DNA of 64,000 bases. It comes from a virus. The DNA lies in IMG/VR virus record IMGVR_UViG_3300042503_001836, positions 32,001-96,000 of that record; one strand, written 5' to 3'. Positions within the stretch are counted from its first letter, which is position 1. The number at the start of each line of letters is the position of its first letter. Of this stretch, positions 1 through 64,000 are shown in pieces. The notes under the pieces are model-generated. The model did no database searches, had not been told where the DNA came from, and was given only the letters and a program-made list of their open reading frames with translations. Position numbers and translations under genes: made by a program.

Positions 1-127
1 ATCTTTGTGATATTTGATAATTTGATTGTTTATAACAATAACACACTCATGATTTAATGTCAAGCGTAATCTGGTAAAATACTAAAATATGTTGTATAGT
101 ATTTTAAAATGTTTCTAATGTAAACCA

Positions 128-685
128 GTGCTGAAAATCAAAAAACTGTACCCAGACTCTAAAATCCCTACTCGTGCTTATCCTACAGACAGTGGTTTAG
201 ATTTATACGCTTATTTACCTGATGGTGAGATCAAGTTATTGCCAGTTATTAGCAAGGGTAAAACAATCACAGTAGAGGACATACCAGGTGAAGGTAGATT
301 TGTAGATATTGAGGATAGGGTAATTCAACAGTTCTCAGTCACTATTCCCACAGGCATTGCAATAGAACTACCACAAGCTAGAACAATAGTTTTAGAGTCA
401 GATAATACCCGACGTACTTTAGTTGAAGAAGCTCAAATCCGAGGTAAATCAGGATTAGCAAGTAAGGGAATAGCTGCACATTGGGGGACAGGAGATAATC
501 CTTATGTGGGTGAATTAAAAGTTATTTTAACTAACATTGGGTCGACGGAACCATTTGTTATTTCTCACGGAATGAAAATAGCACAATTAGTAATTCAAAC
601 TGTGATAATTCCGGAATTAAAGATAGTGGAAGAATTAGCAAATACAGATCGTGGTGTAAACGGTTTTGGGAGTACAGGAATATAA
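128..685 (+). CDS. dut: dUTPase (trimeric type)
   Basis: Motifs DSGLDL, IPTG, KSGLA, GDNPYVGE, IAQLV and C-terminal RGVNGFGSTG. Confidence 0.92.
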   Translation: MLKIKKLYPDSKIPTRAYPTDSGLDLYAYLPDGEIKLLPVISKGKTITVEDIPGEGRFVDIEDRVIQQFSVTIPTGIAIELPQARTIVLESDNTRRTLVEEAQIRGKSGLASKGIAAHWGTGDNPYVGELKVILTNIGSTEPFVISHGMKIAQLVIQTVIIPELKIVEELANTDRGVNGFGSTGI

Positions 686-1509
686 TGTTTCAACCAACAG
701 CTAAAGTAATTTGTGATTCCGTCAATGTAATGACAGGTGATCGCTTAACAACTATGATTATCAAATATCATCGGTTTATACATAGCGAAATTTTGGCACA
801 TAGATCACTTTCTCGTAACAGTTCGAGTAGTCGTGCTATACCAATTAATAAACTAATTCAAAACGTAATTGATGACGACGTTTACCCCTTGCATTGGGGT
901 AAAAACCAAAAAGGTATGCAAGCCTTTAAGGAAATATCAGAATCAGACATTGAGCAAGCTAAGAGATTATGGGAAGTAGCAAGGAATAACGCTATAAATT
1001 CAGCAAGACAACTAGCTGATTTAGGAGTTCATAAACAAGTCGTAAACAGAATATTAGAACCATTTAGCACGATCACCGTCATAGTTTCAGGTACAGAATG
1101 GTCTAATTTTTTTAAACAAAGATGTCATCCTGATGCACAACCTGAAATAAGAATTTTAGCTAATGAAATGTATAATGCTTACAATAATAGCAACCCTAGA
1201 GAACTAGCTGTTGGTGCTTGGCATATACCATTAATAGATGACTGTGATGATTTAATTGGGATTAGCCAAGCATTAAAAATATCTGCGGGTAGGTGCGCTA
1301 GAGTTTCTTATTTAAACCATGAAGGTAAAAGAAACATTGAGGACGATATAGCACTACATGATAAATTATTAAGTTCAAACCCTAAGCACTTATCACCATT
1401 TGAACATCAGGCAGTGCAAACAAAATCAGAATATTTTGGTAACTTTAGAGGCTTTAAACAATACCGTAAATTCATAGAAGAAAATGACCAGACATACCTC
1501 AGATATTAA
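685..1509 (+). CDS. thyX: FAD-dependent thymidylate synthase ThyX (phage type)
   Basis: HRSLSRNSSSSRAIP, HKQVVNRILEPF, AQPEIR, RCARVSY and HLSPFEH motifs typical of phage ThyX. Confidence 0.88.
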   Translation: MFQPTAKVICDSVNVMTGDRLTTMIIKYHRFIHSEILAHRSLSRNSSSSRAIPINKLIQNVIDDDVYPLHWGKNQKGMQAFKEISESDIEQAKRLWEVARNNAINSARQLADLGVHKQVVNRILEPFSTITVIVSGTEWSNFFKQRCHPDAQPEIRILANEMYNAYNNSNPRELAVGAWHIPLIDDCDDLIGISQALKISAGRCARVSYLNHEGKRNIEDDIALHDKLLSSNPKHLSPFEHQAVQTKSEYFGNFRGFKQYRKFIEENDQTYLRY

Positions 1510-1798
1510 CAGTCATATCTTCAATATTTCTTATCACCAAATTAGTTTTTATCTACAAGCTAATGGATGGGTACATGAAAAAACGATAGCTGATATAGAT
1601 ATTTACTCACTTGAGTTTGGACAATCAGCTTGTAAAATGCTTTTACCTCATAATGATCAATCTGAAGATTATAAACATAGATTAGCTGATATCTTGTTAA
1701 TTCTTCAAATGACACAATCACCATCTTTAGAAGATATCAGTTGGCAAATTAAAAAATTTTGTACAGACTTTATAACACAGGAACAGACGTATGAATAA
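1484..1798 (+). CDS. hypothetical protein
   Basis: 104-aa ORF overlapping both neighbours in the operon. Confidence 0.6.
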   Translation: MTRHTSDINSHIFNISYHQISFYLQANGWVHEKTIADIDIYSLEFGQSACKMLLPHNDQSEDYKHRLADILLILQMTQSPSLEDISWQIKKFCTDFITQEQTYE

Positions 1799-2453
1799 AG
1801 GTAAGTTTATTGTTTTTGAAGGTGGCGAAGGTTCTGGTAAATCGACGCAACTAGAGCTTTTAGCTAAATATTTAGAATTAAAAAATATTCCTGTTTACAA
1901 AACTAAAGAACCCGGTGGAACACAATTAGGAACTAATTTACGAGAGATACTTTTGAGTGATTCAAATATTAGCAAGATATCAGAACTGCTACTGTATGCA
2001 GCAGATAGAGCTAATCATGTTAATCTAATCCAAGACTGCTTAAATAGTGGTTACTGGGTATTATGTGACAGGTTTACATGGTCAACAATGGCTTATCAGG
2101 GTTACGGTACAGGTCATAGTTTAGAAGATATTGAATATCTAAATGATCTAGCCTGTCAAGGGTTAAAACCAGACTGGACAATACTGCTAGACATTAATCC
2201 TAAAGTTGGACTAGCTAGGAAATATCAGCAAGGCGAAACAAATAAGTTTGAAGCTAAAAGTATAGAATTTCACAGCCGTGTTAGGGACGGTTATAGGCTG
2301 CTGTTTCTCAAAGCATTTAATACAAGCGTGGCTAATATATTTTATTGTCAATCAGCCATTAATCCTGATAGACAAATAAGTATAGATGTACTGCATAACA
2401 CAATAATAGGAAATATACCGTTTGAGTTAGTGGAGTGTGCTAGTTTCAAATAA
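1791..2453 (+). CDS. tmk: thymidylate (dTMP) kinase
   Basis: FIVFEGGEGSGKST P-loop, KEPGGT, LLYAADRA, CDRF..ST.AYQG. Confidence 0.95.
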   Translation: MNKGKFIVFEGGEGSGKSTQLELLAKYLELKNIPVYKTKEPGGTQLGTNLREILLSDSNISKISELLLYAADRANHVNLIQDCLNSGYWVLCDRFTWSTMAYQGYGTGHSLEDIEYLNDLACQGLKPDWTILLDINPKVGLARKYQQGETNKFEAKSIEFHSRVRDGYRLLFLKAFNTSVANIFYCQSAINPDRQISIDVLHNTIIGNIPFELVECASFK

Positions 2454-2455
2454 TT

Positions 2456-2486
2456 AAAAAGCCACCTGACTGTCAAGTGGCTTTTT
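2456..2486. terminator. bidirectional intrinsic terminator
   Basis: AAAAAGCCAC-N11-GTGGCTTTTT hairpin between convergent ORFs. Confidence 0.7.
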
Positions 2487-2490
2487 GTGT

Positions 2491-2685
2491 TTACCTTTTT
2501 GCTTTTAATTTTTTACCAATGTTTTTTCTGTAGTACAAATTAAGACAGTGAGGACAAGTTACTTTTTCAATACTACTAGATAAATAAGGAAAAGCACCTT
2601 TCCTATTGCAGGATAGTTCTTTTGAGTAATGGATATTGATTGTCATTTTTATCTCTGTTTTTTTTTCATTATAATTCAATGTCAA
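2491..2685 (-). CDS. small hypothetical protein with CxxC (probable start at internal ATG 2646)
   Basis: VTCPHC motif; ends at the terminator. Confidence 0.45.
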   Translation of the reverse strand: MTLNYNEKKTEIKMTINIHYSKELSCNRKGAFPYLSSSIEKVTCPHCLNLYYRKNIGKKLKAKR

Positions 2686-2823
2686 GCAAAATATGAATAT
2701 TTATTTTTAGTACAAAAATACTAGCTTGACATATTTGCCTTAAACAGACAATACTGGGAAAACATCCTACACAAAATAATAAAATGTCTCCCCAATCAGT
2801 CAAAATCCTATGGCAGTTAGTGT

Positions 2824-4272
2824 CTAGACTAGAAGCTCAACAGTCACATGACCGTGATCACATACAACACGTTTTACAAGATCCTGAAATAAAATCCGTT
2901 GTTCTTCTACCGTTGCCTGCCTCCAAAGCTGCGGCATAGCTGCATAATGTCTCATTAGTTCATATTTACTATCAAGACCTGTTGATATATTCTCCCGTTT
3001 TAAAGACATCAACAGGTTTTCTAATTTAGTCTGTTTCATCTGAATTGCTTCTTGCAAATCAGGGTCATTAAGTCCTATCAGTTTTTTTATTTGTTGCCTA
3101 ATCTCATCTATTTCCGGCGTTGTTTCCTTTATTTCCTCATGCTGTATAACTTGATTGGCTATTTCATCAGCACGTTGACATAGCGCATTGATAACATAAG
3201 TAATACAATCCTCTATAACTAAGCTATAACTAGCTTTTCTATCACAAGTCGCTAGTTTACCTGGTTCTGGATAAGCATTTTTGCAAAGTAAATAGCTATA
3301 CTTGGTAGTTTCACCTGCCTTAGTTGTGAACTTACTGCTTTGAACACGCATAAAACCACCACAACCAGCACAATATATAAGCCCTATTAACGGGTTTATG
3401 ACGATAGACCTTTTGCGCTTAGTTAGATGTGACTTGTCAAGAATATTACAAATTTCTATATATTTCTCATCTGATAAAATCCGTTCAAACTTATCAGGAA
3501 TAAGCACTCGTTTATTATTATCCTGGTTAAAATAGACTAGGAAACCTCGGAGCATGGGATGTAATAACCACTTCCTAAACCCGCCATGACTATGGGGATG
3601 ATCGGGTATTAATTTTGATTTACTAAATTCAAAACCGTACAGCATATTAAACTTTTTAACAGTACCACTCAATGACCTAGACTGACAGAAATAATCAATC
3701 ATATCTATGGCTACTTGATAATAACTTCTGTTAGATTCTTTATATAAATCATGGTTTATAATCAAAGTGTCATCTACTTTTTTATAACCAAACAAAGCCT
3801 GAAAGACTTTTTCCTGCGCTCTAAAATATTTGACACCTTCCCTAGAATTGTGGATAATCAAATCACGTTCTCTTTCAGCTAAGGCTGATTTTAGTCGTAA
3901 ATTAAACAGGTCATCTGGTTTATCTAATCCAAGTTGGCCACCATCAAGGAAAACAAGAATAACTCCAGTATTTTTTAGTTCCTCCAGTTCTTGCTCAAAA
4001 TGTAGCGATGATCGCGTAAACCTTGAAAAGTAGGGGATAACTAATTTTTTAATTTTCCCAGCCTTGATTAAAGTCAAAACCTTCCGATAATTAACGCGGC
4101 TATCTGAAGCACCACTATCAATATCCCAATAGATTTGGTCATCAGTTAACCCATAATTCCGTAAAGCCTCAATATATCTTTCCAGTCCGTGACCTTCTAA
4201 TTGTTGCCGTTGAGTAGAGACACGGCAGTACCCGACACTATACTTTAAATCCTTATCCTGCATAACTTTCAC
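2824..4272 (-). CDS. large serine recombinase / integrase (XisF-like)
   Basis: N-terminal YCRVSTQRQ catalytic Ser motif, DIDSG, SRFTRS; recombinase domain; Zn ribbon (CAGCG...LLC...TC); coiled coil. Confidence 0.92.
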   Translation of the reverse strand: MKVMQDKDLKYSVGYCRVSTQRQQLEGHGLERYIEALRNYGLTDDQIYWDIDSGASDSRVNYRKVLTLIKAGKIKKLVIPYFSRFTRSSLHFEQELEELKNTGVILVFLDGGQLGLDKPDDLFNLRLKSALAERERDLIIHNSREGVKYFRAQEKVFQALFGYKKVDDTLIINHDLYKESNRSYYQVAIDMIDYFCQSRSLSGTVKKFNMLYGFEFSKSKLIPDHPHSHGGFRKWLLHPMLRGFLVYFNQDNNKRVLIPDKFERILSDEKYIEICNILDKSHLTKRKRSIVINPLIGLIYCAGCGGFMRVQSSKFTTKAGETTKYSYLLCKNAYPEPGKLATCDRKASYSLVIEDCITYVINALCQRADEIANQVIQHEEIKETTPEIDEIRQQIKKLIGLNDPDLQEAIQMKQTKLENLLMSLKRENISTGLDSKYELMRHYAAMPQLWRQATVEEQRILFQDLVKRVVCDHGHVTVELLV

Positions 4273-4299
4273 CTTTGCTTAGTTAGTTACTTTATTATA

Positions 4300-4341
4300 T
4301 GCCTAATTGTTACTATACTCTACCCTGGAATCAATTAGGCA
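4300..4341. other. candidate attP site for the serine integrase
   Basis: Perfect 10-bp inverted repeat TGCCTAATTG/CAATTAGGCA around a 22-bp core, directly upstream of the integrase. Confidence 0.5.
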
Positions 4342-4405
4342 GAAAATAAAAAACACTAAACCGTTGAAACGAAAACACAAAATAGACAAAATAAGGTAAA
4401 ATACA

Positions 4406-5299
4406 ATGACTACGATCACACAACCTAACTTAGACCATCTTTATAGAATGTTATCCTCAGACTCAAACAGAGAAACTGAATTTGGTGAACTGTTAATCAA
4501 AATAATAAAGAACCCGGTTATCCCAGTTCTTAGGGAACATCTGTTTCATCCCAGTCCAACACCAAATAAACCAGGACAAAAACAACGACTGCAAACAAGT
4601 CGTTTACCCCAAGAAGTATATGCAAAGGTAAGGGAAGAGTGGACTAAAACAAGCAAGGAACGCAACCTTTACCCTGATTCTCACGGACTATCCTATGATA
4701 TGTTCATGAAAATGCTGCGTGACTTATATGGATGTCAGGATGTGCGTGATCCTGAAATGCCTATAACACGGGAAGCTGTAAATCATTTAGTTCATACTGG
4801 AAATCCCTGGACTAAATCAAAATCGGCAGTCACAGTCCAGGATTACAACTTGCAGTTTATCTGCTGTTTTACTCAGACATATACGTTTGATGAGTTAAAG
4901 GAAGTAGGTGAGCGAGTTTTAAAAGAGTATTACAGAATAAAACACTCAGCAACAAAGCCAGGTACTAGCGAACCTATTAGACTGAATTTAGATTTTACTC
5001 CGCCAAAAGCACCAAATCCTGAGACTATTTATTTAAGCCACAGAGGCGAATTGACCAATGATGAAAAGAAAGCTAATAACCTTAGAAGCTTGTTGTGGAA
5101 TACCCTAATTGAGCGTGGCAAGGATTATTTCTTAAGATCCGGTATTTCCGCAGAAGAACTACTCTCTGTCATTACAGAAGAAAATCCATATGTGCGGATG
5201 ACTACTTTTCAAAGCTTGGCTCTATTATTAGATTTATCCTTAGACGAAGTAGTGAAACGACTTGCTAAGGATACTGATAATTTAGACGCTGGTTTCTGA
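4406..5299 (+). CDS. hypothetical protein with C-terminal XRE-like HTH, possible repressor
   Basis: Divergent from integrase; C-terminal SGISAEELLSV...TFQSLALLLDLSLDEV resembles an XRE HTH. Confidence 0.5.
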   Translation: MTTITQPNLDHLYRMLSSDSNRETEFGELLIKIIKNPVIPVLREHLFHPSPTPNKPGQKQRLQTSRLPQEVYAKVREEWTKTSKERNLYPDSHGLSYDMFMKMLRDLYGCQDVRDPEMPITREAVNHLVHTGNPWTKSKSAVTVQDYNLQFICCFTQTYTFDELKEVGERVLKEYYRIKHSATKPGTSEPIRLNLDFTPPKAPNPETIYLSHRGELTNDEKKANNLRSLLWNTLIERGKDYFLRSGISAEELLSVITEENPYVRMTTFQSLALLLDLSLDEVVKRLAKDTDNLDAGF

Positions 5300-5539
5300 C
5301 TTTTCATCCCTGATAATCCAGGGATGATTATCTAAAACATATTGCCATGTTTTTTTAAGTTCAGGACTCAATGATTCAAACGGATCATTGAGTTTTTCTT
5401 TGTCTTTTAGTGTTACCTCAGTTTGTTGTTCTGTGATTGGTTTTGACGAAGGCATAGTCAGCAAAAAAATAAATATTTCTAATGTATATTCTACTTTATA
5501 TTTTATGCTCATGCAACAAAATAAAAAACAAGTTAACAC
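5282..5539 (-). CDS. small hypothetical protein (likely start ATG 5455)
   Basis: ORF track; the upstream part looks non-coding. Confidence 0.4.
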   Translation of the reverse strand: MLTCFLFCCMSIKYKVEYTLEIFIFLLTMPSSKPITEQQTEVTLKDKEKLNDPFESLSPELKKTWQYVLDNHPWIIRDEKSETSV

Positions 5540-5768
5540 ATATTAATCATACTTTTAGTAGATGACTAAAGTCCCTTTTTATGTAATGACAATAATTACA
5601 TTTGTAATATGTAGTAGCATTATATATACTATAAGTAATAATAGATAGATTGTCTGATTACAATATTTCTAAGGGTAAATGTAAGAATTAGACGTTTAGG
5701 CTATCTAGGCATAAAACACAAAAAAGTGTTTTAATAGTAAATGTAAAATATTTTAAACTATCCGTAGT

Positions 5769-8700
5769 ATGCCAGTAGTTAAATTTTCTCTGAATCAGTA
5801 TCGTGCTTACTTTGACTTAGTTAAGCCTCAATATATTAGCTGGGATTTCTATAAAAAATATATAGACAGAAAACCGCCATTTGGCGAGTTAGGTGCAATT
5901 ATATATTTGAGAACTTACAGCCGATTTATTAATGAACTAAAACGCCGTGAACTATGGCAAGAAACCGTATTAAGAAACATTGAGTACAGCCTAAGCTTAG
6001 ACACTGTAACCCCATTAGAGGACAAATTTACAGAAGCTAAAGCGTTATTTGATATGATGTTTAACTTGCAGGGTTTTCCTGCGGGTAGAAGTCTATGGAC
6101 AGCAGGATCACCACAAACTGAAAAAGATTCATCCAGTAATTGGAACTGTACATTTAAGACTGTAGACAGTTTAAGCGCGTTTAGTGAGATTTTTTATTGG
6201 TTGTTAATTGGTGCTGGTACTGGTTTTAGTGTTGAGCAAAAATATATTTCTCAACTACCAGAATTTAATGCAAAAGTCCATGTGATTCATGAAGACTACA
6301 ACTATCAAAAGAGACTTGATGGTACTTTTGTTAATATCACAGATTCAGAAAGTAGTCCGCAGTTCCTAACAACTTACACCGATTTTGTAGAGACTTCAGA
6401 AATAATTAGACCTGACAATGAGTTTGTTAGACATCTAGATGATAACCACAAGATAGTTAGATTACAAATTGGCGATAGTAAAGAAGATTGGTGTAATGCT
6501 TTGAGAATATTTTTAAAAGCATTGACTAATAAAAATGTAGAGAAAATCTACATTAATTATGATCCTATACGTCCGCAGGGAACGCCTATCAAAACTTTTG
6601 GCGGACGTGCTAGTGGGCATAGAACATTATTAGAAATGTTTGATAATATTTCATATGTTCTTCAAAGATGTTCAGGTGTTTTAGCCTCTATTGACTGCTT
6701 AGATATCATAAATGCTTTAGGTTATAACGTAATGGCAGGTGGTGTACGTCGCTGCTTACCTAAAGGTACATTAGTTCATCTTCAAAATGGACTAGTACCA
6801 ATTGAAAAAGTCAAAGTGGGTGACATAGTAGCAACATCAAAAGGCTATCATCAGGTGACTGACTTTGTTTATCAAGGTATTCAACCAATATCCCAAATTA
6901 CAACGCAAGCGGGCATTTTTGAATGTACAGATAAACACAAAATAGCGATCATTTCTGACACTCAAGGTAACTATATCTGGAAGCAAGCTAAGGATATACA
7001 AATTGGTGACAGAATGGTATTTGTTAAAAATACTATTCCAGGTACAGAAACTAAACTTCCAGAATTTGACTACATTTATCCTGAACATAGTACAACCTGC
7101 AAAGCAATAACCATACCGGATATGAGTGATGATATCGCCTATTTGCTAGGTTTCTTACACGGAAATGGTTATGTTAGACTAACATCTTCAGAAGGAAATA
7201 TCAGCTTTGCAATAGCTCCTGATTTACCACAAATAGTAGAAAAAATTGACAGTATTATTAAGCAGTTCGGTGTTCATACAAAATTACGTGAACCCCAAGA
7301 AAATGATAACTGCTATAAGCTAGTAATTAAGTCAAAACAATTAGCTACTTTTTTAAGTCAGTTTAAGTTATCTAATCAAACTTTAGTTATTCCCGATCTA
7401 ATTCTTCAGGGTCTTGATTCTTATAGAGCAGCATACACGGCAGGCGTATTTGATGCCGACGGTTCAGTTAAAAACAGACCTATTACTGTTGCCACAAGTG
7501 TTTATCCTGAATTTTTGAAACAGTTGCAAGTAGTTTTATCAAGTTTAGGCATCTTAACTACTTTAAATAAAAAAAGAGATGCTAAAGGCAATTGGAAAGC
7601 ACTTCACATACTTAATCTGAAAGGGGAAATGTTTATTGATAGATTTGAAAGACAAGTAGCATCATTTTCACTTAAGTTTAGAGACAATAGAAAATCTGCA
7701 AGATCACAAAATGATTTTGGTTTTCCGTCCAGGATGGTCACTTCTGATAAAGTTAAGTTTGGCAGTCAATGGGATGCTAAATGTAAACAGATGACTGTAG
7801 CTAGACTTGAGAAAATCACAGGCATTGAGGTTTATAGAGTCCCTGTAGAAGTGTTAAGTATCAATCACGCGGTAAGAAATGATTACACTTACGATATCAG
7901 TGTGGATTCAGTAAATGAGTTTATTGCTGATACTGGTTATTTAGTACATAACACTGCTGAACTGGCTCTAGGCGATAGTTCAGATGAATCCTTTAAGACC
8001 GCAAAAGTAGGACTGTTTAGTGATCCAGCTAAAGCAAGAGTTAAGGATCTAAGAACAATGTCTAATAACTCTACAGGCGAATATGATCATCCTGGAGTAG
8101 ATGCAATTAATAAGACATTTGAATGTTTAGAAACTCAAGGTGACCCAGGTTTTTGGATTATTGGAAATAGTCAGAAATTAGCAACATCACCCGTTAAAGG
8201 CACGAATCCATGTGCTGAAGCGGCTTTAGACGACAAACAATCATGCAACTTAACGACTAAGAACGTTAGGGCTTGCATATACTTTGATAAAAAGTCTGGC
8301 AAGTGGGAGTATAACTGGGAACTAGGGAAAAAAGTCATTGAACTAATTACCCGACTAGGAACTCGGATCACACTAGCTAAACAATGGCATCCAGAATGGG
8401 ACAGAACACAGAAGAGAGATCGTTTGCTTGGAGTTTCTATGACAGGCGTAATGGATGCCTTTGATCTACTTGGTTGGGATTATGAGCAGCAAAAGTATTT
8501 CTTCCAATGGTGTAAGCAAACAGCGATAAAAGCCTCAGACGATTACCACGACTATTTAGGAATTAACAGAAGTGCTAGAGTCTGTTTAATGAAACCAGAA
8601 GGAACAATCAGCCTACTACCAACCGTTTCTAGTGGTATCCATCGCGCTTATGCTCCTTACTATTTACGTCGCGTTAGATTTAGTAAATCAGATCCTTTAG

Positions 8701-9209
8701 CACAAGTATTATTAGACTTGGGTCTTAAACCTGTACCGCAAAATGGGCAAGGCGACGATTTATTCAGTGATATTTGTAATACTTGGGTCTTTACATTTCC
8801 TATCAAGACTAATGCTAAAACTCGCGCAATTGATGAGCCAGTTACAGAACAATTAGAACGCTATAGACTAGCACAAACTAACTATGCTGATAGGGGCCAT
8901 AACATTTCAATAACTGTAACTGTTGCGCCAGATGAATATAAAACAGCCGCAAATTGGGTAAATGATAATTGGGATGACATTATTGGAATTGCTTTTTTAC
9001 CTAGATTTGATCCGGTTGAAGGTGGTAAAGCAGCTTATCCTTTGATGCCCCTAGAACCGTGTGACAAGGAAACTTATGAAGCTTTGAAAGCACAATTACC
9101 TGTACTTTCTCAAACAGATATTATCAATAAATTATCTGAGATTGAGAAAGGATTTGAGGAACAGGAATTAGATCAAGGATGTGTTACAGGTGCGTGTCCT
9201 ATTCGCTAG
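5769..9209 (+). CDS. nrdJ: class II (B12-dependent) ribonucleotide reductase, intein-containing
   Basis: YLRTYSR, PAGR.LW, NCTF, GAGTGFS, TFGGRASG, GGVRR, TNPCAE, KPEGT, C-terminal CVTGACPIR. Confidence 0.93.
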   Translation: MPVVKFSLNQYRAYFDLVKPQYISWDFYKKYIDRKPPFGELGAIIYLRTYSRFINELKRRELWQETVLRNIEYSLSLDTVTPLEDKFTEAKALFDMMFNLQGFPAGRSLWTAGSPQTEKDSSSNWNCTFKTVDSLSAFSEIFYWLLIGAGTGFSVEQKYISQLPEFNAKVHVIHEDYNYQKRLDGTFVNITDSESSPQFLTTYTDFVETSEIIRPDNEFVRHLDDNHKIVRLQIGDSKEDWCNALRIFLKALTNKNVEKIYINYDPIRPQGTPIKTFGGRASGHRTLLEMFDNISYVLQRCSGVLASIDCLDIINALGYNVMAGGVRRCLPKGTLVHLQNGLVPIEKVKVGDIVATSKGYHQVTDFVYQGIQPISQITTQAGIFECTDKHKIAIISDTQGNYIWKQAKDIQIGDRMVFVKNTIPGTETKLPEFDYIYPEHSTTCKAITIPDMSDDIAYLLGFLHGNGYVRLTSSEGNISFAIAPDLPQIVEKIDSIIKQFGVHTKLREPQENDNCYKLVIKSKQLATFLSQFKLSNQTLVIPDLILQGLDSYRAAYTAGVFDADGSVKNRPITVATSVYPEFLKQLQVVLSSLGILTTLNKKRDAKGNWKALHILNLKGEMFIDRFERQVASFSLKFRDNRKSARSQNDFGFPSRMVTSDKVKFGSQWDAKCKQMTVARLEKITGIEVYRVPVEVLSINHAVRNDYTYDISVDSVNEFIADTGYLVHNTAELALGDSSDESFKTAKVGLFSDPAKARVKDLRTMSNNSTGEYDHPGVDAINKTFECLETQGDPGFWIIGNSQKLATSPVKGTNPCAEAALDDKQSCNLTTKNVRACIYFDKKSGKWEYNWELGKKVIELITRLGTRITLAKQWHPEWDRTQKRDRLLGVSMTGVMDAFDLLGWDYEQQKYFFQWCKQTAIKASDDYHDYLGINRSARVCLMKPEGTISLLPTVSSGIHRAYAPYYLRRVRFSKSDPLAQVLLDLGLKPVPQNGQGDDLFSDICNTWVFTFPIKTNAKTRAIDEPVTEQLERYRLAQTNYADRGHNISITVTVAPDEYKTAANWVNDNWDDIIGIAFLPRFDPVEGGKAAYPLMPLEPCDKETYEALKAQLPVLSQTDIINKLSEIEKGFEEQELDQGCVTGACPIR
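6753..7952 (+). mobile_element. 400-aa intein with LAGLIDADG homing endonuclease in nrdJ
   Basis: GGVRR|CLPKGT start, YLVHN|T end; LAGLIDADG blocks YLLGFLHGNG and YTAGVFDADG. Confidence 0.93.
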
Positions 9210-9350
9210 TTTCACACTAGAACAATTAATAGAGGTAGCTGATTTTTATGGATTAAAGCTACCTTTAATCTATTACAAAAGTCGAGTACAGCTAACAAAA
9301 GAAATACTTGACTTTGTACCAACATTTAACTACTACCAATAGACAAGACT

Positions 9351-9647
9351 ATGGGATATAAACCTCACGTTGAGCCAATACCAGAAAATTATTTTATTCC
9401 TGGCGATGTAGTTTATGACTGCGCTCTAAACTATTACGAAATAAGAAGTTATCCCCTTTGCAGACTTTACTTTGATCCTAACCCTAATGCTAAATTTCCA
9501 ATACAACCTAACGCTTTTGAAGGCATCACACCGGAAGAAAGAAAAGCAGGAAGGAAAGCAAATCATCTAAGTTATTTAGCTGTATTACGTGGGTACAATA
9601 GGGAGCATTTAGTAACAGATACTAGTTTTAAAAAAGTAGTTAATTAA
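9351..9647 (+). CDS. hypothetical protein
   Basis: 98-aa ORF followed by a terminator. Confidence 0.6.
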   Translation: MGYKPHVEPIPENYFIPGDVVYDCALNYYEIRSYPLCRLYFDPNPNAKFPIQPNAFEGITPEERKAGRKANHLSYLAVLRGYNREHLVTDTSFKKVVN

Positions 9648-9651
9648 ACAT

Positions 9652-9688
9652 AAAAAAGACTTATCTTGTTAATAGGATAAGTCTTTTT
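9652..9688. terminator. bidirectional intrinsic terminator
   Basis: AAAAAGACTTATC...GATAAGTCTTTTT hairpin between convergent genes. Confidence 0.7.
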
Positions 9689-9709
9689 GTTTATTTAGTT
9701 TTTGTTAGA

Positions 9710-10183
9710 TTAAAACCCTAAGCTATAGCCAGCGTCAGCATACGCTTGGATTTCCACGTCAAAACTATCTAGTTTATGTGGTGGTTTTACAGGTGTAGGT
9801 TCACCTGCTAGATATTCCCCATCAAAATAGAAGATGGGAATATCTTTTTGCTTACAAAATTCAATTTCTGCTTTTGTGCTATTACCTATGTATCCAGATT
9901 TGTCTGATACTACTACGATCACATCAGACATTAATATTTTCTTGTAATGCAATGTTTTGATTTTCTCATAGACTTCCCCGGTGTTTCCTTCTCTATCTTT
10001 ATGATAAGAGTGTCCCCAGCTACCGCACATTAATACTATCCAACCATCAAATGTAAGACGACGGTTGATTTCCATGCACTCAGTAAAGAACTTTGTACTA
10101 CCACACAAAGTTACTATACCGTTGCCCAATTGAAAAAAATTATAAGCGGAGTACAGTTCAAACTCTTGTTCTTGATATGTCAT
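9710..10183 (-). CDS. nucleoside 2-deoxyribosyltransferase-like / Rossmann-like phage protein
   Basis: VTLCGSTKF...LHYKKILMSDVIVV...GYIGNSTKAEIEF pattern; probable start MTYQEQ. Confidence 0.55.
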   Translation of the reverse strand: MTYQEQEFELYSAYNFFQLGNGIVTLCGSTKFFTECMEINRRLTFDGWIVLMCGSWGHSYHKDREGNTGEVYEKIKTLHYKKILMSDVIVVVSDKSGYIGNSTKAEIEFCKQKDIPIFYFDGEYLAGEPTPVKPPHKLDSFDVEIQAYADAGYSLGF

Positions 10184-10502
10184 TGGTTTACCTTTGTTGT
10201 TGAGATGTTGTCTATCTACCACTACCACGTTCGTCTTCAATCTTTAGCATATCCCCATCCTCATTAAAAATACTAGTCTGACTGTTATCAAAGCAGTTGC
10301 TACTATGAGCAACAGTAAAGTATTCAGCAGTAATTTTGTACTGCTAGAGCTTGTTTGTTCCATCTGTGTTTTATTGTTTTGATTAAAAATAAGATAACAC
10401 AAAATAAAATAATGTCAAACAGAAAATTATTAAGAAATGTTAAGACTTTATTTTTTGAGAAAACTAAGCTAGTATTAACGTACCTTAAACAAACTAAGAC
10501 CT

Positions 10503-10727
10503 ATGAAACTATTAACAGGAAAACAAGACGCGATCACACAATATAAACAACAATCAACACAGCCTATAATATATGAGGCTGAAGTAGTTGATTTACATCC
10601 TGAACCAGTGGCAGACATAGATTTTTTTAGATGTCCAACGGCTGAAGACATAGCACAAGCAGAACAGGAATTAGAACAAACTAGAAAGTTATCTTACTGG
10701 CAATGGCTTAAAAGTGTGCTAGGATAG
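10503..10727 (+). CDS. hypothetical protein
   Basis: 74-aa ORF. Confidence 0.5.
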   Translation: MKLLTGKQDAITQYKQQSTQPIIYEAEVVDLHPEPVADIDFFRCPTAEDIAQAEQELEQTRKLSYWQWLKSVLG

Positions 10728-10854
10728 GATTGTTAATCAAGGTTCATAAATCCACTAGGTGTAACAAGCGTTTCAGGTGTTATGCCTTATTTTTTATTTA
10801 TTAACAACTAGCAGATATCATGACCGAAAATAATGGGATACAAGCCCCGTCCTT

Positions 10855-11262
10855 TTAGGACGGCTTTTCTTGATTTTTAATACACTCCTTCAATATTTCT
10901 AGCGGCGCACCTCCTACAGAAATAGCAAAATAACTAGGACTCCATAATGCTTCTTTATGGGGTTTTTTATAGCCAGCTTGTCCGTATCTACGACTAGATA
11001 CACCTTTTAAAGCATTTACTATCTGGGAAATAGATAATTTAGGCGGGTACTCAATAAGTGCATGAACGTGATTATCTTCACCATTAAACTCAATCACTTG
11101 AAAGTTCATTTTTTCAGCAACTTCCCGAAATGATTTCTCAATCAAATCAATACTTTCTCCAGTAAATACAGACCGACGATATTTAGTAACACAGACTAAG
11201 TGAATCTTTAAGTCTGTAACACTATGTCTTTCACGCCTAAAGATAGTTGCCATTTTAATCAA
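10855..11262 (-). CDS. tnpA: Y1 HUH transposase TnpA, catalytic Tyr apparently replaced by Cys
   Basis: HLVCVTKYRR, EDNHVHALI (HUH), LKGVSSR, LWSPSYF; terminal motif reads KECIKNQ rather than KEYIxNQ. Confidence 0.9.
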   Translation of the reverse strand: MIKMATIFRRERHSVTDLKIHLVCVTKYRRSVFTGESIDLIEKSFREVAEKMNFQVIEFNGEDNHVHALIEYPPKLSISQIVNALKGVSSRRYGQAGYKKPHKEALWSPSYFAISVGGAPLEILKECIKNQEKPS

Positions 11263-11304
11263 ACCAATATATAATTAATCTACCAACCAATTATAGCACT
11301 GATT

Positions 11305-12492
11305 ATGAAAGCCAGATATCAGTATCGTTTTTACCCCACAATTCAACAACAACAGAGTCTAGCTCAGTTGTTTGGTTGCGTTCGGGTGGTATGGAACGAT
11401 GCTTTGGCTATTTGTAAACAAGCAGAAAAATTGCCAAGCAATAATGATTTGCAAAAACTAGTTATTACTCAAGCAAAGAAAACTGCTGAACGTAATTGGT
11501 TGTCCGAGGTATCTAATATTCCTTTGCAGCAATCAGTTGCAGACTTAGGGGTTGCCTACAAAAACTTTTTTGACTCCATTAAAGGTAAGCGAAAAGGTAA
11601 AAAATTTGGGAGTCCCAAGTTTAAAAAGAAAACAAATCAGCAATCGGCACGGTTTAGAATTGGTGGTTTTTCAATTAAAGGAAATGAAGTTTATCTTGCT
11701 AAAATTGGAAACGTAAAACCAATCTGGTCTAGGGAATTACCAGCTTCGCCTAGTTCTGTAACAGTAATCAAAGATTGTGCTAATCGTTATTTTCTTAGTT
11801 TTGTAGTAGAAGTTGAACCTGTTAATATTGATGCCAAAAACCAAAGTATCGGTATTGATTTAGGAATTAAAACTTTTGCTGTCATGAGTAATGGGGAAAA
11901 AGCTAAAAGTCCTGATTACGCACAATTAGATAGGAAAATTCGTAAACTTCAAAAGAAGTTAGCACGTCAATCGAAAGACTCAAAGCGCAGAAATAAAACC
12001 CGAATTAAAATTGCAAAACTCCATAATCAAATTACTGATATCCGTAAAGACTTCTTGCACAAATTATCTACCAAAATTATTAACGAAAACCAAGTTATTG
12101 TTTTAGAAGACTTGAATGTGTCGGGCATGGTCAAAAACCGCAAACTTGCCAGAGTAATTAGTCTACAAGGATGGAGGCAATTTAGAACTTTATGCGAGGG
12201 TAAATCGCAAAAGTTTAATAGGGATTTTCGTGTTATTAGCAGATGGGAAGCAACAAGCCAAATTTGCTCTGAATGTGGATACAAATGGGGTAAACTTGAT
12301 TTGAAAATTCGGTCGGTTAAGTGCATGAGTTGTGGAACTGAACACGACCGAGACGAAAATGCTGCCAAAAATATAAATAAAGTCGGGATAGGGCATTGCC
12401 ACGACTCTAAACGGACGCAGAGACAGAATAAGACTACTTCGGTAGCATCAGTCGGTGAAGCGTCAAGAATCACCGCGCCTTTAGGTCGGTGA
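11305..12492 (+). CDS. tnpB: RNA-guided endonuclease TnpB
   Basis: YRFYPT...FGCVRVVWN HTH; RuvC GIDLG, VLEDL, HDRDENAA; Zn finger CSECG/CMSCG. Confidence 0.95.
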   Translation: MKARYQYRFYPTIQQQQSLAQLFGCVRVVWNDALAICKQAEKLPSNNDLQKLVITQAKKTAERNWLSEVSNIPLQQSVADLGVAYKNFFDSIKGKRKGKKFGSPKFKKKTNQQSARFRIGGFSIKGNEVYLAKIGNVKPIWSRELPASPSSVTVIKDCANRYFLSFVVEVEPVNIDAKNQSIGIDLGIKTFAVMSNGEKAKSPDYAQLDRKIRKLQKKLARQSKDSKRRNKTRIKIAKLHNQITDIRKDFLHKLSTKIINENQVIVLEDLNVSGMVKNRKLARVISLQGWRQFRTLCEGKSQKFNRDFRVISRWEATSQICSECGYKWGKLDLKIRSVKCMSCGTEHDRDENAAKNINKVGIGHCHDSKRTQRQNKTTSVASVGEASRITAPLGR

Positions 12493-12494
12493 GT

Positions 12495-12698
12495 ATGTCA
12501 AAACAGTATTTACAAGATTTAATAGATTTGAAGACTAAAGATCATCCTGAGATTGGAGATTGGTATATAGAGTACCGACCTTTTGATGGTTGGTATACTG
12601 TACCAGACTATCCAAGGTACACTGGTGATCCTGGTGAGTTTCTGGGTGCTAACTGGAAACAGAGCGCAAAAGCGATAAAAAGATTTTATAAACCTTGA
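12495..12698 (+). CDS. small phage protein interrupted at its 5' end by the IS
   Basis: ATG supplied by the IS right end; an orphan ATG ACC GAA start lies left of the IS at 10820. Confidence 0.55.
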   Translation: MSKQYLQDLIDLKTKDHPEIGDWYIEYRPFDGWYTVPDYPRYTGDPGEFLGANWKQSAKAIKRFYKP

Positions 12699-12766
12699 TC
12701 TATTACGCAGTTATTTGGATTCTGTTCCATCCCTAAAATTATTTTAAATTATTTTTCTCAAAACAC

Positions 12767-12795
12767 TTGACATTAATTTTAAGTGCTGTTATATT
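12767..12795 (+). promoter_or_regulatory. sigma70-type phage promoter
   Basis: TTGACA-17 bp-TATATT with TG extended -10; same motif recurs elsewhere in the window. Confidence 0.75.
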
Positions 12796-12833
12796 AATGA
12801 TATAAGGAAAGCCACCGAACGTCTTAATTCCCG

Positions 12834-13445
12834 GTGGCGATGCAAAAAGTTATGTCTACCACAATAGCACGTCCAGTTCTTAAAAAACAACCTCGCAAAG
12901 TTCAATCATTAAACCAAGTCAGCAAACACTACTATGAAGTAGTAGGAGACACTGGTAATCTCTACCAGTATGATTCTTTGATGGACTGCTGTAACTGCAA
13001 GGCAGGGCAGAACGGAATAGACTGCTATCATGCTAAAGCAGTCAGAGATAAAATAGAATACGACAACTTAAACAAGACTGAGTATCTAGTAGGAATACCC
13101 ACCACGGACATAGGTGGTATGATTCACGATCTTGGCTTAACTGCCAAATTTAAGGGTTTAGTTACCATTTGTGAGTTTTGGGGTGGACAACAAGCCATGT
13201 TAATTCAGGTCTACCACAAAGATTATTTTCTGTGTGAGATACATTGTATAAACCGTATTTTTGTTATTACAAACAACATGACTGGTAGATCCAAGACTCA
13301 TTGCCCCAAGGATCGGGGTGTGCTAGAAGTTCTTAAAGATAATTTACAGCGTCTTCGGAACTCCAGTCAATACTGGGATAGACAAGAAGCCAAAAACGCC
13401 TTACTTCCTACAGGTAACTGGGGTGTAATCAACGCAGGATTGTAA
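12834..13445 (+). CDS. SWIM zinc-finger-like protein
   Basis: Y.V....G..Y...CNCKAGQNGIDCYH (CxC..CxH). Confidence 0.6.
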   Translation: MAMQKVMSTTIARPVLKKQPRKVQSLNQVSKHYYEVVGDTGNLYQYDSLMDCCNCKAGQNGIDCYHAKAVRDKIEYDNLNKTEYLVGIPTTDIGGMIHDLGLTAKFKGLVTICEFWGGQQAMLIQVYHKDYFLCEIHCINRIFVITNNMTGRSKTHCPKDRGVLEVLKDNLQRLRNSSQYWDRQEAKNALLPTGNWGVINAGL

Positions 13446-13594
13446 AATTAAACAAAATAAAAGCGATGACCCACATCATCGCTCCAACCGATATCTCATT
13501 CATATAAAATAGTAGCATAAAGTATTTTTATATGAGTGAGATATTTTATTGTTTTGTGTAGTATGCTAGAAAACAGTCGTTATTATGCAGAACA

Positions 13595-13873
13595 ATGAAC
13601 AAAACAGAATTTGTATCAGCTATATTTGAAAGAACAAAACTCAAAAAGAATCAAGCTAAAGAAGCCATTGATGCTGCCTTAGAAATAATCCAAGAACAAG
13701 TAGCATCCGGTGAGTCTGTAGATTTTGTAGGCTTTGGATCTTTTTGTTCTGTGGAACTAAAAGAAAGAGAAGGCATTAACCCAAAAACTAAAGAAAAGAT
13801 TAGTATTCCTGCTAAAGTAACTCCTAAGTTTAAGCCAGGTAAAGCGTTTAAAGAGTTAGTTGCTAAAGCATAA
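13595..13873 (+). CDS. hup: HU family histone-like DNA-binding protein
   Basis: MNKTE..., VGFGSF, REGINPKTKEKISIPA...PKFKPGKAFKE. Confidence 0.95.
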   Translation: MNKTEFVSAIFERTKLKKNQAKEAIDAALEIIQEQVASGESVDFVGFGSFCSVELKEREGINPKTKEKISIPAKVTPKFKPGKAFKELVAKA

Positions 13874-13876
13874 AAA

Positions 13877-13912
13877 CAAAACCTCAGACTTATATAGTTC
13901 TGAGGTTTTTTT
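13877..13912. terminator. bidirectional intrinsic terminator
   Basis: AAAACCTCAGA...TCTGAGGTTTTTT between convergent genes. Confidence 0.75.
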
Positions 13913-13916
13913 ATAC

Positions 13917-14723
13917 TTATTTTTTTGGTAGTTCCAATACTTTTTTCTTAGGTGGTTCAGTCGTTGGTAGCTCTGTTATTTTACTAGGTAATACTTTCTT
14001 GATAGTTTCTACCGGATCACTAGTTACTACACCAACAGTTATTTTTTTCTTAACCAGTGGCTTATCCCCAGTTGGTTCAACTGTGATCACTTTCTTATTT
14101 TTTTTCTTTTTGATTTTCTTTTTGAGGCTTTTTAGTAGACTCTTATCCGGCACTTCTTCACTAATTAATTGATGACTGACTACTTGCAATTGACCATCTT
14201 CAAGCTTACAGACTAAAGCAGCTAATTTATGCTTATATAGTCCCCATAGGTCATCTGTAGCTGATACTTTAACTTTAAAACTACGAGTAGCAAAATTGAC
14301 CTTATGTTTAGTTGGTATTGGACTGTTAAAGTTCCGCTTAAGAATAAATTGGTAAACCTTCTCTTCTTTTTTACCACCCACTAATGCACCTGTAACCAAA
14401 AAGCAATTATCCACACCTTCTAGACCACATCCCACAATCGTAAATTGAACAGTTGCAGTGTTATCTTCAGTAGCCAATCTGTTTCTAAACCATACTAAAA
14501 AATAGTGAGATTTTGAGTATAAATTTTTTACTACTTGCCTACATTTAATGTGTACAAAAGCAGGAAACTCACCGTATTTAGTTTTCAGAACACCTTTACC
14601 CTTGTTTATCCCAGTCTGGTCTTCTAAATATGTGAACTTACCTTTAACTGTTCCCAATGCTTGAAAACCAGCATGATTAGGTATAGGTTCAATCTTGAAT
14701 GAGGGTTTGATTTTAGTTGCCAT
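13917..14723 (-). CDS. hypothetical basic protein
   Basis: 268-aa ORF with Lys-rich C-terminus. Confidence 0.7.
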   Translation of the reverse strand: MATKIKPSFKIEPIPNHAGFQALGTVKGKFTYLEDQTGINKGKGVLKTKYGEFPAFVHIKCRQVVKNLYSKSHYFLVWFRNRLATEDNTATVQFTIVGCGLEGVDNCFLVTGALVGGKKEEKVYQFILKRNFNSPIPTKHKVNFATRSFKVKVSATDDLWGLYKHKLAALVCKLEDGQLQVVSHQLISEEVPDKSLLKSLKKKIKKKKNKKVITVEPTGDKPLVKKKITVGVVTSDPVETIKKVLPSKITELPTTEPPKKKVLELPKK

Positions 14724-14793
14724 TGCTGTAGTCCTGTTTTATCTAGCAGTATGGCATATTCTAGGCAGCTTGTAAAATGTGTGATTATTTTGC

Positions 14794-14822
14794 TTGACAT
14801 TATAATAAAATGGTGATATATT
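14794..14822 (+). promoter_or_regulatory. sigma70-type phage promoter
   Basis: TTGACA-17 bp-TATATT upstream of ORF 14852. Confidence 0.7.
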
Positions 14823-14851
14823 AATGAAAACAAACAAAGGTAAAATAACTT

Positions 14852-15136
14852 ATGGCAACCTATAAAATTTTTTACAATGCCTACATTGATCAAGAATCCC
14901 ACCCAAGTATAACTACTAAACAATCAGCAATAAAAATTGCTAAAACTTTGACCACTAATCAAGTTGGCGATTTCGACTGGGATGAAGATTGTAAATCCTT
15001 AAACTTCTGTGAATACGTCTTGGTTGAGGCAGAAACTCAACGGGAAGCGGTAGAATTTAACCCGGCAGCAATGCCACAAATAAAAGATGCGGATTATGCA
15101 GGAGTATCAAAACTTCGTAAAGCAAAAGTAGCATAA
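14852..15136 (+). CDS. hypothetical protein
   Basis: 94-aa ORF with its own promoter and a downstream hairpin (15138-15176). Confidence 0.65.
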   Translation: MATYKIFYNAYIDQESHPSITTKQSAIKIAKTLTTNQVGDFDWDEDCKSLNFCEYVLVEAETQREAVEFNPAAMPQIKDADYAGVSKLRKAKVA

Positions 15137-15258
15137 TAAAAACCCCATGACTTGAAGTGTTTTAGTCATGGGGTTTGTGTGGATCTAGTACAAGTAACTT
15201 AGATTATAACATAAAATAAATAAGTTGCTTAAAATGCCAACTATTAAGTAAAACAAAA

Positions 15259-16362
15259 ATGAAAGTAATATGCTCCGTTGTTGATCTGCGTGATCAACTA
15301 GAAAAACTGGTATTAGCTTGTAATACTAAGTATTCCCCTACTCTTAGCTATGTTTTAGTAGAATCAAAAGATTCTATTATAAGAATGACCACTACTGACT
15401 TAAGCATTAGCTTATCAATAACTGTAGTAGGTCAAGTAGTAAAGTCTGGTAACGGTTTACTACCATGTAAGCAGTTATTAAGCTTACTTAAAGTTTTAGC
15501 TGCTGATGAAGTAGTTTTGACTATAAATGATGAAATCTGTTTAGTACAAACTAATACAGGTAATTACCGATTACCAAGCGAACCGTTTACAAATTTTCCC
15601 AACTTACCCACAATACAAGATGGGGACACTTATCAGCTAGAAGCAAAGAAACTTACTGAAGGTATAAAAGCAGTTTTATTTAGTGCTAGTACAGATGAAA
15701 CTAAAGGTGTTTTATGTGGAGTGCATCTGACCATGCTACAAGGACATAATTTAGAATTTGCAACTACTAATGCTCATATACTTTCATTAATAGAATTAAC
15801 TAGTGAATATACAAACTCTGATACAGAGTTTACTATTCCTAACCAAGCTTGTTTGTTGCTGCAAAAACTCCTAGAAAAAGTTGATGATGTCAAGATCACT
15901 GTTAAAGATTCGGACATTGCCTTTGAGTTTGATAATTACAAACTTACTAGCCGATTGTTAGAGGGACAATACCCAAGATATTATCATTTGTTCCCTCGAC
16001 AGTTTGATAAAAAACTAACTGTTGATCGGGTAGCTTTACTTGATGCTGTTGAGAAAATTCAAGTAATATCATCATTAAAAAATAATGGTGTTATTTTTAA
16101 TCTAAGTCTAGAAAATCAAGAAATAAATCTAACATCTCAAGTAACAGAGGTGGGTATCACAAAGATATCCTTACCAGCACAAATATCCGGTGATAGTTTG
16201 AAAACTGCGTTTTATTGTCCATACTTAGTTAGCGTATTAAAAAATCTTTCATCTACTGAAGTGCAGATTAAGCTTAATGCTAAATTAACCCCTGTAGTGT
16301 TTTCCCCATTAAGCACTCAGAAAATCAAATATTTAGTAATGCCCTTTGAAATCAGAAAATAA
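15259..16362 (+). CDS. dnaN: DNA polymerase III beta sliding clamp
   Basis: 367 aa; TTDL, FPNLP, FSASTDETKGVLCGVH, SRLLEGQYPRY, YLVMP C-terminus. Confidence 0.9.
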   Translation: MKVICSVVDLRDQLEKLVLACNTKYSPTLSYVLVESKDSIIRMTTTDLSISLSITVVGQVVKSGNGLLPCKQLLSLLKVLAADEVVLTINDEICLVQTNTGNYRLPSEPFTNFPNLPTIQDGDTYQLEAKKLTEGIKAVLFSASTDETKGVLCGVHLTMLQGHNLEFATTNAHILSLIELTSEYTNSDTEFTIPNQACLLLQKLLEKVDDVKITVKDSDIAFEFDNYKLTSRLLEGQYPRYYHLFPRQFDKKLTVDRVALLDAVEKIQVISSLKNNGVIFNLSLENQEINLTSQVTEVGITKISLPAQISGDSLKTAFYCPYLVSVLKNLSSTEVQIKLNAKLTPVVFSPLSTQKIKYLVMPFEIRK

Positions 16363-16365
16363 AAA

Positions 16366-17772
16366 ATGAAAATCATAACAACAATTAAAGAAATAACTGA
16401 AGCTTTACCTGGACTATTAGCTGTAATTCCTAAGCGTCCTACCCATGCAGTGTTAGCTAATATTTACTGCCAAACCATAAAAGAAAACGGTAAAGAAGGT
16501 ATTAGATTAAGGGCAACTAATTTACAGTCATACCTCACAGTTTTTATTGCCTGTAATGTAGTGGAATCTGGCGAGTGCTGTATACCTGCTAAATTGTTTT
16601 CTGATATCATCACCAAAACTAAATCTAGCGGTGTATTAGAGTTAATCCTATCTGGTAATGGTGAAGAATTAACAATAGGAACTAACAATCTGAAACAAGC
16701 TATTAAAGCTTATGACAGTCCTGAGTTCATAGAGTTTCCAAAACCTGAAAAAACAGATAAACAAGTGACTGTTGATGGTATTCAGTTTTTCAATAAAGCT
16801 AAAACCTTGTGTGAACACATCAGCAAAAATAGTTACACAGAAAACCTTAATAATGTACATTTAGCTTATGGTAAACTCGCAGCCTGTGATGGTCATAAAT
16901 TAGCCTATGCAGATTTGAAAGTAAGCAAAGATGCACCTAGTATTTTTATACCGCCAGATTTAATTCCAGTTTTAAATAAATTGAATCTGGTCAAAAAATT
17001 AAAGGGCTTAGAGAACACTGATATTACTTTTAGTGTACAGGAATATGAATTAACAAACGGTGATCTACTGTTCTTTAACTTTGATAATTGGGAACTAATA
17101 CAAGGCACTCGCAGTTATAAACCACTACCTGACACAAATTTAGAAGATGGTACTGTTTACACTGATGTAGAGTTTGATAGGAAGCACTTATTATCAAGAA
17201 TAAAAGCGGCAATCATTTGTAATGAAAAGAAGATTACAAGGTTATGGTTGCATTTACAAGCAGGTAATCTTCACTTTATTACAGATAATAGTTCCGACTA
17301 TTTAGAAGCTTATACTTCTGGTGTGATTGCTTCCTGTTTGATAGAGGCTGAAAAGCTTGTACAGATAGTGGATAGTTTAAAAACTAAAACAATTAAAATC
17401 AAACTACCCCATTCTTGGGGATTGTTAGGCGTGGAAGTAGATGATTTTAACATTGGTTTATTATTAATGAAATCTAAGGATTATGATCAAATAACTTTAG
17501 ATGAGTTTGTAGAAACTATAGGTGTAGAAAGTCCAGTAGAGATTACTTGGAAAGAATTACCACAGTTATCTACAGAAGTTAATCATGAAACTGAGGAAGC
17601 ATTACCAGAAATAAAATCAACGGCTGTTGCTGTGTTAGAACCCGTTACCACAGAACCAACTATTGATAGCCAAGTGAAGGATGCTACTACACATCTACAA
17701 AACCTTTTGGCTACTGTCACAGATGTACAACTTAAAGAAGCAATAGTTAAAGAAGTTTTAGCTTTAGTTTAG
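16366..17772 (+). CDS. second, divergent beta-clamp-like protein with C-terminal extension
   Basis: IPKRPTHAVLANI, LRATNL, IPAKLFSDII, EFIEFP, LAACDGHKLA match DnaN N-terminal domains. Confidence 0.7.
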   Translation: MKIITTIKEITEALPGLLAVIPKRPTHAVLANIYCQTIKENGKEGIRLRATNLQSYLTVFIACNVVESGECCIPAKLFSDIITKTKSSGVLELILSGNGEELTIGTNNLKQAIKAYDSPEFIEFPKPEKTDKQVTVDGIQFFNKAKTLCEHISKNSYTENLNNVHLAYGKLAACDGHKLAYADLKVSKDAPSIFIPPDLIPVLNKLNLVKKLKGLENTDITFSVQEYELTNGDLLFFNFDNWELIQGTRSYKPLPDTNLEDGTVYTDVEFDRKHLLSRIKAAIICNEKKITRLWLHLQAGNLHFITDNSSDYLEAYTSGVIASCLIEAEKLVQIVDSLKTKTIKIKLPHSWGLLGVEVDDFNIGLLLMKSKDYDQITLDEFVETIGVESPVEITWKELPQLSTEVNHETEEALPEIKSTAVAVLEPVTTEPTIDSQVKDATTHLQNLLATVTDVQLKEAIVKEVLALV

Positions 17773-17836
17773 TAACATTCCCCAGAAATATCTGGGGATT
17801 TAACAAGTTTCAAACTATCTTAATAGGACACTACAA

Positions 17837-19402
17837 ATGTTAGAAAATGAATTTTTTCCCACACCTAACGCAACTATAGGCGAAATGGTCAGCTTTGCTA
17901 ATTACAAATCTGGTAATGCTGGTTCAGTATTAGATCCTAATGGTGGATCTGGTGCAATTCTAGACTATCTAAAGGAGTTTAATACAAACAGATTTAATAA
18001 TAGTGATATAAGAAAATTCTATGCTTTAGAAATTAATCAAGATTTAAAATACACGCTTCAGGGTAAAGGTTATAAAGTTTTGGGTTTTGATTTCCTGGAA
18101 TATGATGAGCCGATGACTTTTAATTGGATCTTTATGAATCCGCCATTTAGTAACGGCGTTGATCATGTTCTTAAAGCATATACACATTTAAAAGACGGTG
18201 GCACATTAGTTGCTTTACTCAACGCCCAAACAATTAAGAATCCCCATACCAAGAATAAGCAAAACTTGATTCACCTGCTTTGTAAATCTTTCAATGAGCA
18301 AAGCAAAGACGGATGGAGTATTAACTACTCAGAAAATAACCTGACAGATGCCCTAGAACACCTTGAAAATCAGAAGAGGATTAAATGGTTAGGTAGATGT
18401 TTTACTAATGCAGAACGCCCTACAACTGTTGAGGTTGTCATGCTTAAAATTACTAAACCTAAAAAGTTAGTAACCATTAACTTTGAGGAAATTAAATTTG
18501 ATCTAGATGCTGAATTAGGTCAACAACAATTTAACCCTAATGCCTTAGCTAGTCGGGATATAGTTAGAGACTTAGTAGCACGTTATAACGCTGTGAGGAA
18601 AATAGTAATAGAACGCTACGAGACACAAGCAAAACTAGACTTTTACTTACAAGGTATATCAGATTCAGTTTATGGTACATTTGATCGTAATGATAGATAT
18701 GATAAGACTACAACCTGTTTAGACAATGAGACAGACTTAAACACCCAGCTTGCTTATTTAAAGTCAAGATTTTGGAACACAGTATTTATCAAAACTGAAA
18801 TAGGAAACAAGGCAACATCTAACTTTAGGAAGAAATTTGAAGAATTTACAGTACAACAATCTACAATTGCATTTACTGAAGAGAACGTTAAAGAAGTTTT
18901 ATATCTCTTTATTGCCAACATGGGATCTATGATGCGTGATTGTGTGATAGAGATTTTTGATAAAGCCACTGCGTATCATGAAAAGAATCAAATACATAAC
19001 GAAGGATGGAAAACTAACAAATCTTGGAAACTTAATAAAAGAATAATTGTTCCCAATGGTGTAACTTTTGATGGTAGATGGTCAGATGATGGAAGTTTTA
19101 GCATTAACTATTATCAAAGTGATTTTCTCAATGATTTAGATCGCGTTATGAATTTTTTATCAGGAATAAAGTCCGATAAAGACAACAGATACAATGGATC
19201 AACTTATTCCACAATTAGCAACTTTTGTAATAATTATCAAAAGTATGGTAAACACTACTCTGATACTTTTGAGAATGAGCATTTCAAGTTTAAGATTTTT
19301 AAAAAAGGTACATTGCATATAGACTTCAAAGATTTAAAAGTCTTGGAACAGATTAACCGTATAGCTGCCGAAGGTAAAAATTGGTTAGGTCAAGGCTGTT
19401 GA
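17837..19402 (+). CDS. SAM-dependent amino-DNA methyltransferase with DUF4942-like C-terminus
   Basis: EFFPTP, VLDPNGGSG (motif I), MNPPF (motif IV), GWKTN..W, FKKGTLHIDF. Confidence 0.82.
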   Translation: MLENEFFPTPNATIGEMVSFANYKSGNAGSVLDPNGGSGAILDYLKEFNTNRFNNSDIRKFYALEINQDLKYTLQGKGYKVLGFDFLEYDEPMTFNWIFMNPPFSNGVDHVLKAYTHLKDGGTLVALLNAQTIKNPHTKNKQNLIHLLCKSFNEQSKDGWSINYSENNLTDALEHLENQKRIKWLGRCFTNAERPTTVEVVMLKITKPKKLVTINFEEIKFDLDAELGQQQFNPNALASRDIVRDLVARYNAVRKIVIERYETQAKLDFYLQGISDSVYGTFDRNDRYDKTTTCLDNETDLNTQLAYLKSRFWNTVFIKTEIGNKATSNFRKKFEEFTVQQSTIAFTEENVKEVLYLFIANMGSMMRDCVIEIFDKATAYHEKNQIHNEGWKTNKSWKLNKRIIVPNGVTFDGRWSDDGSFSINYYQSDFLNDLDRVMNFLSGIKSDKDNRYNGSTYSTISNFCNNYQKYGKHYSDTFENEHFKFKIFKKGTLHIDFKDLKVLEQINRIAAEGKNWLGQGC

Positions 19403-19485
19403 TTTGAATAACAGAAAGCACATTTAGATTCAACTAAATGTGCTTATCATACTTAAAAAATGATTTAATATTTTGTACTTACAAG

Positions 19486-19514
19486 AAAAAACCCTGAAGT
19501 TATCAGGGTTTTTT
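19486..19514. terminator. bidirectional intrinsic terminator
   Basis: AAAAACCCTGA...TCAGGGTTTTTT. Confidence 0.7.
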
Positions 19515-19515
19515 A

Positions 19516-20064
19516 TCACACTTTTTTATAAGTTTTTCCGTTCTTAATCAAGTTGATTGTTTGCCGGCTAACTCCATATTTCTTAGCAAGGTAGCCACCT
19601 ATTCTACCATTAGCAATACCGGGAACACCTTCTTTAAATGCTTCTCTGATTTCCTTAACTTGTTCAATAGTCAAGGCATAACTAGAGTTTTCTGTTAGTG
19701 GTTTTTGTGGTTGGTTCATACTACTTAAATAAGTTCTAAACTGGTGTATAGTTTGTTTTTCAGGATCAAACTCATTTAAAAAGAGGTTTTTATGCTCTTC
19801 TGGTAAAGCATCCCACCAAGGTCTTTCTTGGAGTGGTTTCCTCCTTAAACTTTCTTTCCTATGCCAAATACTTGCCTTTGCTTTTTGCTCATCTGTTAAT
19901 GGTTTTCTAGGTCTAGATTTCTTAGCTATTCGCGCCATAATCTTGATTTTATCTTTATATTTTGCCCTGTATCTCAGATTAGCTTCTACGTGTGCTGGTA
20001 ATTCAAATGCTTCGGAATAATCCTGATTTCTTCTGAATCTCATAGTTTCGCCTTTGTGTTTCAA
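19516..20064 (-). CDS. HTH DNA-binding protein
   Basis: C-terminal LTIEQVKEIR...LAKKYGVSRQTINLIKNGKTY HTH of the type attached to phage HNH proteins. Confidence 0.65.
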   Translation of the reverse strand: MKHKGETMRFRRNQDYSEAFELPAHVEANLRYRAKYKDKIKIMARIAKKSRPRKPLTDEQKAKASIWHRKESLRRKPLQERPWWDALPEEHKNLFLNEFDPEKQTIHQFRTYLSSMNQPQKPLTENSSYALTIEQVKEIREAFKEGVPGIANGRIGGYLAKKYGVSRQTINLIKNGKTYKKV

Positions 20065-20172
20065 AATGATATTTATTAGTATAGCAGCATAGCTATATTT
20101 AATATTAATGTCAAGTACCCATAAAAAAAGATAGCTTGTTAGGCTATCTTATGTTTGTTTTATTTGTGTACT

Positions 20173-20460
20173 CTATAAAACATGGTAATACCAATGTTTA
20201 AATTCCCTAGCTTGCCGTCCTTCCTCAGCTATAAGTTGTTCTAATTTTTTAAAATCATGATCATAATCAGGATCAAACTTTCGGTAGTTACCTAACACAA
20301 TACTAAGATCATTCTCTAGTTCTATTCCACGCCGTTCTACTCGGCTGTAGAGTTTATCAAATGTTTTATCCATGTCTCTAATATCATGTAATTGTGTTAC
20401 ATGACCATCCCAGCGATCTATTAATTTGTAGCCATCTAATATGGCATATCCTTTAAGCAT
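20173..20460 (-). CDS. hypothetical protein
   Basis: 95-aa ORF in a small operon. Confidence 0.6.
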   Translation of the reverse strand: MLKGYAILDGYKLIDRWDGHVTQLHDIRDMDKTFDKLYSRVERRGIELENDLSIVLGNYRKFDPDYDHDFKKLEQLIAEEGRQAREFKHWYYHVL

Positions 20461-20464
20461 TGTT

Positions 20465-20725
20465 TTATTCTCCCACTAATGCAGCGTATTTTAAACGATA
20501 TTTTTCACCATTTATGGCATTTATCGCATCATCTTCTTCTATGATTAGCTGCTCCATTCTCTTAACTAACTCTTGCGCTTTTTGTCTGGAACAATTAACC
20601 AAAGGTCTGTTTGGTGGCAGTTTACAGAACCTTTCATGCTCCTCACTAGGAAGCTGTTTTAGAATTGCAATCCTTTCTTGGCGGATTGCTTCAAGATTGT
20701 CTTGTAATTGTTTTAGGGTTGCCAT
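20465..20725 (-). CDS. hypothetical protein
   Basis: 86-aa ORF downstream of promoter 20751-20779. Confidence 0.6.
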   Translation of the reverse strand: MATLKQLQDNLEAIRQERIAILKQLPSEEHERFCKLPPNRPLVNCSRQKAQELVKRMEQLIIEEDDAINAINGEKYRLKYAALVGE

Positions 20726-20750
20726 AGCTTGTTTTACTTATTTTTTTTAT

Positions 20751-20779
20751 AATATAACTGCATTTAAAAATAATGTCAA
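20751..20779 (-). promoter_or_regulatory. sigma70-type phage promoter
   Basis: TTGACA-17 bp-TATATT on the minus strand. Confidence 0.75.
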
Positions 20780-20850
20780 GTATTCTATAAGATTATTTTT
20801 AATACAAAATAAAACACTCTAGATTACAGGCTAGAGTGCTAAAATACCTA

Positions 20851-21036
20851 TTATTTTTGCTCCCATGTTATGTAACAATCCTTAAATTCAGGATTATTTT
20901 TAAGAAAGTGATCTTTGATAAATATTGCTCCTAAATAGTCATCAGCAGTAAACCAAGAACTATAAAATATAATCTTACTGGTTTTGTGCTGATGTTTACG
21001 AAGTTTAAAGCGGTAATTGCCCATTTTAATTGTCAC
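20851..21036 (-). CDS. hypothetical protein
   Basis: 61-aa ORF. Confidence 0.45.
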   Translation of the reverse strand: MTIKMGNYRFKLRKHQHKTSKIIFYSSWFTADDYLGAIFIKDHFLKNNPEFKDCYITWEQK

Positions 21037-21202
21037 TAAAAGTAACTAAGAGAACCTTGTGATCATCATGCCAAATATAATCAACAATGCTTTTATTTTG
21101 CTGACTACCTTCTTGCCTTGCTATATGTAAAGCAGATGGACAATCTGTTATTTTTGGATTTTGATGATGAGCAAAATAGCCATTATTATGTTTATCAATC
21201 AT
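21026..21202 (-). CDS. 58-aa hypothetical protein (not in ORF track)
   Basis: MIDKHNNGYFAHHQ...SDN*; ATG overlaps the end of the upstream ORF and fills the operon gap. Confidence 0.45.
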   Translation of the reverse strand: MIDKHNNGYFAHHQNPKITDCPSALHIARQEGSQQNKSIVDYIWHDDHKVLLVTFSDN

Positions 21203-21503
21203 TGCAGTCTCCTATTTTTAATGCTTTTAACTTGGCAAGAAATTCTTGCATATATTTTTCTTCCTTCTCCATAGAGAAAGAATAAAAGGCTGCTAAGGAA
21301 CATCGTCCTTCCATACGGTCAAAAAAGCTTTTCTGGTAATGCCCATCTGTCCAAGTCCATATCTCATCAAACAAGTCATCTGATATGCTGCTTGGTTGTG
21401 ATCTAACATGAATATACTCATCATCAAGATAAGCAATTTTTATTGCTGCTTGATAACATTCCCACATTAGATCATTTACAGATTGTTCAAATACTTCCGT
21501 CAT
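21195..21503 (-). CDS. hypothetical protein
   Basis: 102-aa ORF downstream of promoter 21533-21561. Confidence 0.6.
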   Translation of the reverse strand: MTEVFEQSVNDLMWECYQAAIKIAYLDDEYIHVRSQPSSISDDLFDEIWTWTDGHYQKSFFDRMEGRCSLAAFYSFSMEKEEKYMQEFLAKLKALKIGDCND

Positions 21504-21532
21504 TGTTTTATCTATGTTTCCTTTGCTCTCTT

Positions 21533-21561
21533 ACTATAACTGCATATAAAAATAATGTCAA
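21533..21561 (-). promoter_or_regulatory. sigma70-type phage promoter
   Basis: TTGACA-17 bp-TATAGT; near-identical to the 20751 copy. Confidence 0.75.
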
Positions 21562-21696
21562 GTATTCTATAAAAAAATACTTGACACAGATTTGATTATT
21601 TTAGGAACTTGATGTATAATCTAATAACAACACCAAGAAACACTTACGGTTTATGAAAGTCGTCCTGATAGTCCCTAAGCTATTAGGATTATTTTT

Positions 21697-23301
21697 TTAC
21701 CTGGTTAAGCTTTCAAAATCAGAATCAAAGCAATCTTTTGATTGCAGTTCATTTGCACACCATTTAGCGATCACTGGCTTACAGTCGTTCATTGCGGACA
21801 AGTCATTATGAAAGGCTCGATAGTCTTTATGAGAGCCTTTTAACTGGCATCTTTCAAAAAGTTTAAGCATGAGTAGTCTATTCTTGTACGGAATATGATA
21901 CTTGTCTGCTAAGACTTTGAGCATTTTTTCTACATCTAAGATGGCATCAAACACTTGGGGATAATAGAAATGATGTCTTTCTAAATAAGGCAAGCCCCGG
22001 TACTGTTCATGTATATACAACTCTTGATCTGGTGGTAAGTATCTAGTTGGCATAAAGGGTAGACTGTTTGCAGGTGCTACGTCTACAATCATTTTTGCCC
22101 AGCTTGAAAAAGCGCATATAGAACAGTACAATTGTTTTTCACTAGAATAGAATTGCCGCAAAAGTCCTACAAAAGTACGCATCTGATGACGTAATTTGTA
22201 ACTAGCATCAAATCTTGGGTAATCTCTCTCTAGCAGTTTTCCCTTCTCTACATCAGATTGTGCTAACCGTTCTAAAAGGTAAGCTTCCTCAAGATTATTT
22301 TGGGATCTGTAAGTATTTATCTCAAACAAGTCTAGTCGTTCTGGATAGTCTGCTTTAAACCTGTCAACCATTGCATTAATCAATGGTTCATCTTTAACCA
22401 GCCGATTTTCCTTAGCAGTAGCACAGACTATTTTGCTAATGTCCTTACGTCTGCCAAATTTAGAAACGCCTTGCTTATCAGTAGAAACTAAGGTTTCTTC
22501 ATACAGCATATTAAAATCCAGACTGAAAAGTTTATCCCACTGCCAAGTTTTCAGATCACAACCACGTCCAGGTACACCCCTGGTAGTAGTCAATGCTGCG
22601 GGTAAAGTAGTATTTACAATCTCGATCCGGTCTTTTGATAGTTGGTCAAGTGAGGATACGCCACAATCCCTTCTAATTTTATAAATCGTCCAGAATATCT
22701 CTTTCAGATTATTGATGTGCTTGAAGGCGTTTTTCTGTACCTGTGGAGGCAAAACTGCTAAATCCTGGTAGTAGCTTTTGCCGTCCCTAAACTCTAGGAG
22801 ATGTTGCCAGATATCGGAAATGTGATCTCGGAAGTATTCTAGATTAGCTACTTTATGATCCGTCCTCCTTAACATTTCCGCAGTGATGTCTAGACGGTCG
22901 TGTAAGGAGTCCAAATCAGTCTGCCCTCCTAAATGTACCTGAAACCCGGTAACGTGCTGTATATAGGCACGTAGTCCAATATGCCCAATAGAGACTAGAG
23001 ATTTTATTGCTTCGGAGTTCCTTTCTATTTCTGCATAGTAGGCAATTATCCCAAAAGCATAATTGCTGTCAAAAAGATTCTGATGCCCAAAGACATCTAG
23101 CAGATATTGAGATTCTGTCTTTTTGTAAAAACATTGAAGCGGTTCATAGTTAGATAATGTTTGTCTTACGTTATTGACTAATCTACCTACTGTAGTTTGA
23201 TGCACTCCAGATAGTTTAGCGATCGCTTCCTGATTTAACCCAGTTTGACCACCATCCAAGGCAATGAAATACTGGTCATCCTTAAAAAATTGGTACGGCA
23301 T
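21697..23301 (-). CDS. 534-aa protein with N-terminal HTH (antirepressor-like) and possible C-terminal HNH-like domain
   Basis: LNQEAIAKLSGVHQTTVGRLV HTH; CSIC...LERHH...RCQLKGSH...FH. Confidence 0.55.
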   Translation of the reverse strand: MPYQFFKDDQYFIALDGGQTGLNQEAIAKLSGVHQTTVGRLVNNVRQTLSNYEPLQCFYKKTESQYLLDVFGHQNLFDSNYAFGIIAYYAEIERNSEAIKSLVSIGHIGLRAYIQHVTGFQVHLGGQTDLDSLHDRLDITAEMLRRTDHKVANLEYFRDHISDIWQHLLEFRDGKSYYQDLAVLPPQVQKNAFKHINNLKEIFWTIYKIRRDCGVSSLDQLSKDRIEIVNTTLPAALTTTRGVPGRGCDLKTWQWDKLFSLDFNMLYEETLVSTDKQGVSKFGRRKDISKIVCATAKENRLVKDEPLINAMVDRFKADYPERLDLFEINTYRSQNNLEEAYLLERLAQSDVEKGKLLERDYPRFDASYKLRHQMRTFVGLLRQFYSSEKQLYCSICAFSSWAKMIVDVAPANSLPFMPTRYLPPDQELYIHEQYRGLPYLERHHFYYPQVFDAILDVEKMLKVLADKYHIPYKNRLLMLKLFERCQLKGSHKDYRAFHNDLSAMNDCKPVIAKWCANELQSKDCFDSDFESLTR

Positions 23302-23306
23302 ATGTT

Positions 23307-23531
23307 CTATGGTTGTGTTTGCTGTTCTAACGCTTGTTTCATAACCTGAAATACTTTCTTGATTCTGGAATAGCTTGCTGTTTCATAGCCAGAATCAATC
23401 CAAATGCGGACTCGTTTATAGCTAAAGCCTGTCTCACTTGCTAATTGTCTTTTAGACCATCCCAACTGCAAGCGCATCAATTCCAGTGTTTCATGCAACT
23501 TGTTAATGTCAACCTGTCTTAAGTCTAACAT
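23307..23531 (-). CDS. XRE/Cro-like HTH regulator
   Basis: MRLQLGWSKRQLASETGFSYKRVRIWI. Confidence 0.75.
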   Translation of the reverse strand: MLDLRQVDINKLHETLELMRLQLGWSKRQLASETGFSYKRVRIWIDSGYETASYSRIKKVFQVMKQALEQQTQP

Positions 23532-23854
23532 AAAAAAAGTCCTAAAAAGTCCACTATCTAAAATATATCAGAAAACGTGCTTTCTTTATAAAAATAAATA
23601 AAACAGCACCATTACACTATAATTTCCTATCTGTCAATCAGTAATTTTTTGAAAAACTCTATTTTTGCACGATACTTCAAATCTTTATACAGTAATAGTT
23701 TTAATGCCAGACGGTAGGAATAAACAAAGGTATCTGCACTATAGTATACAGATATACAGCAATATAAAAAATACTTAAATAAATAGCTGAAACTATTGAT
23801 ATATAAAGCTTTTCACTTTTAATGTTTTTTAGTAAGTGATGTTATTAACTGTAG

Positions 23855-23918
23855 GGTGATCCAAAAGTTCTAAAAACGATAGCTTATATATTATGATTTT
23901 CTCAACTTTTGGATCACC
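23855..23918. repeat. 15-bp perfect inverted repeat with 34-bp spacer
   Basis: GGTGATCCAAAAGTT (23855-23869) / AACTTTTGGATCACC (23904-23918). Confidence 0.85.
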
Positions 23919-24199
23919 TTAGCTTTTTTTGCTATTTTTCTCAGTAAATTATAAGTAATCCGTATTAAAAATAACTTTAGTAAAAAACATATTAAAAACT
24001 ATATTTTAACTCCTAGAATACTTATATAAAGCCCACTCTGTTATTACAAGTCGGCGCGGAAATTCCAATTAGCTAACTATAAACACTTAATTAGGTAATT
24101 TATAAAACAGTAAGCAGTTAGTATAGTAATTATGTACTAAAGTAAAAATTGACAGCACAAATGTTTGAGCATTTTTAGTTAAAAAAACTTTTTAATGCC

Positions 24200-25115
24200 C
24201 GGTTTTCTATTTAATTTTTTAAGCCGTAATAAACCCTATGGATAACTGACATCCTATCCACTAGATGTCAAGGGCTATAGCTGGCTGTTAACCTACAGCC
24301 AGAGTTACTTTAGTTTCTTCAAATTAATCAGGTTGCGAGCCGTCATTCTTTTTAGTCCCCTCAGATAAATCTGTTTTACCCACAGATGGGAGTCAAATTA
24401 CCTTTTAACCAATAGGCTTGTCTGTTTTTGTTTAGGATTCGCGGTCTTCAACATACTTCATCCAAGACGCTAAGTGTCGTTTAGCTGCGTCCTATTTACT
24501 TGATCAGCTAGGTTACTGATATGTGGGTGTTTTTACATCTTGCTCTGATGGTTTTTGCGCTTATACAGTCGCACTTTCGATACCCAATAGAATTTGCTAA
24601 CATCTACACCGCCGCACCTGGAGTCATTTATTTCTAAAAGTAGTTCCCATTGTCGTTTCAATCCAACTCCCTATTAAGAGAGTATTTATACATTCCCCTT
24701 GTCTAGTTAATACCTAATGTTCATGGAAATCGCGCTCAAATATGGATCTAGTTTTTTGGTTCAATCCCTTCAGTAAAGTCTCACTACCTTACTAAATTTT
24801 TGATATCCCCTCAAGTCCGCCCAATTATATTGTCCCCATTTCAGGGTATCGTCATGGCCAACGCAATCTGCACTACTTTTTTATTGATTCACTTTTAATC
24901 CTTACAGGATTTAGGTCTCAACTAGAATCCGCCACGCGCACGCATACGGACTAGAAGCAATTTCCAATTAAAAACTAAATGAGAGTCTTTAATTTTCAAG
25001 CCGGGTAATGACTTCACCGACTCATCTTGCGTTCCTTACTGGTCTAGGGCTTTTATAATAAACGCTGAGGTGTGTTACAACGCTCGATTGTTTCGCCTAT
25101 CAGATTTATTCGATT
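24200..25115 (-). ncRNA. large structured non-coding RNA, GOLLD-like
   Basis: ORF-free, own consensus promoter, many hairpins; ordered motifs (GUCAUUACCCG, UUACUGAAGGGAUUGA..AAAAAACUA, CAGGUGC, GUAAAACAGAUUUAUC) resemble GOLLD as recalled; 3' end approximate. Confidence 0.65.
24655..24691 (-). CRISPR. solitary 37-nt CRISPR-like repeat inside the large RNA
   Basis: GTATAAATACTCTCTTAATAGGGAGTTGGATTGAAAC: 7-bp hairpin plus ATTGAAAC end. Confidence 0.7.
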
Positions 25116-25121
25116 AAATAT

Positions 25122-25150
25122 AATATAACACGGGATAAAATAAATGTCAA
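25122..25150 (-). promoter_or_regulatory. promoter of the large ncRNA
   Basis: TTGACA-17 bp-TATATT with TG extended -10 and no ORF downstream. Confidence 0.75.
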
Positions 25151-25163
25151 CCCCATATAAAAT

Positions 25164-25194
25164 AAAAAAACCTAGTAATTTTGTACTAGGTTTG
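25164..25194 (-). terminator. intrinsic terminator after the solitary repeat unit
   Basis: AAACCTAGTA-CAAAAT-TACTAGGTTT followed by a T run. Confidence 0.75.
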
Positions 25195-25267
25195 AGTTCT
25201 TATTACTTAGAATTAATTAAAACTAGGGGCTTTTCTGTTGCGGTTTCTGATATCTTAGCTGGTTTAT

Positions 25268-25304
25268 GTTTCAATCCAACTCCCTATCAAGGGAGTATTT
25301 ATAC
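25268..25304 (-). CRISPR. solitary 37-nt CRISPR-like repeat followed by a spacer-like segment
   Basis: GTATAAATACTCCCTTGATAGGGAGTTGGATTGAAAC; 35/37 identical to the 24655 copy. Confidence 0.7.
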
Positions 25305-25353
25305 CATAAGCTTGTGTTTTATGGTTTCTAAATTCATTTTAACACAAATGTGC

Positions 25354-25623
25354 TTACTTGACTTCAAATACATAACCAGATTCAGTTACTTTGACTAATC
25401 TCAATACAGTATCAGTCCCGTCTTTTTTCAGGCTACCTTTCCACGCTAGGCAACCAAAAGATGTTTTATCTCGAATGTCTTCCGCTTCCTCTAAAAGCTG
25501 TTTGCATCTAGTATTATACTTTTTCCAAACATCCTCTATTTTGCAGGATGTAAACTTAGCTACAATTTTGTTATTAGCAGCTAAGATATGGTATTCTGTT
25601 TTTTCTGTATTTCTTAAAGTCAT
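25354..25623 (-). CDS. hypothetical protein, co-transcribed with the solitary repeat
   Basis: 89 aa, AAGGAG RBS, promoter at 25736-25764. Confidence 0.65.
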   Translation of the reverse strand: MTLRNTEKTEYHILAANNKIVAKFTSCKIEDVWKKYNTRCKQLLEEAEDIRDKTSFGCLAWKGSLKKDGTDTVLRLVKVTESGYVFEVK

Positions 25624-25735
25624 CTTATTCTCCTTATTTTTTTTTAACTTGACACAACTCGGGATAATGCCTAATTTTAAGAGTCACCTATTTAAGGCGA
25701 TGTTTGGTTTACCTTTGTTTTTTAACCACACTAAT

Positions 25736-25764
25736 AATATAACAGCATTTAAAATTAATGTCAA
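25736..25764 (-). promoter_or_regulatory. sigma70-type phage promoter
   Basis: TTGACA-17 bp-TATATT. Confidence 0.75.
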
Positions 25765-25970
25765 GCATTTTATAAAACTATTTTAGAAGTATAAAATATT
25801 ATACATAAGTTATAAATATTTAAATGTTATACATAATACACTCGGATCAAGACTTATACAAAATCGGGATATCTCACAATCCAGAAAACAAAACCATTCT
25901 AGGTAAATCAGAATAGTTTAGGCTGTGTCCTGAAACCTTAGAATGGCTAGATGAATTTTTGAACAAACAC

Positions 25971-26603
25971 TTAACTTCTAATTCTGTTTACTGAAGGAAA
26001 CCCACCAAATCTTAAAGTATGCCCGTGATATTGTTTACACGCGTCTAAATCTTTTCTACAGGCTCTATTAGCTGGTGTAGTAGGATTGCCAAAGATGTCA
26101 AAATTAAGATTAATAGGTGCTTGACAATCTTGATCGCCTAATTGCCACTGGCATCTTTTAGAATATACCCTAGCTGGTAGTTTCTTTCTTTCTAATGAGT
26201 AGGGAGTTAGGGAAAATGTAAATTGATTTTGATATTCTCCAGTGTACTGATTAATCTTTAAATTTAATTCATAGAATTGTGTAGAGTCAGCCGTAGGTTT
26301 ATCGTCTAAAAACATAGGCTGCGTACGTTTTACGTTTACGTCCGCACCGATAACAAAATAATTATCAATTACATCTCCAACTAAACCAGATATATCAGAA
26401 ACTATTAAGGATGCACGTGCTTCTACACTTTCACCTGATTTGCTAAAACTACTAATTTTACAAGGAAAACCTTGATAAATAGTGTTACTAAAACTTACAG
26501 TTCCATAGTTACAGATTTTAATATCAAAATCTTGGTTTCTGATATTAATTAAATCTATAAATATTTCGGTGTCTAGCTGTTGGGCATTGGATATTAAACT
26601 CAT
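25971..26603 (-). CDS. lambda gpL-like minor tail protein
   Basis: Start likely MSLISNAQQLD; LPARVYSKRCQW...DC...C.K.LDAC...RFGGFP Cys cluster. Confidence 0.85.
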   Translation of the reverse strand: MSLISNAQQLDTEIFIDLINIRNQDFDIKICNYGTVSFSNTIYQGFPCKISSFSKSGESVEARASLIVSDISGLVGDVIDNYFVIGADVNVKRTQPMFLDDKPTADSTQFYELNLKINQYTGEYQNQFTFSLTPYSLERKKLPARVYSKRCQWQLGDQDCQAPINLNFDIFGNPTTPANRACRKDLDACKQYHGHTLRFGGFPSVNRIRS

Positions 26604-26631
26604 AATTTTCCCACAAAGATAATTAAAAAAT

Positions 26632-27089
26632 CTAAGGTATGTGTGCTGAATATAAAGAAACATGATCCACGATATATCCATTAGCAGCACTAGCAATTCC
26701 AAAAGAATGAGTGTGAGTATCTTGCGCTCCTAGTCCGTAGATACTCGCATTAACTGCTGTGCCATTAGCAATGGTAGTCCTAATCGGTGTAAGAAACATA
26801 GGCACTCTAAAAGGAAAATAGAGGAATAGATTTCCTACTTCCGGAGACTGTAATCCATTAGTTATCAACTGAGCGTATCTCTGACACTTAGCTAATTCAA
26901 CAGCGTAATCATCAGAAGTAAAAGCAGTAGCACTACTGCCTTCTTCTAGTTTTGGGCGTGAGATTACCCATGTTCCTGAAGTTTGCGCTCCTACCCTTAG
27001 TCTTACTTCCAATCCATTTGATACCTCAGCAGGTAATGTTACTGTAGCTGTATATCTTGTAAGTGTGGAGTTAACAGTCCATGTAACAT
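26632..27089 (-). pseudogene. 5'-truncated tail-fibre cassette (third paralogue)
   Basis: 104 bp identical to 27906-28009, then a distinct tip ending AHIP; the ATG after the RBS is out of frame with the fibre frame. Confidence 0.7.
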
Positions 27090-27108
27090 GGTTTACAAGC
27101 TACCTCAA

Positions 27109-27537
27109 CTAAATTTTAACTAAATTACTAAAATGCAATTCTTGAACTGCATTATTCCAAAGCGTTTTTTCTTGTTCACTTAACACATACCCATCATTAA
27201 TTAACTCATCAAGACTATCTTTTAATGCTTGTTCTGTTCTAATATTTGACAGGACAGTAATTAAATTAACGTAATCAACAGATAAAATATTGTCTGTTTT
27301 AGCCTCTTGTTTCAAACGTAAATAAAGCGGCTTTAATTCACCTGCTAAAACACTACTATAAAGACCATCCCAATCCGGTAGCATAGGTAGAATAATAACA
27401 TCAGCAGGCTCAGGGGTGTTGCCTTTAGCTAACCACGCTTCATATAATTGCCAGTCACCGTTCTGACCTTGGGGAATTGTTGCACCATCAAATAAACGAA
27501 TTATTTGATTTGGGTTGGAAGTTAGTTTGTAAGTCAT
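27109..27537 (-). CDS. tail-fibre assembly chaperone-like protein (copy 2)
   Basis: [23 protein letters not shown]-terminus; paralogue of 28881-29306. Confidence 0.7.
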
Positions 27538-27541
27538 AAGT

Positions 27542-28861
27542 CTAGGGGATATGCGCTAAAAATGTAGTAAGGTTTAGGGATGCAGCAGCACCGCCAGACG
27601 CAGCACTTCCTATTTGAGTACGCAAAGAGTTTTTTGTAGTAGTAATACCAACAATTACGTAGGAATTAAAGAAATTGCTCCAAGTACTAGAAGTGATAGG
27701 GGCAGAAAACATTTCAACAGGAAAAGTAATAATAGGTGAATGTCCTCTAGCACCAAGTTCGCCATACCAAACAAAATCCTGAGTAATATTTAAAGCGTAG
27801 AAATGCCTTAAGCATCGCAGCAATTCCGTAGAATAGTTACCGCAATTAAAGTCAGTAGCACTACTGCCTTCTTCTAGTTTAGGTCTAGCAATTACCCATG
27901 TACCGGAAGTTTGCGCTCCTACCCTTAGTCTTACTTCCAATCCATTTGATACCTCAGCAGGTAATGTTACTGTAGCTGTATATCTTGTAAGTGTGGAGTT
28001 AACAGTCCACGTACCTGAAGCTATAAGTGTCTGCGTAGGTGTGGCAATCGTTCCATGAGTATCTGATGTGGTGGTTGGTCTAAATAGTTCCCACGTCACA
28101 GTAGATAATTGTGAGTTACTCAGTTCTACACTTAGTGTTACAGTTTTCCCACTAAGTTTGGCTGTGTCTCTACTTTCTAATCTTTGTAATAAATAAACCG
28201 CAGTAGTTAAAGTTGCTCCTCTAATTGTGAGAGATTGATTAGACCTATCAAATACATAGCTAGGATTACCACCAGATGCAGCTAAACACCATTCTGACTC
28301 GCCAGGGTAGCCTAAAGAAGCTGTGGGAAGATTAAGAGAATTAGGTATAGTCCCAGATGCCGCACCTTGGATCACAGCCAAAGCAGGATTTTTTAAATAA
28401 TTAAGACTATTTAATTTAAAAGAAAGATTTAACTTAGCAAAATTTACCGCACCATCTGCTATTTTATCAGTCGTAATTGATCCATCAGCTATAGTATCCG
28501 TAATAATTTCTGTTTTCTGTTCTATAAACGTTGCTGTTATTTGCCATAAATAAGTACCTTGTTGAATTACACTCCACTTATCACAAACATACTCCTTATA
28601 ATTATAAGGAGTATATTGTGTGTCTAATGGTCGCCATCTAAATTTTGTAATTCCACCATAGCTAGTGAACAGGTCAATTATTTCATCTTTATCCGCCGTG
28701 CTTAAATTAGGGATTATTAACTCTGTAGTAGTTCTAGCAGAGTTAGGCGATATAACCATTAAACCATAGCCATCACCTAATTTAGTATTTTGAATTTGAG
28801 CTTTTACCTCTTGACTAAATTCCCATTTAGTTGGTGGTAATATTAATATGGGTGATGGCAT
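27542..28861 (-). CDS. gpM-like minor tail domain fused to a fibre/carbohydrate-binding-like module
   Basis: N-terminal KLGDGY...[10 protein letters not shown]...YVCDKW...ITATFIE; C-terminal [17 protein letters not shown] module. Confidence 0.75.
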
Positions 28862-28880
28862 GGTTTAGAAACTACCTCAA

Positions 28881-29306
28881 CTAAACTTTAACTAAATTAC
28901 TAAAATGCAACTCTGTAACAGCATTATTCCAAAGCGTTTTTTCTTGTTCACTTAAATCATACCCATCATTAATTAATTCATCAAGACTATCTTTTAATGC
29001 TTGTTCTGTTCTAATATTTGACAGGACAGTAATTAAATTAATGTAGTCAACAGACAAGATAATATCTGCTTTTGCTGCTTGTTTCAAACGCAAATAAAGC
29101 GGCTTTAAATCACCAGCTAAAACACGATTATAAAGACCATCCCAATCAGGAAAAATAGACGCGACAATAACATCAGCAGGTTGTGGAGTGTTACCCTTAG
29201 CTACCCACGCTTCGTATAATTGCCAGTCGCCGTTGTTGCCTTCAGGGATTGCGGCACCGTCAAATAATCGGATTATTTGACTAGGAAATTGACTTAATTT
29301 GTACAT
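28881..29306 (-). CDS. tail-fibre assembly chaperone-like protein (copy 1)
   Basis: Highly similar to 27109-27537; follows a fibre gene. Confidence 0.7.
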   Translation of the reverse strand: MYKLSQFPSQIIRLFDGAAIPEGNNGDWQLYEAWVAKGNTPQPADVIVASIFPDWDGLYNRVLAGDLKPLYLRLKQAAKADIILSVDYINLITVLSNIRTEQALKDSLDELINDGYDLSEQEKTLWNNAVTELHFSNLVKV

Positions 29307-29331
29307 ATTTTTGTATTAAAGAAATTGTGAT

Positions 29332-30324
29332 TTAAGGAATATGTGCTGCAAAAGACCCTAATGACAAATTTGCTCCAGCACCACCAGAGTTTACGTTTCC
29401 TATTTGAGTAAAATATCCTTGTTTAGTCGTGTAATCAACCATCACGTAGGCATTCTCCCCACCAATCCAATAAGTATTCAATCTTATCGGTGCTTGAAAC
29501 ATTTCTACTGGAAAATTAATAATAGGGCTGTGACCTCTTGCTCCTAGTTCTCCATACCAGACAAAAGATTGAACAAGATTGTTCAGCGTATAAAAATATC
29601 TTTGGCATTTTTGCAATTCAACGGCGTAATCATCACAAACAAAAGCAGTAGCAGTAGATCCCTCCTCTAGTTTAGGTCTGGCAATTACCCATGTACCGGA
29701 AGTTTGCGCTCCTACCCTTAGTCTTACTTCCAATCCGTTAGATACCTCAGCAGGTAAGGTTACAGTAGCACTATATCTTGTAAGTGTTGAGTTTACTGTC
29801 CATGTTCCACTTGCCACAACTGTCTGAGTAGGGGATGCTATTGTACCATGCGCATCTACTGTAGTGGATGGTCTAAAAAATTCCCACGTCACAGTTGATA
29901 ATTGTGAATTTGATAGTTCTACACTCAAAGTCACTTGCTTTGAGCGCAATCTAATTGCATCAATGGATTCTATTCTTTGTAATACATGAATAGCCGTAGT
30001 TGATGCTGCACCTCCTAGAGTTAAAGTTTGATTAGCCGTGCTAAAAGCGTAGGTAGGTGTACCACCAGATGCAGCAATACACCACTCTGTTTCACTAGGG
30101 TATCCTAAAGATGCCGTAGGTAAAGTAAGAGAGTTAGTGAGTGTACCTGATGATCCAGCACCTTGGATCACAGCAAAAGCAGGATTTTTAAAATAATTTG
30201 GATTATTTAATTGAATAGCGACACTCAGTTTAGCTGGTGTCACTGCACCGTCTGCTATCTTAGCCGTCGTAATTGATCCATCTGGAACTGTACCACTACC
30301 AGAATTATTAATGATGATTCCCAT
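29332..30324 (-). CDS. tail fibre / receptor-binding protein
   Basis: DGSITTAKIADGAVT repeat; PKLEEGSTATAF..ELQKCQRYF module; ends AHIP. Confidence 0.75.
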   Translation of the reverse strand: MGIIINNSGSGTVPDGSITTAKIADGAVTPAKLSVAIQLNNPNYFKNPAFAVIQGAGSSGTLTNSLTLPTASLGYPSETEWCIAASGGTPTYAFSTANQTLTLGGAASTTAIHVLQRIESIDAIRLRSKQVTLSVELSNSQLSTVTWEFFRPSTTVDAHGTIASPTQTVVASGTWTVNSTLTRYSATVTLPAEVSNGLEVRLRVGAQTSGTWVIARPKLEEGSTATAFVCDDYAVELQKCQRYFYTLNNLVQSFVWYGELGARGHSPIINFPVEMFQAPIRLNTYWIGGENAYVMVDYTTKQGYFTQIGNVNSGGAGANLSLGSFAAHIP

Positions 30325-31193
30325 TATACAATCTCCGTAATTCTTGCAAATCCATTGGCACTACTCCATATTCCTCTAATTTCACCTGAATAATCCTCAC
30401 CATTAAAAGTTGCAAAAGATGGTGTATTCCCTACTCTAGCAGGTAGAAAGATAGAAAAGTTGGTTGTACTAGCCGCACTAGCATTTAATACAATATATAA
30501 ATCTGAAGCTGAGTCATTAACAATAATTACAGTTTTTCTATCATTGTTAGCTACTAATAATATTACTGACGTTGCGCTACTGGCGACGTTAGATATTGTT
30601 GATGTGGCTGCAAAAGATTGAACTACAGAAATAGATCCTGAAGGTGCTTTTGCTCCCAAAGATGCCGGAATTTTACCGTCAATACTACTTAATGAGTTAT
30701 TACCAGTAGTTTGTAAGGCACTTGTAGACGCACCAGTAGGTAATGACACTGTACCGGAAATATTAGCAATTGAGCCAATAGTATTTGTACCGCTATTAAT
30801 TCCTACAGAAGTTGGTGGTGTTAATGTTGTTAATTGTGCAGCAGGTAATACTACAGGCACACTACCACTAGCTAAAGCCTGACCTAAATTAGGTAATTTA
30901 GTATTTATACTAGCTAAATTACCACCAGATTCTAATGCAAGTGCAGATGTGTTTAAATTAGTTCCTGCATTAGCAATAAAGCTAGTGTTGGTGAAAGTAA
31001 GATCAGGTGCGGTACCAATATTAAAAGTAGGGATAGTAGTAAACGCTGGTAATGTACCACTAATTCCTACATTCCAAGTCCCTAATTGTACTGCCGTAAA
31101 TTCAGGGACATAAGGATCTGCAAGTGTTCCGCTTCCTGTAGCTTTTCTGTAGGCTGTTGCGCCTGTCACATCTATATACGGCTGATGTGCCAT
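30324..31193 (-). CDS. putative tail fibre / virion structural protein
   Basis: Gly/Ser/Thr/Ala-rich; lies directly after the gpJ-like gene. Confidence 0.6.
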   Translation of the reverse strand: MAHQPYIDVTGATAYRKATGSGTLADPYVPEFTAVQLGTWNVGISGTLPAFTTIPTFNIGTAPDLTFTNTSFIANAGTNLNTSALALESGGNLASINTKLPNLGQALASGSVPVVLPAAQLTTLTPPTSVGINSGTNTIGSIANISGTVSLPTGASTSALQTTGNNSLSSIDGKIPASLGAKAPSGSISVVQSFAATSTISNVASSATSVILLVANNDRKTVIIVNDSASDLYIVLNASAASTTNFSIFLPARVGNTPSFATFNGEDYSGEIRGIWSSANGFARITEIV

Positions 31194-31195
31194 TT

Positions 31196-33520
31196 TTAAA
31201 ATTCTCCTGTAAACACTGTGAAATATTGATTACTTACGTCTGCCGTCGCTTGTGGTGCAGATGGTGCTTCTACAAAAGTGCTAACTTTATTATTAGTTGT
31301 GATAGCAGCTACCCTCACATAGAAGAATCCGTTACCTACATTTTCCCACCTAGCTGATAGTTCAGTAGTTACTTGAGTAGAACCCCATTCAGCCGTTGCA
31401 CCTCTTTTAAATTCAACTTTATATCTATCAGTATATGGTTCTTCTATAGTAACACCATTTACTTCCTTTGTAGGACGTTGCCACGATGCAACAAGTGTAA
31501 AACTTGTTCTTTCACCGTAGTTAATTCTTTGTATTCGGCAAGCAACATCTCTAGGTGGTGAGGCTACTATTGGTAGTCTTGCCACCGGAATAATTACTGG
31601 TACTTTTATCCCTGATTCAATCTGATTGTAATAATCTGCACTATAAGTTTTAGCAGTAATATCAAAAACATTCAGATTATCTTCAACTGGATTTACTTCT
31701 GTAATTCGGTAAAGCTGTGTCCTGCTTATAGTATCTATTATTTGCCAAGGTGATCCCGGTGCAGGTAAATCTGTTAAAGGTGTAGCTAGATTAATTTCTG
31801 TAAATGTTCCTGCCCCATTGCTAATTAACCTTTCTACAACTGTTTCATCTGGTAATGTTAATAAAATCTTTTTGTCTGTACTCCCTGTTAATGCTAATGG
31901 TGAATCAATTATTATTTTTGTGCTAGTTACATCTGAAACTAAACCACCGTTTCTAATTCTATTTTTAGCACTATCCGCCACTTGGATTACATCACCAGGC
32001 GAAAAAAACATAGCACGTGTTCTGACTCTACAAGTCAAAGTTATATTATTAGGTTGTGATCCTAAAATAGTCCGTCGTCCCGATCTAATAGCTGCGCCTC
32101 GCCGGGTTTCTCCTAATAAAGCATACTCTTCTACTTGCACGCCATAACGTTGAATTGCTGAAATATCTTCTACTATTTCTGGTATTAATTCCCAGTCTTC
32201 AATTGTAGATTGGTAAGATACCTTAGCAACTGTTGTGACTGTATTTAATTCTGGCGTTTGATAAGCAAATTTACCATCTTCTACATCAGCATTAGTGAGG
32301 ACTTTAGGTAACGCTATTGTGGGTCTGTCTTGCCAAAAACTAATCTGTGATCCGTTCCAATATGGTTTTGCATACATACTAGAACAGATAGCGCGAATCA
32401 TTTCTAATACTATTTCCTGACCGCCTGACCCTAAAATAGTATTAAATAAAAATCTACGTTCCGTCCCACCACCACCATTAGATACAAACTGATTATTATA
32501 GACACTACATTGATATAAAGCATATTTATCTATATATTGACTAGGAATACCTAAATTAAATCTTGGCTCTGTAAGCAACTTCCAGACCACCCAAGCAGGG
32601 TCTGCCGTTGCTCTATCCGGTGTATAAAAGCTACCATTCCAACCACCGCTATAATCAATTCCATTATCAGTTGTATTGATAGTTGCATTAGTTGGGATGT
32701 CGCAAATCATCCCTCTCACTTTTGCCCATATTTCTGGAGTAGATTGAAAAGTTTTTGCAGGAAATTGTACACTTAGTAATGCCGTATTTAAGTAGGCTAT
32801 TCTATCGCTCGTAATTTCCGTATAACTAATCCATCTTAAATTAGCTGTTATGTAGCTGGTTTTTGGCGGAATTGGACTAGGCGGTTCTTGAGGATATAGC
32901 TTTACTACCCTAACTTCAAAATAACTTTCATTTCTATTAACAGCAAAACGATAATTAAACGCAACTTGATCAGAATATCTAGCAGTGATATCTTGTGAAT
33001 GTCTTAGTACAAACGCACCATTAATACCTTCTTTTATATATATTTGAAACCCTATGCTTGTCTGTCTAATATCGCCATTTGCATCATTATATTGCAACTG
33101 GAAACCAAGTCTAACTTGAATTTCTGTTAAATCAGCATTTGATATAGTTCGTGTTTGCGGAAGCCCAAATTTAACTTCGACATTCAGAGGATTGTCTGAA
33201 AAAGTAGCATCTATTAAATTATATGCTTGTCCTGTGGAAAGAGTACCATTAGTACTGCTGACAGTCACATTAGCAAAATTAAAAGAGCCGTCCGGATTTT
33301 GAAAAGGCGTTTTGTCAAAATAAACCCCTTGAAACCCGCCAATTAGTCCCCCAATGGGGCCCTCGCACATTCCTAAAACTAACTTAACATAATCATTAGT
33401 TACCCCTGAAATAGAGTCAATGATTTGTTGTCTAACTTGCTGTGCTTGCTGTTGAGGTGAGGAGCTACTACCACCACCACCGCCAAATAAACCGCCTGAA
33501 CCTGACAAATTTTTTGTCAT
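31196..33520 (-). CDS. lambda gpJ-like central tail tip / host-specificity protein
   Basis: CEGPIGGL, VYFDKTP, WNGSF...TADPAWVVW.LLT.PRF.LG, IDKYALY..S.Y, FSPGDVIQVAD, FN3-like C-terminus. Confidence 0.9.
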   Translation of the reverse strand: MTKNLSGSGGLFGGGGGSSSSPQQQAQQVRQQIIDSISGVTNDYVKLVLGMCEGPIGGLIGGFQGVYFDKTPFQNPDGSFNFANVTVSSTNGTLSTGQAYNLIDATFSDNPLNVEVKFGLPQTRTISNADLTEIQVRLGFQLQYNDANGDIRQTSIGFQIYIKEGINGAFVLRHSQDITARYSDQVAFNYRFAVNRNESYFEVRVVKLYPQEPPSPIPPKTSYITANLRWISYTEITSDRIAYLNTALLSVQFPAKTFQSTPEIWAKVRGMICDIPTNATINTTDNGIDYSGGWNGSFYTPDRATADPAWVVWKLLTEPRFNLGIPSQYIDKYALYQCSVYNNQFVSNGGGGTERRFLFNTILGSGGQEIVLEMIRAICSSMYAKPYWNGSQISFWQDRPTIALPKVLTNADVEDGKFAYQTPELNTVTTVAKVSYQSTIEDWELIPEIVEDISAIQRYGVQVEEYALLGETRRGAAIRSGRRTILGSQPNNITLTCRVRTRAMFFSPGDVIQVADSAKNRIRNGGLVSDVTSTKIIIDSPLALTGSTDKKILLTLPDETVVERLISNGAGTFTEINLATPLTDLPAPGSPWQIIDTISRTQLYRITEVNPVEDNLNVFDITAKTYSADYYNQIESGIKVPVIIPVARLPIVASPPRDVACRIQRINYGERTSFTLVASWQRPTKEVNGVTIEEPYTDRYKVEFKRGATAEWGSTQVTTELSARWENVGNGFFYVRVAAITTNNKVSTFVEAPSAPQATADVSNQYFTVFTGEF

Positions 33521-33534
33521 ATTTTTCAAGTTCC

Positions 33535-34140
33535 TTATGCACTATAGCTAGATGTGATTTCGACAGATAAAACTTGAAAGTTTTTAACTAAAACCTCACC
33601 AAATACTAAAGGTATAGGCGTACCTTCTTTAGTCATATATCCTGGACTTTGGAAGAAAGAGGATCTTCTATCATCCATGCTTATTTCACTTGGATCATTA
33701 TTCATATGTGTGCTAGGATTACCAAAAAGCACAGATTGTAACAACCCTGTTGCACCTGATATAATCAACCCCCAGCCTAAATTCACAGCTATAGCACCAA
33801 CGCCTGTAATAGTTGTCAACGCTATCCCAATCCCAATCATGGCAACGCTAGTGATGAATTTCCCAACCTCTCCAGATCCTTGGATAGCTGGTGTGATTTC
33901 TACAGTTAACCCTGTAATAGGTAATAGTAATTCTGGTGAATTTTCATCAACTTCTCTTTCCCAATTAGGTGCTTTAATAATAATTGAATAAACCCAATCA
34001 GTACCTAATACATAATGTTTGAAGTTTTCAAAATAACAACATAGAAAGTTGATTGTTTCTCTAACCGTATGCACATCAGCTTGTAATTCTGGTAAAAATT
34101 CCTTACCTAAAGCACCATTTAATTTAATAGTAGTTAGCAT
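33535..34140 (-). CDS. lambda gpI-like tail assembly protein
   Basis: IKLNGALGKEF, ITPAIQGSG, hydrophobic middle, EGTPIPLVFGEVLV. Confidence 0.88.
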   Translation of the reverse strand: MLTTIKLNGALGKEFLPELQADVHTVRETINFLCCYFENFKHYVLGTDWVYSIIIKAPNWEREVDENSPELLLPITGLTVEITPAIQGSGEVGKFITSVAMIGIGIALTTITGVGAIAVNLGWGLIISGATGLLQSVLFGNPSTHMNNDPSEISMDDRRSSFFQSPGYMTKEGTPIPLVFGEVLVKNFQVLSVEITSSYSA

Positions 34141-34892
34141 ATTTCTTTTAATCTCCCATGTAAAAGTGTTCTTTTACGCCAATAATCAGCATACTGCTCT
34201 ATTCTTGACACTGATGAATCTGATGGGGAATGAAGAATAATATTTTCTTCTGGTTTGACCATAACTATAGCATGATTTACTTTCCTACCACCTTTTAAAG
34301 CCACACCGAATACATCATATTTTTGTGGTTGTGTTCCTAACGGCAGCAAGTTAAATTTGTCCATACTCCAAGGACAGTCATAATCTGTTGGCGGAAAGTT
34401 TTCCAATTGAGTTCTATGAAATTCCCCAATATCCACATTTAAAGTTCCCAATAGATACCTTCGGACAATTGCAAAACAGTCAGACCGTCCCCAATGAAAT
34501 CTAGTGTTTAAATAAAATTCTAAATCTTGTGGTTTGTAGTCTTTTTTCTCTAGTGGAAACGGATCTGGATTGTTAGCCTCATAATAGTCCCACACATCAA
34601 AACCAGAATGATAAAGAATAATAGGTTTTTGGCTTTGATGAGCAAGTTCAATATCTGTATAGGTAAAATACCCCGACTGACCTTCTTTATGGTGTGTATG
34701 CCAAATAGCCGTAATATCTGAGTAGTTAAATTCCGCTAAGTCAGTAGCGGCTATTGTAAAATGATTTGTTGGATCATCATGAATGTTATTTAAAACAATG
34801 GCATTACCATCGATAACAATGCCACAGATTTCCTTATCCGTCCCTAAAGCAGCCGTTTTAATTTGTAATTTAATTAAGTCTGGTATTAGCAT
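34134..34892 (-). CDS. lambda gpK-like tail protein (JAB/MPN + NlpC/P60)
   Basis: EICGIV, WHTHH...D (JAB); WGRSDCFAIVR, NHA, ILH (NlpC). Confidence 0.88.
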   Translation of the reverse strand: MLIPDLIKLQIKTAALGTDKEICGIVIDGNAIVLNNIHDDPTNHFTIAATDLAEFNYSDITAIWHTHHKEGQSGYFTYTDIELAHQSQKPIILYHSGFDVWDYYEANNPDPFPLEKKDYKPQDLEFYLNTRFHWGRSDCFAIVRRYLLGTLNVDIGEFHRTQLENFPPTDYDCPWSMDKFNLLPLGTQPQKYDVFGVALKGGRKVNHAIVMVKPEENIILHSPSDSSVSRIEQYADYWRKRTLLHGRLKEIC

Positions 34893-34971
34893 AGAATCAT
34901 TTTTTAGCTATCACTAAATATAGCACACATAGATAAATGCTACAATAAAATAAAAGTTAAATCAATAAAAT

Positions 34972-36882
34972 ATGTTAAACACTAATATTCTTTCTCCCAA
35001 AGTCCAGGCATTAGTATCAACCTGGATAGGGATGGTACAACAGTCAGATAAAAACATAGCTAACACTTATGTAGAAATGCTTAAGGATTCGCCAGTAGCC
35101 AGCGCGGCTAACGACTTGCGAATAATGTTAGGTGTTTCCATGTTAGATAAATACCAGCATCCAGACCCAGACATTCAACATTTTGTAAGAACGTCTATCA
35201 ACGCAATGGAGGGTAGTTGGTTAAATGTTGTCTCACAAATGCTGACATTTATTCCTTTTGGTAAATCGTTCTCAGAAGTAAGTTACAAGATTAAAAAAAG
35301 AAAAGCCCATTTAGATATTATCAGAACAGTAGATCCTAGATATTATTGGTTTGAAGGCTTTAACGGACAAATAAGCCGGGTACATTATCTAAGGTTTAGC
35401 GATATCTATATTCCCTATGAAAATGGTATTCATTTAATTAACCAGCCTTACATTGCTTTAGGTGGCGATCCTCATGGCGTGGCTATTTGCCGTCGTGCCT
35501 ATCCTTACTGGGAACTAACAAAAGTAATCAACGCTTGTATGGCTGTGGCATCAGAAAGACAGGCTACCAAATTGTTAGTAGGAAAAACTGACACTGGTAA
35601 TAATTCCGTTAGCATGATTAATCCTGAAACTGGACAGCCTTATATAGATCCAAATACAGGTGAACCTAGATTATTTAATCAGGGTTATGTGATGTCTAGA
35701 AACTTAGAAGATATCAAAAATAATTCCTATGCCGTGATTGATCTAGCTGATGAAATTGAGGCGATCGCACATGAATCCGACGGTCGTTTCTTCATCAATA
35801 TCTTAGGCTACCTAGAATCAATGATTATGCTATCCTGGTTAGTCCCTCGCACAGTTACAGGAACAGGAACAGTCAGCAGTGGTGATAGTAACCTAAACGA
35901 AGGGCATCAAAACATTCTTAGATTAGTGACTAGATCCCAAATGCAGATAGTAGGGGAAGCATTAGTAGAGCAAGCGATTCGTCCAATGTTGGAGTTTAAC
36001 TTTGGCGAGTTAGACGACTATGGCACTTTTCCCCTTGTCATAGAAGATAATATAGACACAATCACGCTATTAAACATCATTAATAATTGTGTGAATACCG
36101 GAACTTTTAGCAAATATGATTTAGACGTACTCAATAAAATGAGAACATTAGCAGGTATCACAGCCTTAGAAGAATTACCTAATGAGGAGGTAGAACTCAA
36201 CCAAAAAAAGTATCAACTTGACTTATTAACTAAGTCAAAGAACCAAGAATCAACTAACTTTACCTGGAATAAAAAAAGCCAACGTTATCACTATGCCAAC
36301 GGTTCTAAGAAAGGTCGGTTTGTTAAAGAAAGTCAGATAGAGCAGTTAACAGAACAAGCGATTAAAGATCATTTAGAACTAGGCGAAGTTGTGAATAACG
36401 CCTTATTTTCTGGAAAAATTAACGTTGCTAGATGGGAACGGCAAACAGCAGAACTATTAAGAAGTTTAGCTATCTATCAATATGCTTTAGGTATAGGTGG
36501 CGCAAAACAAATGGACTGGCAGGACTACTCATTAATTAATGGTCAATTAAATCTTGAGTATCAATATCTGCGTAGATTTTCACGAGATATTTTAAGAGGC
36601 AATCTATCTGAAGCACAGATAGAAGCGCGTATAAAAATGTACTATAACAAAACTAATCACTTTAAAGAACGCGGCAGACTAGAAGGGCATAAACGTAATG
36701 GTTATTTATGGGAACGTAGAGTAATAGCAGCAAACCATAGCTGTGATGATTGTATTCGTTATACTGGGATGGGATGGGCGCAAATTGGTACACTGCCTAA
36801 CCCTGGAGAAAACTGTCAATGTAAGTCTAATTGTAAATGCGTAAAATACTACTCAAACTCACTAATAATGCCAAAACTATGA
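34972..36882 (+). CDS. portal protein (DUF935/Mu gp29-like) fused to a head-morphogenesis (MuF-like) domain
   Basis: FGKSFSEV, GDPHG...RRAYPYW, IRPMLEFNFG; C-terminal CDDC...PG..CQCKSNCKC. Confidence 0.72.
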   Translation: MLNTNILSPKVQALVSTWIGMVQQSDKNIANTYVEMLKDSPVASAANDLRIMLGVSMLDKYQHPDPDIQHFVRTSINAMEGSWLNVVSQMLTFIPFGKSFSEVSYKIKKRKAHLDIIRTVDPRYYWFEGFNGQISRVHYLRFSDIYIPYENGIHLINQPYIALGGDPHGVAICRRAYPYWELTKVINACMAVASERQATKLLVGKTDTGNNSVSMINPETGQPYIDPNTGEPRLFNQGYVMSRNLEDIKNNSYAVIDLADEIEAIAHESDGRFFINILGYLESMIMLSWLVPRTVTGTGTVSSGDSNLNEGHQNILRLVTRSQMQIVGEALVEQAIRPMLEFNFGELDDYGTFPLVIEDNIDTITLLNIINNCVNTGTFSKYDLDVLNKMRTLAGITALEELPNEEVELNQKKYQLDLLTKSKNQESTNFTWNKKSQRYHYANGSKKGRFVKESQIEQLTEQAIKDHLELGEVVNNALFSGKINVARWERQTAELLRSLAIYQYALGIGGAKQMDWQDYSLINGQLNLEYQYLRRFSRDILRGNLSEAQIEARIKMYYNKTNHFKERGRLEGHKRNGYLWERRVIAANHSCDDCIRYTGMGWAQIGTLPNPGENCQCKSNCKCVKYYSNSLIMPKL

Positions 36883-37064
36883 AAAACACCACTGTATTAC
36901 CGGGAATATTTGCCACGCTTAGTACCATATTAGCCCTAGCTGTATTGTATGCCCCTAACTTATCAGATGCTAAAAGCAGTGGCGCGTTCAATATTTCCCT
37001 AGCTTTAGCTTCAGGCAGTGCCGGATTAGCAGTATCAGATAAAGAAAAGCATGACCACAACTAA
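36879..37064 (+). CDS. small membrane protein, possible holin
   Basis: Two hydrophobic segments and a charged C-terminus; ATGA overlap with the portal stop. Confidence 0.4.
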   Translation: MKNTTVLPGIFATLSTILALAVLYAPNLSDAKSSGAFNISLALASGSAGLAVSDKEKHDHN

Positions 37065-37224
37065 ATTCACTCCTAAACCTGAAACATTACCACCCATAGG
37101 TGATCTGATGACAGAATTAACTTTAAATACAGATGTAGTAGAAAACATCCTTAAAGAGTTCATAGATAATCCGCCTATACCAGAATTAGCTAATTTAATA
37201 TTAGCTGAACCCGATGATGATTAA
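37051..37224 (+). CDS. 57-aa acidic hypothetical protein (not in ORF track)
   Basis: MTTTKFTPKPETL...AEPDDD*; overlaps the previous ORF. Confidence 0.45.
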   Translation: MTTTKFTPKPETLPPIGDLMTELTLNTDVVENILKEFIDNPPIPELANLILAEPDDD

Positions 37225-37321
37225 TATTTGTAGTAGAATATGAGAACCATCTTTTTAATCTCAAAAAAAGCAGTTAGCTAATCATAGCTGACTGCAATTT
37301 TTTTATGTTGATTTAGATATA

Positions 37322-40300
37322 TTATCTGTTGTAAGGATTACCACGATTAATAGAACCGCCTACTCTCATTTCCCGACGAATACCATCTGATACCATCGCT
37401 TGTACAGCCTGTGACAGTCTGTAGGTATCTACTTCAGAATCACTGCCAACCTCAACACTTACAGGAACATTTATAGTTGTCGTATTGCCAATCTTAGATG
37501 CCATACTACCGTTACCACCTGCACCTACAACACCACCATTAGCAAACCCAGCCACACCGCTTTGCAACTTATTCCAAATAGCGGTTTCTTTGTGGTTAAG
37601 AACCCGTTCACCTTCAGAAGCAACTATTAAATGAGGCTTACGTCCAGTAATAGATCGCTCCTTATTCATTACCCCAACTATCCCGCCATCAGCAAACATT
37701 GGTAAAGTAGCAAAACCAAAATCTGTAGGAATAGCATCAAATAATCCAGGCGTAGGATTAAATCCCATAGAATTGGCATTAAACACAGAACCAGAGAGAA
37801 TATCAAAAGTGCCACCAAGAAGACTGCTAAAAATATCACCACCCGCGTCCATTGCTGTGTTTGCCACAGTTTGACTACTTAATGTTAAAGCAGCTTGCAT
37901 CAACATTTGCCCAGCTTGGTTTAATGTCATACCTGCCAGGTTGAGTCCATTAGCACCAACACTCAAATCAGCTAAACCTTTAACAGCATTTATACCATCA
38001 GTTGGTTTTTCATCTTTCTTTTTATTTCCAAACAATCCCTCAGTCCAACCAAATAGAGCATCAGTCATGCGTTTAGATGCCATATCAGCTAGAGGATCAA
38101 GGAAACCTTTCATAATAGAGTTAAATAGATCACTTACGGACTCGCCAAACCCTTTTGTACTTAATAGGAACTCCTTAAACCCGCCCCTAAAGCTACTTGT
38201 GACACCTTTAACCACAGTTCCTAACTCAGAGAATTGTAGTTTAATAGCGTCTAGTTTTGCTTCATTAGTCAGCTTGAGATTTTCCCGTAAAGTATTAATC
38301 TGTTCATTAGTTAACTTATTAGCTTCCGTAGCTTCAGCGTTCTTTCTAATAAAATCATCTAACTGAAGCGTAGCCTTAGCAAAATCCATCTGTTGATTAT
38401 TAATAGCCAATTGCTTATCAATCTTTTCAGCACGGAAATCAAGACCATAGGCTTTGAGTAGAGAACTTCTAGACTCTTGTACACCTTTAAATGAATCCTG
38501 GATAAATTGCACTCTTTCTAATAATCTAGAAGGAATATTTGCATTTTCAGCAATACGATCATTTTTTTGTTTTAACTCAATATTTTGTTTATTGCGTTCA
38601 AATTCTTCCTTAACGTAGTCCCTTCTTTTCTTAGCTTCTTCAGAAGAAATAGACCGACTATTTTCTTCATTTGTAATAGCATTAAGTTTTTCTTTATATT
38701 CATTCTCGGTATTTAATAAAGCTAGGTTTGCTTCTAAATCAGCAGTTCTAGCAGACCTTGGATCAAGTGGGTTTAATTGCTGTAATAGTTTACGCTGTTC
38801 AACTTGTTTTTGGAGTAAACTAATTCGGAGTTTTTCAGTTTGTAATGTAACTCCTGTTCGTCTAGATATTTCCTCTCTATTAAATTGTTCTACTCTTGCT
38901 TCAAGTATTTTAGGAGTATTTTGATTTAATTCAGCTAATGCTTTTTTAGCTTGTATATTCTGAAGTACAGTAGTTTTAAAGACCTCGTTATTTGTATTAA
39001 TTGCGTTAAGTGCCTGTTCAGGACTGTCTGGAAATTTCTCTAAAGATGCAACAAAAGCAGCTTTTAGTAATTTTTCATTGTCAATTACACCTTGAGTATC
39101 ACGAACTGTTTTTTCTAACGCTTCTCTCTTTTTCTCTAATGAACGAATAAGCTCTTGATAGCCAATCAAGAATCGTTCAACATTACTCATGTTGGGAGAC
39201 AAGCCCTCTCTTATAGTTTTCCAAATATCTAAATCAGTATCTTTCATACTGCTTTGAATTTGAAACATAGATTCAGTAGTTTGTCTAAGTAAACGATATA
39301 ACCCTAACAATTGCTGTGTTCTGTCTGTTAATAGCTGGGACTCAGTATTCATAGAGTTGGCTGCATTTTGTCCATCGGCTGTATTGAATTTAAGATTTGT
39401 TGCATCTGTAACATTTGATTGCATTTCGTCAGGAGTAAGAGTCCCGCCAGTATTAACTAGTTGATTCAACCTATTAAGATTTTCTTGATAAGTCTTTAAG
39501 AAATTACCATGTTGTCCTTGGGGTGTTCCTTGTCCTTTATATGCACTTCTATTCTTACCCGACTGGATACTGGCATAATGTAGTGCAAGTTTATTTAATA
39601 CAGATGTATCTACTTGACCTTTCAAAACTTGATCTAAAACACCTCTAGATTTTAAGGAATGAATAAAATACAAATCTTGCATACCCGGGCTAAAGCTTGG
39701 TTGATCCTGACCTTGATAGTCTGTCAACTTAAACATATCCGGCATGGCATTTTTACCAAACTGTTTTTTAGCCGCTTGGATAGATGCGTTAAAGTTCATC
39801 ATCTGATAGCGTCCGGCTGCAGTGCTACTGTTGTTAATCCACTTAATCCAAGTTGGTTTCCTACCAGTTCCCACATAGGGATGTTTAGAGAAATCAGTAA
39901 CATTCTCACCACCAATCGTTAGACCATAGCCAAAGTTCCTAGTATTTTTTCTAAAATCAGAACCCTCAGCATTAGCCACAGCATTAGCCAAAGCTAAAAT
40001 ATACTTATTCTTACGCAGTTCATAAAGTTGTTTACCAAGTGGGGTTAGTTTTGCATACTCTTCAGGGCTTAAGTCATTACCACCTTGAGATATTCCTGAA
40101 GAATTTTTAATACCTATCGTACCAGGTACAGGCGGTAATATGGGAACGGGTTGTCTTTTTGGCAACGGCTTAACCTGTGATGCGACATTCTTAGCTATTT
40201 CTACCGCACCAACAGCTTGATCAAAGACAAAACTCTTAATACCCGTACTCTTTAATGCTTGCTTAAATTTATTAAATTCTGCTTCGTTAGCAAATACAAT

Positions 40301-43300
40301 ACAACCACTAGAGCCAGGATCAACAAGTCTGTCCTTATCAATGTGGAAACCAATAGCGGTTCGTTCTGTTTTAAAATCAGGTTCAAGTCTTATAAACTCA
40401 TTCCCCATTTTAGCCTTATTGCCGCTAGGAGTAGTTTTACCAAGTCTATAACTACCAAACTCTACAGGTTGTTTAGACCCTGCTTTTGTTTCACCTGCAC
40501 CACCAAATATTTGAGTATCCGCCTTACCTGAATTAACAATAAATCTATCAACTATCTTTCCTTGTTTAATGACGGCTAACTGGATTTTTTCTAATCCAAA
40601 TTCATCTTTTTGTCCCAATCGCTGCATCCTGATTACAGATTCACCCTTGGACTGACTGGCAGGAGTAACAGTATTAGCTTTAGTTTTAGCAGTTGCCGGA
40701 GGTTGGGAAGCGATCGCACCATAATCACCCTTAGCTAAATTAGCAAGGAACACTTGAGGGTTAATATAGCGTCCGTTTGCCTTAACCCCAAAATCTAGAT
40801 GATGTCCTAATACATTACCCAGTTTTTGCCCAGCTTGTACTTGTACAGGTTTGCTCAAGTCACCAAGAGTATTTTTGATACTATTAAGTGCTAAGTGTCC
40901 ATACTCTATAGTTATCTTTGTACCCGATGGTAATATACTATTAACAAACACAGCAGCATCTTGTCCGCCCCATTTTTGCAATTTAGCTACACCTGCAAGA
41001 CTAGCAATAACTTCTGCACCAGCACCACCCTTAACACGACTGTCAAAATCAACCTTATTGTGTAAACGTCCTGGACGTTGACCCATGACACTTTGTCCAA
41101 AGGTGGGTTTATAGTTAATCAAATCTTGGATAGTCGTATTTTTAATAGGTGATGTAAATTGATTTGCTACTGTAGGTATAACCGTTGGTGCTGGTGTTGC
41201 TGATGCTGCATCCTGTGTTGTAGGTGGCGTTATAGCTGACGATACAGCCGATGTTATACCACCAAACACACGACCTACAGTGTTTAGTAAATTACCTGCC
41301 CAGTCAGAAGAGTTATTTTCATTAGTGACTTGATTTAACTTACCTAAAGTTACATCTAACTTAGTTCCTACGCCCGTCACAGTATCACCAAGTCCCTTAA
41401 AGGCATCGTTAAGACCACTAGTAGCTATTACTGCGTCTTGTCCTAAAGACTTCACAACCTCTTGCACATCAGAGTTTATACCAACAACACTACCCTGAAC
41501 TGTTCTAAGTTGATCGTCAAACTCTTTAATTTTATCCTCATCAAAAGGAACTATCTTACCTGGTAGACTTCGTTGTAATTCACTAGCACGAAGCTTAATG
41601 TCATCAATATTATTTTGATAATCAATTTCCTGTTTTTTAGCATCTAACTGACGTTTTTCCATCTCCGTAGTTTGAGAGATAATATTAATAAGCCCCTCAA
41701 TAAATTGAGTGTAAATGTTATCGCCAGCACCTATCAAAGCTTCTCTAAGCTTGTTTTGCATCCTAGATCCTTCTAGGGTTTTTTGTGCTTTTTGGAACTC
41801 TATGCTTACCGCTTGCGCTTCCCTAACAGAAGCTCTATAGTATTCAGCTACTTGTTTAGTCTGGTCAATCAAAGCCTGTTTCATATCACGCTGGGCTTTG
41901 GCCATTTCTTGTGAGTTTTGAGCTAATGCCTCTCTATCTTTAGTAATATCGCCTCTTAACTTATCAAATTCCGCTTGTGCTTCATTTAAGTTAGTACCAC
42001 CAGCCGCAATAACTTGGCTTATCTTGTCTAAGGCAGCTTGATCACTATTAATCTTTTCAGTTAATAAAGTGCGTTGGCTGCTTAAATCAGCTAGTTGAAT
42101 ATTTGATAATTCCGGTGCTATTTGTTGCGCTGTTCCCGATGATGCGTAAATTTTAGCCTGACTTAAATTAGACTTAATCCTATTAGCAGATGTAGCACGC
42201 TCAAATCTAGTATTTGCATCCTTAACAGCATTGGTAGCTTGGGTATATAAAGCCTCTTCCATAGGTCGGACATCAAACGGTTTTGCCCCAGCAATCATGT
42301 TTTTAAGCTGGTCAATTCGTGCTTGAGTCTTTTGGACAGCAGCAGGAATTAAATTTCCTGTAACACCTTCAACCGCGCCTAGCTGTAACTTTTGCTTATA
42401 TTCTTCTTCCTGTTTAAGCATCCGTTCCAACATAGGCAACGGTGATCCAAAGCTATTAACTAGATCCTCACGTTTTTTGTAAAGTTGTTGAATTAATTGC
42501 TTAACCTCACCTTGTTCCTTACGAACCTTATCACTCGGTAACGCCTTGTTTAGTTCTACACTTCGTTTAGTTGCTGCCTCTAGTTGTTTGTCAATATTTT
42601 TAATCTCTTTAAAATCAAACGCACGTTGTATAGAGGTTTTGATAATGATCTCCTGATTTTTCCTTTGATTTTCTAATGCTTGTAATTCCTCTTTAGCTTT
42701 TTCATATTCTTCTTTAATTTTTTTATCCCGTCTATTAAAGAAAGTAGGTACAGTCAACTTTTCAAATTCAGCTTTCTTTTGCGGAATTTTTTTATCAAGA
42801 TCCTCCATAATTTTTCTATTTTCTAGACGATCACCTACTTCAAACTCAGAGGATTTGATAGCCAAAGTATTCCGCATCTGTTTAGACTGATTTTCTAAGT
42901 TTTTAAAATCAGCACTGTTTTGTATATCTTTAATTTCTTGAGGACTAGCACCTCTAGCTTTTGCATCGGCTAATACAGCTAATCTTCTATTGTTGTTATC
43001 CTCAATTTGTCTGTTAAGATTTGATATATCTTTGTTAGCATTAAATTTTTGTTGCTGTTCTATTGTCAGTGGTTTGATATCAGCTACAAAGTCACTAGGT
43101 TTACCAGTAAATCCTTGACTAGACGCAAACTCTTTTAAGTTTTGGATATTTTTTTCTTGATCCTCAAAATATTTGATAACCTGTTGTTGCGCGTTAGTTA
43201 ATCGGGCGTTTGGATCTTCTGTATCAAAATAGCTTTTTATTCCTTTGTTTTCTGGTTTGTTAAGAAACTCTTTTTGTTTGTCTGTTAGTTTAGGTGCAAA

Positions 43301-46300
43301 TAAGTCAAGAGCCTTAGTGGCTAATGTTATAGCAGCAATGAAAGCAACAACCGCAGTAAGAATAATAGTAAGAGGGTTAGCAAAAAGAGGTGCTAAAAGC
43401 ATAGCTAGTTTACCTATAAGAGGTACTGCCATGAGTGGCCCGGATGCACCTGAAGCAATCAAGGCAGCATTGGAAGCCATAGCGGTAGACGCAGCCACAG
43501 AAGCCGCAGTAGTAGCTGAAGCTAAACCTACATTAGCAGCATACGCAGCACCAGCACCAGCCACACCTAAAGCACCTACACCAAGAAAATCCATTACTGG
43601 ATTAGCTTGACCTTTATTTCTTGCCTTGATTGCATCATCCCATTTAAAGTCACCACCACCCCAGAAGCTTCTAATGTCAAGCTGTACGCCTTTAGAAGGT
43701 AATGTGTCAGCTAGTGATCCGCCTAACTTTTTAACATTGTTAGTTGCTTTATCAAAGGAGTCCGCCGTTTTTTGAACATTGGCTCTAATCTCAGTCAAAC
43801 CGTTATTTAGTTCCTTAGTTGCTTCCTTGAGTGAATCACCCATAGGATTGCTAAAGTCACCTTTAGAGAACATCAAGATAGCAAAAGCGACCCCTATATG
43901 AGTTAATGCTTTTCCTAAGAATCCTAATGAAGCCGCAAACAGTTTATTTCTTGCAATTCCGGCATCCATAGCTGCATTAGCCGCACCCATTGAAGTTAGC
44001 ATTAATTCACTAGCAGCTTTCATTGTAGTCATGAAGCCTATAAAAGCCTTTGCTGAACTACTGAACATTCCTGCGGCTGCACCAACTACACTCGTGATCA
44101 TTGGCCAAAGAGCCATTTTTACTAAAGCCGTAGCTTGTTCAAACATGAACACCATTGCTAGTAGTTCTACAACTCCTGGAGGAATGACTTTAAAAAACCC
44201 ACTAAATACACCTTTAAGCCCGTCAATTATATTACCCGCTTGTTCAGCACCTTGTACTAAGCTGCCAAACATAGATGAAAAGCTAACATTACCATCACTC
44301 ATAGACCGCATAACAGAATCTATAGTGCTAAAAAGTGCTACAACAAGATTACCTACACCACTATTCATGTTAGAAATTAGGTCTTTTTCTGCACCTAACC
44401 AGTTGTCAGCAACATCCGCAGTAATGCCAACAATTAAAGGCATCATGTTAGTAGCCATAACTGAAAAAGTTGCCATTAATAGGTGTTGCAAAGATCCAAG
44501 TAAAGTAACCAAGGGTTTAAACTTAGTCATAATTACTGTTAACCCTATTGCTATGGTTGCAGCAAAACCAATGGCAAAAGATTGACCTAAAGGTATTAAT
44601 GCTCCAAGACTCTTACTGAACAAAGATAAGCCATCAGCAAAAGTGCTAACAAAGAAACCTAGAGTTCCGCCTAACTTATCAGTAAATATTGTGGTTATTT
44701 CAAAACCCACATTACCTAGTTTATTTAATGCAACAACTAGCCCACCCGCTTGACTAGCAGCCGAATTACCATAATCTTGTTTGAGTACCTTAGCAACTTT
44801 AGGTAAGATATCCTGAGATAACACACTACCAGATGAGATGAGAGCGTTCATTTCTGGTACTGACACACCCATAGCCTTAGCAAATACACCCATAGCTGGC
44901 GGGAATTTTTCGCCTAATTGCTGTCTTAATTCTTCCATTGACAGCTTACCTTTAGCCAGAATTTGAGTATAAGCCATGAAGACTAAACTTGCATCTTGAC
45001 CAGTAATACCTAACGCGCTTAGAGATGCTGTTATACCTTCAAACAAATCTCTGACACCTTGTCCTTCCATCTTACTATCTCTAGCTGCAATAGCTAATTG
45101 AGAATAAGAATTAGCCGCTACTTCAGAAGGAACATTCATTTTATTAGCAATGTCTTTGGCATACTTAAATTCTGCCTCGCCACCTGCCTTAGAGCCGCCT
45201 AAGAAAGTAAACCTTCTTTGTAATACTTCTACTCGCTGAATACCGTCCATTAATCTAGCGACATGGGGTGAAACCATACTAACAGCCGCACCTATACCAC
45301 CAATAATCGGAGCTAGAGGTAAGAATAAGGGACTTAAGGAAGCAAACAAAGATGTTACAGGTGCTAAAGTTGCAGCAATAGACCCCATAAATTGCAACAC
45401 ATTCGGGAAAGTTGCGTCAGCTTCTTTTGGATCGCTAAACAGAACTTTTTTCACACCAGATCCCATCTGGTTGTACATTTCCTTAAATTGATCCTGGGTA
45501 GCTACAGTACCCCGACTCATGCGCTTAAATATGACTCCAACAGCATCACCAAAGTTAGCTTGACCTAGTGCTTTTTTAGCATTGTATTCCAGGTCGTCTT
45601 TAGCGTTAGCAAGGTTACGTACAGAGTCTTTAAAACCTTCGGCTATAGATTTACCCATATCAAAGCCTTTTTCCTTAAACTTAGCTTGTAAGCCAGTTAA
45701 GGATGCCATCAAACCCGCGGTAGCCGTATCTAAAAGTTTAGGATCGATGTTTTTAAGTTGCTGTGAAGACATACCAGCTTTTCTCAAGCCTTCTAGTAAT
45801 AAGCCTTTCATAGCTTCTTGATCATTACCAGCATAGGCTTCGGTAAGTCTGCCAACAAAACCAGTAGAACGTGGAGCATTAACCAAACTTTGACGGAAAG
45901 TATCTAACCCACCAGAATCTCGCATCTGTTGGAAAGTTTTAAAAGCTACGCCACGCTCACTTAAAACCTTTGCTGTAAGTGAGTCTAATTTACCTTGTGC
46001 TTTATCATCACCTAAAACTGCTCTAGAACGTTCAATATCACCCATTGCTTGCATAAGTTTACGCTCATTATTGGTTGCCGCAATAGGATTATTTAGAATG
46101 TTTTGGCGTGCTGCGTCTAACTGTGCATCAGTCATAGCATCACGGGTAGTTTTATTAACTCCACGTCTGCGTAACGCTTGTTTTGTCATAGCATCTAGCA
46201 CTTGTGGAGATATAGGACTGAACTGCGATACCCCTTCTAAAGCCTTTTCTACTTTGTTTCTTTGAGTACCAAGAGAGTTAATTGTATTTACTATTGTTCC

Positions 46301-49300
46301 TGATTGTTGTTTTAGTTTATTCCCTGTTAATCCTTGTATAACAGAAGTAGGAATCATAGGAATATTGAGATTTTCTAAAACACTGTCTATGGCAGTATTA
46401 CCTAAATTCTCAATTAATTGTTGACTCGCTTGAGTACCTTTAGCATTACCTAATCCTGCTTTTTTGCGATTAGCCGATGTTTGTTCTTGTAAAACTTGTT
46501 CAACAGTAGGAGCTTGGTTTCTAGGATTTGATCTTGATGATTGATCCAAACCTAAGATCCCACCAAAAGTATTCATGAACATTCCAAACATACCTAGTCC
46601 CATTGATGCAAGACCACCACCACCAACAATTGATGGTAAAGGGAACATGCTAGGGACAGGATTCATCATCTGGGATATGCCACCTAGTATCCCGTGTGTT
46701 TTTTGTCCAGATAACGAAGATAAATCTATTCTGGTAACAGAACTTAGTAATTTTGTTAAGAAACCACCGGGTTTTAAGACATCATTATTAAGTAAGTTCT
46801 TAATAATTGCGTTACCCAAGCCTAAAGTTAAGCCACCAAGTACAGGTATCAGTGGTTTTAGCATGGGTACAAGTTGCAATGTCTTGGGTATGAATTTCAT
46901 AAACCAAGGCATTATAGAGCGAGTTTGAGACAACAGACCTTGATAAAGTGGCTGTTTTAAAGTATCAGCAAGAGAGAATAACGCCGCGTTTACAGCATTA
47001 CGCATCACCTGGCCTAATGAAGCATAACCAGAAAGTGTGCTTTGACGGACACTATCACTAACAGCAGTAAATAAATTAGTAATTAAGTCTTTACCCAGAC
47101 TCAAATACTGACTCATCATTGTTGGTGGTACTGGAGGTATGGGCGGTGTAGGGGGTGTGGGTGGTGATGGCGGAGATGGCGGTGTGGGTGGTGATGGGGG
47201 TACTGGAGGTACTGGAGGTACAGGAGGTACTGGAGGTACAGGTCTAGGAGGAACAGGAGGTACAGGAGGTCTAGGAGGAACAGGAGGTCTAGGAGGTACA
47301 GGAGGTACAGGTCTAGGAGCAGTAGTCCAAGGATCTGGAATTTGTGAATAACTATCAAATAACCGGGACATATTACCAGCCATTAATGCATTTAAGTTAA
47401 TACGTATGGGTGGGTAGGGCTGTGTAGCTTGTGTTCTAGTTGATAAGTGAGGTCTTGTTTGCTGAGTTTGCTGAACTGTACTAGCTAAATTAGTTCTTTG
47501 CTGTCCTAAGTTTCTATTTGTTGCAGGCACATTTTCAGTATTCTGTGCTTCATAGTCTTCAGGTAGAGAATTAACAGCTCGCTTAGACTGTTGTAATATA
47601 CTTGATATCTGTGGTTTAAAATAATTAGATAAGCCAAGGTATGCCGCTATTGATTTACCTTCTATTACACCTTCTGCTAAATCTTGGGCAACATTAAGAT
47701 CCTTTGATTTGTTATACTTACCTTCTTTGTAACCTTTAGCAATTGTTTGATGATATGCGTCTATATTAGCCGCATAGTTAGCTACAAGAGCTTTTTGAGA
47801 TTCTGTGGCTGTCTTACTTTCATTAACTGTTTTAACCATTAAATCAGCAATTCTCTTGTTAGCTAAGACTAAAGCAGCCACAGCACCATCTTCAAAACCC
47901 TCACCAAAATCTAGACCCATTTCTAGCATAACTTTTGATGGGGATGCAATCCCAAATATTCTTTTAATCGTAGATAATATACCTGTAGCAAACTTAGTAA
48001 CTATCCCTAAAACGCCACCATTTGCAGACAAGAATCCTTGTCCAAAAGAAGTTATTAAATTAATACCAATGTCTTTTAAACTTCCGCCTTTGCTAAATGC
48101 AGATTTGGCACTGTTAAATAAATTGCCTAAAATAGTATCACTGCCAAAGTCTTTTTTAACACCTGATAATAGATTAGATAGAGGGTTTGCAGGTTGATCA
48201 AACTCTTCTAGATAAGATTTAATTTCTGGGTGTTGTGTAAACGCATTATAGTCAGCATTTGAGTTAAAAGCAGTGCGTGCTTTTTCTTGTAACTGTTTAA
48301 GTTTTTCAGATGAAACCGTGTGTGATTGAATGTAAGGTTTTCCACCAATAATGGAATGTGCCTTATCAGATAATTGAAATTCTTTTTGTTGTGGATGACC
48401 ACTCAATGCAAAAAGAGTATTATTATCATTGTCTACTTTTCCATAACCCTTGTACTTGTCTAGATACTTCAAGCCCATGTTTTGAGCTAACTTAGGATGT
48501 TTCAATAAGAAATTATTTAATTTGGTAGCAATACCGAAGGGTGTACTAAACCCAGTCATTAAATTTGTATCGTGCGTCCAGTCATAGACATCGCTTATCT
48601 GTAACCCACCCTCTTTATTGCGTCCATAATTAAAACCGCCTAAAGTGTAATGTAAATTTTTAAATCCGGGTATTTGACTAACTTCATTGCCTACAGTACC
48701 ACTACCCACTTCCCAATTTGAAGGAATTTTAGTTGTTTTATTTTTTGAAGCAAAGTCAAGCATAGACCTGTACATTACTGCTAGTTCTGCCTCTCTAGCA
48801 GTACGCCCCTGCAATTTATGAACATCAGTATTTCCTTGATAATAAGCACCTAAATGTTTAACTGGTTCTGATAGTTTATTTCCTAGTATGCCAGTATTTC
48901 CCAGTGCAACCATAGATGCGCCAAGTATTGATCCAAAAGTTGTCTTTTTCTCATGTTTATTGCTTTGCTCATAAACACCCTTAGTAGCTTTAGCACTACC
49001 ATCAACGGCATTTTCAACAATGGAATCATATGTATTAATGTTCTCAGAATTAAATAAATCTAATTCTTTAATTCCCGTATCCACAGCTTTCGCTAATAAC
49101 TGACTAGCACCTGATACATCAACAACACCTTGTTTAATACCAATAGCCAGACCTGACGCAATCATTACACCCAAGGCAATCATCACCTTTGAAGGTGAAC
49201 TAATGCCCATGTTTTGTTTAATCTGATTTTGAATAGCGTCACCAGTAGTATTTATAGCTTTAGAAGATAAGGCAACCGTGCTTAATATACCTTGGCTCAA

Positions 49301-52300
49301 ACCTTCGTTAGTCTGTTTACCGATCTTAATGAAATTATTTAAGGGTGAGTGAAGTTTTGCACCTAGTGACCCCACAACATTAGCTATTCCTTGAGGTGCG
49401 CCATAATCTGCAACACTAGAAGCTATAGCATCTTTCACTGGTAAACCCTGACCAACTTTAGATTTAGATTTTCTATATAAATCTAAAGGTACAGACAAAG
49501 TATCAACAACAGCATCAACACCATAACCAGCAGTTGCAAAATTAGAATTTGCACCAGTACCTAAACCTGTAGGTACAACCTTCATGACACTGCTAATGGC
49601 TCTTACTATTTCACTCTTACTGAGTTTAAGGTCTTTCAAATTGTCATTTAAAACACTCTTAAACGTAGACATATAATCAAGGGAAGTATCAGCTTGTAAC
49701 TTCGCCTTAGTTTGTCCATGAGCTTGAGTAACAGCTTTAGTAATAGCACTATTTCTTAATAATGCGGTCATACCAGCTTGAGCAGCATCAACGGCACTGA
49801 CAGTCATCGGATTAGCACCAAGACCTAACGCGCCAGCTTTAGCAATATTTATAGTGTGATCAAAAGCCGCTCTAGGTGTAGTCAAAGTTTTATCAGCAAC
49901 AATGCTATTTACAAAATCTTTAGCAGACCCACCTACAGACTGAAATAAAGTTTCACTAGGGTTTGCTGCATGCCGTTCTCCAACCTTACCTAGTATTTTC
50001 AATCCCGTATCCGTAGCACTTAGACCAGCACTTCCATACGTGCTAATTGATGTAAGTCCAGGTATTACACTGGTTGCACCAAGAGCTGGATCAGCAAAGG
50101 TTTTTACTGCACCTACAATATCAGTTACAGTTGATACCATTTGTCTTGCACCTTGAGCAACCTTGCTATTACCTTTTTGCATTCCCAAAAACAAACCCGA
50201 AGTTATCATCAGACCCATCTCAAACATCAACCAAGATGGTGACTGGATCTGCATTTTGGTTTGGACTACTTTAATAAAGTCATCGAGCATAACACGGGCA
50301 GCATTGGACACCCCACCTGCACCATGTTTAATCCCGTTTTGCAAACCTTTAGGAATTTCTACTCCATGCTGTTGTGCTAACTCTGTATAACCCTTTAATT
50401 GCTGATCAAATAGTTTTTTGTCAGCGAGGTTTAACTTGCCTTCTAAATGTCCCGCGTTTTTTCTATTATTTTCTAGAGGTGATTTAGCTCTGCCGTGAAT
50501 CCCGCTTAATTCACTATTAATATCTTTGCTAAAGCCAGCATCCTCACCCATTTTTACATATTTATCAACAGTAGCAACGGCTTCTTTAGAGCGACTAATA
50601 AAAGTAACAACTTCAGCTCTTGCTGATTTAAGTTCTTCATGCGTACCTACTGCGGTAGCTTGTTTAACTTTCGCCTGTATTCTCTTATATTCATCTGCAA
50701 AATATTTTTTAATAGATGTTAATGCTTTATCAATCTCATCTAAGGAAGTCTGAGCATATTTTTTTGTATTAGCTGTTTTATCAGAAGAAACAGGCGGTAA
50801 AGGTATTAATTTATTTTCGGCTGCCGTAGCATCTTTATAGCCTTGGGATATATCAATATTTTTAACTATTTCAGATTGAATTGTTTGGAAAAGTGGCTTA
50901 ATCTGCTCAGGAATATTAACAGGAATTGGTTCTAATTCCCGTTTTTTAGCTGGTGGGGGTAATGGTACTTTATTTTCCTTAGCTGGTGGCTGCTTAGGTA
51001 AAGGTGCTGAATCTTTCCAAGGATCTGAAATAACTTCAGAAACAAAAGGTTTACTGGTTTTAGATTTTGATACAGCTTGAGATTCAGATTTCATACCTAT
51101 GGAGGCATCACTCAAAGCTTTAGCAGCATTTTTTAAATCGGCTGCGGCTTCTTTAAGTACATCTGAAGAAGATTTAACAACAGGTGTAACAGGCTTATTT
51201 AATACACCTTTACTTAAAAAATCTTTAATGATAGGTGCTGTATTTGGTAATAATTTATCAAAGGCAATCTCCACAACTTTTTTAGATTCAGAAGCCAAAC
51301 CTTGACCTATAAACGTACTTGTAGAATCTTTTTTACCACTTTCAGCCGCATCAAAGAACCAGCCTACAGCATTTTGAACACCAGATGATGAGTTTTGAGT
51401 AACTGAACTGGCCGATTTTCTAACTTGTCTAATAGTCGCTAATTTAGCCCTTTGAGCAATACTCTCAACACTAATATTAATACTGTCAGAAAATGCCGTA
51501 TTTATTTCTGACACTGTACTAGAAATAACGCTGGGATTATCTTTAGCTATATTTTCTTTAAATGATTTAACTCCAGACTTACTACTTTTTTTAGTCTTAA
51601 TTCCTACACCAAAAGAATTTAAAAAACTATCTGCCGCCTTTTCACCAACATCACTCATATCAATGTTAGCGTTTTTCTTAATAGATTGGCGCATCCCTTT
51701 AGATATTTCTGAACCAAAACCCATTGAGATTCCTTCAAGAAACCCAGTCAATAAATCTTTACCTGGTTTTAAAATAATACTAACTGCTTGGTCTATTTGA
51801 CTATTACCCGTAATTTCTTTAATACCTCCAAACATTGTTTTTAATTCTTCCACTACTTCTTGAGTGTTAGCATTAACAACACTGTCACTAGATTTTACGC
51901 CTTTAGATATTGCATCAATAAAAGCATTTTCAATACTGCTAGAAACACCACTGATAGCACTAAGAATACCTTTTTCAATTCCTTCTGCTATCGATTGAGA
52001 AACTTCTTGCTTAGAAGAATCTGTAATCTTAATATCTAGATTTTCTTCTGTTTCAATTATGTATCGCTTACTAGATAAATTACCCAATCTTTGTTCTAAT
52101 TCATCTAATTTAGTAACATCAGTATTAACAGCTATGGGGTTGCTATCAAAATATTTATTAACTTCCTTAAGGTGCTGTACTTTAGTATGTAAATGTTTAT
52201 TTAAATCAACAAGTTGATCGTCGTCAACATTAACAACAATCGGATTATTATTAAAATATTTATTAACTTCTTTAAGGTGTTGTACTTTAAGATTTAGATG

Positions 52301-52474
52301 TTTATTTAAGTCAGCTAAACTATCATCGTCAACATTAATTTCTAAATTAATTTTATCAAAACTTTTTTCAATACTTGCAGCCGCTTCATAGGCTTTCTTT
52401 TTAGCCTGTTCTAGAGATTTTTCTAATTGTGCAGTATCAGCACACAATTCAACAATTAACTCACCTAAATTCAT
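37322..52474 (-). CDS. giant tape measure protein with peptidoglycan-hydrolase domains
   Basis: Located after the tail chaperone; N-terminal LGELIVELCADT; SPSK motifs; tape domain QILAKGKLSMEELRQQLGE; M23, LDT-like and lysozyme motifs; FADGG..GERV C-terminus. Confidence 0.92.
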   Translation of the reverse strand: MNLGELIVELCADTAQLEKSLEQAKKKAYEAAASIEKSFDKINLEINVDDDSLADLNKHLNLKVQHLKEVNKYFNNNPIVVNVDDDQLVDLNKHLHTKVQHLKEVNKYFDSNPIAVNTDVTKLDELEQRLGNLSSKRYIIETEENLDIKITDSSKQEVSQSIAEGIEKGILSAISGVSSSIENAFIDAISKGVKSSDSVVNANTQEVVEELKTMFGGIKEITGNSQIDQAVSIILKPGKDLLTGFLEGISMGFGSEISKGMRQSIKKNANIDMSDVGEKAADSFLNSFGVGIKTKKSSKSGVKSFKENIAKDNPSVISSTVSEINTAFSDSINISVESIAQRAKLATIRQVRKSASSVTQNSSSGVQNAVGWFFDAAESGKKDSTSTFIGQGLASESKKVVEIAFDKLLPNTAPIIKDFLSKGVLNKPVTPVVKSSSDVLKEAAADLKNAAKALSDASIGMKSESQAVSKSKTSKPFVSEVISDPWKDSAPLPKQPPAKENKVPLPPPAKKRELEPIPVNIPEQIKPLFQTIQSEIVKNIDISQGYKDATAAENKLIPLPPVSSDKTANTKKYAQTSLDEIDKALTSIKKYFADEYKRIQAKVKQATAVGTHEELKSARAEVVTFISRSKEAVATVDKYVKMGEDAGFSKDINSELSGIHGRAKSPLENNRKNAGHLEGKLNLADKKLFDQQLKGYTELAQQHGVEIPKGLQNGIKHGAGGVSNAARVMLDDFIKVVQTKMQIQSPSWLMFEMGLMITSGLFLGMQKGNSKVAQGARQMVSTVTDIVGAVKTFADPALGATSVIPGLTSISTYGSAGLSATDTGLKILGKVGERHAANPSETLFQSVGGSAKDFVNSIVADKTLTTPRAAFDHTINIAKAGALGLGANPMTVSAVDAAQAGMTALLRNSAITKAVTQAHGQTKAKLQADTSLDYMSTFKSVLNDNLKDLKLSKSEIVRAISSVMKVVPTGLGTGANSNFATAGYGVDAVVDTLSVPLDLYRKSKSKVGQGLPVKDAIASSVADYGAPQGIANVVGSLGAKLHSPLNNFIKIGKQTNEGLSQGILSTVALSSKAINTTGDAIQNQIKQNMGISSPSKVMIALGVMIASGLAIGIKQGVVDVSGASQLLAKAVDTGIKELDLFNSENINTYDSIVENAVDGSAKATKGVYEQSNKHEKKTTFGSILGASMVALGNTGILGNKLSEPVKHLGAYYQGNTDVHKLQGRTAREAELAVMYRSMLDFASKNKTTKIPSNWEVGSGTVGNEVSQIPGFKNLHYTLGGFNYGRNKEGGLQISDVYDWTHDTNLMTGFSTPFGIATKLNNFLLKHPKLAQNMGLKYLDKYKGYGKVDNDNNTLFALSGHPQQKEFQLSDKAHSIIGGKPYIQSHTVSSEKLKQLQEKARTAFNSNADYNAFTQHPEIKSYLEEFDQPANPLSNLLSGVKKDFGSDTILGNLFNSAKSAFSKGGSLKDIGINLITSFGQGFLSANGGVLGIVTKFATGILSTIKRIFGIASPSKVMLEMGLDFGEGFEDGAVAALVLANKRIADLMVKTVNESKTATESQKALVANYAANIDAYHQTIAKGYKEGKYNKSKDLNVAQDLAEGVIEGKSIAAYLGLSNYFKPQISSILQQSKRAVNSLPEDYEAQNTENVPATNRNLGQQRTNLASTVQQTQQTRPHLSTRTQATQPYPPIRINLNALMAGNMSRLFDSYSQIPDPWTTAPRPVPPVPPRPPVPPRPPVPPVPPRPVPPVPPVPPVPPVPPSPPTPPSPPSPPTPPTPPIPPVPPTMMSQYLSLGKDLITNLFTAVSDSVRQSTLSGYASLGQVMRNAVNAALFSLADTLKQPLYQGLLSQTRSIMPWFMKFIPKTLQLVPMLKPLIPVLGGLTLGLGNAIIKNLLNNDVLKPGGFLTKLLSSVTRIDLSSLSGQKTHGILGGISQMMNPVPSMFPLPSIVGGGGLASMGLGMFGMFMNTFGGILGLDQSSRSNPRNQAPTVEQVLQEQTSANRKKAGLGNAKGTQASQQLIENLGNTAIDSVLENLNIPMIPTSVIQGLTGNKLKQQSGTIVNTINSLGTQRNKVEKALEGVSQFSPISPQVLDAMTKQALRRRGVNKTTRDAMTDAQLDAARQNILNNPIAATNNERKLMQAMGDIERSRAVLGDDKAQGKLDSLTAKVLSERGVAFKTFQQMRDSGGLDTFRQSLVNAPRSTGFVGRLTEAYAGNDQEAMKGLLLEGLRKAGMSSQQLKNIDPKLLDTATAGLMASLTGLQAKFKEKGFDMGKSIAEGFKDSVRNLANAKDDLEYNAKKALGQANFGDAVGVIFKRMSRGTVATQDQFKEMYNQMGSGVKKVLFSDPKEADATFPNVLQFMGSIAATLAPVTSLFASLSPLFLPLAPIIGGIGAAVSMVSPHVARLMDGIQRVEVLQRRFTFLGGSKAGGEAEFKYAKDIANKMNVPSEVAANSYSQLAIAARDSKMEGQGVRDLFEGITASLSALGITGQDASLVFMAYTQILAKGKLSMEELRQQLGEKFPPAMGVFAKAMGVSVPEMNALISSGSVLSQDILPKVAKVLKQDYGNSAASQAGGLVVALNKLGNVGFEITTIFTDKLGGTLGFFVSTFADGLSLFSKSLGALIPLGQSFAIGFAATIAIGLTVIMTKFKPLVTLLGSLQHLLMATFSVMATNMMPLIVGITADVADNWLGAEKDLISNMNSGVGNLVVALFSTIDSVMRSMSDGNVSFSSMFGSLVQGAEQAGNIIDGLKGVFSGFFKVIPPGVVELLAMVFMFEQATALVKMALWPMITSVVGAAAGMFSSSAKAFIGFMTTMKAASELMLTSMGAANAAMDAGIARNKLFAASLGFLGKALTHIGVAFAILMFSKGDFSNPMGDSLKEATKELNNGLTEIRANVQKTADSFDKATNNVKKLGGSLADTLPSKGVQLDIRSFWGGGDFKWDDAIKARNKGQANPVMDFLGVGALGVAGAGAAYAANVGLASATTAASVAASTAMASNAALIASGASGPLMAVPLIGKLAMLLAPLFANPLTIILTAVVAFIAAITLATKALDLFAPKLTDKQKEFLNKPENKGIKSYFDTEDPNARLTNAQQQVIKYFEDQEKNIQNLKEFASSQGFTGKPSDFVADIKPLTIEQQQKFNANKDISNLNRQIEDNNNRRLAVLADAKARGASPQEIKDIQNSADFKNLENQSKQMRNTLAIKSSEFEVGDRLENRKIMEDLDKKIPQKKAEFEKLTVPTFFNRRDKKIKEEYEKAKEELQALENQRKNQEIIIKTSIQRAFDFKEIKNIDKQLEAATKRSVELNKALPSDKVRKEQGEVKQLIQQLYKKREDLVNSFGSPLPMLERMLKQEEEYKQKLQLGAVEGVTGNLIPAAVQKTQARIDQLKNMIAGAKPFDVRPMEEALYTQATNAVKDANTRFERATSANRIKSNLSQAKIYASSGTAQQIAPELSNIQLADLSSQRTLLTEKINSDQAALDKISQVIAAGGTNLNEAQAEFDKLRGDITKDREALAQNSQEMAKAQRDMKQALIDQTKQVAEYYRASVREAQAVSIEFQKAQKTLEGSRMQNKLREALIGAGDNIYTQFIEGLINIISQTTEMEKRQLDAKKQEIDYQNNIDDIKLRASELQRSLPGKIVPFDEDKIKEFDDQLRTVQGSVVGINSDVQEVVKSLGQDAVIATSGLNDAFKGLGDTVTGVGTKLDVTLGKLNQVTNENNSSDWAGNLLNTVGRVFGGITSAVSSAITPPTTQDAASATPAPTVIPTVANQFTSPIKNTTIQDLINYKPTFGQSVMGQRPGRLHNKVDFDSRVKGGAGAEVIASLAGVAKLQKWGGQDAAVFVNSILPSGTKITIEYGHLALNSIKNTLGDLSKPVQVQAGQKLGNVLGHHLDFGVKANGRYINPQVFLANLAKGDYGAIASQPPATAKTKANTVTPASQSKGESVIRMQRLGQKDEFGLEKIQLAVIKQGKIVDRFIVNSGKADTQIFGGAGETKAGSKQPVEFGSYRLGKTTPSGNKAKMGNEFIRLEPDFKTERTAIGFHIDKDRLVDPGSSGCIVFANEAEFNKFKQALKSTGIKSFVFDQAVGAVEIAKNVASQVKPLPKRQPVPILPPVPGTIGIKNSSGISQGGNDLSPEEYAKLTPLGKQLYELRKNKYILALANAVANAEGSDFRKNTRNFGYGLTIGGENVTDFSKHPYVGTGRKPTWIKWINNSSTAAGRYQMMNFNASIQAAKKQFGKNAMPDMFKLTDYQGQDQPSFSPGMQDLYFIHSLKSRGVLDQVLKGQVDTSVLNKLALHYASIQSGKNRSAYKGQGTPQGQHGNFLKTYQENLNRLNQLVNTGGTLTPDEMQSNVTDATNLKFNTADGQNAANSMNTESQLLTDRTQQLLGLYRLLRQTTESMFQIQSSMKDTDLDIWKTIREGLSPNMSNVERFLIGYQELIRSLEKKREALEKTVRDTQGVIDNEKLLKAAFVASLEKFPDSPEQALNAINTNNEVFKTTVLQNIQAKKALAELNQNTPKILEARVEQFNREEISRRTGVTLQTEKLRISLLQKQVEQRKLLQQLNPLDPRSARTADLEANLALLNTENEYKEKLNAITNEENSRSISSEEAKKRRDYVKEEFERNKQNIELKQKNDRIAENANIPSRLLERVQFIQDSFKGVQESRSSLLKAYGLDFRAEKIDKQLAINNQQMDFAKATLQLDDFIRKNAEATEANKLTNEQINTLRENLKLTNEAKLDAIKLQFSELGTVVKGVTSSFRGGFKEFLLSTKGFGESVSDLFNSIMKGFLDPLADMASKRMTDALFGWTEGLFGNKKKDEKPTDGINAVKGLADLSVGANGLNLAGMTLNQAGQMLMQAALTLSSQTVANTAMDAGGDIFSSLLGGTFDILSGSVFNANSMGFNPTPGLFDAIPTDFGFATLPMFADGGIVGVMNKERSITGRKPHLIVASEGERVLNHKETAIWNKLQSGVAGFANGGVVGAGGNGSMASKIGNTTTINVPVSVEVGSDSEVDTYRLSQAVQAMVSDGIRREMRVGGSINRGNPYNR
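47120..47320 (-). repeat. 9-bp-unit tandem repeat encoding a Pro-rich linker (PPV/PPR/PPT/PPS)
   Basis: GGAGGTAC(A/T)-type units on the plus strand. Confidence 0.9.
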
Positions 52475-52536
52475 AATAATAATCTCCTCTTATAAAAAAA
52501 GATTGTAAATTCGTAATTAAAATTCGTAATTTACAA

Positions 52537-52935
52537 TCAAGGTAATAGCAGACTCAACGCGGACAGAACAGGAGCAGACAAACCATTAGTTTTAATTAAC
52601 TCGGTAATAATCGCTTCTGTCCGTTCACTGACTTTCCGATTATTCTCTTTAATTTCGTCTGCAAAGGGCAACAAGTCCACAAAATCAATACTCGGATCTG
52701 TTTCTTTTTTGAACCCGTTAAACAGTCCAGACCATCCGATAGCGTGAACCCTTGCCTCAATGTTTGACTGCTCTTTCCTGTTCTTTTCGAGTGCTTCAAT
52801 ACACTCAAAAACTATATGAATAGGCTGATCGAGAAAGGTATCCCAATCAGCAAATCTAGGGTCTAATATCCTGTAAGATTGGATTCTCCAGTAGATGCTA
52901 CTCCAGTCAATTGGACTGGTTGCTGTTGCTCCCCC
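52537..52935 (-). CDS. -1 frameshift extension of the tail assembly chaperone (gpGT-like)
   Basis: Start-less open frame PIDWSSIYWRIQ...LSLLLP* overlapping the chaperone 3' end; GGGGGAG at 52929-52935. Confidence 0.75.
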   Translation of the reverse strand, partial: GGATATSPIDWSSIYWRIQSYRILDPRFADWDTFLDQPIHIVFECIEALEKNRKEQSNIEARVHAIGWSGLFNGFKKETDPSIDFVDLLPFADEIKENNRKVSERTEAIITELIKTNGLSAPVLSALSLLLP

Positions 52936-53696
52936 TGGACAGCCGCATTAGTTACAGGTGCTTCTACTTGCCAACGACTGCGCTCATTTTCATAGAATTT
53001 GTAAATAGCCCCTACAAATTCATTACTACAACCTTTAGTATCTTCTTCTGTCCAATCTTCAGTACCAACCTGATATTTTTTCTCAGCTTTGTTGTACAAG
53101 AAACCAGTCACAGCTTCCAGATTTTCAGACACAGGCAATACATTAATATTCAGATAATCTTGCTCATTAGCAGGTTCATGATTACCGTTAACAACTACTA
53201 AGCAATCACCAAATTTAATTACCTGTCTATCTTTCAGATAAAAGTTAACAGGCGCAATTTTAATCTGAGTAGAATTAAATGCTACAGGTACTAACAATTC
53301 CACAGGGAAAGCTACCCGTTTTTGGATTAATAAAGTAGCTATAGCAATAGAAACAGAAGCACTATCAATGGCACTTAAAGAATTTAACTCAGTAAAATCT
53401 TCAATGTAGTCATAAATCACCGCAGAATTATCAACCTCAACACCACTATCAGCGTTGCGAGTTGGAGACAATAATTCTTGAGCCTCAGCAATAGTTACAC
53501 CACGATCTACAGAGATTTTTTTAACTAATTTAGAAGCAATAATCGCTGCTTTTTGACGTTTAGCGTCAATCATATCCACAGCACTAGCTTCGCCAACAGT
53601 TAAAGATCCGCGCTTTTCTAAATAGATAATTCCTGATAGATCATCACCAACTGGTACAATTTCGTATCTTGGTTTTTTATTAATTACTGGACGCAT
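52863..53696 (-). CDS. tail assembly chaperone (gpG-like)
   Basis: Between major tail and tape measure; probable start MRPVINKK. Confidence 0.75.
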   Translation of the reverse strand: MRPVINKKPRYEIVPVGDDLSGIIYLEKRGSLTVGEASAVDMIDAKRQKAAIIASKLVKKISVDRGVTIAEAQELLSPTRNADSGVEVDNSAVIYDYIEDFTELNSLSAIDSASVSIAIATLLIQKRVAFPVELLVPVAFNSTQIKIAPVNFYLKDRQVIKFGDCLVVVNGNHEPANEQDYLNINVLPVSENLEAVTGFLYNKAEKKYQVGTEDWTEEDTKGCSNEFVGAIYKFYENERSRWQVEAPVTNAAVQGEQQQPVQLTGVASTGESNLTGY

Positions 53697-53922
53697 ATTC
53701 AATCTCCAAATTATCATCTGAGTCTGCAAAAACTTGATAGGTTGCCACCATCTGAACTGAATCAGGGATTTTAATTTTGTAGGTAGATTTGTCATTAGAA
53801 ACAATAATTTCTCCAGATAAACCACCCCTAAAAACTGCCGCACCACAAAGCAACCTATCTTGAGCAATGCGGCAGTTGATTAAGATAGCCAGTAAACCTG
53901 TACTATCTTTCAAAACTTTCAT
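53680..53922 (-). CDS. hypothetical protein in the tail operon
   Basis: 80 aa, translationally coupled to neighbours. Confidence 0.6.
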   Translation of the reverse strand: MKVLKDSTGLLAILINCRIAQDRLLCGAAVFRGGLSGEIIVSNDKSTYKIKIPDSVQMVATYQVFADSDDNLEIEYASSN

Positions 53923-54680
53923 TAGAGGTTATAGGATGGGAAACCATTAGCTAAACCACCAGAAGCATAATAGGCAGGTGTCCAAATCCAATCGTCTTGG
54001 AACTCTAAAGTAAATGTATACTTCATTACTTCCATTGGTGTACCTGTCAAGTTTAAAGCGGTAGATTTAGCAGCACCTTCAAATCTAGATCCGTTAGGAT
54101 AGGTAGCGATAGCATACAATTCACGGTTCATGTACACAGGATCAAAGTGTGTACGTTTAATAAATTGTTCTAAGGCAATATCACCTACATACTCAATACC
54201 TTCTACAGATATTTCCCGTTTAGAACGGATAATAGCAGAGCTAGTACCAGAACCGGATTGAGAATGGGTGGTATCAACAACAGTAGGAGAAGGCTGTAAC
54301 CCAAAGCTGGTAATTCCCAATAATGGGAACATATCTTGCACTAAACGAGATGTAGAATTGACGGCAATGGGATCTAACAGAGGTGCAATACTCAAAGTAA
54401 CGGCAGTTGTACCGTTGAGAGTTGCGTTAGCTAACACTAAAGCCTGTTGTCTGTTAAGAGGATTAGAAGGTGCAACAAAATTTAAAGAAGTACCCGCAGC
54501 AATTGTGTAAGTAACACCAGCAGTAGTAGCAACACTGAGAGTAGTAGCACCTTCAGCCGCACCAGATGGAGCGGTAATAGTTGCACTGGTAACACTCCGA
54601 GTATTTTCAGGTAGCAACTTCAAATCTAAAGTATAGTTTTGAAGAATTACAGTTTGTACGGGACGATTAGCAGTTGCCAT
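53922..54680 (-). CDS. major tail tube protein
   Basis: Position; VVDTT...ISVEG...YPNGSRFEGAA...KYTFTLEFQ tube-like pattern. Confidence 0.75.
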   Translation of the reverse strand: MATANRPVQTVILQNYTLDLKLLPENTRSVTSATITAPSGAAEGATTLSVATTAGVTYTIAAGTSLNFVAPSNPLNRQQALVLANATLNGTTAVTLSIAPLLDPIAVNSTSRLVQDMFPLLGITSFGLQPSPTVVDTTHSQSGSGTSSAIIRSKREISVEGIEYVGDIALEQFIKRTHFDPVYMNRELYAIATYPNGSRFEGAAKSTALNLTGTPMEVMKYTFTLEFQDDWIWTPAYYASGGLANGFPSYNL

Positions 54681-54721
54681 AGTTTAAAAATCCTATTTGA
54701 GATTAAACAAAATTAAAAAGA

Positions 54722-55333
54722 TTAAGCAGTTCTAGCTACGCGGATATTGCTATAGAAAGCATCTAAATCCACGCTAGGGGCATTACCTTGAGCATCAACT
54801 AAGTTAATAATTGCACTAGCGTTAGCTGCCGTACCTGCTGTACCATTCAAACTACCGTTATAAAGAAACAAAGTAGGACGGATAGAGACTACAGATCCCG
54901 ACTTAACGTAGGTTAAGCGAATACCCCAAGTAGTTGGAGTAATGGCAGGAGGTGTAATTGTTAAAGTTGTGCTGTTAGCAGATGAACTACTAGCAGAAGG
55001 CGCAACGCTTAAAGTAATAGATGTAGTGCTATTAACAGCAGTTACAGTGTTAGCAGAAATAGTACCACCGCCACTATCTACTGTTACGACATCACCCACT
55101 CGCACAGATGCAAAACCATCAGCAGTAGTAGTGGTAATAGTGGTGTTACTCGCTACTAAGTTACAGCCAGCTACATTAAACGCGCTGGGAGTAATAGACG
55201 CATGGTTGAAAGGAAGAAAGTAAGACTCTTCTGAACCTGTATCAACTTCTACCGCAGTACCCGCATTGATAACCGCGTTAGTTGAGTTTGTAGTAACAGA
55301 TTTTGGACGACTAAAATCTAAAGTGATGGGCAT
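54722..55333 (-). CDS. virion structural protein (Thr/Ser/Ala-rich)
   Basis: Composition and position in the neck/tail block. Confidence 0.55.
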   Translation of the reverse strand: MPITLDFSRPKSVTTNSTNAVINAGTAVEVDTGSEESYFLPFNHASITPSAFNVAGCNLVASNTTITTTTADGFASVRVGDVVTVDSGGGTISANTVTAVNSTTSITLSVAPSASSSSANSTTLTITPPAITPTTWGIRLTYVKSGSVVSIRPTLFLYNGSLNGTAGTAANASAIINLVDAQGNAPSVDLDAFYSNIRVARTA

Positions 55334-55337
55334 AACA

Positions 55338-55706
55338 TTAAATTACAATAGGGTCAAAAATGAGGATTCTGCTTTGTTCTAAAGTGTCTGACGCTGCCGG
55401 AAGATGGGTATAGCGAGTCACATTAAAACGTTTTTCAATCTTGGAAACTGCTAGAGGTAGATTAGAGTTTTTAGCCCAATTCCTCAAAGTCACTTCCCAT
55501 AATTGTGGTTTGTACTTATACCCGGCACTAGTAGCCATAGCTACAGTATCGGGAGTTTCTTTAATCAAACATTCAAGCCCGTTACTAGAAGAAGGAGGTT
55601 GAGAAGAACTCCCATAAACCCAAACGGAGGGAGTTCCATTTGAGTAAACACCTAGCTCCGTAGCTAACAAAGTGGTTAAAATCCTTCTTAAATCAGCTAC
55701 TTTCAT
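55338..55706 (-). CDS. putative tail terminator
   Basis: Size and position before the major tail gene. Confidence 0.5.
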   Translation of the reverse strand: MKVADLRRILTTLLATELGVYSNGTPSVWVYGSSSQPPSSSNGLECLIKETPDTVAMATSAGYKYKPQLWEVTLRNWAKNSNLPLAVSKIEKRFNVTRYTHLPAASDTLEQSRILIFDPIVI

Positions 55707-56088
55707 ATTGCACCTGATAAGAATTTTTTAACGCACCTGTATCAACGATATCTCTAGGAGAATCAACAATAGCACCACTTTTTCTAACTGTAGTGCGCGG
55801 CCATTGCCACCTAGTATCGCTAATATTTAATTGACAGTTTTCACCAAATCCTTCGGACATTTTTAAAAATGCCTCTTTGAAGCTTTCGGATTGGGAAAAA
55901 CCATCAGCATAATTTTCTAAAAAATCATATTCTTTGATAGCTACATCTACCCAAGGTCGGGCAGGTTTTACATTACCATTAACAGAAGTTGTACCCTCAT
56001 GAACCATAGCAGCATAAGGTGTATTCCAAGAATGAATTGCCTTAAGTTTTTTAGGAATATTAATTTGATTCCAGTTAACTTCTACCAT
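55693..56088 (-). CDS. neck / tail-completion protein (HK97 gp10-like)
   Basis: TPYAAMVHEGT...PARPW and IVDTGALKNS motifs. Confidence 0.7.
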   Translation of the reverse strand: MVEVNWNQINIPKKLKAIHSWNTPYAAMVHEGTTSVNGNVKPARPWVDVAIKEYDFLENYADGFSQSESFKEAFLKMSEGFGENCQLNISDTRWQWPRTTVRKSGAIVDSPRDIVDTGALKNSYQVQYESS

Positions 56089-56092
56089 TTCT

Positions 56093-56518
56093 TTACACCT
56101 TACTAGCTATGGTTAAAGTACCTTTTATATACTTATTTCTAGATATTAAATAATTAGTAATCCGATTTTGAACAACTGGTTTGAATCTCCAGATACCGAC
56201 GGTTTCCATTCCTTGGGCATCAGTTAAAACTCCCGTTGCTATAGATTCATAACTGATTTCTGGAGGTAACTCTGAAGTTAATCTGCCTTTAAGTCGCATC
56301 ACTTGTTGTCCTATTTCTGCCACTTCAGGAATAACGCTAGGTTGAGAGTCATTGCTTACCGTTGCTGTCACCACAACATTAGTAGAACTTTCAACTAAAT
56401 TCCCCACAGCATCCTCAATAAATTGTCCGCCACCCACTTTAAAAGTTAAGATTAAATTAGTCGCAAAATGCGGCTGATTTACATAACCAATAGTTTGGGA
56501 AACATAGGACTCTATCAT
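56093..56518 (-). CDS. putative head-closure protein
   Basis: Size and position; EDAVGNLV motif. Confidence 0.5.
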   Translation of the reverse strand: MIESYVSQTIGYVNQPHFATNLILTFKVGGGQFIEDAVGNLVESSTNVVVTATVSNDSQPSVIPEVAEIGQQVMRLKGRLTSELPPEISYESIATGVLTDAQGMETVGIWRFKPVVQNRITNYLISRNKYIKGTLTIASKV

Positions 56519-56930
56519 GATTTACTTTGCTGATTTTATTGTTAAATATCCAGAATTTGCAGGTGAGGAAACTAAGTTTGATTTATTTATGACTGATGTT
56601 TTGTCAGAAATAAATATTTATAATTGGGGAACTTTAAGAAACACAGCAACAGAATTGCTAATAGCTCATAAAATCTCCATTACTAAACCTAGTGAGAACA
56701 GCGACTACACGGCAGGAACATTAAGAATTTTAGAAGTAGAAGATGATTCTTACCGAGTGGAATTACAACAGTTAGCCAACAACAGTTATGCTTTGAGTAA
56801 ATACGGATTGGAATACCAACGACTCTTAAAAATAGTTACCTATTCCAGTGATGAAAGGGCATCTTTTACAAAAGGAACTTCCATCACTGGAACAACAGGT
56901 ACTAACAAGATCCGATGGTCACAGTACTAA
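56517..56930 (+). CDS. head-tail adaptor (DUF4054-like), opposite strand
   Basis: F..KYPEFA, LLIAH, SKYGLEYQRL pattern. Confidence 0.7.
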   Translation: MIYFADFIVKYPEFAGEETKFDLFMTDVLSEINIYNWGTLRNTATELLIAHKISITKPSENSDYTAGTLRILEVEDDSYRVELQQLANNSYALSKYGLEYQRLLKIVTYSSDERASFTKGTSITGTTGTNKIRWSQY

Positions 56931-58087
56931 GCTACTTCCACTTTTCTTGCACCGATAAACCGAGGATCGGGTACTAAGGGGAAACCGCGACCAGCTACAG
57001 TAATTTTTTCTTGGGGTGGTTCTTTACTAACTATTTCAGTAGTTGTAACTAAACCACCTGCAAAGTTATTAGATGCAGTGGGTACAATTGCCCGTTCAAT
57101 ATAGTTATCGGTTGCAAAGAAATAGTGGTTAGCTGGGATGTAAGGAAGTGTTTGAGTGCCGGACACAGTTGCACCACGTTGGTAGTAGAAAGCATCAGAT
57201 ACGATGATCTGAGTAGTTCCATACTGACCACCACCAGCAATTAAACGCTTGTTAATTGCGTCACTTACAGCCTCTAGAGATGGAGGAGGTAATTGACCAA
57301 TAGCAGTAGCGTCTGGTGCGCCAACTTCCATTAACACGCCAGTATTACGAGCTACAATTGCCTTAGTGCTGTTCTGATTCCGTAAATCATTAGCTGTTTT
57401 ACGAGACATGACAATAAACGGAGGGAACTTCTTCAGGTTGTTGTAGTATTCGTTCATGTGGTTAACAATATCGTTGATACCGTTAGCTGTTACCCAATTA
57501 CTCCATACTGCCGAACCTGTCAAAGCAGAAGCTAGATTACCGTTAGGGATTTGACCAATGTAACTAAGGTTAGCAGTAATGCCTGATACAGGATCAGCGT
57601 AATTACAAGCACCTGTACAAGCAACCTGTAAAGACATTACAGTATGTAAGTTAATTAGAGATTGGGTAAGCATTGCCGGAACAGCTAAGAACATATTGCG
57701 AATAGCTTCGGCAGCTTGACCATTACCAGTTAAAGCTAATTGTTCAGCCTGACGGGCAACAATAAAATCCTCTTCAGTGATTAAACGAGATTTAGCAAGT
57801 TTAAAGTTACCAAAAGTTTCTTGAGTAACAGTGATGCGCTCGCTATCTTTAGGGATATCGCCATCAGTTGCCACAACATAACCCACAGTTGGGGTATAGG
57901 AACGCAACTTTAATAATGCCAGGATAGGATCTGAGTATTGGACAAAAGGAAAGAAGCGATTTAATGCAGGGTCAGGATAACCGTCGCGGTAGACCTCGCC
58001 TGTACTGGAGACTGTAGATAGCTGCAAGTCAATAGCACGCTGAACTACACCAGGTTGATTGTTTACTAATTCAATAATTGAAGGCAT
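56927..58087 (-). CDS. major capsid protein (lambda gpE-like)
   Basis: 386 aa, downstream of protease and decoration genes; W...TA..INDI..., IVMS pattern. Confidence 0.8.
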   Translation of the reverse strand: MPSIIELVNNQPGVVQRAIDLQLSTVSSTGEVYRDGYPDPALNRFFPFVQYSDPILALLKLRSYTPTVGYVVATDGDIPKDSERITVTQETFGNFKLAKSRLITEEDFIVARQAEQLALTGNGQAAEAIRNMFLAVPAMLTQSLINLHTVMSLQVACTGACNYADPVSGITANLSYIGQIPNGNLASALTGSAVWSNWVTANGINDIVNHMNEYYNNLKKFPPFIVMSRKTANDLRNQNSTKAIVARNTGVLMEVGAPDATAIGQLPPPSLEAVSDAINKRLIAGGGQYGTTQIIVSDAFYYQRGATVSGTQTLPYIPANHYFFATDNYIERAIVPTASNNFAGGLVTTTEIVSKEPPQEKITVAGRGFPLVPDPRFIGARKVEVA

Positions 58088-58100
58088 CTTCTAGCACCAC

Positions 58101-59033
58101 CTAAACTAAATTGATTTGAGAATACAACGCAGTCAATTGACCATCTATGTAGGGAAGTCGGTTTAGATAAACGTCGGTATCTATGTATAAACCGAAATTT
58201 TGACTTTCTCTGTATAACAAGTCAATGGGAATAGATGGGGAAAGCATACCTAAATTATCAGGTAAACTTGTGGATACACCTAAAGGCATACCTAAAGGAA
58301 CAGATACAGCAGCCGCGCTAATAGTAACTACATCAGTAGCAGTATTAACAGCAGAGATAGTCCCTACCGTAGTATTTGGTGCAAGATTAGCAGCCGAAGC
58401 AGTAACAGTACCATTAGTAGCAGTATCAGCCGCAGCTAAACTATATACACTGGTAAAATCTTTAGCCCACAAAACAATATCTGTGCTAGTGCCAGAACCA
58501 GCTATAGCTAAACCACTAACTAAACTAGATAGATAAGGATTAGCATTGATGGCTACGATTAGCTTATTAGCTACATTGGTGTTAGTTGCAGTCAAAGATC
58601 CGCCACTATCACCACTAACAACGGTATAAACTAAAGCTTGTCCGTTGATGGTTAATGTGACAGTATCACCAGCAGCCCAACCACCACTAGTAGAAGCAAC
58701 GTTAATCCGTGCAGATGGGGGAATAATAGAGAGGACATCGCCAGGTATAAAAATACCCGCAGTACCAGATTTAAAGGTAACGCTTGTACCACTGGCAGCA
58801 GTGGCAGCAACGGTTGTCATGCGTGGTAAAATCCGAGCTTTTGCAGAACCAGGAATACTACCAGCAAAAAAACCAGGGGCGAAAATCTTGACCAGTTTTC
58901 TAATAGCACCTTCTTTACCAGTGACATAGTCAGGATCTAAAGATTGATAGCGAGTAGCAATAGCCTCGGATCTAGCTAGTACAGGTAAAAACCCTGATAA
59001 CTCGTCATCGTAAACGTAAGTTTCGTGTCTCAT
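58101..59033 (-). CDS. head decoration protein
   Basis: Between protease and MCP; PG...G N-terminus, VYLNRLP C-terminus, Ala/Thr-rich insert. Confidence 0.65.
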   Translation of the reverse strand: MRHETYVYDDELSGFLPVLARSEAIATRYQSLDPDYVTGKEGAIRKLVKIFAPGFFAGSIPGSAKARILPRMTTVAATAASGTSVTFKSGTAGIFIPGDVLSIIPPSARINVASTSGGWAAGDTVTLTINGQALVYTVVSGDSGGSLTATNTNVANKLIVAINANPYLSSLVSGLAIAGSGTSTDIVLWAKDFTSVYSLAAADTATNGTVTASAANLAPNTTVGTISAVNTATDVVTISAAAVSVPLGMPLGVSTSLPDNLGMLSPSIPIDLLYRESQNFGLYIDTDVYLNRLPYIDGQLTALYSQINLV

Positions 59034-59044
59034 TTTTTATAACC

Positions 59045-60241
59045 TTACATAAAGATAGGTGATTGATTTACAGTTTTAAGCAATTCCGCCGCATGGGATT
59101 CAATCTGTTTAGAATCAATTTGTCCAGGATTAGAAACTGGTTCTTTCACAGATTGTTCAAGATTGATTAGCGGTTTAGCTCGTTTTTCAATCAAACTTAA
59201 GTGAAAATCAATATAGCCAAGTTTGTCGGTTTGGGACTTAGTATGAATCTCAATATCCTCACTGGGAACAGTAGAGAATAATTCATTGAACTCACTACCG
59301 GACAATTTAGCTTGAGATACTAAATCTTCTGCTTTTTGACGTAAATCATAGTAACGACTAGCTACTAATTCTTTTTTCTCAAAATTAGAAATGATTTCAG
59401 CTTTTTGTTCTAAGAGCCATTCAAACTGTTTAACTTGTTCAGCTAACTTACCATTTTCGCTAACTAGGATTTGTTGTTTAGCTTGCAGGTTGCTATTTTC
59501 ACTAATTAAAACTTCCTGTTTAGATTTTAGGGAAGCATTAATATTGTTAGCCTCTGATAATGCAGACTTAGTAGATGCTAACTCTAATTCTAAGGATTTA
59601 GTATCAGGTTGATTCATGGTTTTTTCTTGTAATTGTGGATAAAAATTGGGGTTTCCATCAATAGTTACATTGTCTAGTTCCACAAAAGATTTACCATAAC
59701 CCACTGTAGGATCTGAGGGTATATCTTCTGATGAAATTTCAAATAAAACTATTTTTGTGGCTTCTAAAAGTGCTTTTTTAGTTATCTTTCTATAACCATC
59801 TTCATCAATAGAATATTCAGCAGGCGTAATAACCTTGTATTCTTCTACCATGTAGCCAAAGCTAATTCCGCCGCAAGTTCCATCTTCAATATCGGATATA
59901 AATTGATCGGCTAAAGCATTTTTAGATAACTTTGTTATGCAAGTACCTTTCTCACCATCTAAAGATACACTTCTAATAATGCCGATCTTCTGACCACGAG
60001 CATGGTTTTTAAGGAAAGGACAAGCATTGCTAGTAACTCTAGTCAGATCCCAAGCTTCAGGATCATGGGATAGGTACTCATCAAAGATAACGCTTGCGCC
60101 ATCTGGAAGTTCTGAGTAACTATATCTTTCACAGATATTACTTTTAGAAGTAAAGGAAAAACCGACAGTTCTTTCTTCACGGTTCAATTGTAAATCTGTA
60201 GATAAAAATTTAGTTAATAACGATTTATTTTTTGTAGCCAT
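59045..60241 (-). CDS. prohead protease plus scaffold
   Basis: PFLKNH, ISFGY.V, FEISSEDIPSDPTVG; coiled-coil C-terminus. Confidence 0.88.
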   Translation of the reverse strand: MATKNKSLLTKFLSTDLQLNREERTVGFSFTSKSNICERYSYSELPDGASVIFDEYLSHDPEAWDLTRVTSNACPFLKNHARGQKIGIIRSVSLDGEKGTCITKLSKNALADQFISDIEDGTCGGISFGYMVEEYKVITPAEYSIDEDGYRKITKKALLEATKIVLFEISSEDIPSDPTVGYGKSFVELDNVTIDGNPNFYPQLQEKTMNQPDTKSLELELASTKSALSEANNINASLKSKQEVLISENSNLQAKQQILVSENGKLAEQVKQFEWLLEQKAEIISNFEKKELVASRYYDLRQKAEDLVSQAKLSGSEFNELFSTVPSEDIEIHTKSQTDKLGYIDFHLSLIEKRAKPLINLEQSVKEPVSNPGQIDSKQIESHAAELLKTVNQSPIFM

Positions 60242-60379
60242 AAAGTGAAAATTTTTATAACTACAACCATACTAGCAACAATAATATATATTTTCATATT
60301 AGTATTAGTGAAAACCACCAATAACCGCGATTTTCACCAATATTCATGTATAATAATCAATGAAGTTACAATTTAAAAT

Positions 60380-60643
60380 ATGACTATTATCACGGATGCC
60401 AATGTTTATGATAACCTCACAGCAGAAGAAAAAATAGGGATACACATTTTTATCTGTAGAGAACAGAAAAATATGTCTAGGAAACAGTTGGCCTCTAAAG
60501 TAGGAAAAACTGTAGAAGTCATATCTGCAATTGAAAACTTGTTTCAGCATCGCGAATCTAGAAGACAATCAATTGCCTATAGCGAAATTGAAGCTATAGC
60601 ACGCGCCTTAGATATACCTATAAATCAAATTCTCCCTAAATGA
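60380..60643 (+). CDS. XRE-family HTH protein
   Basis: REQKNMSRKQLASKVG...ISAIEN...IARALDI. Confidence 0.85.
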   Translation: MTIITDANVYDNLTAEEKIGIHIFICREQKNMSRKQLASKVGKTVEVISAIENLFQHRESRRQSIAYSEIEAIARALDIPINQILPK

Positions 60644-60644
60644 T

Positions 60645-62048
60645 ATGTACGACATTACCCCCAACTCTCTAAAACTAAGCTGGGAAAATGCTCTCAGCTT
60701 TGAATCCTCTTATGTTGCCCAAAACTACTACGGTGGTGTAGATGAGAAAGGCAACAGAAACCAAATTAACCAAGTTACTAAAACCCAGACACTCTCTTTA
60801 GTAGTCCCTAGAGATGATGAATATTTAGAAATAGATAATTTTCTTACCACTAACTTAGGACAACCCATAATTTTTAACGGTGCATTATATTGCTGTGAGT
60901 CTTTTAAATGGACTTGTCAGAATATGCAAGTATTCACATTAGAACTGAGTTTAGTCCAGGTTTTCCGTCCCGACGTTACAGACCGTGATAAGCTAAAAAT
61001 TAAATATTTCCCCTTAACACTTATTGCAGACTTTAAAGCTGCCCGTCAATATAATTATGGTACTTTAACAGATACATTAACTACACCTAACGGTACTTAT
61101 CCAGGTAACAATGCTTTTTATGGTGGTGTATTGCTATCAAACAATAGAGTATTTTGTATACCGTTTAAGTCAACAACGGCGAGAATATATAATTCATCTA
61201 CAGACACATTAACTACTCCTAGCGGCACTTATCCAGGTAATGATGCTTTTGCAGGAGGTGTTTTACTACCTGATGGACGGGTATTCTGTATACCTTACAA
61301 TGCCACAACAGCTAAAATATACAACGCTACTACTGACAGCTTAACCACACCTAATGGCACTTACCCAGGAGGACAATCCTTCTATGGTGGCGTACTATTA
61401 CCAGACGGACGAGTATTTTGTGTACCGTTTAGATCCACAACAGCAAGAATATACGATCCAACCACTAACACATTAATTACACCAAGAGGAACTTATCCAG
61501 GAAACGCCGCTTTTGCAGGTGGCGTACTGATGCTAGATGGTAGAGTGTTTTGTATACCATTTAATTCCACAACAGCTAGAATATACGATCCATCAACAGA
61601 TACAGTAACTACACCTAATGGTACTTACCCAGGTGGAGGTGCTTTTATCGGTGGTGTACTATTACCAGACGGACGAGTATTCTGTGTATCATTTAATTCA
61701 CCCACTGCAAGAATCTATGATCCAACTACTAACACGCTAATCACGTCTAATAATGACTTTACTGGTAACAGTTCTTTTCTTGGTGGCGTATTGTTGCCTG
61801 ATAGTAGAGTATTTTGTATCCCACATAATGCTACTAGTGCAAGAATATATAACTCTGTGAGTGATACTGCAATTGTACCTAGTGGTGTTTATGCGGGTAG
61901 TGGTGCTTTTGCAGGTGGTGTGTTATTGGCTGACGGTAGAGTGTTCTGTGTTCCGCACAATTCGACTACTGCAAGGATCTATGGATCTGCTCTATCACCA
62001 AATCTGCCAATGGGAAGGACACATTCTGCATTTGATAATAAACTTTAA
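60645..62048 (+). CDS. gpM-like minor tail domain fused to a 7-repeat beta-propeller
   Basis: N-terminal EIDNFL...YCCESFKW...LVQVFRP; seven 44-aa GGVLLPDGRVFC.P repeats (61068-61991). Confidence 0.7.
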   Translation: MYDITPNSLKLSWENALSFESSYVAQNYYGGVDEKGNRNQINQVTKTQTLSLVVPRDDEYLEIDNFLTTNLGQPIIFNGALYCCESFKWTCQNMQVFTLELSLVQVFRPDVTDRDKLKIKYFPLTLIADFKAARQYNYGTLTDTLTTPNGTYPGNNAFYGGVLLSNNRVFCIPFKSTTARIYNSSTDTLTTPSGTYPGNDAFAGGVLLPDGRVFCIPYNATTAKIYNATTDSLTTPNGTYPGGQSFYGGVLLPDGRVFCVPFRSTTARIYDPTTNTLITPRGTYPGNAAFAGGVLMLDGRVFCIPFNSTTARIYDPSTDTVTTPNGTYPGGGAFIGGVLLPDGRVFCVSFNSPTARIYDPTTNTLITSNNDFTGNSSFLGGVLLPDSRVFCIPHNATSARIYNSVSDTAIVPSGVYAGSGAFAGGVLLADGRVFCVPHNSTTARIYGSALSPNLPMGRTHSAFDNKL

Positions 62049-62053
62049 CACAT

Positions 62054-64000
62054 CTAACTAAAAGGATTGTGGATCTTACCACCAACAAAGCTACTACGCG
62101 GAGTAGATTCTTGTAACTCACCAAAAGCACCATCAGCACTATCCACAATATCGTTAGTCAGTGGTTTCTTACTACCATCAAATTCATGTAACGCCGCTAA
62201 AAATTGATCATTCCACGCACCCCTAAATAGTTTCACCTTTCCATCTTTAGCAGCAATAGCTAAAGGCATAGCGCGTGTTACTTTATCACCTAACGGCTTA
62301 ACACCTCTAGCATCAAATCCTACTAACTGCCGTTTAAGCGATGACTCGTAACGTTTGCCAGCACTACCGCCTTCTAATTCCCAGCGCACCTTACAAGCAG
62401 TTCCATCTTGTTGCGCGATTTTCAAAACTGAATTATCTCCGTCATCCGCCGATACCTGTTCCCAAAAACAATCAAGTACATAATAGATACCTTGGTATAG
62501 CTTGATTTTAGTCCGTACACTGTAGAAACTACTTTTTGACGCTGTAGCCGACGACGTAGCGGCAAAGTCCCAAAAAGCCACAGTTTGACCACCAGCCGGA
62601 ACAGAGTTAACCACTTCAAACCAATGACGATTAAATATAGTACCCGCTTCATATTTAATTTTCCAATTACCTTTTAATAGTCGCTCCATCTCCACAGGAT
62701 GCAATGATAAAAGGTTTTGCAGATACTGAGGATTAGATTCTAATAGATGCGGATTATCATATACAGTCCCCTTGATAAAAGTAAAACTTTTTGGTGGTGC
62801 GATCGCTGCCAAGTCTGGAAATTGATCCATTAATTCCTGTTCTGTATCACCCCAATGAATCTCACCATTGATCCGGTAAAAATACCTCAAAACTCCCGAT
62901 CTTTCTTCGATAGGGTAGCCAGTATCTTGATCAATGTACCAAGCTACTAACTTTGCTACCCATGAATCGGCATCAGGGTTACAAGTTGCATCAATACGAG
63001 GTCTAACGCCACAGGTTGATCTATTCCGTGAGAACAAAAACCAGAATTGACGCTCTGTAAATTTTGTTAACTCGTCAAAGCCAAGATGACATATCTGTGA
63101 ACCTGGATATTTATCCTCAACATCTTTTTCATATTGAGCGTGTCCAAAACTGATAGCACTACCAGTAGGAAAAACCCAGTCTAGTTGATATTCTCTAGCT
63201 TGGGCTTTAGGAATTAATTTATATAAATTTCTTGACTCATCCCATAACCCGCCTTCGTTAGTTATCTCAGGTCGAGTCCGTCTTAGAATAACAGAGCCAT
63301 AACCCGGTACTTTTAAGAATTTAGACGCTTTTAAGAGCATTGAAAAGCTGTTATGGGTGACGTTATATCCGTCGGTAATGTAAAGATGATTAGGATTAGA
63401 GACAGTAATACAGCGACAGTAAACTTTTTTACCTAACTTTTCAATATTTGTAATAGCCTTCCCAACCCAAATATTAGGCTCATGACTCATTGCCGCTTCT
63501 ATTTTGCGAGGCAAGCTAAATAAACGGTGGCGATTGTTACCCTCAACTGATACTATATAAGCCATCCGTTTTTCACCTTCATAACCTTTGGTATAGCAAA
63601 CACCTTGCTTTTGGCGAATCTTAGCAATAAAACCTAATGACCTCACTAAATTAGCTACGTCTTCCGCTAATTCTAGTGATACTGTGCAATAAGAAACCTC
63701 ATTTTTTTCCACAGTTGCAGTTGCGGCATAGCCATCAGTGTCAAACAAACCTTGAGCTAAATTCCATCTAAACCCTAATGATTCCTTCAAATAACCTTTA
63801 GGAATAAATTTCTCATGAGAATATTTGCCCATTAGTCCAGTATTAACAGCCCAATTCCTTACCCAGTCATCCTTAATAGTTATATACGCAAAGTAAGGTT
63901 GCTGACTTTGTTCTGACTTATCTCTAATACTGTACTTCTCTAATAGCGATAAACATCTTTCTTGTATCCAAATATCCGCAGTACAAAAACCAATCCCATT
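62054..64000 (-). CDS. terL: terminase large subunit (5' part outside window), intein-containing
   Basis: ILRRT, FDELTKF Walker B, ATCNP, WDFAAT nuclease, DIVDS; frame open to the window edge. Confidence 0.9.
   Translation of the reverse strand, partial: NGIGFCTADIWIQERCLSLLEKYSIRDKSEQSQQPYFAYITIKDDWVRNWAVNTGLMGKYSHEKFIPKGYLKESLGFRWNLAQGLFDTDGYAATATVEKNEVSYCTVSLELAEDVANLVRSLGFIAKIRQKQGVCYTKGYEGEKRMAYIVSVEGNNRHRLFSLPRKIEAAMSHEPNIWVGKAITNIEKLGKKVYCRCITVSNPNHLYITDGYNVTHNSFSMLLKASKFLKVPGYGSVILRRTRPEITNEGGLWDESRNLYKLIPKAQAREYQLDWVFPTGSAISFGHAQYEKDVEDKYPGSQICHLGFDELTKFTERQFWFLFSRNRSTCGVRPRIDATCNPDADSWVAKLVAWYIDQDTGYPIEERSGVLRYFYRINGEIHWGDTEQELMDQFPDLAAIAPPKSFTFIKGTVYDNPHLLESNPQYLQNLLSLHPVEMERLLKGNWKIKYEAGTIFNRHWFEVVNSVPAGGQTVAFWDFAATSSATASKSSFYSVRTKIKLYQGIYYVLDCFWEQVSADDGDNSVLKIAQQDGTACKVRWELEGGSAGKRYESSLKRQLVGFDARGVKPLGDKVTRAMPLAIAAKDGKVKLFRGAWNDQFLAALHEFDGSKKPLTNDIVDSADGAFGELQESTPRSSFVGGKIHNPFS
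63350..64000 (-). mobile_element. intein (C-terminal part) with LAGLIDADG endonuclease in terL
   Basis: LAQGLFDTDG block; RCITV...HLYITDGYNVTHN|S splice junction, at the position expected for the Walker A Ser. Confidence 0.9.

Follow-up and report, generated by a model that had tools for sequence, protein, structure and literature searches.

Why does a 37-nt element with the look of a CRISPR repeat sit in the middle of a large non-coding phage RNA, close to a second solitary copy? The locus lies in a 64,000-nt stretch of DNA (the window) that forms part of a 118.5-kb tailed phage record from lake plankton. The original prediction, made from the letters of the window, was of a GOLLD-like giant RNA that carries the repeat as built-in cargo, with Cas proteins of the host as its partners.

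As predicted, the 37-nt pattern occurs exactly twice in the window, at 24655–24691 and 25268–25304, both on the minus strand, with none expected from 100 shuffles. Read from the window sequence, the repeat has a 7-bp stem (ACUC[C/U]CU/AGGGAGU), a 4-nt loop and a tail ending in UUGGAUUGAAAC; the stem followed by the 11-nt tail UGGAUUGAAAC is the layout of type I-C repeats, a hairpin with an 11-nt 3′ overhang. Folding of either transcript context predicts the hairpin (pair probabilities of 0.56–0.84); the 7-bp stem and the CRISPR-type 3′ tail proposed at the outset are both present. The two copies differ at two sites, exactly as described before: an A/G change in the loop and a C>U change in the stem that gives a G–U pair. 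The selection on the RNA that had been read from these differences does not follow. The loop variant is fixed in each of the two CRISPR arrays of this phage (TAAT in A1, TGAT in A2), and the A/G change is therefore not independent drift; each window copy matches a different array. Solitary repeat 1 (25268–25304) is identical to the A2 repeat, and solitary repeat 2 (24655–24691) is the A1 variant with the stem C>U, the sole private substitution and too little to show selection.

Both arrays belong to a type I-C module in the same record, outside the window and ~33 kb upstream of the repeat site (33–40 kb from the two window copies), in which cas3 is followed by cas5c–cas8c–cas7c. Cas3 matches the PADLOC Cas3c model (3.4e-175), Cas5c the PADLOC Cas5c model (1.6e-46), Cas8c PF09709 (E = 9.4e-61) and Cas7c PF05107 (E = 1.6e-87); Cas5c also aligns with solved pre-crRNA endonucleases (E = 3.6e-32). 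Neither cas1 nor cas2 was detected in the module, which makes it an interference-only type I-C system. The four cas genes are flanked by two promoter-led arrays, A1 with 31 repeats and A2 with 22 (53 arrayed repeats and 51 spacers), and the genome holds 55 repeat copies at up to 3 mismatches and 56 at up to 4, namely the 31 of A1, the 22 of A2 and 3 solitary ones. Because type I-C cas genes and two arrays of the same repeat are carried on one record, the 37-nt element is this phage's own type I-C CRISPR repeat. The 53 arrayed copies bear out the view that the 37-mer is a genuine CRISPR repeat, and the earlier remark that no cas gene is visible is correct for the surroundings of the site in the window but not for the record as a whole. 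Homology links the leaders of A1 and A2 with one another but not with the flanks of the solitary repeats, which therefore do not represent a collapsed A1 or A2.

With its interference-only type I-C module and 51 spacers, the CRISPR system of this probable Nostocales phage is a finding in its own right. No targets of its spacers were found in the phage's own genome, the fetched relatives, the phage collection or plasmids; an A-rich 23/27 spacer match in two relatives (G002 and G006) was weak and was judged to be due to chance.

The closest matches of Cas7c are proteins of Dolichospermum and Sphaerospermopsis, and the closest TerL among isolated phages is that of Aphanizomenon phage vB_AphaS-CL131 (47% over 69% of the protein). 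These matches agree with the cyanobacterial lineage proposed earlier and suggest that the host is probably a Nostocales cyanobacterium. A host Cas partner fares less well: no cognate Cas proteins were found other than those of the phage, and across 185,579 prokaryote species, represented by a single genome apiece, a repeat 29-mer had 0 matches, with an 18-mer giving 6 single, non-arrayed matches in unrelated taxa only. Relatives that share the region are few. A search with tail protein L returned 11 loci, of which one (the close relative L013) shares the region; the 89-aa ORF discussed below retrieved the contig of L013 only; and the 534-aa protein, PolA and Cas7c as queries retrieved no relative. 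A complete 95-kb relative (G002) has neither repeat nor RNA.

The RNA that holds solitary repeat 2 (24282–25115, minus strand; class unassigned) is ~0.83 kb long here, or ~0.78 kb without an insertion described below. It is preceded by promoter P2 (25122–25150, minus strand; TTGACA-17-TATATT, TG-extended, 11/12 matches), which is 81% identical over 31 nt to a second promoter, P1, and 96% conserved in L013. No ORF longer than 42 aa was found in the RNA. Contigs from the RNA runs of three studies, all lake metatranscriptomes, cover only the stretch from 24282, 24307 or 24313 to 25057, 25087 or 25090, and the DNA run continues on both sides. The absence of RNA-run cover from the flanks (24100–24281 and 25126–25800) in X15–X17 gives a weak hint of transcript ends, in assembled contigs from which strand, ends and abundance are not rigorously readable; none of these contigs contains the repeat-bearing allele. 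They stop at an 8-bp GC-rich hairpin (24281–24302, minus strand) without a U-run on this strand, probably a 3′ end or stability hairpin. Folding z-scores are unremarkable (−1.57 for the whole RNA, −1.11 for its 5′ half and −0.67 for its 3′ half). Of the ~0.9-kb structured RNA first proposed, the transcript thus stands, on P2, the lack of an ORF above 42 aa and the contigs of three studies; structure is not evident from the folding scores.

Membership of the GOLLD family was checked with Rfam, which returned 0 matches in the whole window at the gathering threshold and only noise at E ≤ 10 on 23500–26000 (2.5 kb) and on 24230–25125 (896 nt; 4227 models); the noise consisted of tail matches to CRISPR-DR9 (15.5 bits) and a match to UPD-PKc (17.2 bits). 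According to the available text of a cryo-EM preprint, GOLLD members were retrieved with cmsearch at a 1e-5 cutoff, and their linkers can hold tRNAs (10.1101/2024.12.08.627333). GOLLD RNAs are further marked by a 3′ region that is conserved in all members and rich in covarying pairs, and by assembly into homo-oligomeric nanocages. The 64-kb window contains no tRNA genes, which GOLLD RNAs often, though not always, adjoin. A cage-forming GOLLD RNA whose linker evolved to display a CRISPR repeat as cargo would fit a large, phage-borne, promoter-driven RNA with a variable centre found in lake samples, and would parallel the tRNA-bearing linkers. Such an RNA is barely credible here, given the lack of a match to any of the 4227 models even at E ≤ 10 on the 896 nt, the window free of tRNA, the ordinary folding energy and the absence of the repeat from the RNA in 4/4 other data sets. 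The GOLLD–CRISPR chimera does not hold, and family membership is largely refuted.

An unclassified ~0.8-kb non-coding RNA assembled from lake metatranscriptomes of several studies merits attention by itself. No DNA match to the RNA region was found in 50,697 phage records, with no similarity to the CL131 genome either, and an RNA 28-mer had 0 matches in viral contigs; a leader 24-mer and a repeat 28-mer match one relative contig only. Used as a query against the records of five relatives, the RNA had matches to its promoter/leader and to the repeat alone, in one of the five (G001); blastn and nhmmer detected nothing similar to it in ORF-free gaps of relatives. Two matches of a 20-mer in metagenome contigs had no BLAST similarity to the window and were set aside as chance. 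The variants of the RNA gene that were seen are near-identical ones only.

Those variants show how the repeat relates to the RNA. Solitary repeat 2 lies in a 49-nt segment (24645–24693, minus strand) made up of T, the 37-nt repeat and GACAATGGGAA, and this segment is missing from the same RNA gene in 4/4 other runs examined: three RNA runs (X15, X16 and X17) and one DNA run (X5) each have a joint from 24643/4 to 24693/4 that skips the 49 nt. The count takes in these four runs and leaves out X2–X4 and X6–X14 (shares of 0.47–0.71). The presence of the repeat therefore differs between strains. The segment falls in the variable centre of the RNA (24464–24693, minus strand), where X17 has a 108-nt deletion, X15 has 36 nt replaced by 70 nt and this phage has the 49-nt insertion; X16 breaks, with loose ends, at the same two places as the replacement in X15. 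The original placement of the repeat in the central variable part of a large phage RNA is hence correct, the centre being indel-prone among runs. The repeat as built-in cargo is contradicted by its absence from all four runs and by L013, in which a repeat lies only ~30 nt after P2. The RNA of this phage is unclassified, and the copy within it is a stray solitary repeat.

At the junction, the last 11 nt of the segment duplicate the upstream flank GACAAGGGGAA (10/11), and there is a 5-nt microhomology besides. Repeats confuse assemblers, and the contig of L013 ends right after a repeat; metagenomic mis-assembly could have spliced the repeat into the RNA gene. We consider such an artefact highly improbable, because the junction has a clean 11-nt duplication and not array spacer sequence, and because 0.99 of the 31-mers sampled from 24100–25800 recur in a second assembly, that of run X1 in Logan; X1 may be the source sample, so its support is not independent.

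The duplication and microhomology also fit a repair event, and with it a neutral origin of the solitary copies. Illegitimate recombination, template switching or repair would have placed copies of array repeats elsewhere, to survive only where insertions are tolerated, in UTRs and in the indel-prone centre of the RNA, with any cleavage by Cas5c incidental. This is consistent with the absence of solitary repeat 2 from the RNA gene in the other runs, with its position where the other large indels occur, with the (near) identity of each solitary copy to the variant of one array, which suggests recent copying, and with the failure to find a target for the sequences downstream of the solitary repeats. 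The hairpin pairing kept in the one mutated copy weakly opposes a neutral origin, and a stronger objection comes from where the copies lie.

Solitary repeat 1 belongs to a transcription unit driven by P1 (25736–25764, minus strand; TTGACA-17-TATATT, TG-extended, 11/12 matches). The unit contains an 89-aa ORF (25354–25623, minus strand), then the repeat, 49 nt after the stop of the ORF and 74 nt before the intrinsic terminator-like hairpin with a T-run that ends the unit (25168–25193, minus strand). The 89-aa ORF has six close homologues only and belongs to no Pfam or PHROG family, and its AlphaFold2 model (mean pLDDT 60) falls short of the quality that a fold search needs. L013 lacks solitary repeat 1. 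A third solitary repeat lies outside the window in the 5′ leader of a replication-gene operon. All three are in sense, 101–432 nt downstream of a strong sigma-70-type promoter. In the 118.5-kb genome only 22 promoter sites have at least 11/12 matches, and 5 of the 22 precede repeat-bearing transcripts. A random ORF-free position and strand falls within 450–500 nt downstream of such a promoter ~9% of the time, giving p ~6e-4 for placement of 3/3 copies within 450 nt (4/4 with L013), with a distance threshold picked after the data were seen.

P1 lies 460 nt from solitary repeat 1 and P2 lies 459 nt from solitary repeat 2, yet the two intervening stretches show no homology (global z of 0.8; no tblastn match). 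Flank duplications at solitary repeats 1 and 3 were not significant, and an empty site of solitary repeat 3 was not found in relatives. Solitary repeat units are defined as full-length intergenic repeats, with no other repeat within 100 bp, on an element without cas genes. The window copies are full-length, and the repeat nearest to either lies 613 nt away, with no degenerate copy (up to 4 substitutions) nearby. They lie outside ORFs of at least 40 aa with the exception of two frames, a mechanical 42-aa TTG frame (24533–24661) whose first 7 nt overlap solitary repeat 2 and an opposite-strand 84-aa frame (25144–25398, plus strand) that spans solitary repeat 1. The phage record departs from the definition in encoding cas3, cas5c, cas8c and cas7c.

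We propose, at a probability of roughly 0.45, that the phage's own repeat is expressed as solitary units on carrier transcripts, akin to RNA anti-CRISPRs (Racrs). Its descriptive part, comprising the phage's own type I-C repeat, the three solitary copies, the RNA and the insertion, is very likely right. The functional part, by which solitary repeats would tie up or re-route type I-C Cas proteins, is drawn from analogy with Racrs and is a tentative suggestion, somewhat short of even odds. During infection, Cas5c, either the phage's own or possibly a related type I-C enzyme of a Nostocales host, would recognise the base of the hairpin and the 3′ overhang and cut 11 nt before the repeat end. A cut at this distance by a Cas5-type enzyme is expected from type I-C chemistry, an 11-nt crRNA tag being the product of Cas5d in the available text of PMC5965381. 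The cut would leave the non-coding RNA in two pieces. The 5′ piece would end in the repeat hairpin, and the 3′ piece would begin with the crRNA 5′ handle and could seed Cas5c/Cas7c binding. The abundant RNA would then be a strong carrier transcript, not a GOLLD RNA that evolved to carry the repeat.

In favour of Racr-like units, solitary repeat 1 follows a small ORF, as does RacrIC1, an inhibitor of type I-C located 11 nt downstream of acrIC5 on a shared bicistronic RNA (PMC10651486, as far as its text was available); P1 and P2 are both TG-extended 11/12 promoters, and all three solitary repeats are in sense near strong promoters. Against them, the phage's own Cascade uses the same repeat, and a decoy would blunt its own system too; the species genomes searched yielded no host array with this repeat; the 89-aa ORF lacks detectable similarity to known families; and the complete relative G002 does without repeat and RNA. 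As repeat 2 is absent from the four other runs and repeat 1 from L013, the copies are strain-specific and can be neutral. The neutral by-product is nearly as likely as the Racr-like units.

A solitary repeat could instead provide a guide, the RNA after the Cas5c cut loading into Cascade in the manner of a crRNA and acting as a regulator (CreA/CreR-type, mini-array-like) or as a weapon against competitor phages with the uninterrupted allele. Downstream of solitary repeat 2, the first 35 nt agree with the repeat-less allele at 34/35 positions, and in the phage's own allele the repeat borders this sequence as it borders spacers in an array. The two alleles differ at position 6, where type I effectors commonly accept a mismatch, and regulatory cr-like RNAs from standalone repeats are widespread (10.1101/2023.03.03.530964, in the portion of the preprint consulted). 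We regard such guides as unlikely. In the repeat-less allele, the matching site is immediately preceded by CTA, whereas TTC is reported for type I-C in the accessible text of PMC8406640; there is no second repeat-like element 30–40 nt downstream, and the phage genome, cas promoters included, contains no seed-plus-PAM match. A search with the 8-nt seed (position 6 free) and extended identity found nothing in the phage genome besides the solitary loci themselves. A bolder version, in which single repeats are mobile in the phage lineage, copied into strongly transcribed non-coding DNA with a short target duplication, each acting as a self-protected one-repeat guide against the uninterrupted allele of competitors (34/35, mismatch at position 6), is very unlikely. 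Were it true, a solitary repeat would be a natural CRISPR-based allele-targeting or homing element, or the abundant RNA a scaffold for Cas loading.

Returning to the Racr-like units that we prefer, solitary repeat units are known as phage RNA anti-CRISPRs, and the available portions of the Racr literature describe neither their origin nor a solitary unit on an element with its own matching effector genes. In the lake populations the RNA gene exists in two states, one with the repeat and one lacking it, and the junction sequence is visible. This natural before-and-after comparison opens the origin of a solitary repeat, and the effect of one on a type I-C system, to direct testing. The type I-C phage system and the unclassified RNA both bear on bloom-forming cyanobacteria and their viruses.

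Among known systems, the closest are the Racrs, which in the available text of Camara-Wilpert et al. (2023; PMC10651486) are, as here, full-length repeats outside arrays, intergenic, downstream of a promoter and in phage genomes. RacrIC1/acrIC5 shares with the present locus a copy directly following a small ORF in one transcription unit, and subtype I-C, with Cas5 as the processing enzyme. Unlike those Racrs, the units here share a genome with their cognate cas genes and two long arrays, and one of them is not a small RNA but lies midway along a transcript of 0.8 kb. No host array with this repeat was found, and inhibition is a prediction by analogy. Supplementary Data 1 and 2 of that paper contain IMG/VR solitary repeat units and might include this or related contigs. 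With GOLLD (10.1101/2024.12.08.627333, in the part available) the RNA has in common that it is phage-borne, ~0.8 kb long, non-coding and from lake samples, with better-conserved flanks around an indel-prone centre; unlike GOLLD, it does not resemble the Rfam model, lacks tRNAs beside it and shows no signs of ornate structure or multimerisation.

CreA/CreR-type RNAs and mini-arrays (Shmakov et al., 2023; 10.1101/2023.03.03.530964) are likewise standalone repeats; in the sections of that preprint at hand, their cr-like RNAs serve type I effectors and phage copies lie near anti-CRISPR genes. The solitary copies here differ in lying ~9–41 kb from the cas genes; they lack a second repeat-like arm, and the cas promoters of the phage show no partial match to them. 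Aphanizomenon phage vB_AphaS-CL131 (PMC6293099, available text) is also a siphovirus of ~110–120 kb with its own CRISPR array, which is a putative type V-U2 (TnpB-like) locus with 10 spacers and a 36-nt repeat, whereas the present system is type I-C with 51 spacers. Virus-borne mini-CRISPR arrays (Medvedeva et al., 2019; PMC6858448, available text) similarly place repeats and spacers, apparently aimed at other viruses, on viral genomes; those have 1–2 spacers and use host Cas proteins, whereas this phage combines long arrays with its own effector genes and solitary repeats.

The window contains exactly two copies of the 37-nt pattern, at 24655–24691 (−) and 25268–25304 (−), and none turned up in 100 dinucleotide-preserving shuffles. 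A pattern search and a reading of the minus strand confirmed both copies, their hairpin and their two differences as originally predicted: a 7-bp stem (ACUC[C/U]CU / AGGGAGU), a 4-nt loop and a tail UUGGAUUGAAAC, with one base changed in the loop and one in the stem (C>U, leaving a G-U pair). The window spans bases 32001–96000 of the 118,553-bp phage record (estimated completeness 93%), in which we counted 55 repeat copies with ≤3 mismatches and 56 with ≤4 substitutions. The record holds array A1 (genome 14365–16574, −, 31 repeats), array A2 (genome 22337–23888, +, 22 repeats) and three solitary repeats, numbered here 1 (25268–25304, −), 2 (24655–24691, −) and 3 (genome 7160–7196, −). The loop base that separates the window copies is a fixed difference between A1 (UAAU) and A2 (UGAU), so each window copy matches a different array, and the stem C>U is their only private change. 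One private transition is insufficient to argue for the selection on the RNA that had been proposed. The hairpin is predicted to form in both window transcripts, with pair probabilities of 0.56–0.84. A set of 185,579 prokaryote species, represented by one genome each, contained no match to a 29-mer of the repeat and six single matches to an 18-mer, all in unrelated taxa and none in an array; of 2.9 million viral contigs, just one other carried the repeat.

The phage itself carries the type I-C system to which the repeat belongs. Judged by sequence, it has the type I-C layout, and the 11 nt 3′ of its stem correspond to a Cas5d-type crRNA 5′ tag, the 11-nt product of Cas5d cleavage (PMC5965381). 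Profile searches of the record located four cas genes between A1 and A2, outside the window: cas7c (genome 16803–17663; PF05107, E = 1.6e-87), cas8c (17682–19337; PF09709, E = 9.4e-61), cas5c (19322–19963; PADLOC Cas5c, E = 1.6e-46) and cas3 (20019–22097; PADLOC Cas3c, E = 3.4e-175). Cas5c aligned with solved pre-crRNA processing endonucleases (E = 3.6e-32). Cas1 and Cas2 were not found in the record by searches that were positive in 7/14 and 6/14 control genomes. The module (genome 14365–23888, loci L009 and L010) is an interference-only type I-C system in which cas3 diverges from cas5c–cas8c–cas7c, flanked by two outward-reading arrays with 51 spacers in total. The array leaders are homologous, each with a strong promoter 62 nt before the first repeat. 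No spacer targets were found in the phage's own genome, its relatives, a phage collection or plasmids. The neighbouring A2 spacers 17 and 18, both 41 nt, are apparently duplicates because their match lists are identical. Two Cas7c proteins, P0007 (93% identity, on a 35.8-kb contig) and P0010 (74%, on a 113-kb contig), suggest by their similarity further phage relatives with a type I-C module.

Genes in the window encode lambda-like tail protein L, tip attachment protein J, a head protease/major head protein and the large terminase, and a single 5050-aa open reading frame (37322–52474, −) lies between the tail and head modules. Among isolated phages, the terminase best matched Aphanizomenon phage vB_AphaS-CL131 (47% over 69% of the protein), and the remaining phage proteins had at most a distant relationship to any isolate. 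The nearest named cellular Cas7c proteins came from Dolichospermum (70%), Sphaerospermopsis (69%; 74% for a partial protein), Chlorogloeopsis (65%) and Planktothrix (57%), and metagenomic proteins without an organism name reached 93%. Part of the locus was contained in 20 of the 23 listed sequencing runs, from 15 studies, and those 20 were labelled lake water, freshwater, plankton, aquatic or simply metagenome. A Nostocales host is likely, given the Cas7c and terminase relatives and the freshwater labels.

Each solitary copy follows a strong promoter in sense orientation. Only 22 sigma-70-type sites in the genome have at least 11/12 matches, and five of these precede repeat-bearing transcripts, namely the two array leaders and the three solitary repeats. 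The latter lie 101, 431 and 432 nt past the −10 element, all three in sense. A random ORF-free position and strand falls within 450–500 nt downstream of a strong promoter in ~9% of cases, giving a chance probability of ~6e-4 for 3/3 with a distance threshold that was set after seeing the data. Solitary repeat 3 (locus L009), 101 nt past the promoter at genome 7325–7297, lies in an early operon's leader, ~40 nt before the ribosome-binding site of the first small ORF; a clamp-loader gene (DNA pol III gamma/tau-like) is further downstream in that operon.

In the window, promoters P1 (25764–25736, −) and P2 (25150–25122, −) share the form TTGACA-17-TATATT with a TG extension and 11/12 matches. Downstream of P1 lies an 89-aa ORF (25623–25354, −), followed 49 nt past its stop codon by solitary repeat 1 and 74 nt further on by a terminator (25193–25168, −). 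The P2-driven region, home of solitary repeat 2, has no ORF longer than 42 aa. The two promoters (25734–25764 and 25120–25150), 614 nt apart, share 81% identity over 31 nt; solitary repeats 1 and 2 lie 613 nt from each other and 460 nt from P1 and 459 nt from P2, respectively, and sequence comparison of the promoter–repeat interiors found no homology. A 30-nt inverted repeat at 23852–23921 (80% complementary, 10-nt spacer, core GGTGATCCAAAAGTT / AACTTTTGGATCACC) looks like a candidate operator; it occupies an AT-rich gap with the RNA on one side and helix-turn-helix genes (74 and 534 aa) on the other.

Assembled contigs, rather than reads, from three RNA runs of three studies (X15, X16 and X17) and one DNA run (X5), four of the 20 locus-bearing runs, were compared with 24100–25800. 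The RNA-run contigs covered 24307–25090 (X15), 24313–25057 (X16) and 24282–25087 (X17) and none of the flanks within that interval, the 89-aa ORF included; the X5 contig spans 24100 to 25210. The RNA-run contigs start ~20–55 nt past the expected start site and stop at a hairpin (24281–24302), limits that give a weak hint of a discrete transcript. With these limits, the promoter and the lack of coding capacity, we accept the P2 region as a non-coding RNA of ~0.78–0.83 kb. From one RNA library of just 3.08 million letters came a contig of 769 nt with a word depth of 8.4, which suggests that the RNA was abundant in that sample, contig depth being a poor measure of expression. At 24281, the base of the 3′ hairpin, X5 carries a 13-nt insertion variant, and the same letters stand at the loose end of the X17 contig. 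We obtained no diverged homologues from the phage collection, viral and metagenome contigs, relatives' records or ORF-free gaps.

The RNA had been called GOLLD-like, after an Rfam family of giant phage RNAs, and covariance-model searches of the window and of the RNA did not bear this out. No Rfam family reached the gathering score in the whole window, and searches at E ≤ 10 of 2.5 kb and of the 896-nt RNA alone returned noise. There is no tRNA gene within the window. Folding energies are ordinary, with z = −1.57 over the full RNA, −1.11 and −0.67 for its 5′ and 3′ halves, and +0.39 on the opposite strand. We consider GOLLD membership unsupported.

Nor is the repeat, which the original prediction called internal cargo, a regular part of this RNA. 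In all four compared runs, 24643/24644 is joined straight to 24693/24694 and the 49-nt segment with the repeat is absent; since the X5 contig is DNA (2016 nt, depth 81.5), the repeat-less form exists as DNA. The common form of the RNA lacks solitary repeat 2, and the supposed 'chimera' is a single allele. The additional 49 nt consist, on the minus strand, of T, the 37-nt repeat and GACAATGGGAA, in that order; the 11 nt directly upstream are GACAAGGGGAA, so that the target is duplicated at 10/11 positions, and the joint has an exact microhomology of 5 nt. Whether this was gain or loss is inferred from absence in 4/4 other data sets, not from a tree. The RNA varies elsewhere in its centre: X17 lacks 108 nt (24465–24572), X15 has 36 nt (24557–24592) swapped for 70 others, and the X16 contigs break with loose ends at the same two places, while the 5′ ~400 nt and 3′ ~180 nt differ at few bases. 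The terminator–P2–RNA cassette is 98–99% identical in X5, another lake sample, and DNA past 25210 is unlike the window, so there the cassette sits in a different neighbourhood, moron-like. A relative contig from IMG/VR, L013, shares the 89-aa ORF (92%) and the terminator with P2 (96%) and is without solitary repeat 1; at L013:8148–8304, ~30 nt of P2 transcript precede a repeat, and 11 nt of contig remain beyond it. This copy may be part of an array or a second solitary insertion of independent origin. Both the repeat and the RNA are missing from a complete 95-kb relative whose tail L is 89% identical. From the run alleles, L013 and this relative, the solitary repeats vary between strains of the lineage.

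The allele pair also bears on whether the solitary repeats are one-repeat guides. Over the 35 nt past solitary repeat 2, 34/35 positions agree with the repeat-less allele and position 6 differs. The triplet next to the matching site is, however, CTA instead of the type I-C TTC (PMC8406640), and the phage's own promoters contain no seed match, leaving this reading improbable. That the repeats have no selected role is a serious possibility, though we favour over it, and over guides in turn, a Racr-like capture of Cas proteins, which we hold tentatively at a probability of roughly 0.4. By analogy with type I-C biochemistry (PMC5965381), Cas5c would cut solitary-repeat RNAs 11 nt short of the repeat's 3′ end. 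Cleavage would leave the hairpin on the upstream fragment and the crRNA handle, a possible platform for Cas5c and Cas7c assembly, on the downstream one. Insertion of a repeat into an abundant RNA would then make a strongly expressed decoy. The main objection to Racr-like capture is that a decoy would also affect the phage's own Cascade; its target might instead be a related type I-C system of Nostocales hosts or co-infecting relatives.

Phage-borne CRISPR systems (PMC6293099), solitary repeat units (PMC10651486) and cr-like RNAs (10.1101/2023.03.03.530964) have been described. The available portions of PMC10651486 and 10.1101/2024.12.08.627333 describe neither a solitary repeat within a large non-coding RNA nor one on an element with its own matching cas genes, and in the accessible literature we found no link between GOLLD or ROOL RNAs and CRISPR repeats. 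What makes the locus valuable is a natural pair of alleles, with and without the repeat, whose junction can be read, rather than a new RNA–CRISPR machine. The P2 RNA resembles GOLLD loosely, being a large, lake-derived phage RNA with a promoter and with its large indels in the centre. Phage solitary repeat units are promoter-proximal as a rule, and RacrIC1, which blocks type I-C, lies 11 nt past acrIC5 on one RNA (PMC10651486); solitary repeat 1 has the same layout and follows the orphan 89-aa ORF.

Follow-up and report, generated by a model that had tools for sequence, protein, structure and literature searches.

A solitary type I-C CRISPR repeat in a promoter-driven non-coding island of a cyanophage, a putative substrate of the phage's own Cas5

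A protein-free stretch behind a consensus promoter

The locus lies in a 64,000-nt window of the virus record IMGVR_UViG_3300042503_001836 (118.5 kb), and all coordinates refer to that window unless stated otherwise. The DNA polymerase A of this virus shows 54.6% identity, over its full length, to those of Nodularia phages, and its TerL is 47% identical to that of Aphanizomenon phage CL131, which supports the initial annotation of the virus as a cyanophage in so far as it is cyanophage-like. That annotation had singled out about 900 nt that lack an ORF, follow a consensus promoter and are more balanced in base composition than the A+T-rich flanks, and on all three points our analysis agrees. 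The promoter is present on the minus strand (Table 1) and is one of only two sites of this quality within 23500-26000; the total number of promoter-like sites in that interval, 12, is no excess over shuffled sequences (10.0, sd 3.7). Within 24200-25143, there is no ORF of more than 42 aa with a start codon or of more than 52 aa from stop to stop, and the next minus-strand ORF of at least 50 aa begins 1590 nt downstream of the promoter. The G+C content of the stretch is 0.38-0.42 vs 0.23-0.30 in the flanks at 23600-24200 and 25100-25400. Just upstream of the promoter, an intrinsic terminator is kept in the related phage loci L019, L026, L029, and L031; after the promoter, no minus-strand terminator was found before 23500, hence the 3′ end of the transcript is undefined. 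By these features, the stretch is a predicted minus-strand, promoter-driven, protein-free transcription unit within a fast-changing intergenic island.

Table 1. Features of the locus in window coordinates, listed in the direction of predicted transcription
Feature	Positions	Strand	Remarks
R1, solitary 37-nt type I-C repeat	25268..25304	-	Matches the array B repeat at 37/37 positions
Intrinsic terminator of the upstream tail-gene/ORF89 transcript	25168..25193	-	10-bp stem followed by a T run
Candidate promoter, TTGACA-17-TATATT plus TG	25122..25150	-	11/12 consensus positions matched
Short leader	25091..25121	-	Common to G001, where it directly abuts the repeat
Block A, 399 nt non-coding between leader and R2	24692..25090	-	Absent here in G001, L026, L029 and L031
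R2, solitary 37-nt type I-C repeat	24655..24691	-	35/37 identical to the array repeat
18 nt directly after R2	24637..24654	-	Without counterpart in relatives; 5′ part of any R2 guide
S, 42 nt	24595..24636	-	39/42 positions match the L031 spacer (nt 1-42 of 52)
Block B, ~380 nt non-coding after S	24214..24594	-	Contains most of the initially annotated hairpins; no L031 counterpart
Conserved A+T-rich block	24118..24213	-	Common to L031 and Nodularia phage 2AV2
Long inverted repeat, 30-nt arms	23852..23921	.	Fold z -4.2 to -5.8; partly kept in L031
Downstream operon	21697..23531	-	74-aa HTH protein (23531-23307) and 534-aa protein (23301-21697) with N-terminal HTH

Known large RNAs and folding signal

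The initial annotation regarded the stretch as a structured non-coding RNA and described several of its motifs as following the order of GOLLD (Rfam family RF01998). A covariance model search against GOLLD, ROOL, OLE, and HEARO contradicts this identity: the 64-kb window contains no match to any Rfam family at the gathering score, and the six weak Rfam matches in 23600-25700 at E<=10 include none of these four families. No model match backs this motif order either, and we reject all four families, and any other Rfam family, as the identity of the stretch, which removes a false GOLLD call. GOLLD is frequently a neighbor of tRNA genes; ARAGORN detects none in the window or in the rest of the genome, and a tRNA or tmRNA identity of the stretch is likewise rejected.

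Promoter-driven and protein-free are thus descriptions that stand, as judged from the sequence, whereas the structured nature of the RNA finds no backing in fold energy. The predicted fold of 916 nt has an energy of -222.6 kcal/mol vs -214.8 +/- 9.1 for shuffled sequences (z -0.85), with 4 of 20 shuffles folding as well, and the 17 windows of 150 nt inside 25150-24201 all have z between -1.90 and +1.54. The stems listed at the outset, including CTGGCTGT/ACAGCCAG, which was also detected by the search that located the promoter and the terminator, do exist in the sequence but show no excess over chance. Some known large RNAs fail this type of comparison with shuffled sequences. Over block A, folds of the minus strand tend to be a little more stable than those of the plus strand.

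Solitary repeats of the phage's own type I-C system

Along with the terminator, the initial annotation missed two solitary 37-nt CRISPR repeats, R1 and R2, where no match is expected by chance. The same repeat forms arrays at G000:C1:14365-16572 (31 repeats) and 22339-23888 (22 repeats) of the 118.5-kb virus record. These arrays flank genes for Cas7 (PF05107, 1.6e-87), Csd1/Cas8c (9.4e-61), Cas5d (2.8e-26), and Cas3, and identity to arrays next to cas genes assigns both R1 and R2 to type I-C. The phage Cas5 matches the solved type I-C pre-crRNA endonucleases 3vzi (3.6e-32) and 8g9t (8.8e-31); Cas1 was not found in the phage genome. Among 185,579 species genomes, a 28-mer of the repeat has no match and a 17-mer has 87 single matches, with none occurring more than once per stretch among the 80 listed, as expected by chance. 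The repeat therefore appears in no array of these genomes and would be a repeat of the phage lineage rather than one taken from a known host. For the 51 array spacers, searches of the phage genome itself, of the related loci, and of the INPHARED phages gave no target.

Altogether, the genome carries seven solitary or degenerate repeats at five loci, all in sense orientation to the local promoter or the neighboring ORFs; the five besides R1 and R2 lie in 5′ leaders and between cistrons. A full-text literature search yielded no case of a type I-C system with dispersed single repeats in a cyanophage. The repeat folds into a 6-7-bp stem followed by a T and then by the handle TGGATTGAAAC, 11 nt in length and ending in ATTGAAAC, which is invariant or nearly so in 17 copies; an 11-nt 3′ handle is reportedly the length typical of type I-C. 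Across the 12 distinct repeat variants, pairing is preserved in 93% of the stem cells, and there is hardly any variation in the last 12 nt. Covariation in the stem is weak: both partners differ in a single pair only, and 123 of 500 shuffles score at least as high.

In R2, one of the changes converts a C-G pair of the stem to U-G, which still pairs, so that the hairpin is kept, and this hairpin with a free 3′ handle forms in the local fold. R1, which also forms a local hairpin (fold z -2.64), lies between an 89-aa ORF and the terminator and lacks its own promoter; in L029/L030, its place is taken by precisely 80 nt of a small ORF of 48 aa. The possibility that R1 stands where relatives have a PAM was tried and rejected, as L029, the only relative with matching DNA, has GCG rather than TTC upstream (0/1). 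The two repeats are 576 nt apart, with the terminator and the promoter between them, and a mini-CRISPR array in the sense of two to three repeats with normal-length spacers behind a promoter is found in L031 and is lacking in the window. Two inverted repeats bracket R2 (24926-24911 with 24717-24702, and 24880-24864 with 24652-24636); they were set aside, since each crosses the other and chance pairs of similar length occur elsewhere in this region.

Solitary viral repeats immediately bring to mind RNA anti-CRISPRs (Racrs) and crRNA-like regulators, in which case R1 and R2 would soak up or re-aim the Cas proteins of the host or of a competing phage. Both repeats keep the hairpin and the handle, solitary repeat units behind viral promoters are the defining picture of Racrs (PMC10651486), and viral crRNA-like regulators have been described (10.1101/2024.10.29.618823). 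Nevertheless, we give this explanation very little credence, the least of those considered here. The phage itself carries arrays of this repeat along with cas genes, and therefore a decoy would sap the phage's own system too; furthermore, no host array with this repeat occurs among the 185,579 species genomes, a set outside which the true host may lie. Racr candidates were chosen with a promoter within 250 bp (PMC10651486), whereas R2 lies ~425 nt from the predicted transcription start and R1 is devoid of a promoter. An element with a Racr would also be free of cas genes, which this phage has. With respect to a regulatory role, none of the phage's promoters was found to be partially matched beside a PAM-like flank, and neither the phage genome nor the neighboring DNA contains a site with at least 11 of 14 seed matches beyond background.

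A mini-CRISPR locus in the relatives

The segment 25205-25104 shows 90-96% identity in four relatives, and in all four that reach the promoter (G001/L019, L026, L029, and L031) a repeat follows 10-33 nt after it, which points to the leader promoter of a mini-CRISPR locus. L031 displays the layout of promoter, repeat, 52-nt spacer, and repeat; apart from the similarity of its spacer to S, the first 16-18 nt of S are also found after the repeat in L026 and L029. Thus, 18 nt after R2 stands a spacer that relatives have in a one-spacer mini-array immediately behind this promoter, and the candidate promoter at 25122-25150 is, to judge from this sequence comparison, the leader promoter of a CRISPR locus that is the third of this phage and vestigial. 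The L031 spacer itself matches this phage at 32 of 35 positions, next to TTT.

L031 is the only relative that spans the locus. Between 25104 and 21697 it differs from this phage, with flanks that are 85-93% identical, and both large blocks are replaced there by unrelated sequence; the L031 site contains a consensus promoter and then ~645 nt without ORFs, and its downstream genes differ from those of this phage. A search of IMG/VR with the degenerate repeat pattern and the promoter 24-mer retrieved only G001, and the 534-aa protein and the DNA polymerase retrieved no relatives from that database.

This divergence between conserved flanks, the replacement of part of a small ORF by R1, the shifted guide registers without targets found, and the lack of a fold signal would all suit functionless debris, that is, a recombination scar made of a decayed CRISPR locus and unrelated filler, with transcription owed solely to the survival of the leader promoter. 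We consider this very unlikely given that both repeats are near-perfect, the G+C content is raised, and decayed genes left no sign among the peptides described below. Moreover, the interval 23500-25400 contains no further decayed repeats (the best reaches 19/37, the shuffle mean maximum being 19.8). A decayed CRISPR array filling blocks A and B was rejected on the same grounds, no repeat remnants and no other regular repeats having been detected.

The non-coding blocks A and B

Blocks A and B make up 85% of the unit and have a G+C content well above that of other intergenic DNA. The fold z of block B is within chance, and block A has no translated similarity. The possibility of a decayed protein gene was rejected: 35 six-frame peptides of at least 18 aa, compared by tblastn with the phage's own genome, 2AV2, and seven related loci, gave matches only via R2 and S, and there is no usable ORF. 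An origin as a duplicate of some other genome segment, for example a DGR-like template, was rejected as well, self-blastn returning nothing beyond the repeats and promoter-like stretches. In IMG/VR, exact probes of 23 and 27 nt from the two blocks have no match. The stretch has no blastn match among the INPHARED phages, and plasmids yield only an A+T-rich chance match, on which grounds an origin from a known phage or plasmid was rejected. A host-derived insert or host protospacer was also rejected, the cyanobacterial matches being short or absent: at E<=0.001, 7 of 401 order-level genomes match, all over 23-69 nt (the one match inspected lies within a gene), and at E<=1e-4 none of 389 family-level genomes do.

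Conceivably, the two blocks are the halves of one gene for an uncatalogued structured cyanophage RNA of ~0.9 kb, transcribed from the candidate promoter, into which R2, the following 18 nt, and S (97 nt in total) have been inserted; this comes close to the new large RNA class that the initial annotation offered as its alternative to GOLLD. We regard this as a possible but clearly less probable explanation. It gains from the raised G+C content, from the strand difference in the folding of block A, from the ORF-free stretch behind the L031 promoter at the same site, and from the synteny with 2AV2 considered in the next section. On the other hand, fold energy is at chance level, and the shared leader in G001 runs straight into the repeat and not into block A. 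Comparison of non-coding cores also speaks against an RNA family: neither blastn nor nhmmer nor a count of common k-mers revealed any similarity to those of L031 and 2AV2, alignment being confined to the A+T-rich 3′ block, and two-sequence RNAalifold recovers a single shared hairpin, which lies in that block.

The downstream A+T-rich region and its counterpart in phage 2AV2

The A+T-rich block includes the hairpin GGGCATT...AATGCTC (24200-24167), and the three 500-nt windows with the lowest G+C content of the whole genome all lie at 23501-24200. The 534-aa protein encoded farther downstream has a homolog in 2AV2_84 (31% identity, E 2e-77), which is likewise preceded by an HTH gene and by ~1.2 kb with only 32-42-aa annotated ORFs. 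The 2AV2 non-coding stretch contains a promoter-like site behind a terminator, and the region is 100% identical in all nine Nodularia phage records. The presence of a comparable long non-coding stretch upstream of the homologous 2AV2 gene pair argues that the non-coding DNA itself matters. A combined scheme, which we put forward only tentatively and with somewhat less weight than an RNA gene split by an insertion, is that of an uncatalogued cyanophage RNA family of ~0.9 kb, situated at a conserved site upstream of an HTH gene and a gene for a ~500-aa protein and syntenic in 2AV2, whose member in this phage has acquired its own type I-C repeat; Cas5 would then halve the RNA and deliver the 3′ half to Cascade, and, taken with the five other solitary repeats in sense orientation, the CRISPR endonuclease would serve as a general device for RNA processing or regulation.

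What this phage and 2AV2 share, a non-coding stretch followed by an A+T-rich block, an HTH gene, and the gene for a ~500-aa HTH protein, is also compatible with a transcript that runs through the A+T-rich region into the two genes as a long regulated 5′ leader, or with an RNA that activates or primes an origin of replication, the repeat being a passenger in either case. Consistent with such a transcript, no terminator was found in the 1590 nt before the next ORF, the low-G+C windows hold the long inverted repeat, and the cumulative GC skew has a change of slope at about genome position 55 kb. We nonetheless think it unlikely. The skew change coincides with a switch to minus-strand genes; there are no iterons, no 9-mer occurring three times in 23540-24210; the 534-aa protein has HTH matches only and none to a replication family, its five homologs, with 97, 77, 74, 43, and 40% identity, being unnamed; and the downstream genes are not those of L031.

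An orphan repeat unit as a putative substrate of the phage Cas5

Taking these lines of evidence together, the explanation that we favor, at about even chances, is that of an orphan type I-C repeat unit which lies in a fast-changing non-coding island and is cut by the phage's own Cas5. Its observed basis consists of the repeat identity, the preserved hairpin with the unchanged 3′ handle, the gene for a Cas5d-type endonuclease, the order of promoter and repeat in the relatives, and the absence of coding capacity. Under this proposal, transcription would start near 25115, and the phage Cas5 would cut the transcript at the 3′ base of the R2 hairpin. Such a cut would yield a 5′ RNA of ~450 nt ending in the repeat hairpin and a 3′ RNA beginning with the 11-nt handle TGGATTGAAAC, which might seed a Cascade-like complex on a guide starting with GACAATGG.

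Several observations count against this orphan repeat unit. R2 lies ~425 nt from the transcription start, vs adjacent to it in the relatives; the covariation of the repeat stem is weak; the two blocks, with their raised G+C content, are left unexplained; and there is the synteny with 2AV2. Furthermore, searches for protospacers of the candidate guides were negative in the phage genome itself, in the related loci, in INPHARED, and in the 401 and 389 sampled cyanobacterial genomes, and a self-regulatory guide was rejected, no target having been found. Compared with L031, the guide is 18 nt out of register, a shift that would destroy whatever function the inherited spacer has. Instead of being in use, the unit may be in decay.

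Besides its two long arrays, this phage scatters single repeats through its predicted transcripts, and one of these sits midway in a strongly promoted predicted non-coding RNA of 0.9 kb. If the phage Cas5 does cut these repeats, they would represent a natural example of a viral CRISPR nuclease acting on the RNAs of the virus that encodes it. If the two blocks turn out to form a conserved giant RNA, its connection with CRISPR processing would offer a first clue to what it does. Finally, the locus is a hot spot of difference among related phages, one of which carries a spacer matching this phage, and is therefore a place to study conflict between phages.

Comparison with known systems

What the stretch shares with GOLLD is that it is phage-borne, non-coding, and roughly 0.8-0.9 kb long; unlike GOLLD, it has no covariance model match at E<=10, no tRNA gene in the same genome, and no fold-energy signal.

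Vibrio phage ICP1 carries a type I-F CRISPR-Cas system. Aphanizomenon phage CL131 carries a type V-U2 locus, not type I-C (PMC6293099). Phage-encoded CRISPR-Cas without an adaptation module (reviewed in PMC11656645) resembles the present system in combining an interference-only cas set with arrays on the phage genome; the present system differs in being type I-C, in residing in a Nodularia-phage-like cyanophage, and in possessing the additional dispersed single repeats.

CreA/CreR and the crlRNA class of crRNA-like regulators likewise involve repeats that stand alone or are degenerate, lie apart from the main arrays, and are joined to an atypical "spacer" (10.1101/2023.03.03.530964; 10.1101/2024.10.29.618823), whereas here no partial complementarity to promoters of the phage or of neighboring DNA was detected. 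With regard to virus-borne mini-CRISPR arrays (Medvedeva et al., 2019, PMC6858448; reviewed in PMC11656645), L031 has the characteristic order of promoter, repeat, spacer, and repeat at the same site, and its spacer matching this phage fits the targeting of related viruses mentioned in that review (PMC11656645). In contrast, the array of the present phage is reduced at this site to one repeat with a shifted spacer, R1 and R2 being 576 nt apart, and the Cas proteins are encoded by the phage rather than borrowed from the host.

A further close parallel is with the viral solitary repeat units and RNA anti-CRISPRs, including RacrIC1, described by Camara-Wilpert et al. (2023), who showed that a type I-C Racr works (PMC10651486). 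In both cases, single repeats of type I-C, for which Cas5 is the processing enzyme, occur in sense orientation on a phage genome and keep the hairpin and the handle. The repeat here, however, belongs to the phage's own cas genes and arrays and not to a host system; no acr gene was recognized nearby in searches of a general kind; and R2 lies far behind its promoter inside a long predicted transcript. Processing of the phage's own RNAs, if it takes place, would thus differ both from the decoy (Racr) model and from the borrowed mini-array model described so far.

Layout and coding capacity of the region

Read on the minus strand of the window, about 1.6 kb separate the near-consensus promoter from the 74-aa HTH gene, and no ORF in between reaches 50 aa on that strand. 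Within 24200-25143 the longest ORF with a start codon has 42 aa and the longest stop-to-stop frame 52 aa, and the G+C content is 0.38-0.42 compared with 0.23-0.30 in the flanks. Given these promoter, ORF and G+C results, the raw observation of the initial annotation, namely a consensus promoter firing into a stretch with no ORF and a more balanced base composition, therefore holds. The promoter is one of a near-identical family (TTGACATTA..TGnTATAnT) with members at window 20749-20779, 21531-21561, ~25120-25150 and 25734-25764. Of the 22 near-consensus promoters in the whole genome, 15 have an ORF of at least 50 aa starting 6-130 nt downstream, and two others are array leaders.

Features of the non-coding region (window coordinates) and the cas genes of the same phage
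Feature	Position	Strand	Remarks
89-aa ORF	25623-25354	-	upstream end of region
R1, solitary 37-nt repeat	25304-25268	-	after 89-aa ORF
Intrinsic terminator	25193-25168	-	between R1 and promoter
Promoter TTGACA-17-TATATT with TG	25150-25122	-	near-consensus, 11/12 consensus positions
Block A, 399 nt	25090-24692	-	between leader and R2
R2, 37-nt repeat copy	24691-24655	-	within ORF-free stretch
S, spacer-like stretch	24636-24595	-	starts 18 nt after R2
Block B, ~380 nt	24594-24214	-	follows S
74-aa HTH gene	23531-23307	-	ends ORF-free stretch
534-aa gene	23301-21697	-	after 74-aa HTH gene
Cas7	between arrays	-	PF05107, 1.6e-87
Csd1/Cas8c	between arrays	-	9.4e-61
Cas5d	between arrays	-	2.8e-26
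Cas3	between arrays	+	HD and helicase domains

RNA structure

The proposal that the transcript is a GOLLD RNA is rejected, given that Rfam 15 has no match at gathering scores across the 64-kb window and that permissive filters (E<=10) yield, in 23600-25700, six weak matches, none of them to the GOLLD, ROOL, OLE or HEARO models named in that proposal. The stems it listed are present in the sequence but lie at chance level: the 916-nt RNA has a fold energy of -222.6 kcal/mol against -214.8 +/- 9.1 for shuffled sequences (z -0.85; 4/20 shuffles equally stable), and z stays between -1.90 and +1.54 in each of the 17 150-nt windows within 25150-24201. No tRNA genes were found in the window or in the remaining genome. 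Two of the weak matches are to a CRISPR repeat model and point to a genuine repeat.

The repeats and the type I-C system of the phage

R1 and R2 are two copies of the same 37-nt sequence, for which the chance expectation is 0. The parent record, a 118,553-bp IMG/VR virus (93% complete by CheckV), carries two arrays of the same repeat upstream of the window, with 31 repeats at C1:14365-16572 and 22 (array B) at C1:22339-23888; the unit is set at 37 nt because 51/51 array spacers end in GT. Relative to the array B repeat, R1 is identical at 37/37 positions and R2 at 35/37, one of the R2 changes turning a stem C-G into U-G. The repeat comprises a 6-7-bp stem, then T, then TGGATTGAAAC, which corresponds to the 11-nt handle that Cas5d reportedly leaves (Nam et al. 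2012, cited in PMC10651486). When the sequence around R2 is folded locally, its hairpin forms with the handle unpaired. Stem cells are paired in 93% of cases across 12 distinct repeat variants; one pair has changed on both sides, and 123/500 shuffles reach the observed value, so the covariation is not significant.

The genes between the arrays constitute a type I-C interference module (arrays and genes together at G000:C1:14365-23888, 8-18 kb before the window start). The phage Cas5 matches solved type I-C pre-crRNA endonucleases (3vzi, 3.6e-32; 8g9t, 8.8e-31); no phage-encoded Cas1 was found by a search whose control was positive in 7/14 reference genomes. Five more solitary or degenerate repeat copies are present (C1:195-231, 276-312, 7160-7196, about 26799-26834 and about 26844-26880). 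Of these, the first two have a consensus promoter at the contig start ahead of them, one lies in a 5' leader, between promoter and small ORF, and two adjoin each other between two ORFs that belong to one operon. Together with R1 and R2, the solitary or degenerate copies occupy five loci, and 7/7 have the same sense as the local promoter or the neighbouring ORFs.

Directly after array B lies a second consensus promoter (TTGACA..TATATT; G000:C1:23953-25428) with ~1.45 kb downstream that lacks ORFs of at least 50 aa and matches no Rfam family at gathering score. Array spacer B_3 contains GCGATCGC, presumably the cyanobacterial HIP1 palindrome.

The locus in related viruses

A search with the 89-aa protein recovered seven close relatives (81-99% aa identity), one from IMG/VR (G001/L019) and six metagenome contigs (L026-L031). 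In the four that reach the promoter (G001, L026, L029, L031), the terminator-promoter block 25205-25104 is 90-96% identical, and in 4/4 a repeat begins within 10-33 nt after it. On this comparison with relatives, the promoter is the leader promoter of a CRISPR locus, a small one and the third of the phage. Three of these contigs stop at the repeat or at most 18 nt past it. L031 alone continues, through a 52-nt spacer, a degenerate repeat, a second consensus promoter (TTGACA-17-TATAAT) directly after this mini-array and an ORF-free stretch of ~645 nt (promoter and stretch at L031:4880-5560). An A+T-rich block follows, which matches window 24213-24118. S is identical at 39/42 positions to the first 42 nt of the L031 spacer. 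The ~645-nt stretch is unrelated in sequence to blocks A and B, and comparing L031 with block B by blastn, nhmmer and shared 8-11-mers gave no counterpart. Compared with G001, with which the leader is shared up to 25091, the window has the 399 nt of block A as an addition between leader and repeat. In L031 the whole segment 25104-21697 differs, between flanks that share 85-93% identity with the window; the locus is therefore a variable island. Upstream of the promoter, R1 is an exact 37-nt unit standing where L029 and L030, which both have an intact 48-aa small ORF, carry 80 nt of that ORF. Three other relatives instead have a 138-aa ORF at this site (window 25268-25350; L029:3440-3700 and L030 compared), giving three layouts at one position.

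Blocks A and B were rejected as decayed repeats, decayed genes, copies of other genome parts and regular repeats. They were not found in INPHARED phages or in plasmids, and their exact 23- and 27-mers were not found in IMG/VR. Nor were they found in sampled cyanobacterial genomes: at order level 7/401 genomes matched at E<=0.001, all via 23-69-nt stretches (one inspected match lies inside a gene), and at family level 0/389 matched at E<=1e-4.

Searches of the phage's own genome, the related loci and INPHARED phages gave no target for any candidate guide or any of the 51 array spacers. The one meaningful match is directed from the relative to this phage, which the L031 spacer matches at 32/35 positions, including 13 of the first 14, with TTT upstream. 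Targeting of related viruses by viral mini-arrays is described in PMC11656645, and the L031 match would be targeting of the same kind.

Origin of the repeat and kinship of the phage

The 28-nt repeat core has 0 exact matches in 185,579 species (one genome each). The 17-nt 3' part has 87, which is about chance level (roughly 140 expected in 596 Gb by our arithmetic), and among the 80 stretches listed none holds more than one match. These results argue that the repeat is in no known host array among these species and probably belongs to the phage lineage. The virus is cyanophage-like: its DNA polymerase A shares 54.6% identity with that of Nodularia phages 2AV2, kac65 and kac68 along the full length (100%; 9/18 records matched), and its TerL 47% with that of Aphanizomenon phage CL131.

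Two further genes deserve mention. A single 5050-aa ORF (window 37322-52474, minus strand) may be the same kind of gene as the 3404-aa tape measure protein annotated in 2AV2. Within the 1146-aa ribonucleotide reductase (5769-9209, plus strand), the matches over residues ~324-605 are to HNH/endonuclease PHROGs and not to RNR, as would fit an intein-like insert.

An older non-coding stretch and its alternatives

A homologue of the 534-aa protein is 2AV2_84 (31% identity, E 2e-77); in front of that gene, too, lie an HTH gene and ~1.2 kb in which the annotated ORFs have only 32-42 aa. After a terminator, that stretch has a promoter-like site and ~480 nt of raised G+C, then ~550 A+T-rich nt. The G+C-rich cores of window and 2AV2 have no sequence similarity; the A+T-rich block alone aligns, including the hairpin GGGCATT...AATGCTC (24200-24167). 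All 9 Nodularia phage records share the 2AV2 stretch at 100% identity, and hence these copies yield no covariation. From this synteny, a long non-coding stretch at the site therefore predates the CRISPR repeat inside it, which keeps two alternatives alive. Blocks A and B could together be a conserved giant RNA interrupted by the insertion of a repeat-spacer unit, a reading that we consider unlikely. Alternatively, the stretch could be a leader or origin transcript, which is also favoured by the position, at 23501-24200, of the three 500-nt windows in which G+C is lowest genome-wide.

This segment is the most A+T-rich of the 118.5-kb genome (G+C 0.25-0.27). It holds a 30-nt-arm inverted repeat at 23852-23921, with fold z as low as -5.8 and partial conservation in L031, and the cumulative GC skew changes slope nearby. 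The segment may be an origin or operator region.

Proposed function and comparison with known systems

We regard the parts as securely identified: the promoter is real, coding capacity is absent, the two repeats are genuine ones of the phage's own type I-C system, and comparison with relatives makes the promoter that of a mini-array leader. As to mechanism, we favour, as an even call, that Cas5 would cut the transcript at R2 and thereby release a crRNA-like 3' RNA. A full-text literature search found no cyanophage case of repeats that would serve the phage's own Cas proteins, with one of them mid-way in a long non-coding transcript. According to PMC6293099, CL131 carries a CRISPR locus of its own of type V-U2, in contrast to the type I-C system here. 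The element is of the same kind as viral solitary repeat units and mini-arrays; it differs from them in that the repeats would serve the phage's own Cas proteins and that one repeat lies mid-way in a long non-coding transcript.

Follow-up and report, generated by a model that had tools for sequence, protein, structure and literature searches.

A solitary type I-C CRISPR repeat within a broken gene of a phage that carries its own type I-C interference module

A single CRISPR repeat followed by a unique segment, lying behind a small open reading frame (ORF) in a phage genome, raises the question of what such a unit is and whom it might be directed against. Solitary repeats of phages are currently interpreted either as Racrs, i.e. 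decoys directed at the CRISPR systems of the host, or as elements that hijack its Cas proteins. The locus analysed in the present study represents a third situation, in which the phage owns the cognate Cas proteins and copies of the repeat are scattered through its genome. The sequence-only reading of this locus had proposed a solitary Racr or mini-array next to an anti-CRISPR (Acr) protein, and the validated acrIC5-racrIC1 operon, as presented in the available text of PMC10651486, makes this idea a reasonable lead. In the light of the results obtained herein, we consider the Racr and Acr readings unlikely. The main correction is that the presumed "spacer" is a broken gene, and the main lead is the genome-wide scatter of the repeat.

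The window, i.e. the whole stretch of DNA analysed (64,000 nt), spans positions 32001-96000 in a virus record of 118,553 bp that is rated 93% complete. The window carries lambda-like tail genes (J, L, M and tail fibres) together with clamp and methylase genes, and no tRNA or Rfam family was found in it. In the remainder of the record, the Rfam search returned nothing save two matches to microRNA models (E ~0.002-0.004), which reflect a plain long hairpin. The full-text literature search found no description of this phage or of solitary repeats cognate to a phage-encoded type I-C system, although the record may be listed in tables supplementary to the Racr and Cracr papers.

Anatomy of the locus and the gene behind the repeat

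The promoter, ORF, repeat, unique segment and terminator named by the sequence-only reading were all present on the minus strand. First, promoter P1 (25736-25764) has the form TTGACA-17-TATATT with an extended -10 TG upstream (11/12 matches). The promoter scan by itself was at chance level (14 sites vs 12.8 +/- 3.2 in shuffles); the stretch 25888-25700, which spans P1, is 90-94% identical in five related contigs, and P1 is one of a near-identical promoter family recurring within the phage genome. Second, ORF1 (25354-25623, minus strand) encodes a conserved accessory protein of 89 aa. Its homologues form six clusters with 81-92% identity, and 24 of the 39 differences from the L057 copy fall at codon position 3; on this pattern of conservation, ORF1 is a real conserved gene. 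The protein gave no match in Pfam, PHROGs or PADLOC, none among PDB sequences at E up to 10, only chance-level scores in Protein Atlas, and no relatives in species genomes. Its AlphaFold model (pLDDT 74; two strands, a helix and four strands) reached a best E of 0.2 and a TM of at most 0.28 when compared with the PDB by Foldseek. The proposal that the 89-aa protein is an Acr candidate thus draws solely on its position, because nothing in the databases searched resembles ORF1 in sequence or fold.

Third, the solitary repeat of 37 nt (25268-25304, minus strand) begins after a gap of 49 nt from the end of ORF1. It was matched in none of 100 shuffles and is identical at 37 of 37 positions to 21 of the 22 repeats of array B, one of two CRISPR arrays carried by the same phage. 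In the predicted fold, a 7-bp hairpin is followed by an 11-nt 3' part, which would become the 5' handle of a processed RNA. The type I-C style of the handle, noted in the sequence-only reading, fits the Cas7/Csd2, Cas5c, Cas8c and Cas3 proteins encoded in the same record, and both the identity to a cas-adjoining array and the hairpin with its handle place the repeat in type I-C. On these comparisons, the repeat is genuine, of type I-C, and cognate to the Cas proteins of the phage itself. Its core and the degenerate pattern of the repeat family were found in none of 185,579 species genomes; in IMG/VR, the repeat occurs in one other contig only, and the repeat variant of the related metagenome contigs occurs in no contig. 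Finally, the intrinsic terminator (25160-25193, minus strand) combines a 10-bp stem with a downstream T run (25193-25168) and is kept in relatives. The 194-nt 3' UTR is predicted to fold into two structures, the hairpin of the repeat and this terminator (z = -4.0).

The unique segment was present as quoted (25267-25226), and it was its interpretation as a spacer that did not survive comparison with related phages. In the related contig L056, an intact small gene, ORF2b, lies between ORF1 and the terminator with the same flanks as in the window; its length is 48 codons when counted from the nearer ATG, or 58 when counted from an upstream ATG in the same frame. The segment is identical to L056 (3621-3661) at 39 of 41 nt, with the first 22 nt perfect. 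Since the match is to the homologous gene end, the segment corresponds to the last 21 codons of ORF2b. The complete 3' remnant (25203-25267, minus strand), i.e. these 21 codons with the stop, differs from L056 at 5 of its 65 nt, three of which are synonymous (GAA for GAG; CTA for TTG). It translates to DKPAKISETATEKPLVLINSK, exactly the C-terminal end of the ORF2b family, which comprises nine homologous clusters with 79-100% identity in public data. On the other side of the repeat, a 5' remnant of 11 codons (25305-25337, minus strand; MNLETIKHKLM) was recognised in the alignment with L056, and across the junction the frame reads ATG GTA TAA, with the stop inside the repeat. The window and L056 are the same base for base in the flank up to the nearer ATG and again from ATAAACCAGC onwards, and the sole difference between these matching parts is the 37-nt repeat in place of 82 nt of coding sequence. 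Read against its relatives, what follows the repeat is the remnant of a gene, not an acquired spacer. In other words, a repeat with a unique segment is not necessarily a repeat with a spacer, and it was the comparison with relatives that exposed the broken gene.

The intact ORF2b contains no repeat-like sequence (local alignment score 7 vs a shuffle mean of 7.4), and an origin of the repeat in situ within ORF2b was dropped for this reason.

Relatives were collected through homologues of the 89-aa protein and comprised one viral contig, G001 (loci L019 and L058), and five metagenome contigs (L053-L057), which have a common gene order of tail gene L, P1, ORF1, terminator, a second promoter (P2) and a repeat. 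Six contigs, the window included, have sequence downstream of ORF1. A different gene, ORF2 (130-138 aa), occupies this position in four of them (L019, L053, L054 and L057), ORF2b in one (L056) and the solitary repeat in one (the window only). In a further relative, P0015, ORF2b has seemingly ended prematurely, and among relatives this gene is frequently lost or replaced. Contigs of 63.8, 113 and 172 kb also carry homologues of ORF1 and ORF2b. Searches of IMG/VR and the species genomes returned no further instance of the junction of repeat and remnant. By this comparison of contigs, the insertion is a replacement in one lineage at a variable accessory locus.

The type I-C system of the phage and its scattered repeats

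The CRISPR-Cas locus of the phage lies outside the window, about 33 kb upstream in the same record (positions prefixed C1). Pfam and NCBIfam profiles identified cas7 (C1:16803-17663, minus strand; Cas7/Csd2, 281 bits), cas8c (C1:17682-19337, minus strand; 174 bits, under the 219-bit cut-off of its own profile), cas5c (C1:19322-19963, minus strand; 131 bits) and cas3 (C1:20019-22097, plus strand; HD and helicase domains). These genes are flanked by array A (C1:14365-16574, minus strand, 31 repeats) and array B (C1:22337-23888, plus strand, 22 repeats), each with its own promoter-bearing leader. As judged from the profile matches, the cas genes are a type I-C interference module. No Cas1, Cas2 or Cas4 was found in the record by six-frame profile searches, with about 7% of the genome possibly absent from it. 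Phage CRISPR systems without adaptation genes, I-C variants included, are already known from the available text of PMC7162821.

The host probably belongs to the Nostocales (filamentous cyanobacteria). The phage Cas7 is 63-70% identical to the Cas7 proteins of Dolichospermum, Aphanizomenon, Anabaena, Sphaerospermopsis and Calothrix, and Nostocales hosts possess I-C systems with the same 3' handle as the phage repeat. For example, the repeat of an Anabaena I-C array is 37 nt long and has the same 3' 12 nt, with a different hairpin. Phage CL131 was considered as a carrier of the same system and was rejected, since its locus is of type V-U2 with 36-nt repeats. The spacers of arrays A and B had no match in GenBank phages at E <=0.01 and none in the related metagenome and viral contigs compared, and array B spacers had no match in 401 Nostocales genomes. 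One array A spacer has a perfect 35-nt protospacer in 2 of these 401 genomes, within a response-regulator gene (REC and GerE domains).

The repeat is also dispersed through the genome. At least eight copies were found outside the arrays (C1:195, 276, 7160, 25422, 26834 and 26880, and two in the window), and two further sites in the record carry the handle only; a covariance model applied to the window and the last 24 kb of the record detected no additional copies. The copy at C1:7160 lies in the 5' UTR of the replication operon, those at C1:26834 and C1:26880 form a pair between two ORFs, and one ectopic copy begins at a promoter. Among 21 strong promoter-like sites, seven feed repeat-bearing transcripts. 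When 14 repeat copies were aligned, the 3' 12 nt, which are common to a Nostocales I-C array, were nearly invariant, the hairpin was paired in 84% of cells vs 38-66% in slid controls, and 4 of its 7 pairs had changed on both sides, i.e. by compensatory changes. The retention of the hairpin and of the nearly invariant 3' 12 nt in degenerate copies suggests that ectopic repeats are generally maintained in this phage. No IMG/VR relatives covering the other ectopic repeats were found.

The second copy in the window belongs to the neighbouring unit on the minus strand. Promoter P2 (25122-25150), which is closely similar to P1, is followed by a short leader (25091-25121), a unique non-coding insertion of 399 nt (24692-25090), repeat 2 (24655-24691) and a segment S (24590-24636). 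Repeat 2 differs from the array B repeat at two of 37 nt and has an array A-like loop; compared with the solitary repeat, from which it lies 613 nt downstream, it has three mismatches over 38 nt (24692-24655). The insertion had no Rfam match, no other copy and no ORF of at least 20 aa, and its fold is weak (z = -2.1). The unit of P2 and a repeat is present in all five of the contigs that extend that far. In G001 (L019), the leader is shared, is 29 nt long and runs directly into the repeat. L053, L056 and L057 have, immediately after the promoter, a repeat variant in which the stem has changed on both sides (CTCTC...GAGAG). The repeat of L057 precedes, in this order, a segment S of 50 nt, a second degenerate repeat, a further consensus promoter and an ORF-free stretch of about 1.2 kb. 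In relatives, segment S directly follows the P2 repeat. The P2 unit of the window is disturbed in comparison, with 399 nt between leader and repeat and 18 nt between repeat and S. Across these contigs, the conserved element of the locus is the P2 promoter-plus-repeat unit.

Explanations for the solitary repeat

Herein, we propose with moderate confidence that the solitary repeat is an ectopic and recent copy of the phage's own repeat, a by-product of recombination at a variable accessory locus and not a dedicated weapon. This proposal is made because the guide is a gene remnant, the insertion occurs in one lineage only, and the data contain no compatible target. The anatomy of the locus, the identity of the repeat to the phage arrays, the gene-remnant origin of the segment and the lack of targets are directly established. 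Several observations nevertheless count against a by-product. The repeat is perfect and undecayed, and the intact strong promoter and terminator would also fit a selected element. Moreover, the degenerate ectopic copies keep the hairpin and the invariant 3' 12 nt, which argues for selection on the ectopic repeats of this phage in general, and the guide matches the intact sibling allele with a perfect seed. The PAM comparison for this allele draws on four protospacer flanks, two of them indirect, and nothing repeat-like in intact ORF2b would explain a clean 37-nt replacement.

The repeat would probably be processed. Type I-C pre-crRNA is cut by Cas5d/Cas5c, according to the available text of PMC11903412 and PMC10651486, and, with a repeat cognate to the Cas proteins of the same phage, this makes the following mechanism the simplest. 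A transcript from P1 would carry ORF1 with the repeat as its 3' part and would end at the conserved terminator. Because the phage encodes Cas5c, Cas7, Cas8c and Cas3 for exactly this repeat, Cas5c should cut the transcript at the base of the hairpin. The cut would leave an ORF1 mRNA ending in the repeat hairpin and would free an RNA of about 110 nt, composed of the 11-nt 5' handle, the ORF2b remnant and the terminator; here the expectation of the sequence-only reading that cleavage would yield an RNA with a repeat-derived 5' handle holds. The freed RNA could then load into the phage Cascade as an orphan crRNA-like RNA.

If cleavage occurs, the cut itself may be what matters. The repeat would then be a Cas5c-dependent RNA processing site that ends and stabilises the ORF1 mRNA or couples its level to Cas5c, and it would be a single instance of repeats being employed across the whole genome, in intergenic as well as untranslated regions. 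The at least eight ectopic copies, including the one in the 5' UTR of the replication operon and the inter-ORF pair, the seven of 21 promoter-like sites that feed repeat-bearing transcripts, and the compensatory changes and nearly invariant 3' end described above all speak for such a role. However, ORF1 has no repeat behind it in five of the six related contigs, and no precedent was found in the literature. We consider a processing site at this locus rather unlikely.

The freed RNA might also act as a guide against siblings: with a repeat set beside a piece of its own gene, the phage would direct a crRNA at relatives that infect the same cell and have the ORF2b allele intact. If a cut sibling genome were repaired with the carrier as template, the insertion could be copied into it, which would amount to homing, and the carrier's own copy would be protected because the repeat occupies the PAM position. 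Part of the suggestion that the spacer may target a competing phage stands in this form: the guide does match a related phage, its first 22 nt perfectly, the interference module of the phage is complete, and ORF2b is often lost or replaced in relatives. Phage-borne arrays or mini-arrays against related viruses are also known (PMC7162821, in its available text). The part that does not stand concerns the nature of the match, which is the end of a homologous gene with GCG at the PAM position. At the PAM position of the phage system, four triplets were obtained, two of them indirectly: ATC and ATT flank the perfect protospacer of the array A spacer in the two Nostocales genomes, and GTT and GTC were inferred from two spacers of the two arrays, which overlap one another but lie on opposite strands. 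The PAM regarded as canonical for type I-C is TTC. In each of the four triplets, position -2 is T and position -1 is C or T; GCG has neither, which argues against interference with siblings, on the thin basis of four flanks. In addition, the insertion was seen in one of six contigs and nowhere else, and a driving element would be expected to be commoner. We therefore regard an anti-sibling guide as improbable.

The searches for other targets of the guide gave no support to a dedicated weapon. The segment after the solitary repeat had no match longer than 12 nt in the phage's own genome, and its first 24 nt had no exact match in IMG/VR. The segments after the solitary repeat and after repeat 2 had chance matches only in GenBank phages (E 0.8-4). 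In five Nostocales genomes with I-C relatives, the segment was matched nowhere at up to three mismatches; the 401 Nostocales genomes gave chance-level matches of 20-35 nt, with none in the guides at E <1e-3 among the matches listed, and in the two genomes holding the array A protospacer E was 0.27 or worse. Thus, the comparison of the segment with phage and host genomes that the sequence-only reading had suggested yielded no target beyond the sibling allele. The suggested target in a host cas promoter fared no better. In scans for a TTC-flanked seed, the best site of the phage genome scored 10 of 14 counted positions and that of seven host I-C loci scored 11 of 14, vs 9-12 for shuffled guides in both cases, so that partial matches to host I-C cas loci or phage promoters were no better than shuffles.

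In a Racr-type decoy, the repeat RNA would titrate the Cas proteins of an I-C system in the host, which ORF1 would inhibit; a Racr and an Acr were among the candidates named by the sequence-only reading. A small ORF and a solitary I-C repeat in one transcript is the layout of the validated AcrIC5-RacrIC1 operon (PMC10651486, available text), and Nostocales hosts do have I-C systems with the same 3' handle. Nevertheless, the repeat is that of the phage's own arrays, and a decoy would poison the phage's own Cascade because the two are identical. The hairpin differs from that of the one host I-C repeat examined, and the repeat was found in no species genome of the 185,579 searched. Furthermore, the repeat arose by the breaking of a gene in one lineage only, and ORF1 resembles no known family or structure. 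With cognate cas genes and arrays in the phage itself, the Racr reading was not borne out, and we consider a decoy with ORF1 as its Acr highly improbable.

Least probable of all, and hardly to be credited, is a regulatory RNA of the CreA/CreR/Cracr kind, by which loaded Cascade would repress a promoter through partial PAM-proximal pairing: crRNA-like RNA would indeed arise here from a non-array locus, and such regulators are known in I-C systems and viruses (10.1101/2024.10.29.618823, available text), but the guide is a gene remnant and its TTC-flanked seed scores no better than shuffles in the phage genome and the seven host I-C loci.

The by-product proposed above for this one repeat leaves the wider scatter to be considered. 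Should the ectopic repeats prove to be processed and loaded, Cas5c and Cascade would be serving the RNA biology of the phage itself or its rivalry with siblings. In its boldest form, which we put forward as a speculation with a small chance of being correct, the adaptation-less phage would employ its I-C machinery beyond the two arrays, and the scattered repeats would make up a network in which Cas5c cleavage sites and crRNA-like RNAs loaded on Cascade shape the transcripts of the phage. Copies of the repeat stand after promoters of the early type, within a 5' UTR, in intergenic space and, at ORF2b, inside a gene. There, the network would have produced an own-gene guide against the intact allele of siblings, i.e. 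a natural repeat knock-in that could exclude relatives or home into them.

Comparison with known systems

Virus-borne mini-CRISPR arrays have reportedly been described by Medvedeva et al. (in 2019) in conflicts between related viruses, and Shmakov et al. are said to have worked, in 2023, on crRNA-like regulators and viral RNAs. The present locus resembles a viral mini-array in that it is a minimal unit of a repeat and a guide, and in that the guide matches a close relative. It differs in having one repeat, a remnant of its own gene at the homologous place and an ill-fitting PAM position. Where a mini-array would be expected to have a foreign target with a compatible PAM, the sole real match found herein is the homologous gene of L056 (39/41), flanked by GCG.

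The likeness to Racrs is closer in layout. As in the available text of PMC10651486, a viral solitary repeat with an I-C hairpin and handle is accompanied by a small ORF behind a strong promoter. In that text, Racrs are described without association with cas genes and as mimics of the host repeat; here, in contrast, the cas genes and arrays belong to the phage that carries the repeat, and the repeat turned up in no host genome. Instead of an element without cognate cas genes or arrays, we observed arrays of 31 and 22 repeats and an I-C module, and in place of a mimicked host repeat we found just the 3' handle in common with the one host array examined, with the identity of the host itself (Nostocales) only probable. 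Another difference is that the repeat copy arose here inside a gene. As to an Acr next to the repeat, comparisons of ORF1 with Pfam, PHROGs, PADLOC and the PDB, the last also by Foldseek, brought up no Acr family that it resembles.

With CreA, CreR and Cracr, as presented in the available text of 10.1101/2024.10.29.618823, the locus shares a repeat-derived RNA from outside an array that would load Cascade, and the P2 unit of L057 has the form of a repeat, a spacer and a degenerate repeat. It differs in that PAM-proximal complementarity to cas or other promoters does not rise above chance. Lastly, the phage resembles the adaptation-less phage CRISPR-Cas systems (Al-Shayeb et al. 2020, PMC7162821, in its available text; ICP1), which likewise combine an interference module and arrays without cas1, cas2 and cas4, and one spacer here matches a bacterial chromosomal gene. 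Compared with the systems in that text, the present one belongs to a siphovirus-like Nostocales phage of 118 kb and has a canonical I-C module including Cas3. It also carries at least eight repeats outside the arrays, a feature that we did not see described in the accessible part of PMC7162821.

A phage-borne type I-C system and the probable targets of its arrays

A type I-C interference module comprising cas7, cas8c, cas5c, and cas3 was observed at C1:14365-23888 (loci L009 and L010, both outside the window), where C1 denotes the whole 118,553-bp virus record, along which these coordinates are counted. Two arrays are located on either side of these phage cas genes, array A with 31 repeats (C1:14365-16574, minus strand) and array B with 22 repeats (C1:22337-23888, plus strand). 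In addition, cas1, cas2, and cas4 were searched for in the virus record, and none was found.

Of 401 Nostocales genomes, two (loci L059 and L060) contain a 35-nt sequence that matches one spacer of array A (C1:15631-15665) without any mismatch. The protospacer lies within a response-regulator gene with REC and GerE domains, and ATC or ATT was observed at the PAM position in these two genomes. This spacer match suggests that a host or host-resident gene is a target of the phage. Furthermore, an array B spacer (C1:23462) and an array A spacer (C1:15306) lie on opposite strands with a 26-nt overlap, and thus one target region was addressed by both arrays. An identical 41-nt spacer was also found twice in succession in array B (C1:23533-23651).

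Ectopic repeats elsewhere in the record

Six more solitary or degenerate repeat copies were observed outside the arrays in L009 and L010, at C1:195-312, 7160-7196, 25386-25422, and 26798-26880. First, one copy is placed in the 5' UTR of an operon containing a clamp-loader gene. Second, one pair is located between two ORFs. Third, one copy begins at a strong promoter. Moreover, the "spacer" of a repeat pair behind a promoter reappears approximately 80 nt downstream as a 35-nt sequence with one mismatch.

Surroundings of the P2 repeat unit

In the conserved P2 unit, which here consists of promoter P2, a leader, and solitary repeat 2, the precise point where the leader meets the repeat is occupied by a 399-nt non-coding stretch (window 24692-25090, minus strand), and this stretch is missing from the related phage contig G001. 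The 399-nt stretch matches no Rfam family, contains no ORF, and is present in a single copy. The P2 unit is followed by an ORF-free region of 0.5-1.2 kb both in the window (24180-24655, minus strand) and in the related contig L057 (4880-6110), the two regions being unrelated in sequence. L057 has a consensus promoter immediately 3' of the second repeat.

Other genes in the window

The structural gene region contains a single ORF of 5,050 codons (37322-52474, minus strand). Two neighbouring genes encoding proteins of 367 and 468 aa (15259-17772, plus strand) show similarity to the beta clamp of DNA polymerase III. The tail-fibre region (27109-30324, minus strand) is duplicated, and its two related gene pairs, encoding 142 + 439 aa and 141 + 330 aa, have near-identical stretches in common. 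A gene for a 74-aa helix-turn-helix protein (23307-23531) lies just upstream of that encoding a 534-aa protein (21697-23301, minus strand). The N-terminus of the latter showed a weak match to BstA and also matched a PADLOC helix-turn-helix model (E 2e-9), which is described as often fused to Cas6.
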